DNA from: Deltaproteobacteria bacterium
Lineage (GTDB): Bacteria > Myxococcota > JACRCW01
Reading direction: 5' to 3'
Assembly (NCBI GenBank): GCA_016218805.1
Contig: JACRCW010000009.1
Location: forward strand, 1 to 38,999
DNA: 38,999 nt
Shown one piece after another: positions 1 to 38,999 of the stretch. Made by a program: the position numbers and the translations under genes. Within the stretch, counting starts at the first letter, position 1; each line of letters opens with the position of its first letter. The notes under the pieces were generated by a model. The model was not told where the DNA came from, searched no databases, and worked only from the letters and a program-made list of their open reading frames with translations.

Positions 1-31
1 CCTGCGCAACTTGTCGCGTATGGTCTTGTTC

Positions 32-100
32 ACTTGAAAAGCCCTCCGGTGGCCTCAAGCCACGTCGCTGTGAGCTTGGATTATCGGAGGCTTTTCAAGT
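32..100. repeat. Long imperfect inverted repeat / hairpin, possibly a bidirectional terminator, overlapping the stop codon of the 95-1417 gene
   Basis: ACTTGAAAAGCC(C)TCCG at 32-48 pairs with CGGAGGCTTTTCAAGT at 85-100. Inner CAAGC/GCTTG and CAC/GTG pairs extend the stem. TTTT follows the GC-rich stem on both strands. Confidence 0.7.
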
Positions 101-1417
101 TTGATCGGTGATTTCGCGCGGGGTCACGCTTCTTTTGGGGTTAGCTTCCCAGCCGACGCCTTCAAACCGAGCAGCGATGCACTTCTCAGACTCGGGCTCA
201 ACCCCGAGGCGCGCCCGCAGAAGCGTGGCGTTGTCACGAACAAACTGGGACGCAAGAGCACTTCCGGCCGGGGAGGACAGAATCAGCTGAGACTGTTTCT
301 TGAAGACGACAAAGGACCAATACAGCACATACGTAGTGCCAATCTGCGGGAACAGAGAGGGAATCTCCCTGGCGAGCGGGAGGAGATAGCTGGTGCCTTC
401 CTCTTTCCAGTGAGCCGCGCGCCAGCCATCCTGCTTCAGGCCCGGCCAGCACGCCCTGTGAAAAGCCAGTCTGGCCGACTTCTCGACGTCCTTTGCAGCG
501 GTGCGCTTGGCCGCGCTCGCTGTGAACTCTCTGGGCGGCTCAATCCTGACGGCTGGTGCTGGATCCTGAGGGCGTCTCTCCAGCACGGACTCGCGGAGGA
601 CGCTGTCTCTCGTCAGGTCCCAGAATCCCACCTTGAGGTCGTACCGTGATTGAACAAACTCCAAGGCCGCTTGGGCAGCACTCGCGTCGGCTTCTGAGCC
701 ACGGTCGAAGAACTTGGAGATTCGCAAGTCTGCGCCAACCAGCCCACTGGTTTTGTCCTGATGCCGCATGTATTCAGCCTTGAACGCCTCGCTCGCTGAG
801 GCGTCAATTGCATTCTCGTCGAGGAATCCCTTGGACAGCCAGCCCATCAGGTTGCGCACCTTCTGCTCAACCGCTTGGGTGTGCGGCAGCACCATGATGG
901 CGTTCGGCCACCGCTTGGCAATCTGATCGAGGGGGGCCAAGCCCAACATGTCCGTGCCTTCAGCAAAAAGATCATGAAATGCCCCGACGAAAACCACGGG
1001 AGGTCGCCGAGCAATGACGTCCTGAATTCGGAGTGAACTGATGAGGCCCCTGTGGCGAGCGGTAGCGAGCGCGGCGTCGATTTTCCCTTCCGACAAGTAG
1101 TCTGCATCCATAAGGTCAACGTAGTCCTTGAGGACGGTGCCGATTCTCCTTCGGGTAAACGTTCCGTCCGCCTTCGGTGCCATGACGGTTTTCGCGGTCC
1201 AGACGAGAGCCCACGCGTCCGAACCCGCGGCGTCGAGGAGAACCTTGACCAGGCCGTGTGCTGCGCTCCACCACTGCTCCGATCCAGCAAGGGAATGCCG
1301 AAGGCAGAAGTCCCAAGTGTCTCCGTCGATGCGTTGCCGCGTGTCCAGGGCGGTCCCAGACTCAAGCGTTATTGTGCCGCCGATCAAAAGTATGGTGGGG
1401 CCCGGCCTCTCACTCAT
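95..1417 (-). CDS. Hypothetical protein, 440 aa (MSERPGPTILL...), partner of the HNH-helicase
   Basis: Long ORF. The ATG at 1417 has GGAG upstream and the gene overlaps the helicase gene by 8 bp (ATGAGTGA). No family recognised. Confidence 0.75.
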   Translation of the reverse strand: MSERPGPTILLIGGTITLESGTALDTRQRIDGDTWDFCLRHSLAGSEQWWSAAHGLVKVLLDAAGSDAWALVWTAKTVMAPKADGTFTRRRIGTVLKDYVDLMDADYLSEGKIDAALATARHRGLISSLRIQDVIARRPPVVFVGAFHDLFAEGTDMLGLAPLDQIAKRWPNAIMVLPHTQAVEQKVRNLMGWLSKGFLDENAIDASASEAFKAEYMRHQDKTSGLVGADLRISKFFDRGSEADASAAQAALEFVQSRYDLKVGFWDLTRDSVLRESVLERRPQDPAPAVRIEPPREFTASAAKRTAAKDVEKSARLAFHRACWPGLKQDGWRAAHWKEEGTSYLLPLAREIPSLFPQIGTTYVLYWSFVVFKKQSQLILSSPAGSALASQFVRDNATLLRARLGVEPESEKCIAARFEGVGWEANPKRSVTPREITDQT

Positions 1418-3170
1418 CTTCGTTCTCCAGTGCTCGACGTATGGCTGGGTTCTCACTGGCAAGAAGAGCCAAGCTAACCGCGTCTGTGCCTTTGAGGCCC
1501 TTTCTGTCGATGTACCGCTGTGCCAACCTGAGCAACGGGTCGTCCGCAAAACGCCCGGAAGAATCCAGGGCATGCCGATCAGTCCCGCGCGATCCCAACG
1601 CCTGAAACTCCCCAACGCGGTTGTCGTCCGCGGAGACGCGTACCGGTCGGGGTGGTGGAGGTTCCACCTCGATTGTCATCGGTGGCGGGAGCAAGTTGAC
1701 CTCGGCTGTGATTGATCTGGCCATTTCCAGGAGACCGGGGTCGGCGGGCAGGTAAACACGGCCATGGTCGTCACGGTTCTTGGGGTCGGACCGCACGACC
1801 CTCCCGACGATCTGTCGAAAGCTCAGGATTGTCAGTCGATTCGTGAGGTACACGACAGCTCGCAGCCTGCGGATGTCAATGCCTTCAGACACCATGTTCA
1901 CAGCGACGATCCAGGGAACGTGACTGTGGCGAAACCCCTTCAGCGCGTCCGCTGGCGCCGGATCAGCCACGTTGTGCGTCCGGGAGCATGCGACAACCGG
2001 ACGCTCCGGGAGAACCTCGGCCTCCATGAACGTCGCGACCGCGTCTGCATGGTCGCAGTCTACAGCGACGACCAGGCCCGCCGCGTCCGTGTCTCCAGAG
2101 CGCCTGAGATCTATGAGGTATTGGTTTGCATCCGCCAGCAGCAGGTGAGCTATGGACTCTCGCCCCACCGATTCAAGTGCCGTGCGAAGGCGCTTCCGGC
2201 TTCCTGTGTCACTGAGTTCATCATCAAACGTGACACGGTGCGATTCTCCATCCTCCGATTGGAAGGTCGTCTCGCCCCGTCCGATGACAAACTGCACGGG
2301 CCGGCAAGCCTTGTCGGCAATGGCCTGATCATAGCCGTAGCGGTAGTGCGGTTTGGCGCTGCCGCCTTCGGACGGGACAAAGACGATGGGGTCGCGCTGC
2401 GTTCGAAAGGGCGTTCCAGAAAGGCTCAAAATTGCCCGTGCGCCACGATGGAACGCCTCTTGGGCGCTGACTCCCCATGCAGAGCCGGCACCCGCATGAT
2501 GCACCTCATCAAAGATGACGAGGGTGCGGTGGCCAGGATCCGAGGCATGCGCCAGGAACATGTCGCTGGCCGCGAACAGGCTTTGATACGTCGAGACCGC
2601 GCCCACCCAGTTCTCGGGAATCGGATTCACGGGCGACCAAGTCCGAGGCCCCACAAGGGGAATCGTCGGCGAGCTCGGGGACGTGGCGGATGCCGCGGAC
2701 AACCAGCCATCTGCGATACCGAGGCTGGGCACAATGACCAAGACCCTGCTGATTTCCCCGTTCAGAATCAGGCGGTAGGCGACTTCGAGGGCAAACTGCG
2801 TCTTCCCAGCGCCGGGACAGGCTTCAACGAGAACGGCTTCCTCAAGCAGGCGCGGCATGATGGCGGCGAGCGCCTCAACCTGCCATCGGCGGAGCGTGCC
2901 AGTGCCCGCCGCCAAGGTGTCAGCACGGAACCACTGCACAACGACCGCTTGAGGTTTGCTGCCCTTCCGGAGGTTGCAGCTGCCGCAGAGCGCCTGGCAG
3001 TTGTCGTACGCAGTTGGGCCGCCCTGACTCCAGGGAACCAGATGGTCCCCATGCATCAGGTCAAATGGAATTGCCCGACGGCAGAGCGCGCAGACCCGCC
3101 CCTGCCTCTCCCAGACCCGCTTGACCATGTCCCGTGGGAACATGCGTTGGAAGTCGTTCTCCACCTGCAA
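1410..3170 (-). CDS. HNH endonuclease fused to an SF2 (ResIII/DEAD-like) helicase
   Basis: N-terminal zinc-type HNH: CALC...HGDHLVPWSQGG...NCQALCGSCNLRKG. Helicase motifs: LRRWQ, ACPGAGKT (Walker A), DEVH, SGT, MVSEGIDI, QIVGRVVR. The true start may be GTG at 3164. Confidence 0.9.
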   Translation of the reverse strand: MQVENDFQRMFPRDMVKRVWERQGRVCALCRRAIPFDLMHGDHLVPWSQGGPTAYDNCQALCGSCNLRKGSKPQAVVVQWFRADTLAAGTGTLRRWQVEALAAIMPRLLEEAVLVEACPGAGKTQFALEVAYRLILNGEISRVLVIVPSLGIADGWLSAASATSPSSPTIPLVGPRTWSPVNPIPENWVGAVSTYQSLFAASDMFLAHASDPGHRTLVIFDEVHHAGAGSAWGVSAQEAFHRGARAILSLSGTPFRTQRDPIVFVPSEGGSAKPHYRYGYDQAIADKACRPVQFVIGRGETTFQSEDGESHRVTFDDELSDTGSRKRLRTALESVGRESIAHLLLADANQYLIDLRRSGDTDAAGLVVAVDCDHADAVATFMEAEVLPERPVVACSRTHNVADPAPADALKGFRHSHVPWIVAVNMVSEGIDIRRLRAVVYLTNRLTILSFRQIVGRVVRSDPKNRDDHGRVYLPADPGLLEMARSITAEVNLLPPPMTIEVEPPPPRPVRVSADDNRVGEFQALGSRGTDRHALDSSGRFADDPLLRLAQRYIDRKGLKGTDAVSLALLASENPAIRRALENEDE

Positions 3171-3743
3171 CCCCCAGTGCGCAGCGGGCAGGTGCCGCGC
3201 TTGTCACCACGCGCAGCATGCCACAAGTCCATGTGACGCCGCGCAGCGCAGTGCCACCCCATTCGTAGGTGCGTGTCTGCTCCTTTGGCCCAAACATGGA
3301 CAAGATGCCCAACGTACCAAGAACCGGCCCAGGTCGGGCTTGCCCTGCCCCAAGGAGCAGATCCCGTGGCCGTCATGCCCTGGCTCTTACGGCGGCTGGC
3401 GGGCCTGGTGCTTCGGCGCTCATCGGATTTGACCCTGTAGGTTTCATCGGATCTGGCCCGGTATGCCAACGGACGTCAACTGCGGCTTCTTGGGCAAAGG
3501 CCCGAAGTCGTTGGCGCGCGCCAATCAACCCACGCAGTCGACGAGTTGGCACGGCGGGGCAAGCATGGAGAAACTCACTGGGCAAGATCTGGTGAGCAGC
3601 GAACTGCGTGTTCGGGCGCACGCGCGTGGGTCACCATTGGGGCCGATCAAACGCCTCACGCCGCGCAAGGTGGACCAGGCCAGGGATGGATGTGAGCTTC
3701 CGAAGACCTTGATGTCGACGGAAGGACCGTCGCTTGGGAACGC

Positions 3744-4544
3744 TCACAACCCCAATGCCGCCGCGGCCTCCGCGGCGCCCGGTACATCGGTGCGCAGCGA
3801 AGGGACCTTGGCCAACGCCTGACTCAGGTTCGCCCGCGCCTCGTCGTTCCTGCCCAGCTTGTGCAAGCACAACCCCGCCATCAGCGTGGCCAGCGGGTTG
3901 CGCTGACCGGGCTTGAGCCGCTCGTACGCCTCCAGCGCCTCCGCAAACCGGCCCATGGCGAACAGCACGTCCCCCTTGATCTTGGCGTTGTAGGGGTGTT
4001 CGCCGAGTTGCAGGGATGCCTGCGCGGCCGCCAACGCCGCCTTGTGGGCGCCCAGGGCCAGCAACACTTCGGCTTTGGTTGACAGGTCGTCGCACAGCTG
4101 GCGGTTCCACAGGAAGCCGTACGTCTCGCCATGCCCGGCCCGCGCCGCCGCGCGGTCCAGGTTGGACAGGCACTCGTCGGTCTTCTTCGCCACGCACTGC
4201 CGGTCAATGTCAATGATGCGGTTGGCGACGAACAGGGCTTCACGCAGGTGGGTCCGGTCCGTAATCCCACCCGCCACCGCCCACGTCTGCTCCAGGTCCC
4301 GTGTGCCCAGCAGCTGGTTGCGCAGCGCGCGCCAGGCCCGCCGCTGGGTCACCGCGTCCGCCGGCGTGCCCTCCGGGAGCGCCACGGGGATGCCGGCGGG
4401 TTCACGCGCGCAGCCGGCCAGCACCAACCCGGCCACCACCGCGGCGCATCCCCACCGGCGTGGCCGCGGTGCACCCGCCGCCATCGCGCGGCCGTTGGGG
4501 GCCGGGTCTGGGGCGTCGTCCTGGGCTTCCCGGCCGCTCTTCAT
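3744..4544 (-). CDS. TPR-repeat lipoprotein
   Basis: ATG 4544 with GAGGAG upstream; lipobox LAGC after a hydrophobic stretch; C-terminal TPR helices (KGDVLFAMGRFAEALEAYE, GLCLHKLGRNDEA). Alternative start at 4484. Confidence 0.75.
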   Translation of the reverse strand: MKSGREAQDDAPDPAPNGRAMAAGAPRPRRWGCAAVVAGLVLAGCAREPAGIPVALPEGTPADAVTQRRAWRALRNQLLGTRDLEQTWAVAGGITDRTHLREALFVANRIIDIDRQCVAKKTDECLSNLDRAAARAGHGETYGFLWNRQLCDDLSTKAEVLLALGAHKAALAAAQASLQLGEHPYNAKIKGDVLFAMGRFAEALEAYERLKPGQRNPLATLMAGLCLHKLGRNDEARANLSQALAKVPSLRTDVPGAAEAAAALGL

Positions 4545-4693
4545 CGCCGCTCCTCTGCGCCAATGACGCCATGCTGCGCTGCGTGGGCGCGACCGACAAG
4601 CGCCGTGGACGACGACCGCGGGCCGGCCGCTGATGGGTGTGGGCGGCCCGCGCACCCCGGAATCTCCGCATGGCGGCGCGGTCCCGCGCGGTT

Positions 4694-4702
4694 TGCTACC
4701 AT
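4694..4702 (+). promoter_or_regulatory. Putative extended -10 element (TGCTACCAT), 7 nt before ATG 4710
   Basis: Matches TGnTAnnnT; no SD before the start codon; spacing fits a leaderless transcript. Confidence 0.4.
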
Positions 4703-4709
4703 CACACGC

Positions 4710-6191
4710 ATGCGGAACGCCGTGGCTTGGTGCTTTCTGGCGGCGGCCCTGGGATGCGCCACCGGGCGCGGTGCCACACACTCAAACCCAACCACCGCAG
4801 CGCCCGGCACACCCGTCCCCCCGGCCGCACCGCCCCGCGCCGTGGATGAGCCGGCCACGCCGTTGGCGCCGCTGGAAGACCCGGAGCTGCGCCTGGCGGA
4901 CGAGTTGTACGACGCCCGCGCCCGCCAGGACCCGCATGATCCGCGCGCGGACCTGGCACGCGCGCGGATCCGCCAGCGCGGCGGTGACCTGGCCGGGGCC
5001 GCGCGCCTGTACCGCCGCTGCCTGGCCGTGGACCGCGCGTTTGGCCCCGGGTACGCCAACTACGGCGCGCTGCTGATGGAGACGGACCGGCACCAGGAGG
5101 CGGTGGAAGTCCTGCTGGAGGGCGCTGCGCGCGCGCCGGACCACGCGCCCATCTTTGCCAACCTGGCCGGCGTGCTGTCGTTTGTGGAGCGCCATGACGA
5201 GGCGCTGGCCGCCGCGGAGACCGCCATTGAACTGGACCCCACCGACGCGGACCTGCGGCGCAACCAGGTGGCGGTGCTGTACCGCGCCGGGCGCCTGGAT
5301 GAAGCGGAAAAGGCACTCAAACAGGCCATGCTGGAGTTTCCCGACGACACGGCGGACCTGCTGATGCGCCTGAGCGAGTTGTACACGGCGCGCGGCGAGG
5401 ACATCAAAGCGGTGGAGACGCTGGCCAAGGTCAACCGCATTGCGCCGGGACTGGTGGTGGCGTGGTTGCGGCGCGCCGCGTTGTTGGGACGGGCGGAGGA
5501 TCTCAACGGCTGCCTGGCGGTGCTGGTGGACGCCATGCGGCACCACGCTGACAACGAGGAGGTGCGCGGCTTCTTCATGGCGGCCATGGCGCTGCGCCTG
5601 CAGCGGGACATGGAGGAAGGCCTGGCGCGCATTGAGAAGGACGGCCATGACGTGGACGCGTACATCCTGGTGGCGCGCGTCCACGAACTGGGGCGGGACC
5701 ACCAGGCGGCGCTGGAGGTGCTGGAGAACGGCGTGCGCCACAACCCGCGCAGCGGCGTGCTGTGGACGCAGATTGGCGTGGTGGAGACCTCCCGGGAGCG
5801 CGAACGCGAGGCGCTGGACGCCTACCGCCGCGCCATCAAGCTGGACCCCGCGCAGCACATGGCCCTCAACAACTGCGCGTACCTGCTGGTCACCGCGCAG
5901 GACGGCACCCTGCGGGACATTGACCTGGCGCTGTCACTGGCCAACGGCGCGCTGGCGCAGGAGCCCACCAACACCGCGTACCTGGACACGCTGGCGGAGG
6001 TGCAGTTCGCGCGGGGGGAGGTGCGCAACGCGCGGGAGACCATTGGGCGGGCGTTGGAACTGGAGCCGGGGGACCGGCGGCTGCAGGCGCAGGCGCGCCG
6101 GTTTGAACAGTCCGGTGATTCTCCGCCGCCCACCGCGCGTTCCCATGGTAGACGGCGCACCCAACCCTCCCTGCCCCCTGGTGGTGAATGA
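4710..6191 (+). CDS. TPR-repeat lipoprotein
   Basis: MRNAVAWCFLAAALGC signal/lipobox, Pro-rich linker, many TPR motifs (YANYGALL, ALNNCAYLL, YLDTLAEV). Stop overlaps the rlmN start (ATGA). Confidence 0.85.
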   Translation: MRNAVAWCFLAAALGCATGRGATHSNPTTAAPGTPVPPAAPPRAVDEPATPLAPLEDPELRLADELYDARARQDPHDPRADLARARIRQRGGDLAGAARLYRRCLAVDRAFGPGYANYGALLMETDRHQEAVEVLLEGAARAPDHAPIFANLAGVLSFVERHDEALAAAETAIELDPTDADLRRNQVAVLYRAGRLDEAEKALKQAMLEFPDDTADLLMRLSELYTARGEDIKAVETLAKVNRIAPGLVVAWLRRAALLGRAEDLNGCLAVLVDAMRHHADNEEVRGFFMAAMALRLQRDMEEGLARIEKDGHDVDAYILVARVHELGRDHQAALEVLENGVRHNPRSGVLWTQIGVVETSREREREALDAYRRAIKLDPAQHMALNNCAYLLVTAQDGTLRDIDLALSLANGALAQEPTNTAYLDTLAEVQFARGEVRNARETIGRALELEPGDRRLQAQARRFEQSGDSPPPTARSHGRRRTQPSLPPGGE

Positions 6192-7354
6192 CCGGTCTGA
6201 CTCTGCTGGACAACACGCCCGTGCGCCACCGCGCGGACCCCGCCGCGCCGCCAGACGTGGCCTCCATGACGCTGAGTGAGTTGCAGGCCTTCCTGGGCGC
6301 CCTGGGTGAACCGGCCTACCGCGCCGAGCAGGTGTTCCGCTGGTTGCACCGCCGCGGCGTGGCGTCGTTCTCCCAGATGACGGACCTGGGGCGTGCGCTG
6401 CGTGAGAAGCTCCAGGGGGCGGCGGTGATTGGGCGGCTGGAGGTGGCGCAGGTGCAGGCGGCGCGGGACGGCACGCGCAAGTACCGGATGCGCACGCGTG
6501 ACGGCGCGCTGGTGGAGAGCGTGTTCATCCCGTCCGCCAGCGCGGCGGACAAGAACACGCTGTGCATCTCCAGCCAGGTGGGTTGCGCCATGGGCTGTAC
6601 CTTCTGCGCCACAGGAGCCATGGGCCTGGACCGGCACCTCACGGCGTCTGAGATTGTGGACCAGGTCAACCGCGTGTGGGCGGACCTGGGCGCGGTCAAC
6701 GGCGGGTTTGTCCCGGATCCTTCCGGGGAGGGATCCACGCGCCGCCTGCTGACCAACCTGGTCTTCATGGGCATGGGTGAGCCGCTGCACAACGTGGAGC
6801 ACGTGCTGCGCGCGGTGGAGATCCTCACGCATGAGCACGGCCACCAGTTTTCGCCGCGGCGTGTGACGGTGTCCACCTCCGGGCTGCTGCCGCAGATGAA
6901 GCGGCTGATGGCGGAGTCAGACGTGCAGCTGGCGGTGAGCCTGTCCGGCACCACGGATGCGCAGCGTGTCTCCATCATGCCGGTGAACCGGAAGTATCCG
7001 CTGGGCATGCTGCTGGCGGCCTGCCGCGAGGTCCCGCTCAAGGCACGGCGCCGCATCACGTTTGAGTACGTGCTGCTGGCGGGCATCAATGACGCTGATG
7101 AGGACGCCACGCGCCTGGTGCGCATCCTCAAGGGCCTGCGCTGCAAGGTGAACCTCATCCCGTTCAACGAGCACCCCCTCGGCGCCTACCGCCGCCCCCC
7201 CCGCGAACGGACGCTGCGCTTCCAGTCCCTGGTCCGGGACGGCGGGATCAACGCGCTCATCCGTGAGGCCCGTGGCGACGACATTGACGCGGCCTGCGGC
7301 ATGCTGGGCGGGACCACGTTGGATGCCGCCCGCGCGGTGCCGGCGTCCGCGTAG
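6188..7354 (+). CDS. rlmN: Dual-specificity 23S rRNA m2A2503/tRNA methyltransferase RlmN (radical SAM)
   Basis: CISSQVGCAMGCTFC (CxxxCxxC), NLVFMGMGEPL, ITFEYVLL, VNLIPFN, RGDDIDAACG. Confidence 0.95.
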   Translation: MTGLTLLDNTPVRHRADPAAPPDVASMTLSELQAFLGALGEPAYRAEQVFRWLHRRGVASFSQMTDLGRALREKLQGAAVIGRLEVAQVQAARDGTRKYRMRTRDGALVESVFIPSASAADKNTLCISSQVGCAMGCTFCATGAMGLDRHLTASEIVDQVNRVWADLGAVNGGFVPDPSGEGSTRRLLTNLVFMGMGEPLHNVEHVLRAVEILTHEHGHQFSPRRVTVSTSGLLPQMKRLMAESDVQLAVSLSGTTDAQRVSIMPVNRKYPLGMLLAACREVPLKARRRITFEYVLLAGINDADEDATRLVRILKGLRCKVNLIPFNEHPLGAYRRPPRERTLRFQSLVRDGGINALIREARGDDIDAACGMLGGTTLDAARAVPASA

Positions 7355-7457
7355 CGGGGCAGGCGCGCGCGCCGCTTGGCAAGACCGTGCGCCCCCGTGA
7401 TAGGGCACGCATTGGTCAACGCTCGGGAACGTCACCCCCGGGGACGGGAGTTGAATC

Positions 7458-8087
7458 ATGCGCCAGAGCCTGTGCCTGTTCGCCACTGCTGCTTTTCTCC
7501 TGACTGAATTCGCCTTGGCACCCGCGCCGGCAGCGGCCGCACCCCTGGTGGTCCAGGGGCAGGCCGGGGACGCCCAATGGGAGTTGGTGAAGAAGAAGAA
7601 GAAGAAGGCGTCGGAGGACGACGCCGAAGACGAGGACCCCTCCAGCCGTGGTCTGATGGACTACTTCACGGGCTCATTCAAGTTCGGCCAGGAGTGGTCT
7701 GAGGAGGTGGAGGACAACCTGGTGGTGACGTGGATCCTGGGTGCGCTGTTCAGCGGGCTTGGCGGCCACATCTGGGCGCCGATGATCTTCTACAAGGACG
7801 TACCGGACAACGGGGCGAAGAAGAACGCGATGATCCTCGGAATCATCGCCACGGTGCTGTACTGGATCCCCGGCGTATTCCCGTTGCTCATACCGGGCAT
7901 CTACTTCTGGACCATCGGCTTCTGGCTGTTCCTCCTGTGGGTCGGCATCGTGGAGTGTTTCATCATGCCCCGCGCGGTGGCGATGGCGACTTCCGACGCC
8001 TACAAGCTCGGCGGCGATGGCGGGGATGAGCCCAAGAAGAAGAAGAAGAAGAAGAAGAAGAAGGCCGACGACGAAGACGAAGAGTGA
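7458..8087 (+). CDS. Hypothetical membrane protein with signal peptide and two poly-Lys/acidic tracts
   Basis: GGAG SD; N-terminal signal-like segment; about three hydrophobic helices; K6 and K10 runs, each followed by a D/E run. Confidence 0.75.
   Translation: MRQSLCLFATAAFLLTEFALAPAPAAAAPLVVQGQAGDAQWELVKKKKKKASEDDAEDEDPSSRGLMDYFTGSFKFGQEWSEEVEDNLVVTWILGALFSGLGGHIWAPMIFYKDVPDNGAKKNAMILGIIATVLYWIPGVFPLLIPGIYFWTIGFWLFLLWVGIVECFIMPRAVAMATSDAYKLGGDGGDEPKKKKKKKKKKADDEDEE
7590..7607 (+). repeat. (AAG)6 tract encoding K6
   Basis: Seen directly in the sequence. Confidence 0.9.
8034..8063 (+). repeat. (AAG)10 tract encoding K10
   Basis: Seen directly in the sequence. Confidence 0.9.
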
Positions 8088-8182
8088 CCCTCCGCGGATG
8101 ATGGCGGATGCGCGCGGCGGACGGGACCCCTGTCAACGGTCCCGACGCCGCGCCGGTTTGTGCGGGAAGTCCAGGGAGCGCC

Positions 8183-9043
8183 ATGGCGGACGTGGTTGGG
8201 GTCATTGGCGGGAGCGGGCTGTATGAGATGCCCGGTCTTGCCGACGTCAGGCGGGTGAAGGTGGAGACGCCCTTTGGGGCGCCGTCTGACGCGCTGGTCA
8301 CCGGCCGGCTGGACAGCGTGCCCATGGTGTTCCTGCCGCGCCACGGCGTGGGCCACCGGCACACGCCCACCGAGGTCCCCTACGTGGCCAACATCTGGGC
8401 CCTCAAGAAGCTGGGCGTCACGCGCATCATCAGCGTGTCCGCCGTGGGCAGCCTGCGTGAGGACATTGCACCCGGCCACGTGGTGCTGGTGGACCAGTTC
8501 ATGGACCGCACCCGCGCGCGCCGCAGCACGTTCTTTGGCGGCGGGATTGCCGGGCACGTGGCGTTTGGTGACCCGGTGTGCGGGCCGCTGCATGACGCGG
8601 CGCTGGAGGCGGCGCGCACGGTGGGCGTCACCGTCCACGCGCACGGCACGTATGTCTGCATGGAGGGACCCCAGTTCTCCACGCGCGCGGAGAGCATGCT
8701 GCACCGCCGTGACGGCGCGGACGTGGTGGGGATGACCAACATGCCGGAGGCCAAGCTCGCCCGGGAGGCGGAGATCTGTTACGCCACGCTGGCGCTGGCC
8801 ACGGACTATGACTGCTGGCACGAACACCACGACGACGTGACGGTGGAGACGGTCATTGCCGTGCTCAAGGCCAACGTGGCGCACGCCCAGCAGATCATCC
8901 GCGAGACGGTCCGCCGCCTCCCCGCCGAGCGCACCTGCCCGTGCGCCAGCGCGGCACGCAACGCGGTGATGACCGCGCCGGACCTCATCCCGCCGCGCCG
9001 CCGTGAGGAGCTGGAGCTGTTGTTCGGGCGCTACTGGAAGTGA
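8183..9043 (+). CDS. mtnP: S-methyl-5'-thioadenosine phosphorylase
   Basis: GVIGGSGLY, FLPRHG, ANIWALKKLGV, EGPQFSTRAES, GMTNMPEAKLAREAEICY, TDYDCW; GGAG SD before ATG 8183. Confidence 0.93.
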   Translation: MADVVGVIGGSGLYEMPGLADVRRVKVETPFGAPSDALVTGRLDSVPMVFLPRHGVGHRHTPTEVPYVANIWALKKLGVTRIISVSAVGSLREDIAPGHVVLVDQFMDRTRARRSTFFGGGIAGHVAFGDPVCGPLHDAALEAARTVGVTVHAHGTYVCMEGPQFSTRAESMLHRRDGADVVGMTNMPEAKLAREAEICYATLALATDYDCWHEHHDDVTVETVIAVLKANVAHAQQIIRETVRRLPAERTCPCASAARNAVMTAPDLIPPRRREELELLFGRYWK

Positions 9044-9064
9044 CGTTTCTCGTCGAGGTGGATC

Positions 9065-9985
9065 GTGACGCTCCTGGTGGTTGGCAGTGTGGCCTTTGAC
9101 AGTGTGCAGACGCCCTTTGGCAAGAAGGAGCGCGTGCTGGGGGGCAGCGCCAACTTCTTCTCCATGTCCGCCAGCCTGCTCACGCGCGTGCAGCTGGTGG
9201 GGGTCATTGGGGAGGACTTCCCGGAGGACCACGTGGGGTACCTGCAGCAGCGCGGCGTGGATACCGCCGGGCTCACGCGCGTACCGGGCCGCACCTTCCA
9301 CTGGCGCGGCCGCTACGAATACGACCTCAACGAAGCGCACACCCTGGAGACGCAGCTCAACGTGTTTGCGGACTTCCGGCCCAACCTGCCGGAGGCGTTC
9401 CGGCGCCCTGACCATCTGTTCCTGGCCAACATTGACCCGGAGCTGCAGGCGCTGGTGCTGGAGCAGGTGACGCGCCCCAAGCTGGTGGCCCTGGACACCA
9501 TGAACTACTGGATCTCCGGCAAGCGCCAGGCGCTGCTCAAGGTGCTCCGGGACGTGGACGTGCTGTTTGTCAATGACGCGGAAGCGCGCCAGCTCTCCGG
9601 CGAGCACAACGTGGTCAAGGCGGGTGCGGCCATCCGGAAGATGGGACCGCGCACCGTCATCATCAAGCGCGGCGAATACGGCGCCCTCATGCTGGAGCAC
9701 GGCACGGCGTTCTACGTCCCCGCCTACCCGCTGGAGGACGTCTTTGACCCCACGGGTGCGGGGGACACGTTTGCCGGCGGCGTCATGGGCGCGCTGGACC
9801 GGTGGGGCGGCTTCAACACGCAGACCGCGCGGCAGGCCATGGTGGTAGGCGGAGTATTGGCCAGTTTTGTGGTGGAGGACTTCAGCTTTGACCGGCTGCG
9901 CACCACGTCCCTGGAGGACGTGCAGCGGCGTTACGCGGACCTGCGGCAGTTCACGGACTTCAAGGACCTGCCCACCGCGGACTGA
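9065..9985 (+). CDS. PfkB/ribokinase-family carbohydrate or nucleoside kinase
   Basis: VGSVAFD, LGGSA, VNDAEA and the PfkB signature DPTGAGDTFAGG. Confidence 0.9.
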   Translation: MTLLVVGSVAFDSVQTPFGKKERVLGGSANFFSMSASLLTRVQLVGVIGEDFPEDHVGYLQQRGVDTAGLTRVPGRTFHWRGRYEYDLNEAHTLETQLNVFADFRPNLPEAFRRPDHLFLANIDPELQALVLEQVTRPKLVALDTMNYWISGKRQALLKVLRDVDVLFVNDAEARQLSGEHNVVKAGAAIRKMGPRTVIIKRGEYGALMLEHGTAFYVPAYPLEDVFDPTGAGDTFAGGVMGALDRWGGFNTQTARQAMVVGGVLASFVVEDFSFDRLRTTSLEDVQRRYADLRQFTDFKDLPTAD

Positions 9986-9992
9986 GCGCGGG

Positions 9993-11354
9993 TCACTCGT
10001 GCACCAGCACCACCGGGCGGCGGGTGAGTGACAGCACCTTCAGCGCCGCGCTCCCCGTCACCATTTCCGCCACCACCTCCTTGCCGTGGCGTCCCAGCAC
10101 CAGCATGTCCGCGCCGGTGCGCTCCACCGCCTGCGCAATGGCCTCCGCCGGTGACGGCGCCGCCACAACGACCACGCGGACGGGCACGCTGGCAAACTCC
10201 AGCGGCACCAGCGCGCGCAGCCGGCTCTCCGCGCGCCCGTGGTCGGGCTCGGCGGGGCGGTCCGGCGGGCGCTGCTGGTCCCACACGGGCGCTTCACGGC
10301 CGTGCATCACGTGGACCAGGGTCACCACACCGCCGCGCGCGCGCGCCAGTGACAGGGCGGTGAGCACGGCGCGGTTGCCCAGCGGGCTGAAGTCCGTGCC
10401 GGCGGCAAAGTGCCGGTAATCCGGCACCCGCACGTCCGCCACGTGCGTCTCCAGCTTGCGCGGGATGCACAGCACGCAGCCCTTGTGCGCGTGCAGCAGC
10501 GCGCGCGCGTTGGACCCCTGCACAAGCCGCGCAAGCGGCCCGCGCGCGTCGGTGCCGGTCACCACCAGGTCAGCGGCCACTTCATGCGCCACGTCCAGGA
10601 TGCGCTCCGCGGGCCGCCCCAGCCCGGGGACAATCCGCACGCGCACCTTGTGCGCGCCGGGCAGCGCCCCCACGCGGCGTTCCATCTCCGCGCGCAGGAT
10701 GGCCTGGATGTCCGGGTCGGCCTCGTACATGTCCGCCGGGCCATGCAGGCCCAGGCGCTGCGCCTCGCCGGGGGGCCAGTAGGTGTGCACCACCACCAGG
10801 TCCATGGCCACCTGCGGCGCCAGCGCGCGCAGGAACGCCAGGGTGACCTCCGAGGCCCGCCCAAAGTCCACGCCCGCCACCACGCGCAGCGGGCGCGCGG
10901 AGCCCAGCGCCGCGGCCAGTGGTCCGCCGTCAGGCCCCACCACAAGCAGCGGCTTGGAGATCAGGGAGGACAACCGGTCCGCCACACTCCCCAGCGCCAG
11001 CCGCTCCGCCATGCCGCGCCCATGCGAGGCCAGCACGCACAAACGGACATCCTCGGCGGTGGCCGCTTCCGCGAGCGCGCGGGCGGCCTGTCCCTCCATC
11101 ACGCGGGTGTCCACACGGACGCCGCCGCTGGCCAGGGCGGCGGCCGCGCTCCCCAGCGCCTTGCGCACCGCTTCGCGCTGCGCCTGCGCAAACTGCTCCC
11201 AGCCCATCATCCCTTCCACCGGGCCGGCGGGAACCGGCACATCCAGCACGTGCACCAGCTCCAGGCTGTCCCCCAGGCGCGCCGCCAGCGCCGCCGCCAC
11301 GTGCGTGGCTGCCACGGAGTGCTCCGAGAAATCCGTTCCGCACAGGATCCTCAT
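9993..11354 (-). CDS. Universal stress protein with three USP domains
   Basis: Three domain starts (ILCGTDFS, VVAGVDFG, FAAGTDFS), each ending with a GS motif and a P/C-V/L-L-V-like strand. Confidence 0.88.
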   Translation of the reverse strand: MRILCGTDFSEHSVAATHVAAALAARLGDSLELVHVLDVPVPAGPVEGMMGWEQFAQAQREAVRKALGSAAAALASGGVRVDTRVMEGQAARALAEAATAEDVRLCVLASHGRGMAERLALGSVADRLSSLISKPLLVVGPDGGPLAAALGSARPLRVVAGVDFGRASEVTLAFLRALAPQVAMDLVVVHTYWPPGEAQRLGLHGPADMYEADPDIQAILRAEMERRVGALPGAHKVRVRIVPGLGRPAERILDVAHEVAADLVVTGTDARGPLARLVQGSNARALLHAHKGCVLCIPRKLETHVADVRVPDYRHFAAGTDFSPLGNRAVLTALSLARARGGVVTLVHVMHGREAPVWDQQRPPDRPAEPDHGRAESRLRALVPLEFASVPVRVVVVAAPSPAEAIAQAVERTGADMLVLGRHGKEVVAEMVTGSAALKVLSLTRRPVVLVHE

Positions 11355-11483
11355 GGCCCACCTCCTCCGGGTCCGCCCGGGCCCGTCACCACCCAGCCGT
11401 TCACCCACCGGGCCAAGCAAGGCCCCGCGGATGCCGCGCGCAAGCCGCCCGTTTTCGCGCCGGGATTTCTGGGCGGCGCCCGC

Positions 11484-11783
11484 TCAGCGCGCCCGGGTTG
11501 CCTGCGCGTCCTGCCGGGCCCGCTCCAGCCACTGCACCTTTTTCGCGTCCGGGGCGTCCTCAAACTCCTTGAGGTGCATGGGGCACATGAACCCAATGAC
11601 CTGACCGCGAAAGGTGGAGCGGAAGGTGGGGTTGTGCGGGTCTCCGGCCACGGGCTCGCCGCTGACCGGGCAGGTGCGGTTGCCCACCAGGGCGGCCGGC
11701 CCGGCGTCAGCCTCCGGCGGCGCCCCCGCCGGGCGGTCACAGGCGGCCAGCGCCAGCAGCAACACCATCAGCACGCGCACCAC
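11484..11783 (-). CDS. Small YHS-like metal-binding lipoprotein
   Basis: Lipobox LAAC; NRTCPVSGEPV...FRGQVIGFMCPMHLKEF fits the YHS/TRASH pattern; GGAG SD. Confidence 0.75.
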   Translation of the reverse strand: MVRVLMVLLLALAACDRPAGAPPEADAGPAALVGNRTCPVSGEPVAGDPHNPTFRSTFRGQVIGFMCPMHLKEFEDAPDAKKVQWLERARQDAQATRAR

Positions 11784-11793
11784 GGGGACTCCT

Positions 11794-12552
11794 TCAGAAG
11801 AACATCAGGGTGAAGCCGCGGCCCCACCACGTCCAACTCCACGACGCGTGTGGGATCCACCCCAGCGCCGCGGCGGAGACCAGCAACATCCACGCCCCGC
11901 TCACCGGCAGCAGCCAGCGCTGCAGCGCGGTGACCGCGCGCGGCCCCAACAGCCGCGGAAGAGCGGACACCCCCGCCAGCGGCACCGTCGTCATGACCGC
12001 CAGCAGCGCCATGAGCGCCGCGCCGTGCAGCACGTCCGCCGTGGACGCGGCCAGCAGCAGCACCCAGCCCACCACCATGCACGGCAGGAACGCCAGCACG
12101 GCCCCCAGCGCCAGCGACCGCACGACCCCGCGCCCCTGCAACACACCCATGGCCCGCGCCATCACCGCGGACAGCGCCGCCGCCGCGCCGCGCCCGCCGC
12201 CCGGCTGGACCAGCGCGGCCACCGTCCCGCGCCCGGCCCGCTGGCGCCAGGCCAGCACCAGGAACACCACGCCCATCACCGCGCCCAGCCACGGGGTCAC
12301 CACGGGTACCCACGCCGCCACGGTGTGGCCCAGCAGCCCCGCCAGCGCGCCCAGCACCGCGTACACGGCGCCCTTCCCCAGCTGATAGGCCCCCACGTGC
12401 CACAGCGCGCTCCACCGCGCGCCGGGCGCCTGCGCGCCTCCCAGGTCCAGCCCTACGACCAGCGGGCCGCACATGCCCACGCAATGGAACGTGATCCACA
12501 GGACCCCTACGCTCATCAGTTGCGCGTACGCGGCAGACACCTGGGCAGACAC
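11794..12552 (-). CDS. DsbD_2 / TauE-SafE-like membrane protein (cbb3 maturation-associated)
   Basis: HCVGMCGP, YQLGK and FLPCMVV motifs; multiple TM helices; GTG 12552 follows GGAGG (alternative ATG 12570). Confidence 0.85.
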   Translation of the reverse strand: MSAQVSAAYAQLMSVGVLWITFHCVGMCGPLVVGLDLGGAQAPGARWSALWHVGAYQLGKGAVYAVLGALAGLLGHTVAAWVPVVTPWLGAVMGVVFLVLAWRQRAGRGTVAALVQPGGGRGAAAALSAVMARAMGVLQGRGVVRSLALGAVLAFLPCMVVGWVLLLAASTADVLHGAALMALLAVMTTVPLAGVSALPRLLGPRAVTALQRWLLPVSGAWMLLVSAAALGWIPHASWSWTWWGRGFTLMFF

Positions 12553-12772
12553 GCGCCCCTCCTCCAACATCCCAAGGGTTCGCGCAAGCCACTTGCACCA
12601 TGACCCAAACATCATGCGTCAAGACGCCACACCCCCGCGCAGGACGTGATCGGAGATCGAAAATCCTCCGCGCCGCAGACCCTTTCGTGCATCCATTTCG
12701 CATTTCTGCGCCTGAAGTCGCGTGTTGCCGGGGCCCCGAGGCGGCACGCCGCGTGCTGTGGTCCGGCCGCCC

Positions 12773-15193
12773 ATGGCCGCGGCTTGCATCCATTGCCGGA
12801 GTCCCATTGAGGACGTCTCCGCTCCTCAGGGGTACTGCTGCGTGGGGTGCGCCACGGTGGCGGCGCTGCTCAAGACGCAGGGGCTCACGCGGTATTACGC
12901 GCTGCAGAACGCGGAGACCGGCCCGGTGTCCCTGCCGGCGCGCGCCGCGGACCTGGCGTGGCTGGAGAGTCCGCTGCGTGCTGCGCAGGAGCATGCGGCG
13001 AGCGGGCTGTGCCGGCTGGACGTGGACGTGCAGGGCATCCGCTGCAGCGCGTGCGTGTGGCTGCTGCGCGAAGTGTTCCGCCGCCAGCCCGGCGCAGTGG
13101 ACGCCATGGTGAACCCCGCGGTGGGGCGCGTGACGCTGACCTTCCGCGCGGACGCGGACGTGGCGGGATGGGTCCGCACGCTGGAGTCGCTGGGTTACCG
13201 CGCGGGGCCGCCGCAGAAGTCCGAGGGCGGGGACTCAGACCGGGTGCTCACGCGGCTGGGCATCTGCGTGGCGCTGACCATGAACAGCATGATGTTCACG
13301 GTGGCGCACTACGCGGGCATGACGCCCGCAGACGGGGACGCCTTCCCGCTGATGCGCTGGCTGAACCTGCTGCTGTCCGCCGCGGTGCTGTGGATAGGCG
13401 GGCGCGAGTTCTTCACGCGCACGTACGCCGCGCTGCGCCGCCGCGTGGTGCCGTTTGACCTGCCCATTGCCATGGGTTTGACGCTGGCGTTCCTGGGCAG
13501 CGTGGTGGTCTTTGTGCGGCAGCCGGCGTCCTTCAGCTACTTTGACACCGTCAACACCTTCACCACGCTGATGCTGGTGGGCCGCTGGCTGCAGGAGCGC
13601 CTGTTGGAGCGCAACCGCCGCCAGCTGCTGGCCCATGACGGGCTGGACGGGCTGTTTGCACGCCGGGTGGTGGGCGAGCGCGTGGAGACGGTGCGCGCGC
13701 ACGCGGTGCGGTCCGGGGACCTGGTGCTGCTGCCGCCGGGCGGGCTGCTGGTGGTGGACGGGACGCTGCAGGACGCGGCGGGCGCGCTGCTGTCCCTGGA
13801 CTGGATCAACGGTGAGAGCGCGCCGCGCGCGTTTGCCGCGGGGGACCGGCTGCCCGCCGGATCCTTCAACGCCACCGACCGTGCGCTGCGCGTGGTGGCC
13901 ACGTGCGACTTCGGCGATTCGTCATTGGGCGCGCTGCTGTCCCGTGGCGACACGCCGGACGCTGCGCCCGAGGACGATCCACTGCTGCTGCGCCGGCTGA
14001 CCGCACTGTACGTGCCGTTTGTGCTGCTGTCCGCGGCCGCCACGTTCCTGGCCTGGGCCTGGCGTGACCTGGACACCGCGCTGGCGGCGACGACGGCGGT
14101 GCTGGTGGTGACCTGCCCGTGCGCGCTGGGGCTGGCCATCCCGCTGGGCTACCAGCGCGTGAACGCGGCGCTGCGCGTGGCGGGCCTGTTTGTGCGGCGC
14201 GGCGGCTTCCTGGACCGCGCGGTGGATGTGCGGCGCGTGGTGTTTGACAAGACGGGCACCCTCACGCTGGGGCAGCTGGCACTCACGGACCCGGACGCAC
14301 TGCGGGCGCTCCCCGCGGACGTGGTGCGCGCGGTCTACAACCTGGCGGCGCGTTCCACGCATCCGCGCTCCCGCGCCATCCACGCTGCGGTGCCGCCGGA
14401 GCACCAGGTGTTTGACAGCACGCTTGTGGTCACGGAGCACCCCGGGTGCGGGCTGTCCACGCGCCTGCCCGGCGGCGAGGAATTGCGCCTGGGGAGCGCG
14501 TCCTTTGCCGGGCTGCCCTTGGATGCGGACGCGGCACATGACGTGTGGGTGGCGCGCGGGGGCACGGTGCTGGCGCGCCTGGGCGTGCGGGAGCAGCTGC
14601 GGTTTGACGCGCGGGCGGTGCTGTCCCAGCTGCGCGCGGCCGGGTACGGCGTGAGCATTCTCAGCGGGGACGCGCCGGACCGCGTGGCCCGCGCCGCGCG
14701 CGAGCTGGGCCTGCCGGAAGCGGACGCGGTGGGCGGACTGAGTCCCTCCGGCAAGGCGGACTGGCTGCGCGCGCACGGCGGCAACACGGATGCGCTGCTC
14801 ATTGGTGACGGCGTGAATGACCAGCCGGGCTTTGGCGCGGCCCTGTGCAGCGGCACGCCCGCCGTGGAGCACCCCACGCTGAGCGCGCGCGCGGACTTCT
14901 ATTTCCTGACGTCCGGCATTGGCGTGGTGCACCACGCACTGGACACGGCGCGCGCGTTGCGGCGTACGGTGCGGCGCATCCGGGCGGTGGCCCTCACGTA
15001 CAACCTGCTGAGCGTGGCGGCGTGCCTGGCCGGGTGGGTGACGCCGCTGGTGGCGGCCGTGGCCATGCCGGCCAGCTCCGTGCTCATCCTGCTGTACACC
15101 ATGCGGGCCACGCGGCTGGTGCGCCGCAGCGGCCCGGTTTCCCCTGACGTGCGGGCGGTGGCGCCGGTGCACGCCGCGGAGGGCACCGCATGA
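12773..15193 (+). CDS. ccoI: P1B-type copper ATPase CcoI/FixI
   Basis: N-terminal CIHC...CCVGC, HMA GIRCSAC, TM CPC, DKTGT, GDGVND, YN and MPASS; first gene of the cco cluster. Confidence 0.9.
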   Translation: MAAACIHCRSPIEDVSAPQGYCCVGCATVAALLKTQGLTRYYALQNAETGPVSLPARAADLAWLESPLRAAQEHAASGLCRLDVDVQGIRCSACVWLLREVFRRQPGAVDAMVNPAVGRVTLTFRADADVAGWVRTLESLGYRAGPPQKSEGGDSDRVLTRLGICVALTMNSMMFTVAHYAGMTPADGDAFPLMRWLNLLLSAAVLWIGGREFFTRTYAALRRRVVPFDLPIAMGLTLAFLGSVVVFVRQPASFSYFDTVNTFTTLMLVGRWLQERLLERNRRQLLAHDGLDGLFARRVVGERVETVRAHAVRSGDLVLLPPGGLLVVDGTLQDAAGALLSLDWINGESAPRAFAAGDRLPAGSFNATDRALRVVATCDFGDSSLGALLSRGDTPDAAPEDDPLLLRRLTALYVPFVLLSAAATFLAWAWRDLDTALAATTAVLVVTCPCALGLAIPLGYQRVNAALRVAGLFVRRGGFLDRAVDVRRVVFDKTGTLTLGQLALTDPDALRALPADVVRAVYNLAARSTHPRSRAIHAAVPPEHQVFDSTLVVTEHPGCGLSTRLPGGEELRLGSASFAGLPLDADAAHDVWVARGGTVLARLGVREQLRFDARAVLSQLRAAGYGVSILSGDAPDRVARAARELGLPEADAVGGLSPSGKADWLRAHGGNTDALLIGDGVNDQPGFGAALCSGTPAVEHPTLSARADFYFLTSGIGVVHHALDTARALRRTVRRIRAVALTYNLLSVAACLAGWVTPLVAAVAMPASSVLILLYTMRATRLVRRSGPVSPDVRAVAPVHAAEGTA

Positions 15194-15360
15194 ACGTCGT
15201 CCCCCTGCTGGTGTTCTGCAGCCTGATGCTGGTGGTCGGCTCGCTCGTGCTGTTTGTGCACGGGATGCGGCGCAAGGACCACCACCACGCGGACCGCCTT
15301 GCATTGCTGCCCATTGAAAACGACGAACGACCCACTCCCGCCACGCGAGCGAAAGGCTGA
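15190..15360 (+). CDS. ccoS: cbb3 oxidase maturation protein CcoS/FixS (56 aa; not in the ORF track)
   Basis: MNVVPLLVFCSLMLVVGSLVLFVHGMRRKDHHHADRLALLPIEND...; ATGA overlap with ccoI; single TM helix; lies between ccoI and ccoN. Confidence 0.8.
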   Translation: MNVVPLLVFCSLMLVVGSLVLFVHGMRRKDHHHADRLALLPIENDERPTPATRAKG

Positions 15361-15366
15361 AGCACC

Positions 15367-17682
15367 ATGAACACACAAAGCGTCACCATCACGTACGACG
15401 ATGACATCGTCCGCAAGTTCGTCAGCGCCACCATCCTCTGGGGCGTGGTTGGCATGCTGGTGGGTGTCATCATTGCCAGTGAACTGGCGTGGCCGGAGCT
15501 GGGCCTGGGCGTCTCCTGGCTTGGCTTTGGGCGGCTGCGGCCGCTGCACACCAACGCGGTCATCTTTGCGTTTGTGGGCAACATGATGTTTGCGGGCGTC
15601 TATTACTCCACGCAGCGCCTGACCAAGACGGTCATGCCGTTCCGCGCGCTCAGCCTGTTCCACTTCTGGGGCTGGCAGGCCATCATTGTGTCCGCGGCGC
15701 TCACGCTTCCTTTCGGCATCACGCAGAGCAAGGAGTACGCGGAGCTGGAGTGGCCCATTGATATTGCCGTGACGCTGGTGTGGGTGGCGTTTGCCATCAA
15801 CTTCTTTGGCGCACTGTACAAGCGCAATGAGAAGAACCTGTACGTGGCGCTGTGGTTCTACATCTCCACGGTGCTGACCATTGCGGTGCTGTACATTGTC
15901 AACAACCTGTCCATCCCGGTGAGCGCCACCAAGAGCTACGTCATCTGGGCCGGCGTGCAGGATGCGCTGGTGCAGTGGTGGTACGGCCACAACGCGGTGG
16001 CGTTCTTCCTGACCACGCCCATCCTTGGCATCATGTACTACTTCCTCCCCAAGGCCGCGGACCGGCCGGTGTTCAGCTACCGCCTGTCCATTGTGCACTT
16101 CTGGGGCCTGGTGTTCCTGTACATCTGGGCCGGACCGCACCACCTGCTGTACACGGCGCTGCCGGACTGGGCGCAGTCACTGGGGATGATTTTCAGCCTG
16201 ATGCTGTGGGCGCCGTCCTGGGGCGGCATGCTCAACGGCCTGCTGACGCTGAAGGGCCACTGGGACCGGCTGCGGCAGGACCCGATTATCAAGTTCTACG
16301 CGGCGGCGGTGACCTTCTACGGCATGAGCACGTTTGAGGGCCCGCTGATGAGCATCAAGAGCGTCAACGGCCTGGCGCACTACACGGACTGGGTGGTGGG
16401 CCACGCGCACGGCGGCGCGCTGGGTTGGAACGGCTTCATGGCGGCGGGCATGCTGTACTGGATTGTTCCCAAGCTGTGGAACAAGCCGCTGCACAGCGTG
16501 TCCCTGGCCAACACGCATTTCTGGGTGGGGACGCTGGGCATCCTGCTCTACATCGTCTCCATGTGGGTCTCCGGCATCACGCAGGGGCTCATGTGGAAGG
16601 CGCTCACGCCGGACGGCGCGTTGGTCTACCCCAACTTTGTGGAGACGCTCGTCGCCATCCGCCCCATGTACATCACGCGCATGATTGGCGGGCTGCTGTA
16701 CCTCACCGGCTTCTGCATCATGGTCTACAACCTGCTGCTGACCATCAAGGGCGGCCAGGCCGTCAACGGTACCATTGACGTGGTCACCGAACAGGCGCCG
16801 GACACCGTCCCCGCCACGCGCATCCTGCTGGGCCGGCCCATGATCATCTCCGTGGTGGGCGTGGGGCTCATCCTGGCCATGGCGTGGACGCAGTTTGTGC
16901 CCAACATGATCATCTCCGCGGCGCTCATTGCCCTGGTGGTGTACGTGGCGGCCTCCACGCGGTTTGATGACTCGGACGAACACAGCTGGCACCACATCCT
17001 GGAAGGCAAGTCCCTCATCTTCTCCGCGCTGGTGCTGGTGGGCGTGCTCATTGGCGGTGCCGCGGAGATCATCCCCACGGTGGTCACCAACCGCGCGCTG
17101 CCGGAGGCGCAGAAGAAGCTGGCCACGGTGTACCGCCCACTGGAGCTGCACGGCCGGGACATCTACGTGCGGGAGGGCTGTTACAACTGCCACAGCCAGA
17201 TGATCCGCCCCATGCCCAATGAGGCGCTGCGCTACGGCGAGCCGTCGACGATCGCCGACAGCTACTACGACCACCCGTTCCAGTGGGGCAGCAAGCGCAC
17301 CGGGCCGGACCTGGCGCGCGTGGGCGGCAAGTACCCCAACCAGTGGCATTACGAGCACTTCATGAACCCGCGCACCATCAGCGCCGGCAGCAACATGCCG
17401 GAGTACGCCTTCCTCAAGGAGAGCCGCATTGACCGCAATGACACCACGGTGAAGCTGCACGCCATGCAGACGCTGGGCGTGCCCTACACGGCGCAGGACG
17501 TGGGCGGGGCGGCCGCGGAGCTGGAGCAGCAGGCGCGCGCGGTGGCGGATGACCTGGGGCGCAACGGCGTGAAGGTGGAATGGGACAGCGAGCTGGTGGC
17601 GCTGATTGCCTACGTGCAGCGGCTGGGCGCCCACCCCGCGGCGCCAGCCGGCGCGCGCGTGTCCCTGCGGACCGGGGAGTGA
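15367..17682 (+). CDS. ccoN: cbb3-type cytochrome c oxidase fused subunits I/II (CcoNO)
   Basis: CcoN: RLRPLHTNAVIFAF, QWWYGHNAV, WAGPHHLLY, GHAHGGALGW. CcoO: GRDIYVREGCYNCHSQMIRP, WGSKRTGPDLAR. Confidence 0.96.
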   Translation: MNTQSVTITYDDDIVRKFVSATILWGVVGMLVGVIIASELAWPELGLGVSWLGFGRLRPLHTNAVIFAFVGNMMFAGVYYSTQRLTKTVMPFRALSLFHFWGWQAIIVSAALTLPFGITQSKEYAELEWPIDIAVTLVWVAFAINFFGALYKRNEKNLYVALWFYISTVLTIAVLYIVNNLSIPVSATKSYVIWAGVQDALVQWWYGHNAVAFFLTTPILGIMYYFLPKAADRPVFSYRLSIVHFWGLVFLYIWAGPHHLLYTALPDWAQSLGMIFSLMLWAPSWGGMLNGLLTLKGHWDRLRQDPIIKFYAAAVTFYGMSTFEGPLMSIKSVNGLAHYTDWVVGHAHGGALGWNGFMAAGMLYWIVPKLWNKPLHSVSLANTHFWVGTLGILLYIVSMWVSGITQGLMWKALTPDGALVYPNFVETLVAIRPMYITRMIGGLLYLTGFCIMVYNLLLTIKGGQAVNGTIDVVTEQAPDTVPATRILLGRPMIISVVGVGLILAMAWTQFVPNMIISAALIALVVYVAASTRFDDSDEHSWHHILEGKSLIFSALVLVGVLIGGAAEIIPTVVTNRALPEAQKKLATVYRPLELHGRDIYVREGCYNCHSQMIRPMPNEALRYGEPSTIADSYYDHPFQWGSKRTGPDLARVGGKYPNQWHYEHFMNPRTISAGSNMPEYAFLKESRIDRNDTTVKLHAMQTLGVPYTAQDVGGAAAELEQQARAVADDLGRNGVKVEWDSELVALIAYVQRLGAHPAAPAGARVSLRTGE

Positions 17683-17685
17683 GCC

Positions 17686-17892
17686 ATGTGGGCCTGGTTC
17701 TACGAAGGACACGACCTGTTGGTTCTCCCGGTGGTGGCAATGATCATCTTCATGGTCATCTTCACGGCCGCCGTGGTGCGCGCGTTGCGGCGCGGGCCCC
17801 ACGGTCTGGACGTGGAACACCTCTCCATGCTTCCCCTCAATGACCAGAGCGGCACCGTGGCGGCCACGGGCGGCCAGCGCTCCGGAGGATGA
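17686..17892 (+). CDS. ccoQ: cbb3 oxidase small subunit CcoQ
   Basis: 68 aa, single TM helix, 'SMLPLND' motif; lies between ccoO and ccoP; GGGGAG SD. Confidence 0.75.
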   Translation: MWAWFYEGHDLLVLPVVAMIIFMVIFTAAVVRALRRGPHGLDVEHLSMLPLNDQSGTVAATGGQRSGG

Positions 17893-17896
17893 CATC

Positions 17897-18580
17897 ATGA
17901 CTGAGCTCAAGAAGGTCCACGTGATCCCGGATGGCATCCTGGAGGAGGACAATCACCTCCCCAACTGGTGGTTGGCCACGTTCTTCGGCGCCATCATCTT
18001 CGCGTTTGGGTACTGGCAGTACTACCACGTGCTGGCGGTGGGTGAGCAGCCCGGCCAGGAATACGCGGCATTCAAGAAGGAGCGGCTGGCCCGGCTGGCG
18101 CGCGAGGCGGCGCTGGCCACGGCAACCGGCGGCATCTCCGCGGAGAAGCTGCTGGCCATGTCCAAGGGCGCGGAGGCCAAGGCAGGCGAGCAGGTCTTCA
18201 TGACGACGTGCATGCCCTGCCACGGCGCGCAGGGCGAAGGAAAGATTGGCCCCAACCTGACGGACAGCGCCTGGATCCACGGCGAGGAGCCCCTGCAGAT
18301 CCGCGAATCCGTGGACAAGGGCTACGCTCTCAAGGGCATGCCGTCATGGGGTCCGGTGCTGGGGCAGGAGAAGCTGAACAGCGTGGTGGCCTTTGTGCTG
18401 ACGCTCAAAGGCAGGAACGTGCCGGGCAAGGCGCCGGAAGGTCCGGGCGGTGCCACCGCGCCGGCGGCCGCTCCCGCTCCGGGTGCCGCCGCGCCGGCGC
18501 CTGACGGGTCGCCCGCCGCGGCGCCCGTTCCCGCTCCCGGTGCCGCCCCGGCACCGGCGCCGGTTGCGCCGCCGCAGTAA
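17897..18580 (+). CDS. ccoP: cbb3 oxidase subunit III CcoP (monohaem, Pro/Ala-rich tail)
   Basis: DGILEEDNHLPNWW, one CMPCH, GPNLTDSAWIHG, GMPSWG; GGAGG SD before ATG 17897. Confidence 0.92.
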   Translation: MTELKKVHVIPDGILEEDNHLPNWWLATFFGAIIFAFGYWQYYHVLAVGEQPGQEYAAFKKERLARLAREAALATATGGISAEKLLAMSKGAEAKAGEQVFMTTCMPCHGAQGEGKIGPNLTDSAWIHGEEPLQIRESVDKGYALKGMPSWGPVLGQEKLNSVVAFVLTLKGRNVPGKAPEGPGGATAPAAAPAPGAAAPAPDGSPAAAPVPAPGAAPAPAPVAPPQ

Positions 18581-18589
18581 GGAAGGTCC

Positions 18590-19984
18590 ATGGTGTCCAC
18601 CAGTCCGACTGAACCGTCCGCTCCTGTTGTCCCCGTCCACGACGATCCGGCGCTTCTGAGCCGGGCCCTGCGCACGGACGGCCGGCGGGTGAAGATGCAC
18701 CCGCTGGAAACCAGCGGGCGGTTCAGCCGGGTCCAAGTGTTCCTGTTTCCCGCCCTTATCGCTTTCTACGCGGTGCTCCCGTGGGTCAACGTGGGCGGCC
18801 ACCCCGCGGTGCTCATTGACATCCCCAACCGCCGCTTCTTCCTGTTCGGGCTGACGTTCAATTCCACGGATTTCTACCTCGCATTCTTTGTGCTCAGCGG
18901 GATTGGTTTCTCGCTGTTTGTGGTGAGCGCGCTGTTTGGGCGCGTCTGGTGCGGCTACGCGTGCCCGCAGACGGTGTACCTGGAGGGCGTGTACCGGAAG
19001 ATTGAAGCGCTCATGGAGGGCCCCGCGCGCAAGCGCGCGCAGCGCGAAGCGGGCGGGTGGACGCTGGACCGCCTGGCGCGCCTGGCGGTGAAGCACGCGC
19101 TGTTCCTGGCGGTGTCGTTCGTGGTGGCGCACCTGTTCATCGCGTATTTCGCGTCCGCGGAGGGCGTGCTGGCCATGATTCGGCAGAACCCGGCGGAGAA
19201 CCTCACGCCGTTCCTGTGGGCCTGGGGGACAACGCTGCTGCTGTATTTCAACTTTGCGTGGTTCCGGGAGCAGCTGTGCATTGTGCTGTGCCCGTACGGC
19301 CGGCTGCAGGGTGCGCTGTATGACGCGGACACCATCACGGTGGGTTACGACACGCGCCGCGGCGAACCGCGCGGCAAGAAAGGTAGCACCACGGGTGATT
19401 GCGTGGACTGCCGCAAGTGCGTGCTGGTGTGCCCCACCGGGATTGATATTCGCAATGGCAACCAGCTGGAGTGCGTGGGCTGCGCGCACTGCATTGACGC
19501 GTGTGATGACGTGATGGTGCAGGTTGGGCGGGCCACCGGGCTCATCCGCTATGACTCGCTGGCGGGCCTGGAGGGGCGCGCCCGCCGGTTCCTGCGCCCG
19601 CGCCTGTACGGCTACCTGGTGGCCGCGCTGGCCGGCCTGGCCGCGCTGACCACGGCGGTGAGCGTGCGCAAGAGCTTTGACGCCGCGTTGCTGCGCGCGC
19701 AGGCCAACCCGCGGGAGCGCCAGGGGGACCTGGTGATCCAGCGGTTTGTGGTGCACGTGAACAGCAAGAGCGACGAGCCACGCACCTTTGAGATCAGCCT
19801 GGAGGCCCCCGCGGGCGCCGAGGTGATCCTCCCGATGAAGACGCTGGAGTTGCAGCCGTTTGAGAGCCGGCACGTGCCGGCGATTGTCTCGCTGCCGTTT
19901 GAGAAGAGCGGCAGCGGCGTGTTGAAGCTGCGCACGGTGGAGAAGGAAAGCGGGAAAAGCCGCGAATCCCAGCTGCCCCTGTGA
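18590..19984 (+). CDS. ccoG: Cytochrome c oxidase accessory polyferredoxin CcoG/FixG
   Basis: GRVWCGYACPQTV, REQLCIVLCPYGRLQ, CVDCRKCVLVCPTGIDIR, ECVGCAHCIDACD. Confidence 0.95.
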   Translation: MVSTSPTEPSAPVVPVHDDPALLSRALRTDGRRVKMHPLETSGRFSRVQVFLFPALIAFYAVLPWVNVGGHPAVLIDIPNRRFFLFGLTFNSTDFYLAFFVLSGIGFSLFVVSALFGRVWCGYACPQTVYLEGVYRKIEALMEGPARKRAQREAGGWTLDRLARLAVKHALFLAVSFVVAHLFIAYFASAEGVLAMIRQNPAENLTPFLWAWGTTLLLYFNFAWFREQLCIVLCPYGRLQGALYDADTITVGYDTRRGEPRGKKGSTTGDCVDCRKCVLVCPTGIDIRNGNQLECVGCAHCIDACDDVMVQVGRATGLIRYDSLAGLEGRARRFLRPRLYGYLVAALAGLAALTTAVSVRKSFDAALLRAQANPRERQGDLVIQRFVVHVNSKSDEPRTFEISLEAPAGAEVILPMKTLELQPFESRHVPAIVSLPFEKSGSGVLKLRTVEKESGKSRESQLPL

Positions 19985-20005
19985 ACCCGCCACACCTGAC
20001 CGCGC

Positions 20006-20707
20006 TCACACCCCCAGGAACGCGAGCAGCGCACCCAGATCGTCGTCAGACAGGGCCTCCAGGCTGAAGAACGGCATGTTCCCGCCCACCCCGTAGAACT
20101 GCCCGTGCCGGACCTTCTCCACAAACACCAACGCCCGCGGCACACCGGGGAAGATGACCGCGTAATCATCCGCCACGCCGGGCAGGAGCGGGGCCAGGCG
20201 CGTGGCGCGGCCTTCACCGGTGTGGGGGGCGCCGTGGCAGGCCCGGCACGCCGCGTCGTAGACGGTGGCGCCGCGCCCGGGGTCACCGCGGGGGACGTCC
20301 GCCGCGTCGCGCGGGAGCGTCATGGGCAGCGTCTGCGCGGCGCCGCCTTCCCGTGACGCCAGGAACTCATACAGCTGCCGCGCGCGCTCATCTTCACGCC
20401 GCCACGGCTGGCCGCGCATGAAGTACACCAGACACGTGTTCACCGCGGCCAACAGGTCGCGTTCGGCGCCGCCCCAGGTGCGCGCGCGCCGCGTCACACC
20501 CGCCAGGTCCGCGCCGGGGAGGATGCGGGCGGTGTCCCGTTCTCCATCCGCGCGGTGGCACGTGGCACGGGCAAACACGTTGAACGCGCTGTCACTCAGC
20601 TCCGCGGATTGGAACAGCGCGCGGCCCCGCTCTTGCGCTGGGACGTCCACCACAGCGCCCGGAGCGCAGGCCGCGGCCAGCAGCATCCCGACAAGCGCGC
20701 GCTTCAC
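20006..20707 (-). CDS. Dihaem c-type cytochrome lipoprotein, TsdA/SoxA-like (first haem motif reads RxxCH)
   Basis: The GTG at 20707 overlaps the upstream TGA; lipobox LAAAC; RATCH, NTCLVYFMRG, CRACHG, GGNMP. Confidence 0.75.
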   Translation of the reverse strand: MKRALVGMLLAAACAPGAVVDVPAQERGRALFQSAELSDSAFNVFARATCHRADGERDTARILPGADLAGVTRRARTWGGAERDLLAAVNTCLVYFMRGQPWRREDERARQLYEFLASREGGAAQTLPMTLPRDAADVPRGDPGRGATVYDAACRACHGAPHTGEGRATRLAPLLPGVADDYAVIFPGVPRALVFVEKVRHGQFYGVGGNMPFFSLEALSDDDLGALLAFLGV

Positions 20708-21892
20708 GGGACCACCCCCGCCATGTCCGGGAACACGCCCGCGGGGGTGACGCTGACGACGGCGAGCGTGGACAACGCCACCCGCACGACGGTGCCGGGT
20801 GTCTGGTGATCGCCCTCGCACGCCAGGTACGCGGTCTCCCCGTCCGCGGCCACCGTGGGCTCATGAGCGTTGGTGCAGGTGGCCGGGTTCCATGCGCAAC
20901 GCGGGCCGGCGCAGCTGCCGCGTGACCGGGTCCACCTCAACGAGCTCAGCACTCTCCCGCACGGCGACGAGCAGCGTGCCGGCGGGCGTGAACACGCTGC
21001 CATGCGGGCCGGCTGACAGCGTGGGGCCGGCGGTGACGCTCCAGTCCGCGGGGTCCACCACTCTCAGCGTTCGGCTGCGCTGACAGGACAACCACAAGGT
21101 GCCATCAGCCGGGTTGCGCGCCAGCGCCATGGGCTCATGCACCGTGGCAGGCGGCGTGATGGGTGCGCTGCCGACGTCATGCAGCACGACGCGCGGGGGT
21201 GAGGCGGCCAGGTCCACCTCGGCCACCTGGTCCGCCAGCGCGCAGGCCACGAACAGGATGTTGCGTTCCTCGTCCAGCGCCATGCCGTACGCGCCCGCAC
21301 ACACCGGCAGCAGCGGGGCCCGCGCCAGGGTGGCGGCGTCCACCAGGGCCACCGTACCCGCCATGTCCGCCAGCGTGCCGCCGCTCTGCACCTTGCGTGG
21401 GTCGTAGTGGGACACGACCCCCCCGCGCGCCCGCGCGGTCCATGATGATCTCACCCGGGCTGCGGTCCAGGCCCACCACGCAGGCGGGCAGCAACGTGGC
21501 GGCGTCCAGGCGCAGCAACAGGCCCGGGACGTCGCTGTTGCCGGTAGCGCCGTGCGGGCCGCCCGCGCCCTCCAGCACCGTGTTGGTGAGCGGCACGTAC
21601 AGGTGGCGGTGGTCCGGCGTGATGACGAGGTGGTGCGGGCCTTCGGGCTGCATGGGCAGCAGGCCCACGGGCACGCGGTGCAGCTCCGCGCCGCTTGTGC
21701 CATCCAGCACGCTCAGCGTGTCCTCGCCGAAGTTGGTGACGACGACGTGACCCGGCTGCAGCCCGGGGAAGTCCGCGGGCGGGGGAACCACGCGGACAGC
21801 GCGTACACCACGCGCTCGGCGGGCGGCGGATCACACGGGCCCGCGCCCAACAGCGCGGCCACAACGGCAACCGCGGTGACCGGGCGGATCAC
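20704..21892 (-). pseudogene. YncE/YVTN-like beta-propeller (~395 aa once repaired), split by three homopolymer frameshifts; probably sequencing errors in an intact gene
   Basis: Contiguous propeller blades (VVTNFGEDTLSVLD, PEGPHHLVITPD, AYGMALD, HEPMALA, GPHGSVFTP, NAHEPTV, FPDMAGV) run across four ORF pieces joined at 21781-21785, 21418-21424 and 20885-20887. GTGA overlaps at both ends. Confidence 0.75.
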
Positions 21893-22503
21893 TGGATGTG
21901 GAACCGGCGCAGGCCCGGGGCGCGGTACGGCCCCTGGCTGATGGCGTTTTGGATGACGTACGCGGTGATGATCTCCGCGGTGAGTTCCTGCGTTCCGGCC
22001 AGCTTGAGCGCGTTCCACGCGGCCGCGTCCGCAGCCCAGGCGCCCTCCGTGGTCAGCACGGTGACGTCATCCTGGCCGGGCACGTGGAAGATGAGCCAGC
22101 TGAGGTCACCGGTGACAGGCGCGCCGTGCGCGCGGGCCGCGGCCACCAGCGTCAACTGCAGCGCGTGACGCAGTTCCGGTGCGGGCCGGCCGCGCTCACC
22201 GGGCGCGGGGCGGTGCAGGGCCAGCGGCGTGTTCCACGCAAAGGTGGCCGGCGTGTCCGGCGCAAACGACTGTCCCTCCGTGGGCACAAAGAACGTGCTC
22301 CCGTGCGCCGCGTCCTCGACGGTGCGGCTGCGCGCGTCCGCCATGGCCCGCCAGGCCTCGTCGGTGGCTTCGCCCGCGTAGATGGGCTCCGGACCCAGGT
22401 CCGGCCCGCCGCTGCTGGAACTGCTGCCGCCCCGGCCGGGCCACCCGCAGGTCAGCACGCTCCCCAGCAGGAACACCCCGGCCATGACCATGGCGCGCGT
22501 CAT
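21889..22503 (-). CDS. Hypothetical exported protein / lipoprotein
   Basis: ATG 22503 after AGGAGG; hydrophobic leader ending VLTC; Ser/Gly linker; globular domain with an internal AARAHGAP. Confidence 0.7.
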   Translation of the reverse strand: MTRAMVMAGVFLLGSVLTCGWPGRGGSSSSSGGPDLGPEPIYAGEATDEAWRAMADARSRTVEDAAHGSTFFVPTEGQSFAPDTPATFAWNTPLALHRPAPGERGRPAPELRHALQLTLVAAARAHGAPVTGDLSWLIFHVPGQDDVTVLTTEGAWAADAAAWNALKLAGTQELTAEIITAYVIQNAISQGPYRAPGLRRFHIQ

Positions 22504-22529
22504 CCGCCCCTCCTTCCCCGCCGTCCCAC

Positions 22530-23225
22530 TCAACCCGCCACCAGCGCCCACACGGCCGCGCTTCCCCACACTGAGCCCAACACCAACGACACGGCGCCCG
22601 CAACGCCCGCCACCCACCGCGAGACGCGCGGCGACGACGTGTAACGCTGCAGGCCGGCCCCGGCCAGCGCGCTGAGCACCGTCATCCCCGCCACGCTGCC
22701 CAGGCCGAACATCGCGATGAACCCGAGCCGTTCGCCCGCGCTGCGCGCCCCCGCAATGGCCAGCGCCACCAGGGCCCCTGATCCGGCCAGGCCGTGCACC
22801 ACGCCGACGAGGAGCGGGCGGCGCAGCAGGGTCCACTGCCCCAGGTGGACGTGTTCTCCCGGTGCGGGGTGGGCGTGGCGATGCGGCCCGTGCCGGTGCT
22901 CCACCACGGTGCCCACACCGTCATGCCTGAGTGAGCCCCACAGCGCACGCGCCCCCAGCGCGCACAGCATCACGCCCACGCACGCCTCCAGCAGGGCACC
23001 CACGCCCGGCGGGAGGCCGCGCTGCAGCACCGCCAACACGCCGCCCAACAGCAGCAAGCCAGACGTGTGACCCGCGCCCCACAGGGCGCCCAGCACCAGC
23101 CCCGCGCGGGACCCGCGCTGGTCCGCCACCAGCGTGGACACGGCCGCCAGGTGGTCCGGCTCCAGCGCATGCCGCACGCCCAACGCCAGGCCCAGCGTCC
23201 ACGCCGTCAGCGCGATTTCGTCCAT
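22530..23225 (-). CDS. UreH / NiCoT-like nickel-cobalt permease (urease accessory-like)
   Basis: GVRHALEPDHLAAV, WGAGHT, His-rich loop HRHGPHRHAHP, VGVVHGLAGSG; about six TM helices. Confidence 0.85.
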   Translation of the reverse strand: MDEIALTAWTLGLALGVRHALEPDHLAAVSTLVADQRGSRAGLVLGALWGAGHTSGLLLLGGVLAVLQRGLPPGVGALLEACVGVMLCALGARALWGSLRHDGVGTVVEHRHGPHRHAHPAPGEHVHLGQWTLLRRPLLVGVVHGLAGSGALVALAIAGARSAGERLGFIAMFGLGSVAGMTVLSALAGAGLQRYTSSPRVSRWVAGVAGAVSLVLGSVWGSAAVWALVAG

Positions 23226-23258
23226 GATGCAGGGCGGTAGCGGTGGACAAATACTAAG

Positions 23259-24704
23259 TCAACGACGTGGGGACGCGCCGTCTGATTCGGGATCCCCGGG
23301 CGGGAGGCCCGCGCGCATGCGGTCCATTTCCGCGCGCAGCCACGCCTCGTCCATGGTCCGCGCACCAAGCAGCCACCGCCGCGCCGCCCCCAGCCGGCGC
23401 ACGCCCTCCAGGACGGCCGTGGCCTCATCCATGCGGCCGGATTGGGCCAGCGCCTCCGCGTAGGTATGCGAAATCGCGGGCGACGGCCCCAGCAGGCCAC
23501 CGAGGCCACCGGCGGAGAGCCGCCGGGCGCGCTCTGCCTGGTTGCGGGCGGTGCGCAGTTCCTCGTCGGACAGGTGGCCGCGGCACAACAGGAACCACGC
23601 ATGGTCATTGGCGAAGGTGGCGCTGTCCGGGAACATGTACGCGAGGCGGCCGAGTATCCGCGCCGCGACGTCAAAGTCGCCCTGGCGGCGGTGCTCTTCC
23701 GCCAGCAGGAGCAGCACGCGCACCAGCCGCTCCACGTCCACGCGTGGCTCCCCGACGGGCGGCATGGGGTCCTGCGCCAACAGCAGCGCCAGGCTTTCCT
23801 CAGCGCACTGCGGCAGGTCGAGCAGGCGGCACTGCCAGTACCGCATGCCCAGCGTTCCCGGGTCCGTCGCCACATCCACCGGTGTGTTCAACATGTCCCG
23901 GGTCTGTTCGCGGTCGTTGCGTTCAATTGCGTCGCGCGCGCGGGCCTCGTCGTGCCGCGGGCCCGCCGGCGGACGCGTAGCCAGTGCAAACCCAACGGTG
24001 GCCATCAACGCAAAGGCCACGCTGGTGACCAGCGTCAACGGGGCCAGCGGACCGCGCACGCGCGCGGACATCAGCGCGGCGCCCAGCAGCGTACCGCCCA
24101 GCAGGCCGCCCAGGTGCGCCAGGTTGTCAATACGGATGCCTCCGGGCGTGGCGTTGCTCCACACGCCAAACGCGAGGTTCATCAGGATGATCCACACCAA
24201 CTGGCCGCGCATGCGGCGCATGACGGGTGCGTCATCCGGGGACGCAAAGAACGACAACGCGAAGGTGGCTCCCGCAAAACCGAACACCGCGCCGGAGGCG
24301 CCCACGCTGATGCCGCCGGAGGACCACAGCACGCTGGCCAGGGAACCCAGCAGCGCGCTCCCCAGGTACAGCCCCGCCGTGCGCACCGCGCCCAGCTGCA
24401 TCTCCACCCAGGCGCCCAGCGCCCACAGCGAGTACATGTTGAGCCCGATGTGCAGCACGCCCCCGTGCAGGAACGCGCTGGCCAGCAGGCGCCACCACTC
24501 GCCTGCCCACACGCGCGCTGCGTCGTTGGCGCCCAGCGTCACCAGCACCTCAGGCCGGGGCGTGCCGCCGGACAGCCACGTCTCCGCCGCATAGGCCAGC
24601 ACGTTGAGCGCAATGAGGACGTTGATGGCGGGCGTGGGCGGCGGGCGGGGCCGCTGCTGCGCGGACTGCTCCCGTCCGGGCGGGTCAAGTGAATCAATGG
24701 TCAT
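23259..24704 (-). CDS. Rhomboid intramembrane serine protease with C-terminal helical/TPR-like region
   Basis: GEWWRLLASAFLHGGVLHIGLNM, VGASGAVFG (catalytic Ser), AHLGGLLGG (catalytic His); ATGA overlap with the kinase stop. Confidence 0.9.
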   Translation of the reverse strand: MTIDSLDPPGREQSAQQRPRPPPTPAINVLIALNVLAYAAETWLSGGTPRPEVLVTLGANDAARVWAGEWWRLLASAFLHGGVLHIGLNMYSLWALGAWVEMQLGAVRTAGLYLGSALLGSLASVLWSSGGISVGASGAVFGFAGATFALSFFASPDDAPVMRRMRGQLVWIILMNLAFGVWSNATPGGIRIDNLAHLGGLLGGTLLGAALMSARVRGPLAPLTLVTSVAFALMATVGFALATRPPAGPRHDEARARDAIERNDREQTRDMLNTPVDVATDPGTLGMRYWQCRLLDLPQCAEESLALLLAQDPMPPVGEPRVDVERLVRVLLLLAEEHRRQGDFDVAARILGRLAYMFPDSATFANDHAWFLLCRGHLSDEELRTARNQAERARRLSAGGLGGLLGPSPAISHTYAEALAQSGRMDEATAVLEGVRRLGAARRWLLGARTMDEAWLRAEMDRMRAGLPPGDPESDGASPRR

Positions 24705-27058
24705 GGCGTGCCCAGCTTCTTCTTCAACCGCCGCTCGGCCGCGCCGAGCATCTCCGTGACGCAACCGGGGTCACCACCGGGGTCCGCGCGGGCCGCGGAC
24801 AGCGCGGACAGCGCGCGCGTGTCCCCCAGTTCCTCCAGGCCGCGGACCGCCTGCTGGCGGCGCACGCACTCCGTCTCCAGCCTGACGTCCTTGAGGTAGA
24901 CGCCCACCCAATCCACGTCTGGCGCCAGCTCCAGTTCCTTGAGCGCCTGCGCCGCATGGTGCCGCACGTGGAACCGCTCTGAGGTGGTGCGGTCCTTCAG
25001 CGCGTCCCGCGCGCGCGCGCCCCAGTGTTTCACCACCAGCCGCCGCGGCAGGCGGTCCTTCATGTCCATGGCGGCCAGGATTCCCTCCAGCGTCTCGTCA
25101 TCCGCCAGCTTGCCGTCCCGCCCCAGGGCCTCCTCCCACTGCTCCAGGCCCTCCAGTTTGCGCCCGGACTGCAACAGCGCCTTGCCGTACCACCACTGCG
25201 CACGCGGCTCCTCCGCCACGCGCGTCTCCAACAGGCGCGCCGCCGCGGCGGGCTTGCCGTCATCCAACAGGTCCTTCTCCTTGCGGTAGGGGTCCAGGGC
25301 GCGCGGGATCACCAGGCCCAGCACCAGCGCGCCCAACAGCGTGGGCACCCCCACCGCCACCTTGACCCGGTGCGGCGGCGGCACGCGTGCCCACAGCACC
25401 GCGGCGCCCGCGGCGGCGCGCGCCAGCAGCGGGTTGGCACGCGCGGTGAGCTCCCGTGCGCCCCGCCCCACCCCGTCCACCACCGCGCGCGCGCCCTTGT
25501 CCAGGCCCTCCAGCGCCTCGCCGCCGGAACGCTCCTTGACGCCAAACGGCGGTCCCCCGGCGGACGCAACGCCAGGCATGGGCAGCGCCCGGAACAGGCG
25601 CACCGGGACGGGCACGCCCTTGAGCTCGTGGCTGCCCACGCCTTCGGCGGGCACCTCGGAGCGGTTCATGGCCAGGTACACCGCGTCCCCAAACCACACC
25701 TGCCCCGGTTCCGCCTTGGCCATCACGCGCGCCGCCACGTTGACCGGGTCACCAAACACGTCACCACGGTCCAGGCGCACCTCGCCCAGGTTGATGCCCA
25801 CGCGCAGTTGCCAGGACATGATGGGCGGCTTGCCGCGGGACCACGCCCACGCCGCGTCCACCGCCGCCATGCCAAACAGCACCGCATCCGTGGGGGAGCC
25901 AAAGGTGCACAACACCGTCCCGTACGCCTGCTTGATGAACCGCCCGCCCCGCTGGCGGATGAGCCGCTTCATCCCGTCCCCAAACGCGCCCACCCACTCG
26001 GTGTTCTCGTCCCGCGTCTGCTGCTGCGTGCGCTCCTGGAAGTCCAGCAGGTCCACAAAACACAGCGCCAGGTTCTCCGTTTTCAGGGCCCGGTCCAGCT
26101 GCGCGGTGCTCCCGGAGGCGGGCGCCGGTGGCGGCGGGACCAGGCCGGAGGCGGACACGCGCGCGGCGCCGGGCGCGGCGGGACTGGCGCCCAGCGCGCC
26201 GTCCAGGGCCACCAGGACATCGTCGTGGGTGGGGAAGCGGCCCTCCGGCTCGCGCGCCATCAGGCGCAGCACCAGGTTGTTGGTGGCCACGGTGAGGTCC
26301 GGACGGCGCACGCGCGGGGGCTCCGGCGTCCGGGTGAAGTGCGCGGTGACCACTTCCTGCGGCGTGGCACCGGTGAACGGCGGCGTCCCCACCAAGAGCT
26401 CGTAAAGCGTACAACCCATGGCGTACATGTCCGCGCGCGCATCCACGCTCTGGCCCCGCGCCTGCTCCGGCGCCATGTACTCGGGCGTCCCCAGGATCGT
26501 CGTGGGTGCGGTGAGGCGGTCCCGCCCCCCCTGCGTGGGGAACGCCAGCCCAAAGTCCGTCACCTTCACGCTTTCGCGCGGCGGGGCGCCGGTCACCATC
26601 AGGTTGGCGGGCTTGATGTCCCGGTGCACCACGCCCGCCTTGGCCGCGGCCGCCAGCCCCTGCACGGCCTCCCGCACCAGGGCCAGCGCGCGCGCCTCTG
26701 GCAGCGGCCCGGTCTCGCGCACCATGCGCTCCAGGTCCTTGCCCTCCACCAGCTCCATGACAAAGAACGGTCCGGTTTCCGTCTCGCCCACGTCGTACAC
26801 CTGCACCACCGCCGGGTGGCCCACCTTGGCCAGCGCGCGCGCCTCCAACAGGAACCGCTCGCGCAGTTCCGGGTCCGCCACCGCCGCGGCGGAGAGCGCC
26901 TTGACCGCCACTTCGCGGCCCAGCGCGTCATCCGCGCAGCGCCATACGGTGCCAAACCCGCCGCCGCCCAGCTTCCCCAGCACGCGGTACTTGCCAAACG
27001 CCGTGGGCGTGGCGCCCGCGCCGCCCTCTGCTCCACCCATCAGCACCGTTCCCGTCAT
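24701..27058 (-). CDS. Hanks-type Ser/Thr kinase fused to a class III adenylate-cyclase-like domain, a TM helix and a C-terminal TPR/HEAT-like domain
   Basis: Kinase: GGGGFG, VAVK, HRDIKPAN, DFG, GTPEYMAPE. Cyclase: CFVDL, LRVGINLGEV, DVFGDPVNVAARV, GSHELKGV. TM: VAVGVPTLLGALVLGLVI. Confidence 0.9.
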   Translation of the reverse strand: MTGTVLMGGAEGGAGATPTAFGKYRVLGKLGGGGFGTVWRCADDALGREVAVKALSAAAVADPELRERFLLEARALAKVGHPAVVQVYDVGETETGPFFVMELVEGKDLERMVRETGPLPEARALALVREAVQGLAAAAKAGVVHRDIKPANLMVTGAPPRESVKVTDFGLAFPTQGGRDRLTAPTTILGTPEYMAPEQARGQSVDARADMYAMGCTLYELLVGTPPFTGATPQEVVTAHFTRTPEPPRVRRPDLTVATNNLVLRLMAREPEGRFPTHDDVLVALDGALGASPAAPGAARVSASGLVPPPPAPASGSTAQLDRALKTENLALCFVDLLDFQERTQQQTRDENTEWVGAFGDGMKRLIRQRGGRFIKQAYGTVLCTFGSPTDAVLFGMAAVDAAWAWSRGKPPIMSWQLRVGINLGEVRLDRGDVFGDPVNVAARVMAKAEPGQVWFGDAVYLAMNRSEVPAEGVGSHELKGVPVPVRLFRALPMPGVASAGGPPFGVKERSGGEALEGLDKGARAVVDGVGRGARELTARANPLLARAAAGAAVLWARVPPPHRVKVAVGVPTLLGALVLGLVIPRALDPYRKEKDLLDDGKPAAAARLLETRVAEEPRAQWWYGKALLQSGRKLEGLEQWEEALGRDGKLADDETLEGILAAMDMKDRLPRRLVVKHWGARARDALKDRTTSERFHVRHHAAQALKELELAPDVDWVGVYLKDVRLETECVRRQQAVRGLEELGDTRALSALSAARADPGGDPGCVTEMLGAAERRLKKKLGTP

Positions 27059-27145
27059 GGCCGCGGCAGCATAGCGGAAGACAGGCCGCGCGCAGGGCGT
27101 TGCCACTCCGTCCCGGGAGCGCCACCATGGGCGCCACGTACCCCG

Positions 27146-27862
27146 ATGCCGATCTACCGACTCACGCGCGACCTGGTGTTCCCCCCCGTGGAGCACGCTG
27201 AGGACGGCGTCCTGGCCGTGGGCGGGGACCTGCGCCCGGAGCGGCTGCTGCTGGCCTACCGGCAGGGCATCTTCCCCTGGTACCACGACGGGATCCCCAT
27301 CCTGTGGCACAGCCCGGACCCGCGCGCGGTGCTGTGGACGGACGCGCTGCGGGTGAACCGCACGCTGCGCAAGCTGCTGCGGCGCCGTCCGTACCTGGTC
27401 ACCGTGGACCGCGCGTTCCCCGCCGTCATCCGTGCGTGCAAGGAGGCGTTCCGCCCCGGCCAGGACGGGACCTGGATCACGGACGAGATGGAGGACGCGT
27501 ACACCGCGCTGCACGCGCTGGGGCACGCGCATTCGGTGGAGGCCTGGCAGGGGGACCAACTGGTGGGCGGGCTGTACGGCGTGGCGCTGGGGCGGATGTA
27601 CTTTGGCGAGAGCATGTTCAGCCGCGCCGACAGTGCGTCCAAGGTGGCGGCCATTGGGCTGGTGCAACTGCTGCGCGCCTGGGAGTACCCGGTGGTGGAC
27701 TGCCAGGTGCTCAACGAACACACGCGCGGACTGGGCGCCGTGGAAGTCACCCGCCGCGAATACCTGCGTATCATTGGCCGGCAGCTGCAGCTCCCGGGTC
27801 ACCCGCCGCCGTGGACGGCGGAGCCGTTTGCGCCCGAAGCGCCGGCGTCAGCGGCCGAATGA
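27146..27862 (+). CDS. aat: Leucyl/phenylalanyl-tRNA--protein transferase
   Basis: LAVGGDLRPERLLLAYRQGIFPW, WHSPDPRAVL, GTWIT, AHSVEAW, LVGGLYGV, FGESMFS, ASKVA, DCQ. Confidence 0.95.
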   Translation: MPIYRLTRDLVFPPVEHAEDGVLAVGGDLRPERLLLAYRQGIFPWYHDGIPILWHSPDPRAVLWTDALRVNRTLRKLLRRRPYLVTVDRAFPAVIRACKEAFRPGQDGTWITDEMEDAYTALHALGHAHSVEAWQGDQLVGGLYGVALGRMYFGESMFSRADSASKVAAIGLVQLLRAWEYPVVDCQVLNEHTRGLGAVEVTRREYLRIIGRQLQLPGHPPPWTAEPFAPEAPASAAE

Positions 27863-27866
27863 GCCT

Positions 27867-28289
27867 TCAGGGGTGATCGCGCCGGGCGCGCACCAGGAGC
27901 ACCGGGCACGCCGCGCGGTGCGCCACCTGCTCCGCCACGCTGCCCAACAACAGGCGGGCCACCGCGCTGCGCTCATGCGTACCCAGCACCAGCACGTCCG
28001 GCTGCACGTCCGCCGCCGCCTGGAGGATCATGTCGGCAGCGTCCCCCACCAGCACCTTGGCCGTGGGCGCCGTGAAGCCCGCGCCCTGCGCCAACTGCAC
28101 CAGATCCCGCTCCGTGGCGGCGGTGAGCTCATCCCACCGCGGCGGTTCCGCCGCCGGCGGTACCGACGGGTCCGGCGGCACCACGGACTGGACCAGGCAC
28201 AGCGAGCATCCCGGGAACAGCTGCGCGACCTTCTTCAGCGCCGCCCGGGCACCGGAACTTGCGTCGTACGCGAGAAGGACGGTGGTCAT
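27867..28289 (-). CDS. Universal stress protein (single USP domain)
   Basis: TVLLAYDAS...DVLVLGTHERSAVARLLLGSVAEQVAHRAACPVLLV. Confidence 0.9.
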   Translation of the reverse strand: MTTVLLAYDASSGARAALKKVAQLFPGCSLCLVQSVVPPDPSVPPAAEPPRWDELTAATERDLVQLAQGAGFTAPTAKVLVGDAADMILQAAADVQPDVLVLGTHERSAVARLLLGSVAEQVAHRAACPVLLVRARRDHP

Positions 28290-28435
28290 GCCCCGGATGC
28301 GAGCATTGGCCGTGCCCACCTTCTCCGTCGAGAAAACGCGCGGCGCGGCCTCCGCTGCGGGCACGCGTTGCGCCGCCGCGCTGGCCGCGCGCAACGGGTG
28401 CGGAATCCTGGGGGGCACACGCCGCCTCACCCGCG

Positions 28436-28882
28436 TCAGCGGCGGTGACGCCCATCCAGTTCCATGAGCATGCGCACACCCGCGCTGCCGCGGTCCCCCG
28501 GGTCGGTATCCAACCACGCGGCCAGGATCTCCTTCGCCATGTCGTCAGAAAGCGTGCGGTTGGACAGGCACAGGACGTTGGCGTGGTTCCAGGTGCGCGC
28601 GCCGGCGGCGGTGCCAGGGTCACCGCACAACGCCGCGCGGATGCCGGGCACCTTGTTGGCCGCCATGCAGATGCCGGTCCCGGTCCAGCACAGCAACACG
28701 CCCATCTGGCACTCCCCGCGGGCCACCGCCAACGCCGCCGCCTCCGCCACGGCGGGCCACGGCTCCTCCTGCCCGCTGGCCACCGCGCCAAACCGCTCCA
28801 CCTGGTGGCCGCGCTTCTCCAGCTCGCGCTGCAGCGTTGCGTGCACCGGGTAGGGATCGTCGGAGCAGAGCGCCACGCGCAC
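28436..28882 (-). CDS. rpiB: RpiB/LacA/LacB family sugar-phosphate isomerase
   Basis: VALCSD, GVLLCWTGTGICMAANKVPGIRAAL, ARTWNHANVLCL. Confidence 0.88.
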   Translation of the reverse strand: MRVALCSDDPYPVHATLQRELEKRGHQVERFGAVASGQEEPWPAVAEAAALAVARGECQMGVLLCWTGTGICMAANKVPGIRAALCGDPGTAAGARTWNHANVLCLSNRTLSDDMAKEILAAWLDTDPGDRGSAGVRMLMELDGRHRR

Positions 28883-28886
28883 GGGG

Positions 28887-31800
28887 TCAGCCCGCCTTCA
28901 TGGCCAGGCCCAGGCGGCCGCGGAGCTCGGCGTACTGTTCGCTCACCAGGAACAGGATGAGTTCACGCAGGCGGTTCTTGGGAACGGGGGGGCTCTGCGG
29001 GTCCTGGATCTTCAGCGTCTGCACGGTGGTATCCACGTCATTGCACGCCAGCAGGGACGCGCGGACCGCGGTGTGCTCCATGCCCTCATAGAACAGCTCC
29101 AGGTGCGGCGGTTCCTTGCGGGAGATGGTCTTGCGGTCCACGGATTTCAGCGCGCTCTCCAGTCCCTCCACGCGCAGCAGGTTGCGGCCAATCTTGTCCA
29201 GCTCCTTGGGGTCGGTCTCGTACTTGGCCGTCGTGTCGGTCACAAACAGCGCCGCTTCGCACAGCACGCGGAACGCCTGCGGCCCCAGCACGCGCGGCAG
29301 CACAAACGCGGGCCGCATGAAGCTGAGCATGCGGCCCCACAGCGCCCACAGCATCTTCTGCGGCATCTCCTTGAACATCGGGTTCTGGTCGCCAATCGTC
29401 ATCGTCAGCGGGTAGACCGGGTGCAGCGTGGGGGCCATGTCGCTGCCGCGCAGCTGCCACAGCTCAAAGGGCGTGGCCCCCAGCACCGCCGCCACGCCGG
29501 CCAGCTGCTTCACGCTGAACACCAGTGACTGGTCAATGTCCACGCGCGCCGCGTCCTTGCGCTTCTGCAGCCCCAGGTCACGCGCGTCACGCAGGCCCAT
29601 GCCGGGCGCCAGCCGGTAAAGGATGGTGGACACCAGCGCAATGGGCGTCTGCGCCCGGTCATGCACGGCCAGCGCGTCCCACAGCTTCTCCGTCATGGCC
29701 TTCTGGTGCCGCTGCGGGAGCTGCCCCTGGTAGTGCGCAATGAGGCTGGCCTCTTCGTCCGTGGCCTCCTTGAGCAGGCGCAGGGCCTGCACCGCGCACA
29801 GCGTCCGGTCCACCAGCCGGCGGTTGAGATACAGCCGCGCCAGCGTGTGCAGCGCGCGCCCCGGCTCGTTGGAGCGCGGCAGGACCAGTTGGTACTGCGC
29901 AATGGCCTCGTCCTCCTTGCCGGGACGCCGGGCCATGAGGTCCGCCAGCGCTTCCTGCAGCTCCAGGTTCTCCGGGTCCGCACGGCACAACACGGTGTAC
30001 GCCATGATGGCGTTGTCCACGTCTTTGAGGACGCGGTGGTACAGCTGCGCCAGGTTGGTCCACAGCACCGTGCGGATCTTCACCTGTTCCTTGGGCGTCC
30101 GCTGGATCATGGCGCGGTAGTTCTCCTCCAGCGCGCGCCACATCTTCTTCTCCGTGAGCAGCTTCTCAATGGACTCAAAGCTGCGCACGTACGTGGGGTC
30201 CAGGTCCAATGCGGCATTGAAGTACTGCACGGCGCGCTGCTCGTTGCGGATCTCGTCGCGGTAGATCTCACCCAGCTGGTGGTTGAGCCGCACGCGCGTC
30301 GTCGCGTCGGGCTCAATGCGCACCAGGTCCTCCAGCACCTCCACCGCCTTGGGCCCCTGCTTGGTGTCCCGGTAGAGGTTGAACAGGGCGGTGAGCACTT
30401 CCTTGTCGTCGCGCCGCAGCTTGTTGGCGTCCTCGTACGCGTCAATGGCGCGGTAGGCGTCCTGCAGCTTCTCGCGGCTGAGCGAACCCAGCTGCATCAG
30501 CAGGGCAACCTTCTCGTCGTCCTGGGCCAGGCCGGCCATCTTGAGGAGCGCGTCGTAGGCCTCCTCGTAGCGCTGCGCCTTCTGGTGCACGTCTGCCAGC
30601 AGCTTGAGGCTGGCCAGGTGGTTGGAGTCAATCTCCAGCGCCTTGTCCAGGTTGCGGATGGCACGGTCGCCCTGGTTCATCTTGTCGGAGATGTCGCCGA
30701 GCTTCCAGTAGTAGTCGACGACCTCCGCGTCGGTGAGGCTCTCCCGGTGGTGGATGAGGATGGTCTGGTAGATCTTCTGCGCGTCATCCCAGCGTTCCGC
30801 GCGCACCAGGCTACCGCCCAACCCCTCCAGCGCGGGCAGGTAGGTGGGGTCAATGTCATACGCCTTCTGGTAGTTCTTGAGCGCCTTCTGGTCCTTGCCC
30901 TGCTTCTCCGTGATGTAACCCAGCCGGTAGTACTGCCGGCACAGCTCCTTGGAGTCCTTGGTGGGGTCCAGTTTGTCGACGACGATCTCCAGCAGTTCCT
31001 CCGCGCGCTCGTAGCCCTCGCGGCGGAACTCCAGGTCAGCCAGCGGCTTGGCGGCGTTGAGGTGGTCCGGGATGATCCCCAGCGCGCGCTCATACAGCCG
31101 CACCGCCCCGTCCATGTCGTTGTTGCGCTCCTGCACAAACGCGCCGGCGGCGGTGAACAGCTCCGCCTTCTCCGTCGGGTCCTTGACCGCCTCGGCCTCC
31201 TGCACCAGCCGCTTGAGGTACGCCTCCCACTCGCGGGCCGCATAGTGGATGGCCTTGAGCGCCTGCAGCGACGGGACGTGCTCGGCATCCAGTTCCAGCG
31301 CCTGCTCGTAGCAGGACCGCGCGGCGCTGGTGTCCATGAGCATCTCCGCGTTGATGGAGCCCATGCGGAAGTGCAGCTCCACCGCCTCAGGCTGGCCGCG
31401 CAGCAACTCCGCTTCCTGCGCCAGCTTCTCCAGCGCGTTGAACCAGTTGCCGCTGCGCTCATACAGCTGCCCCAGGTCATGGATGGCGCGGATGGCGGAC
31501 GGGTCCTTGCGCAGGACCGCGGTGTAGATTTCCTCGGCTTTGTCCGGCTTGTTGAGTTCCTTGTAGTAGACCTCCGCCACCTGCATCTGGAGGTCCAGCC
31601 GCTCGTCCGGGTCCTTGCTGATCTCCGCGTGCCGCGTGAGCGCCAGGATGAGCTTGTTGTAGTCCTGCACCTCCTTGAACAGCAGTTCCAGCTTGCGGAC
31701 CGCGGCCAGGTTGTCCGGGTCAATGCCCAGGATGCGCTCGTTGAGTTCAATGGCCACGGGCAGGTTGCCAAACGTCTCCTCGTGCAGCACGGCCATCTTG

Positions 31801-34800
31801 GACAGCAATGAAATGCGTTCCTCGTTATCAATGGCGTACGTGTACTGCCGCTCAAATACGCCGAGCAGTTCCGGGTACCGCTCCGCCTGCGTGTACGTGC
31901 GCTCCAGCGCCTTGAGTGCCAGCCCGTGGCCCGGGTCCTCCTCCAGCACGGCCTTGTAGGAATTGATGGCCGCTTCCGGGTCCTGCAGCTGGGACTCCTG
32001 GATGCCGGCAATGCGGTAGCGCAGGTTCACGCGTTCCTGCGGGTCCTGCGTGAGTTCCAGCGCGCGCTGGAACATCCCAATGAGCGCCTGCCAGCGCTGC
32101 GTCTCCTCGTACAGGCGGGTGAGCGCCTGCACCGCGCGCTCGTCACGCCCGTCAAACTCCAGCAACCGCTTGTAGGTGTTGATGGCCTCGCCGGGGTCCT
32201 GGCGTTTCTCTTCGTGGACGGCGGCCAGCTTCAGCAGCAGCGCGCGGCGGAGGTCCTCCTCCGGCGTGGAGCCGATCTTCCGTTCCAGGACGCGCACCAC
32301 GTCGTCCCAGCGGTCCAGCGCCATGTACAGCTTCTCCAGCGCCTGCAGGGCACCGGGGTTCTGCGCGTCCAGGTCAAAGATGAGGTTGAGGTGCGCCTCC
32401 GCCTCCTGGAACTGCTTGAGGTGCTCGGCGCACAGGTGCGCCATCTGCAGGTAGATGTCGATCGCGCGGTGCGTCTCATCCACGCGCCCCACCACGTCCT
32501 CCAGGACGGCAACGGCCTCCTCCACGCTGTCCGTCTCCACGGCCAGCCGCTCCACCATCTCGCCCAGGGCGTGGTCACCCGGTGACTCGCGGAACGCGCG
32601 GCACGCGGCCAGGAACGCCAGCGGCTTCTCGCCCAGGCGCTGCTCATACAGCGCACCCATCTCGGTGAGCAGGCGGACCTTCTCGTCCACGTCCGCAAAC
32701 GGCAGCCGCGCCTCCTTGAGCCCCACCAGCTTGCGCCAGTCCTCGCTGACCTCGTACGCGGCGGACAACTGCTGGTGCGCGCGCACGTTGTTGGGGAACA
32801 TCTGCAGGATGCGTTCGTACGCGCTGGCGCCCTTCTCGCGGCGGGCCAGCGGGCCCTCCCACAGCTCCGCCAGGTCAAACAGCAGCGCCATGCGGTGCTC
32901 ATTGGCCTGCGCCAACCCCACCCGGCGTTCCAGCACACCGGCGCACTCCTCAAACGCCTCGCACGCCAGGAACACCTCGTACAGGCGGACCAGTTCCTCA
33001 TCCGTGTGCGGTTCAATATCCAGCACGCGGCGGCCGGCCTCCACCGCGTCCGCCTTCTTGCCCTGCGCTTGCAGCACCTCCGCCAGGTCAAACTGGATGG
33101 CCTTGATGCCCGCGGTGTCTGTCTGCAGGCGCCGCATGCGGCGCAGCACCCCAACCAGGTCCTCCCAGCGCTGCGCCCGTTTGTAGATCTTACGCAGCGC
33201 GTCCAGCGCGTTCATGTCGCGCGGGTTGAGCTCCAGCACGTGGGTGTACTTGACAATGGCGTCGTTGAGTTCCCCCAAATGGTCCGTCAGCACGCCGCCC
33301 AGGCGCGAGGACAGGTCCTGCACGCGGGGGCCCGCCTTCTCGCGGGCAATCTCGTCCTCGTACAGCGCCTTGAGGTCCATCCACAGTTCCAGGCGCCGGT
33401 ACAGGACCTCCAGGTCCTCAAACACCGCACGGTCCGTCGGGAACGCCTCCCGCAGCGCCTTGACGTGTGGCAGCGCGTCCGCGGGGCGGTTGAGGTGTTC
33501 GTTGTACAGCTGCGCCATTTCACGGCGCAGCGCCAGGATGGCCTGGGCGTCATTGCCGCGCTCCAGGTGGTGCAGTTCCTGGAGCATGAGGTCCGCGCGG
33601 CGGGCGTGCTGCTTGATCTGCCCGTACAACCAGATGAGTTCGCGCCGCGTGGTGGCGTTGTCCGGCTGCAGCCGCCCGGCCTCCTCCAGGGCCTCGGCGG
33701 CCTCCTCGTTGGCGCTGAGGTGGCGGCCCAGCGCCATGCCCAGCGCGCACAGCAGGGGGGCGCGCTCCTCGGGTCCATCCGCCACGGCCAGGCGCTTGCG
33801 CACGGTGGCTTCAAAGTCGTTCCAGCGCGCCGCCTTCTCGTACAGCCGCTGCAACGCCTCCAGCGGGACCACGCGGCCGGGCACCTTGGAGAGCACCTGC
33901 TCGTACAGCTCCATGGCGCGCTCCGGCGCGCCCAGCTCGGTCTCGTGCAGTTCCGCGGCGGCCTCGCGCAGCGTGGCGGCCACGGGCGTGCGGCCCTCCA
34001 TGTCGGCGCTGGACGCTTCGTCCTCGTAGACCTCCGCCAGTTCCTCCACGGTGCCCTGGTCCCGCGCCAGGTCCAGCAACATGGTTCGCAACGTGGCGCT
34101 GGTGCGGTCCAACCGCAGCGCGCGGCACAGCGCGCCAAACGCGGGCCCGCTGAGCTGCAGCTTCTCGCGGTACACCTGAGCCACCTGCATCAGCAGTGAC
34201 CGCGCCTTGTCGCGGTCGCCGGCCAGCTCCGCGTCGCTCACCAGCATCTCGGTGACGTCAATGACGCGCTTGAACTCCTGCATCGCCTCGTACGCGTGCA
34301 GCAGCACCGCGGCCACCTGATCCTTCTGCGTGGTGCGCGTGCGCAGCCGGTCCTCCAGGTACGCGCGGGACGCGGCGTGGTCCGGTTTCTGCCGCAGCAC
34401 CTTGCCCAGCTCTTCCAGCGCGTCGTCGGGACGGTCCAGCTCGCCGTCCAGGATGGAGGCCGCGCGGTAGCGGGCGTCCAGCTCGCGGTCCGGCATCTGG
34501 TCGCGGCACAGCTCCGCTTCGCGCAGCAGGGCGTCCACCAGCTCCTGCCAACGCTCCTGCGCCTCGCACGCGCGCTGCAGGCTGCGCAGCGCGTCCAGGT
34601 CAGACGGGTTGATCTCCAGCAGCCGCCGCAGCGTGGCAATGGAGCCGGCGGTGTCCTGGGTATCACCCTGCAGCTTGCTGACCTCCATGAGCAGCGCGCG
34701 CACCGCGCGCGGGTCCGTCTCCAGCGCCGCGCGCCGGCGCAGCACGTCCGCCAGCGCCGCGGGCTCGCGCAGCGCGCGGTGCAGGCGCTCCAGTGACGTC

Positions 34801-37800
34801 AGGATCTCCAGGCGCACGTCACGCACGTCAGCCGCCTCGTCCGGTCCCGGGCCCATCAGGTCCAGCGCCAGGCGGAAGTGCTCCACGGCGCGGGCCGGGT
34901 CAGACAGGCCGGACTCATACAGGGTGGCCACGCGCCGCCGGTACAGGATGGCCACGGCGCCGGTGCGCTCCTCCTCCAGCACGTCCAGGTACAGCCCCAC
35001 CAGCGTCTCAATGTCGCCGGTGGCCTGGGCCAGGCGCTCCACGTCGGCGCGCAGGCCTTCGTCCTCCGGCGTTTCCTTGAGCGCGCGGCCCAGCGCGGCA
35101 AACGCCAGCTCCGGGTTGCGCAGGGGTCCCTCACGCAGCCCGGCCACGCGCCGCCACAACGCCCGCCGCGCGGCCGCCTCCGTGACGCCGTCCAGCCGCG
35201 CCTCCAGCACGGAGCACAGCTTCTGCGCATCACCCAGCGCCTCGTAGCGGGGCTCCAGGAGCGTGGCCACGCCCAGCCGCGCCTGCGTGGCGTCATTGCC
35301 CACCCGCACCGCCAGGTCCGCGTACGTGGCCTCCAGCGCGCCCAGCAGCCGCGGGTTACCCGGTGCCTCCTGCGCCGCCACCTGCAGCAGCGTGGCGGCG
35401 CCCACCGGGTCCCCCAGCGACGTGCGGCGGACCTCCGCCAGCCGGATGCGCGTGTCCGACGCCTCCCCGGGACCCTGCGCCAGTTTCACCTGCATCTGCA
35501 GGACACCGGCAAGCTCCTGGGCTTTCTCCGCCCGCCCGTACAGCCGCTCCAGCGCCTTGAGCGCGGCGCGGTCCGCGGGGTCCAGCTGCAGCACGTCATT
35601 GAACGCGGCAATGGCACCGGCCACGTCCGCCAGCTGCTCCGCCGCCTGCGCCAGCTCCAGGTACGCCTCCTTGGCCTTGGGGAGGTTGTCCACGGCGGCC
35701 TGCTGCCGCGCCAGGCGGCGCAGCACGTCCAGCAGGTCCGGGGACACGCCGCGCGCGCGCAGCAGGCGCGCCATCTGTTCCAGCGTGGGGATGTCGTCCG
35801 GCTGCGCCAGCAGCGCGTTGCGGAGGTGGTTGATGGCCGCCTCCGGGTCCTTCATCCGCGTCTCCATGATCGCGGCCACGCGCCGGGACAGCAGCGCCTG
35901 CAGCTTGCCGTCCCGCGTCTGGGCCAGCACGTCCTCGTAGACGGCGGCCAGCTCTTCCTGGCTGTCGGTGACCTGCGCCAGGCGCTCGGCCCGCTCGCGC
36001 ACGGCGTCATCACCCGGGGACTCGCGGACCGCGCGGCAGATGGCCATGAACGCCAGCGTGGGTTGCCGCGCTATCTCCTCCTGCATGCGCGCCAGCTCCA
36101 TCAGCACGGACGCGCGCTGCGCGTGGTCCGGTTCGCCGATGAGGCGGGCCTCCAGCACACCGGACAGCGCACCAAAGTCCGACCGCGCGCGCACGCACTT
36201 CTCCAACACGCGCGCCACGTCCTTGGCCGGCGGGACGTTGGTCTGCTTGGCTGTCTCCAGCAGCGCGGCCAGCGCGTTGGCCACTTCGGGGGCCTTCTCG
36301 TCGTCTTCGGCGGCCTTCTGCAGCACCTGGAAAGCGGGGAGCGTGCCGCCCGGGCTGTCCATGAACAGCCGCCCCAGGCGCGCACCCAGTTGCGCCCGCG
36401 CCTGCGGGACCGCCTCCAGCCGGATGCGCCGCGGCAGGATGGCCGCCAGCGCACTGTTCTGGCCGGAGCGCATGTACAGCGCGTCCATCAGCTCCAGGAG
36501 TCCGGCGTCGTCGGCGGACTCGGCCAGCAGCGTCTTGTAGATGGCCTCGGCGCCCTGCAGGTCACCGCGCTCGTCCTGCAGCAGCCGCGCGGCCTGCAAC
36601 AGCGCCGCCCGGCGGTCCGCCGGCGCGGTGGCCGCGGCCGCTTTCGCCTTGAGGATCTCAACCAGCGAATCCGTCTCCGCCCCGGCCCGGTGGAACGTCT
36701 CCAGCGCCTTGAGCGCTTCCCCGTCGCCGGGGACCAGGCGCAGAATCTCGCGGTGCGCGCGGATGGCCAGCGCGCGGTCCGACAGTTTCTCCACCGCCAC
36801 GCGCGCCACCTCGCGCCAGCGGGCCGCGGCGCCCACCGGGTCACGCGCGGACAGCGCCTCCGCCACGTCTTCCAGGATGCCCGCGTACGCGTCATAGGCC
36901 CGCGTAGCCCCCGCCAGCGCCTCGGCGCGGGCGCGGCGCTCCTCCGTCGGATCGTCCCGGTACGCGCGGCTCACGGACATGAACGCCTGCTCGCGCTGCG
37001 CCAGCTCCTTCTCGTAGATTGCGCCCACCTCGTCCAGGATGCGCGCGCGCTCCGCCGCGGACTGGCTCATCCCGGCGCGGTGCTCCAGCAGCGCGGCCAG
37101 CGGCGCGGGCGCGCTGCTCCGCCGGTAGTGCGCGGTCAGCAGCTCGGTTGCCTTGGCGCCGTCATGGCCGGGCGCGCGCGCCACCAGCTCCAACAACGCT
37201 ACCCCTTCGGCCAGTGACACGTCGGACGCCTTGCCCTCCAGCACCTGCGCCAGCACGCCAATGGCGCCGGCCGCGTCCGCCAGCTTCTCCAGTCTGAGCC
37301 GCCCCAGGCGCACCAGCAGCGTGGAGCGCTCCGGGTCCTGCATGCGCGCGGACAGGGACATCAGCACGTCCGCCAGCGGGCCCGGCTCCTCCCGCACCTC
37401 GTGCAGCTCCGCCATCATGCGGAGCGCCGCGGTGTCGTCAGGCGCGGCCTCCAGCCCGCGCCGCAGCGCCTCCAGGGCGCGGCCGGTGTCATTCACGCGG
37501 GACCACAGCGCGGCGGCCTCGCGCAGGCTGCTGGCGCGGACCTCGCCGGACTGGTTGTCCGCCATCTGCTCCAGGCTCTCCGCCAGGGGGCGCGCGTCGT
37601 GGCTCAACCGGCGCAGGCGCACCGTGGCCGCCAGCGCTTCCGCGTCCTTGGGCGACTTGGCCAACACCGCCCCGTACGCGCGCAGCGCTCCGTCGCGGTC
37701 ACCGGCGCGGTCGTACCAGGCACCCAGCCGCTTGCCGAAGTCCAGCGCCACGGTGCCCGGGTGCGCCGCCACCACCGCTTCGTACGTCTCGGCAATGCGC

Positions 37801-38999
37801 TCCGGCTTGCCGGCAAACCGCGCCACCGCCTCCAGCTCACGCCGCGCGCCCTCGTCGGCAGGGTCGCGCTGCACCTGCGCGCTCAGCAGGTCCACCGCGG
37901 CATCCGGCTGGCGCAGGTCGCGCGCGTACGTCGTCGCCAGGGCCACGGTCAGGTCGCGGCGCTCCTCGGGTTTGTCCGTTGCGTCCAGGCGCGCGCGCAT
38001 CACCCGCGCCAGGCCGCGCGCGTCATTGGCGGCGCGGTAGGCCGGCTCCAGCAGGCGCGCGGCTCCCAGGGCCACCGTGGCGTCCTTGGCGTCCAGCATG
38101 CCCTCCAGCACCGCGCGGGCGCGCGCGTTGCCAATGTCCGCCGTCAGCGCGGCCTCCAGTTGCTCCAGCGCCTTGACGTGCTCGCCCAGGCCCGCCTGCG
38201 CCTCAGCCAGCCGCGCGCGGAACTCCGCCCGCGTGTTCCCGGTGGACACCTGCGCGCGGTCCGCCAGCACGCTGGCCAGCGCCACCGCGTTGCCCAGCTG
38301 CTGGTAGCAGGTGTCCAGCGCATCCAGCGCCTGGTCACGCACGTTGGGCGCCAGCGACGCGCGCAGCGGCTCATACGCCGCCGCCGCGCGCGCGTGGTCC
38401 TTGAGCTCCACCATGCACACCTGGCCCAGCCGCAGCAGCAGGTCGTTGCGCGCCTCTTCGGGCGCCACGCCGGCAGAGGCCTCCAGCGCGTCCGCGGCCA
38501 GCGCCCATTCGCCGCGGCGCGAATGCAGCCGCACCAGCGCATCCCAGCTGGGCAGCAGCTTGGGGTAGTCCGCCACCAGCTGCTTGTGGGCGGTGATCGC
38601 GTCGCCGTCGCGGCCCAGCGCGTCCGCCAGCAACGCCGCGCGCCGGGACAGCAACGCCAGGCGCGCGGGTCCCTCGGGCAGCTGACCCGCCACCTGCTGC
38701 AGCACGTCGCACAGCTCGCCGGGCATCTTCGCCAACGTCGCCAGCCGCTCCACCTCGCGGGCCAGGTCACCGTCATTGGGCTGGTCCGCCAGCGCGGTGG
38801 CCATCACCTTGAAGGCCTCACGCGGGGCGCGCAGCTCCTCCTCCAGCACGCGCGCCGCCTTGCGTGAGATCTCCAGCCGGTCCGCCGCCTTCTCCACGTG
38901 CTGGCGCCGCGCCTCCAGCATCTCCACGTAGCGCCGCCACGCGCCCATGCGCGCGTAGTGCGGCTCCAGCGCCGCGGCGATGCGCGCCACCTGCACGCC
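28887..38999 (-). CDS. Giant TPR-repeat protein (AgmK-like myxobacterial family), 5'-truncated by the window edge
   Basis: Over 3360 open codons of tandem TPR-like repeats (e.g. ALKALERLY, AIVKYTHVLELNP). C-terminus ...RASLLACND...LRELILFLVSEQYAELRGRLGL. The frame stays open to 38999. The family link is from recalled resemblance. Confidence 0.9.
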   Translation of the reverse strand, partial: GVQVARIAAALEPHYARMGAWRRYVEMLEARRQHVEKAADRLEISRKAARVLEEELRAPREAFKVMATALADQPNDGDLAREVERLATLAKMPGELCDVLQQVAGQLPEGPARLALLSRRAALLADALGRDGDAITAHKQLVADYPKLLPSWDALVRLHSRRGEWALAADALEASAGVAPEEARNDLLLRLGQVCMVELKDHARAAAAYEPLRASLAPNVRDQALDALDTCYQQLGNAVALASVLADRAQVSTGNTRAEFRARLAEAQAGLGEHVKALEQLEAALTADIGNARARAVLEGMLDAKDATVALGAARLLEPAYRAANDARGLARVMRARLDATDKPEERRDLTVALATTYARDLRQPDAAVDLLSAQVQRDPADEGARRELEAVARFAGKPERIAETYEAVVAAHPGTVALDFGKRLGAWYDRAGDRDGALRAYGAVLAKSPKDAEALAATVRLRRLSHDARPLAESLEQMADNQSGEVRASSLREAAALWSRVNDTGRALEALRRGLEAAPDDTAALRMMAELHEVREEPGPLADVLMSLSARMQDPERSTLLVRLGRLRLEKLADAAGAIGVLAQVLEGKASDVSLAEGVALLELVARAPGHDGAKATELLTAHYRRSSAPAPLAALLEHRAGMSQSAAERARILDEVGAIYEKELAQREQAFMSVSRAYRDDPTEERRARAEALAGATRAYDAYAGILEDVAEALSARDPVGAAARWREVARVAVEKLSDRALAIRAHREILRLVPGDGEALKALETFHRAGAETDSLVEILKAKAAAATAPADRRAALLQAARLLQDERGDLQGAEAIYKTLLAESADDAGLLELMDALYMRSGQNSALAAILPRRIRLEAVPQARAQLGARLGRLFMDSPGGTLPAFQVLQKAAEDDEKAPEVANALAALLETAKQTNVPPAKDVARVLEKCVRARSDFGALSGVLEARLIGEPDHAQRASVLMELARMQEEIARQPTLAFMAICRAVRESPGDDAVRERAERLAQVTDSQEELAAVYEDVLAQTRDGKLQALLSRRVAAIMETRMKDPEAAINHLRNALLAQPDDIPTLEQMARLLRARGVSPDLLDVLRRLARQQAAVDNLPKAKEAYLELAQAAEQLADVAGAIAAFNDVLQLDPADRAALKALERLYGRAEKAQELAGVLQMQVKLAQGPGEASDTRIRLAEVRRTSLGDPVGAATLLQVAAQEAPGNPRLLGALEATYADLAVRVGNDATQARLGVATLLEPRYEALGDAQKLCSVLEARLDGVTEAAARRALWRRVAGLREGPLRNPELAFAALGRALKETPEDEGLRADVERLAQATGDIETLVGLYLDVLEEERTGAVAILYRRRVATLYESGLSDPARAVEHFRLALDLMGPGPDEAADVRDVRLEILTSLERLHRALREPAALADVLRRRAALETDPRAVRALLMEVSKLQGDTQDTAGSIATLRRLLEINPSDLDALRSLQRACEAQERWQELVDALLREAELCRDQMPDRELDARYRAASILDGELDRPDDALEELGKVLRQKPDHAASRAYLEDRLRTRTTQKDQVAAVLLHAYEAMQEFKRVIDVTEMLVSDAELAGDRDKARSLLMQVAQVYREKLQLSGPAFGALCRALRLDRTSATLRTMLLDLARDQGTVEELAEVYEDEASSADMEGRTPVAATLREAAAELHETELGAPERAMELYEQVLSKVPGRVVPLEALQRLYEKAARWNDFEATVRKRLAVADGPEERAPLLCALGMALGRHLSANEEAAEALEEAGRLQPDNATTRRELIWLYGQIKQHARRADLMLQELHHLERGNDAQAILALRREMAQLYNEHLNRPADALPHVKALREAFPTDRAVFEDLEVLYRRLELWMDLKALYEDEIAREKAGPRVQDLSSRLGGVLTDHLGELNDAIVKYTHVLELNPRDMNALDALRKIYKRAQRWEDLVGVLRRMRRLQTDTAGIKAIQFDLAEVLQAQGKKADAVEAGRRVLDIEPHTDEELVRLYEVFLACEAFEECAGVLERRVGLAQANEHRMALLFDLAELWEGPLARREKGASAYERILQMFPNNVRAHQQLSAAYEVSEDWRKLVGLKEARLPFADVDEKVRLLTEMGALYEQRLGEKPLAFLAACRAFRESPGDHALGEMVERLAVETDSVEEAVAVLEDVVGRVDETHRAIDIYLQMAHLCAEHLKQFQEAEAHLNLIFDLDAQNPGALQALEKLYMALDRWDDVVRVLERKIGSTPEEDLRRALLLKLAAVHEEKRQDPGEAINTYKRLLEFDGRDERAVQALTRLYEETQRWQALIGMFQRALELTQDPQERVNLRYRIAGIQESQLQDPEAAINSYKAVLEEDPGHGLALKALERTYTQAERYPELLGVFERQYTYAIDNEERISLLSKMAVLHEETFGNLPVAIELNERILGIDPDNLAAVRKLELLFKEVQDYNKLILALTRHAEISKDPDERLDLQMQVAEVYYKELNKPDKAEEIYTAVLRKDPSAIRAIHDLGQLYERSGNWFNALEKLAQEAELLRGQPEAVELHFRMGSINAEMLMDTSAARSCYEQALELDAEHVPSLQALKAIHYAAREWEAYLKRLVQEAEAVKDPTEKAELFTAAGAFVQERNNDMDGAVRLYERALGIIPDHLNAAKPLADLEFRREGYERAEELLEIVVDKLDPTKDSKELCRQYYRLGYITEKQGKDQKALKNYQKAYDIDPTYLPALEGLGGSLVRAERWDDAQKIYQTILIHHRESLTDAEVVDYYWKLGDISDKMNQGDRAIRNLDKALEIDSNHLASLKLLADVHQKAQRYEEAYDALLKMAGLAQDDEKVALLMQLGSLSREKLQDAYRAIDAYEDANKLRRDDKEVLTALFNLYRDTKQGPKAVEVLEDLVRIEPDATTRVRLNHQLGEIYRDEIRNEQRAVQYFNAALDLDPTYVRSFESIEKLLTEKKMWRALEENYRAMIQRTPKEQVKIRTVLWTNLAQLYHRVLKDVDNAIMAYTVLCRADPENLELQEALADLMARRPGKEDEAIAQYQLVLPRSNEPGRALHTLARLYLNRRLVDRTLCAVQALRLLKEATDEEASLIAHYQGQLPQRHQKAMTEKLWDALAVHDRAQTPIALVSTILYRLAPGMGLRDARDLGLQKRKDAARVDIDQSLVFSVKQLAGVAAVLGATPFELWQLRGSDMAPTLHPVYPLTMTIGDQNPMFKEMPQKMLWALWGRMLSFMRPAFVLPRVLGPQAFRVLCEAALFVTDTTAKYETDPKELDKIGRNLLRVEGLESALKSVDRKTISRKEPPHLELFYEGMEHTAVRASLLACNDVDTTVQTLKIQDPQSPPVPKNRLRELILFLVSEQYAELRGRLGLAMKAG

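Follow-up and report, generated by a model that had tools for sequence, protein, structure and literature searches.

An HNH-SF2 helicase and a fast-evolving partner of an unnamed family form a conserved two-gene module, a candidate defence cassette whose copy in a deltaproteobacterial genome is split by an insertion sequence

What is the pair of genes at the left end of a deltaproteobacterial contig, and what might it do? The window that we analysed (the whole stretch of 38,999 nucleotides) carries there, on the reverse strand, a gene for an HNH-SF2 helicase fusion (P0001; 1410..3170, 586 aa, TTG start) followed by an open reading frame for a protein of 440 aa (P0002; 95..1417), and an initial annotation had proposed that the two make up an uncharacterised anti-phage or anti-plasmid system at the edge of a defence island. 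Pfam searches of P0001 identified an HNH domain (PF01844; 2958-3092, aa 27-71, E 7.9e-12), a ResIII/RecA1 domain (2403-2897, aa 92-256, E 3.1e-16) and a Helicase_C/RecA2 domain (1788-1955, aa 406-461, E 8.4e-6), all on the reverse strand, and comparison with homologues added a conserved C-terminal tail (aa ~490-586). We found that the Walker A motif (ACPGAGKT), the DEVH box, motif VI and the zinc cysteines were invariant or near-invariant among 14 homologues. In the helicase part G120-A121-G122-K123-T124, D221-E222-H224-H225, G252-T253-P254 and Q453, R457 and R460 were the same in all 14 sequences, as were C62, C65, D42-H43, N57 and N66 in the HNH part, while C27 and C30 were near-invariant. 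The proposed intact zinc-type HNH nuclease in front of a full SF2 helicase was thus borne out, and P0001 is predicted to be catalytically competent, every motif expected for this being present. Among 8000 candidates scored, 3690 were relatives of P0001, and they came from Actinomycetota, Gemmatimonadota, Binatia and Acidobacteriota as well as from the window's own phylum. In the source annotations, helicases of this type go by no more than "DEAD/DEAH box helicase", and the partner is labelled "hypothetical protein".

The partner gene starts with an ATG at 1417 and overlaps the helicase gene, whose stop codon occupies 1410-1412, by 8 bp (1410..1417), as had been noticed earlier. In most related loci the two genes overlap by a few bases or stand a few bases apart, and the genes are likely to be translationally coupled. 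The length of 440 aa, however, did not hold. Homology with the family stops at G422-W423-E424, so that the native 5′ part of the gene comprises 424 codons (146..1417, reverse strand, delimited by family alignments), and the last 16 codons and the stop (95-145) come from a target-site duplication and the end of an insertion sequence (IS). P0002 is therefore a chimeric reading frame. The rest of the partner gene, 288 codons, lies at the start of another contig, C30 (L090:137-1003), behind the matching duplication.

Positions 1..139 are the right-hand end of this multi-copy element, of which the contig holds only the last 139 bases (99-100% identity to the end of contig C107; 99% over window 3-145). 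A terminal inverted repeat, CGCTTCTTTTGGG, lies at about 126-139 and matches the other IS end; its 13-bp form, CGCTTCTTTT(G/A)GG, agrees with that end on C29, C30 and C47. The target-site duplication gttagc stands at 140..145 within the partner gene, and its reverse complement GCTAAC lies at C30 137-142, beside the other IS end. That other end was found on C29, C30, C47 and C126, and two flanks of the right end are present in the bin, on C3 and C107. The IS copy on the recJ side carries a duplication of its own, ATTAGC on C107 and GCTAAT on C29, and the separate duplications of the two copies explain the single C3/C107 mismatch at window position 140. Run X1 gave a word depth of 228.3 for the contig with the IS end against 26.8 for the unique part, a depth that is not a copy number, and four other continuations after positions 140-145, while a contig of run X3 extended at least 1318 further IS bases beyond window position 1 on its left. 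The interior of the element is absent from the binned genome. With multiple sites, terminal inverted repeats and a target-site duplication, the element shows features by which an IS is recognised, and the contig sequences show that its insertion cut the partner gene behind codon 424. The strong hairpin that had been taken to close the unit is real (about 28-102, -34.6 kcal/mol, z -5.7, with 0 of 200 shuffles folding as well), but the whole of it lies inside the repeated IS end and does not terminate the unit; inspection to the left, which the initial annotation had advised, leads into the IS and on to the partner remainder on C30. Because the IS splits the partner, the cassette copy in this genome is damaged and possibly inactive, and a broken copy cannot show activity.

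Whether the two genes belong together can be judged from other loci. Among loci from metagenomes whose helicase is close to P0001 (HMM score of at least 750 bits, a complete helicase 3′ end and at least 400 bp downstream), an open reading frame of the partner family adjoined the helicase in 33 of 33, which answers the suggestion that homologues be checked for co-occurrence. The partner family itself has 170 representatives at E ≤ 1e-3 by phmmer. In a helicase clade of 45-48% identity, 12 of the 17 loci that have no downstream partner carried a partner-family frame directly upstream; in the remaining five the helicase was truncated or less than 1.1 kb of DNA lay upstream. The partner that stands directly upstream in the more distant helicase clade is longer, and some of its relatives bear HEAT repeats. 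The pair thus occurs in two gene orders. The pair also occurs in an Acidimicrobiia genome (L003), where the genes overlap by 4 bp and stand alone between housekeeping genes. No third gene emerged, as no neighbour family recurred among non-identical loci when 916 ORFs were clustered. Across 21 non-identical modules (202 pairs), helicases had a median identity of 61.3% and partners one of 29.4%, with the partner more divergent in 199 of the 202 pairs. The two genes co-diverge (r = 0.91), and the partner evolves about twice as fast as the helicase. These data support a conserved, co-inherited two-gene module, and we are highly confident of this much taken by itself: a conserved two-gene unit, split here by an IS.

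Tight pairing would also suit a toxin-antitoxin-like or abortive module, in which a toxic HNH-helicase is held by a stoichiometric partner inhibitor and released on infection or element loss. In keeping with this, the genes appear translationally coupled, the helicase was never without a partner in the 33 close loci, orphan partners do exist (L004-L006), and AbiEii and other abortive systems adjoin some loci. Here, however, the partner is truncated and the helicase motifs are intact, yet the sample contains the organism in abundance (word depth 26.8). An antitoxin that is strictly essential would be hard to reconcile with this, unless the fragment of 424 residues is enough. Moreover, the orphan partners, which lie beside transposases in three of four genome loci, come from just three related Marinacidobacterales genomes; a helicase remnant was found neither at these loci nor, at E ≤ 1e-20, in the whole 8.1-Mb genome of one of them (G402). 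Partners without a helicase also count against reading the pair as one defence module. We regard a toxin-antitoxin-like or abortive module as decidedly unlikely.

We then turn to what the partner is. As the initial annotation had it, it falls in no recognisable family, with 0 matches in Pfam, NCBIfam, PADLOC and PHROGs, and we describe it as a previously unnamed family. Its AF2 model was confident (pLDDT 93.2, pTM 0.91) and places an alpha/beta domain at aa ~2-283 (569-1414, reverse strand), a long helix at aa 296-329 and an alpha+beta domain at aa 343-424 (146-391, reverse strand) that ends at the invariant GW. The most conserved motif of the family, RYDLKVGFWDL (aa 258-268), lies inside the first of these domains, and the C-terminal tail of P0001 has a motif that resembles it. 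All 50 matches listed by VIA-align fell on residues 1-306, and nearly all of these 50 were second RecA domains of SF2-type helicases or translocases; over residues ~2-283 the listed matches had Z values between 7.1 and 9.2, the best with an rmsd of 3.2 and 140 positions aligned, where 9.2 is a middling score and unrelated models typically reach 7-8. Foldseek, which had been recommended for this protein, returned nothing from PDB or BFVD at E ≤ 1e-3, the best BFVD match being an SSL2/XPB-like phage helicase at E 2.2e-3. The N-terminal domain of the partner, as modelled, resembles an inactive helicase RecA2 domain that has no ATPase motifs. The C-terminal part varies, from an alpha+beta domain with helices in forms of ~500 aa to HEAT repeats in long relatives (816-875 aa), and tandem partner paralogues occur at L025, L028 and L029.

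A complex prediction for helicase and partner, also proposed earlier, gave 0.33 (runs 0.46, 0.01 and 0.33) against 0.00 for the best of three controls. Of 157 solved complexes 116 reach the mark used, as do 2 of 215 mismatched pairs; at scores of 0.60 or less only 18 of the 157 reach it, together with both mismatches. The runs share at least 0% of contacts, and the partner pLDDT was at least 76. The score thus favoured the pair over the controls, but the runs were not consistent, one giving 0.01, and the prediction lends weak support to a physical pairing.

The fold and profile matches raise the question of whether the cassette could be a horizontally spread DNA-repair pair like archaeal XPB-Bax1, which processes bubbles or forks, with no role in conflict. 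The P0001 profile found XPBII (6p4f/5tnu) as its top match among solved structures, with Rad25 also among the best, and the partner's best BFVD match mentioned above points the same way; the archaeal pair, too, sets an XPB-like SF2 helicase beside a dedicated partner of about 450-500 aa. However, the XPBII match is weak (E 2.2e-6, 29.5 bits) and confined to profile positions 88-235, the motif I-II region, and Bax1 was not among the 50 matches listed for either partner model, which is compatible with a Bax1 match of lower rank. In XPB-Bax1 the nuclease is the partner, whereas the cassette has its nuclease on the helicase and a partner that looks non-catalytic. A sporadic spread, foreign GC content, a fast-evolving partner and mobile-element neighbours are all atypical of repair genes, and we consider a repair role very unlikely.

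We also compared the cassette with described immune systems. PADLOC, which had been suggested as a check, assigned no system to the pair, in agreement with the earlier view that it was not a recognised one; the PADLOC-DB release was that of 2023 and covers system names up to then. The best match of P0001 was PbeA (E 1.1e-12, 45 bits), restricted to aa 92-257 and 408-469, that is, to generic helicase motifs. According to Xiong et al. (2019, PMC6459918), PbeA combines a PLD domain, a type III Res domain and a helicase; the Pbe system is dependent on phosphorothioated DNA and requires PbeB, PbeC, which is SMC-like, and PbeD. PbeA likewise places a nuclease-type domain in front of a ResIII/SF2 helicase, but P0001 has HNH and no PLD by Pfam, and the cassette has one unrelated partner, with no pbeB, pbeC or pbeD counterpart, dnd gene or methylase in the islet. 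The NCBIfam dnd-restriction model scored 33 bits on P0001 against a cut-off of 600. Hachiman, similarly, is a module of adjacent nuclease and helicase genes, and the RecA2 domain of HamB (8vx9_B, Z 7.5) was among the listed fold matches of the partner; in the cassette, however, nuclease and helicase are one protein, the partner shows no sign of a nuclease, and there is no HamA (DUF1837) partner, with 0 PADLOC matches for P0002, the L003 partner and the long-form partner. No HamB model was among the best 25 of 34 PADLOC matches of P0001, whereas a true HamB scores 6.5e-215.

Type III Res, type I HsdR and type ISP enzymes (EcoP15I, LlaGI, LlaBIII) share the ResIII-type translocase; LlaBIII, LlaGI and HsdR chains matched the P0001 profile weakly (E 5e-5 to 1e-4), and the RecA2 domains of EcoP15I Res and HsdR were among the partner's listed fold matches. 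The nuclease of type I, III and ISP restriction enzymes is of the PD-(D/E)xK type, whereas that of P0001 is an N-terminal HNH, and the cassette has no methyltransferase or specificity subunit. A Mod methyltransferase was absent from the two-gene islet and did not recur in related loci, and Pfam identified no DNA methyltransferase and no dnd genes in the window (1-38999) or on C30, as the initial annotation had said of methylases in the window. Type I HsdR equivalogs of NCBIfam stayed far below their cut-offs (NF008521, 36.2 against 729; NF046051, 26.4 against 550). DdmDE, Hna and Nhi are likewise helicase-nuclease effectors against phages or plasmids, and DdmD, too, is directed by a separate non-nuclease partner. 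That partner, DdmE, is however Argonaute-like, while Hna and Nhi each consist of one protein and have different nuclease folds; the searches made here gave no link to any of them by sequence or fold. It is thus extremely improbable that the cassette is a diverged form of a described system such as PbeABCD, Hachiman, restriction-modification of type III or type I, Hna or Nhi, as the ResIII domain and the PbeA match might suggest, and by these searches it appears to match none.

The setting of this copy speaks for acquisition. GC content is 0.59-0.63 over window positions 1-3000 against 0.70 for the genome, confirming the foreign composition seen before, and a non-coding stretch upstream of the helicase (3171..3743), with GC at 0.63-0.65 rising to 0.74 beyond 4000, forms the right border of the low-GC islet. 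A scan of positions 1-3800 found no islet promoter, its sole promoter-like match lying inside the partner gene, and no direct repeat linked the right border with that on C30. A search of 400 further genomes from the window's phylum found the cassette in none at E ≤ 1e-50, and its distribution is sporadic: two phylum samples, each of 400 other genomes, both gave 0. Given this distribution and the GC content, the cassette was, as judged from sequence, horizontally acquired. It forms here an isolated two-gene islet of ~4.4 kb amid housekeeping genes, which by Pfam make up the rest of both the window and C30, and the idea of a defence-island edge has to be dropped for this locus.

Such an islet could also be cargo of a mobile element that serves DNA processing, establishment, competitor exclusion or counter-defence, and not host immunity. 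A survey of 78 ORFs at 20 loci found genes for relaxase, T4CP, ArdC, Replic_Relax, integrase or transposase, that is, of conjugation, integration or transposition, near 8 of the 20: TrwC relaxase (L022, L024), a TrwB-type coupling protein with RadC (L015), ArdC (L051), Replic_Relax (L012), integrases (L023, L049) and transposases (L018, L023, L049). Distant helicase relatives (31-35% identity) also occur on 14 actinobacterial, Pseudomonas and Vibrio plasmids. Nevertheless, no conjugation gene is a constant neighbour, L003 and this window hold the pair alone between housekeeping genes, and the 72,556 plasmid records contain no close relatives, all 14 matches being below 60% identity. The family is nearly absent from phages, with one distant match in 50,697 records and three loci in 2.9 million viral contigs. 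A fast-diverging, duplicated partner suits a role in conflict better than element housekeeping, and we regard a cargo function as unlikely. Strong known defence neighbours were found at only four of the 20 loci, namely HamB adjoining the module (L023, 6.5e-215), AbiEii (L022, 9e-71), a type IV restriction enzyme (L045, 1e-64) and a DpdJ-like protein (L020, 8e-36). The expected proximity to defence genes was thus seen in these loci but not in this window.

Taken together, we consider it on balance probable that the locus is an acquired two-gene cassette of a nuclease-helicase and a sensor or adaptor, a defence-type module damaged here by an IS. Of the original proposal, the conserved, unnamed and horizontally acquired module stands and the island edge does not, while the defence role is inferred from context. 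To our knowledge, nuclease-helicase pairs recur in prokaryotic immunity, and the sensing partner differs in each known pair. In our reading, the first gene would encode an ATP-driven DNA translocase of the ResIII/XPB-like SF2 type with an N-terminal zinc-type HNH nuclease, and the second a protein in complex with it, which may act as sensor or adaptor, either licensing the translocating nuclease or holding it back; the target of the licensed nuclease would be invading phage or plasmid DNA. A more specific version, to which we give little credence as a whole, takes the partner for an ATPase-dead, RecA2-like pseudo-helicase with an exchangeable and rapidly diversifying C-terminal module. Its lone RecA2-like domain would dock on the HNH-helicase, recognition would fall to the alpha+beta domain, the HEAT repeats or the tandem paralogues, and detection of a phage or plasmid component would switch on the translocating nuclease; the motif in the helicase tail could serve for autoinhibition, as a mimic pushed aside by the partner.

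For this genome, the gene end and the terminator as they appear are products of the IS insertion and an assembly break, and annotating P0002 as a 440-aa protein would be wrong. For the family, strict pairing in two gene orders, a twofold faster divergence of the partner and a confident but unassigned fold make the cassette a well-defined candidate for experiments, which could reveal how a translocating nuclease is kept in check or set going by a helicase-like domain that is itself non-enzymatic.

Two ORFs on the minus strand occupy positions 95-3170 of the window. The first (P0001, 3170..1410, 586 aa, TTG start) was found to encode an HNH domain (aa 27-71, Pfam E 7.9e-12) N-terminal to the ResIII (aa 92-256, E 3.1e-16) and Helicase_C (aa 406-461, E 8.4e-6) domains of an SF2 helicase, in agreement with the initial annotation. 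We aligned P0001 with 13 homologues and found that the HNH zinc cysteines, D42-H43, N57 and N66, together with Walker A (G120-T124), D221-E222-x-H224-H225, G252-T253-P254 and motif VI (Q453..R460), were invariant or near-invariant, and from these residues the enzyme appears to be intact. P0001 belongs to a large, well-conserved helicase family, with 3690 matches among 8000 candidates scored. Its best members are 59-69% identical to P0001 and are found in Gemmatimonadaceae, Binatia, Acidimicrobiales, Streptomyces, Pseudonocardia, Mycobacteroides and Mycobacterium; the only name given to them is "DEAD/DEAH box helicase family protein". The second ORF, encoding the partner protein (P0002, 95..1417, minus strand), begins with the ATG at 1417, which gives an 8-bp overlap with the helicase stop, as previously noticed. 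Searches of Pfam, PADLOC, NCBIfam and PHROGs returned no match for this protein, which had already been described as lacking a recognisable family. The pattern ..A.R.L/F...R....DL/SLAL....P.LR..LL is common to the very C-terminal end of P0001 (aa 537-586) and the region of the best-conserved partner motif (P0002 aa 238-283), with a non-significant hhalign probability of 0.7%.

We then asked how regularly the two genes occur together. With the helicase alignment, 80 metagenome loci were retrieved and their ORFs were searched using an HMM built from 77 partner sequences. An adjacent partner gene was present in all 33 loci in which the helicase is close, its 3′ end complete and the downstream DNA 400 bp or longer; some of these loci are near-identical, leaving 21 non-identical full pairs. 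The initial annotation had proposed co-occurrence of homologues as a check, and this result bears it out. In the close loci the partner mostly abuts or overlaps the helicase. In L047-L049 it is convergent with the helicase and the 3′ ends overlap by 4 bp, and in L025 (2462-5355), L028 (6148-9016) and L029 (6730-9598) a single helicase has two diverged partner paralogues in tandem behind it. Using a long-form HMM, we identified a partner directly upstream of the helicase in 12 of the 17 loci that lack a downstream partner in the helicase clade of 45-48% identity, and of the five misses, L059, L068 and L072 have less than 1.1 kb of DNA upstream, and L040 and L041 have a helicase that is truncated. 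The loci of this clade with reversed gene order are L055-L057, L060-L062, L064-L067, L069, L070 and L082, and their partners are mostly longer (249-830 aa; about 710-830 aa among strong matches). Across 916 neighbour ORFs, no third gene family was found to recur among non-identical loci. Over 202 module pairs, the helicase had a median identity of 61.3% and the partner one of 29.4%; in 199 of the 202 pairs the partner was the more divergent protein, and the two identities were correlated (r 0.91). These comparisons show that helicase and partner are co-inherited, with the partner evolving much faster. However, three related Marinacidobacterales genomes (L004, L005 and L006, at ~7700-9550) carry a partner gene beside a transposase/IS gene without the helicase, and in one of them, the 8.1-Mb genome G402, no helicase homologue was detected at E<=1e-20 anywhere in the genome. 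The helicase-less partners may be remnants, or may reflect a stand-alone use of the partner.

A word-indexed homologue search with the partner returned only the partner itself and its profile version only 3 proteins, and exhaustive phmmer was required. This identified 170 representatives at E<=1e-3, the best of them 480-550 aa long with 35-40% identity. Among the conserved positions are D25, R27, W50 and H179-T180 as well as the motif RYDLKxGxWDLxRDxxLR; a P-loop is absent. In four of five long representative relatives (816-875 aa), C-terminal HEAT repeats replace the alpha+beta domain. Comparison of the partner and helicase profiles by hhalign gave a probability of 0.7% and thus no indication of a helicase duplication behind the partner.

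The AlphaFold2 model of the partner, built from 82 sequences, was of high confidence (pLDDT 93.2, pTM 0.91). The Foldseek search suggested in the initial annotation found nothing at E<=1e-3 in PDB or BFVD, the top BFVD match being an SSL2/XPB-like phage helicase (E 2.2e-3). With VIA-align, run on 48,161 chains, all 50 listed matches fell on residues 1-306, and nearly all of them were second RecA domains from helicases or translocases of the SF2 type, such as DRH-1 (Z 9.2, rmsd 3.2, 140 aligned), UvrB (9.0), Eta (8.7), FANCM, HsdR, EcoP15I Res and HamB (7.5). These Z scores lie barely above those of unrelated models, and it is the consistency of the list that suggests a RecA2-like N-terminal domain. 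The C-terminal region of the partner from L003, an Acidimicrobiia locus with a full-length pair, also folded confidently (pLDDT 91.9). Since its best VIA-align match (2a8e, Z 6.3) is within noise, as are PsiB (Z 6.1), T3SS chaperones and the MotA C-terminal domain, we assigned no fold to this domain. DUF4268/GmrSD-type structural neighbours of P0002 in the ESM Atlas were set aside, as the model behind them was poor (pLDDT 0.44). Co-folding of helicase and partner, also suggested initially, gave a complex score of 0.33 (runs 0.46, 0.01 and 0.33), and the best of three controls scored 0.00. Of 157 solved complexes, 116 attained the mark for this score, as did 2 of 215 mismatched pairs, but scores at 0.60 or under comprised only 18 of the 157 solved complexes and both mismatches. 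Contact agreement between runs was at least 0% and partner pLDDT at least 76. The prediction weakly supports binding of the two proteins to each other.

Known systems were compared with the module. The top PADLOC match of P0001 was PbeA, at 45 bits over generic helicase stretches. PbeA has a PLD domain and acts with PbeB, PbeC, PbeD and DNA phosphorothioation (PMC6459918), and none of these features was found in the module here. NCBIfam type I and dnd-restriction models scored 26-36 bits on P0001 vs cut-offs of 550-729. The best solved relatives of the helicase profile were XPBII (E 2e-6), the HNH domains of Cas9 and McrA, LlaGI, LlaBIII and HsdR. The module has a theme in common with XPB-Bax1, Hachiman and type III R-M, but the HamA partner nuclease of Hachiman and the methyltransferase of type III R-M were not found here. 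Our search of the full-text literature found no description of this HNH-helicase and partner pair; the passage matching "HNH-helicase" concerns a Cas3-like protein and not the pair, and where PMC12839542 mentions HNH, it is in connection with BREX accessories.

The copy in the window is damaged. The window is the entire contig C3 of a 170-contig, 6.43-Mb genome, in which 502 pairs of contig ends have ~139-141 bases in common, the assembly breaking at repeats. From these end overlaps the assembly graph (k about 141), which involves several large repeat families, could be re-threaded in part. Window positions 3-145 recur, with 99% identity, at the end of contig C107 in front of recJ, and the family homology of P0002 stops exactly at the repeat boundary. 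We identified one end of an IS-like element at window 1-139 and at the C107 end, and the opposite end where C29, C30 and C47 start and within C126 (9787-9929), with a 13-bp terminal inverted repeat common to both. Several copies of this element break the assembly, and its interior is absent from the bin. The recJ copy is flanked by ATTAGC (C107) and GCTAAT (C29), and the copy in the partner gene by gttagc (window 140-145) and GCTAAC (C30 137-142, immediately after the element end); these are target-site duplications of 5-6 bp of the TTAG type. TTAG/CTAA targets are reminiscent of the YTAR preference of the IS5 family; the sequence at hand shows no transposase. Synteny with the sister genome G011 puts the C29 start beside recJ, supporting the second IS copy, and does not extend to the borders of the islet, the low-GC DNA that carries the two genes.

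Behind the IS end on C30, the partner frame resumes in phase for 288 codons (137-1003, P0272). Residues 6-46 of this tail match the stretch of the relative P0020 that follows its P0002-homologous part (phmmer, E 7e-4), and hhalign of the tail against the partner C-terminal alignment gave no match. The link between C30 and the partner is drawn from the phmmer match and the target-site duplication. The 440-aa length initially reported thus includes IS sequence at its end: P0002 tracks the family alignment up to the invariant G422-W423 and then E424, and beyond this the similarity is lost and the conserved C-terminal helices are missing. In the full-length relative model, the GW strand is followed by two last helices and a hairpin, exactly the part that the window copy lost to the IS. 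The unsplit partner would have 424 + 288 = 712 residues vs the usual ~500, and its final ~170 residues have no match in related loci. Relatives carry 60-90 residues after the GW motif; the 288-codon remainder has a low-complexity linker, and a hydrophobic stretch near where relatives end in a GFFRRLF-like motif. The hairpin at window 28-102 (-34.6 kcal/mol, z -5.7), first read as closing the unit, lies entirely within the IS element. In Logan contigs of the source run, the word depth of the repeat end was 228.3 vs 26.8 for the unique part, a depth that is not a copy number, and four more continuations followed window 140-145. A contig of run X3 holds a further 1318 bases of the element, which is therefore at least about 1.46 kb long. 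No Logan contig was seen to span an uninterrupted partner gene, although such contigs are unable to show absence. Four runs, belonging to a single study, were found, with no RNA run listed among them. A complete IS copy was not found in 20 relatives, and a related end (81% identity) is present at three contig starts of G011. Taken together, these observations show that an IS interrupts this genome's copy of the partner gene.

The foreign composition noticed earlier was also confirmed. GC content is 0.59-0.63 across window 1-3000 vs 0.70 genome-wide; it rises past about 3700 on C3, and on C30 it is 0.62 up to about 1000 and 0.68-0.74 thereafter. These borders delimit about 4.4 kb of foreign DNA with two genes only. 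On the remainder of C30 lie genes for an ABC ATPase, a di-haem peroxidase, an arginase-family enzyme and a HEAT protein, and the other window genes encode TPR proteins, RlmN, purine-nucleoside phosphorylase, a PfkB kinase, universal stress proteins, cbb3 oxidase subunits, a P-type ATPase, a rhomboid protein and a Ser/Thr kinase. A 3369-aa TPR/ARM-repeat protein (28887-38996, minus strand) takes up the last 10 kb of the contig, and a predicted 209-aa membrane protein (7458-8087, plus strand) contains acidic tails as well as two stretches of 6-11 consecutive lysines. The earlier remark that no methylase is visible in the window holds, and neither a methylase nor another defence gene was found in the rest of the window or on C30; the islet is therefore not the edge of a defence island, contrary to what had been proposed. 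No flanking direct repeats (att sites) joining the islet borders were found, only chance 10-11-mers, and no tRNA or Rfam match was found in the window.

Elsewhere the neighbours differ. Among 78 ORFs from 20 loci, surveyed with Pfam and PADLOC, Pfam identified TrwC relaxases (L022, L024), a TrwB-type coupling protein with RadC and ThiF (L015), ArdC (L051), Replic_Relax (L012), integrases (L023, L049) and transposases (L018, L023, L049). Alongside its integrase, L049 has a Tn3 transposase, a pentapeptide-repeat protein and a KAP-NTPase/WD40 protein. PADLOC identified a full Hachiman HamB, divergently oriented and adjoining the module (L023 1577-3805, 6.5e-215), AbiEii (L022, 9e-71), a type IV restriction enzyme (L045, 1e-64) and a DpdJ-like fragment (L020, 8e-36), as well as weaker E1-E2, QatA-like and GajB-like matches. 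The proposed proximity to known defence genes is thus seen at other loci and not here, and the mobile-element and defence neighbours are only suggestive of a link to the module. The helicase was found in none of 400 other genomes of the window's phylum (E<=1e-50) and in none of 400 others from the phylum to which the Acidimicrobiia carrier belongs (E<=1e-100). We found one distant match (34% identity) in 50,697 phage records, three loci in 2.9 million viral contigs, and 14 matches in 72,556 plasmid records, every one below 60% identity (31-35%). The cassette is rare, patchy and chiefly chromosomal.

Altogether, these results support an uncharacterised two-gene nuclease-helicase module. The initial proposal of an uncharacterised anti-phage or anti-plasmid system holds as far as an undescribed module goes, but not in its defence-island setting, nor does the gene end first reported. 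Most likely, the partner would control an ATP-driven HNH nuclease that acts on invading DNA.
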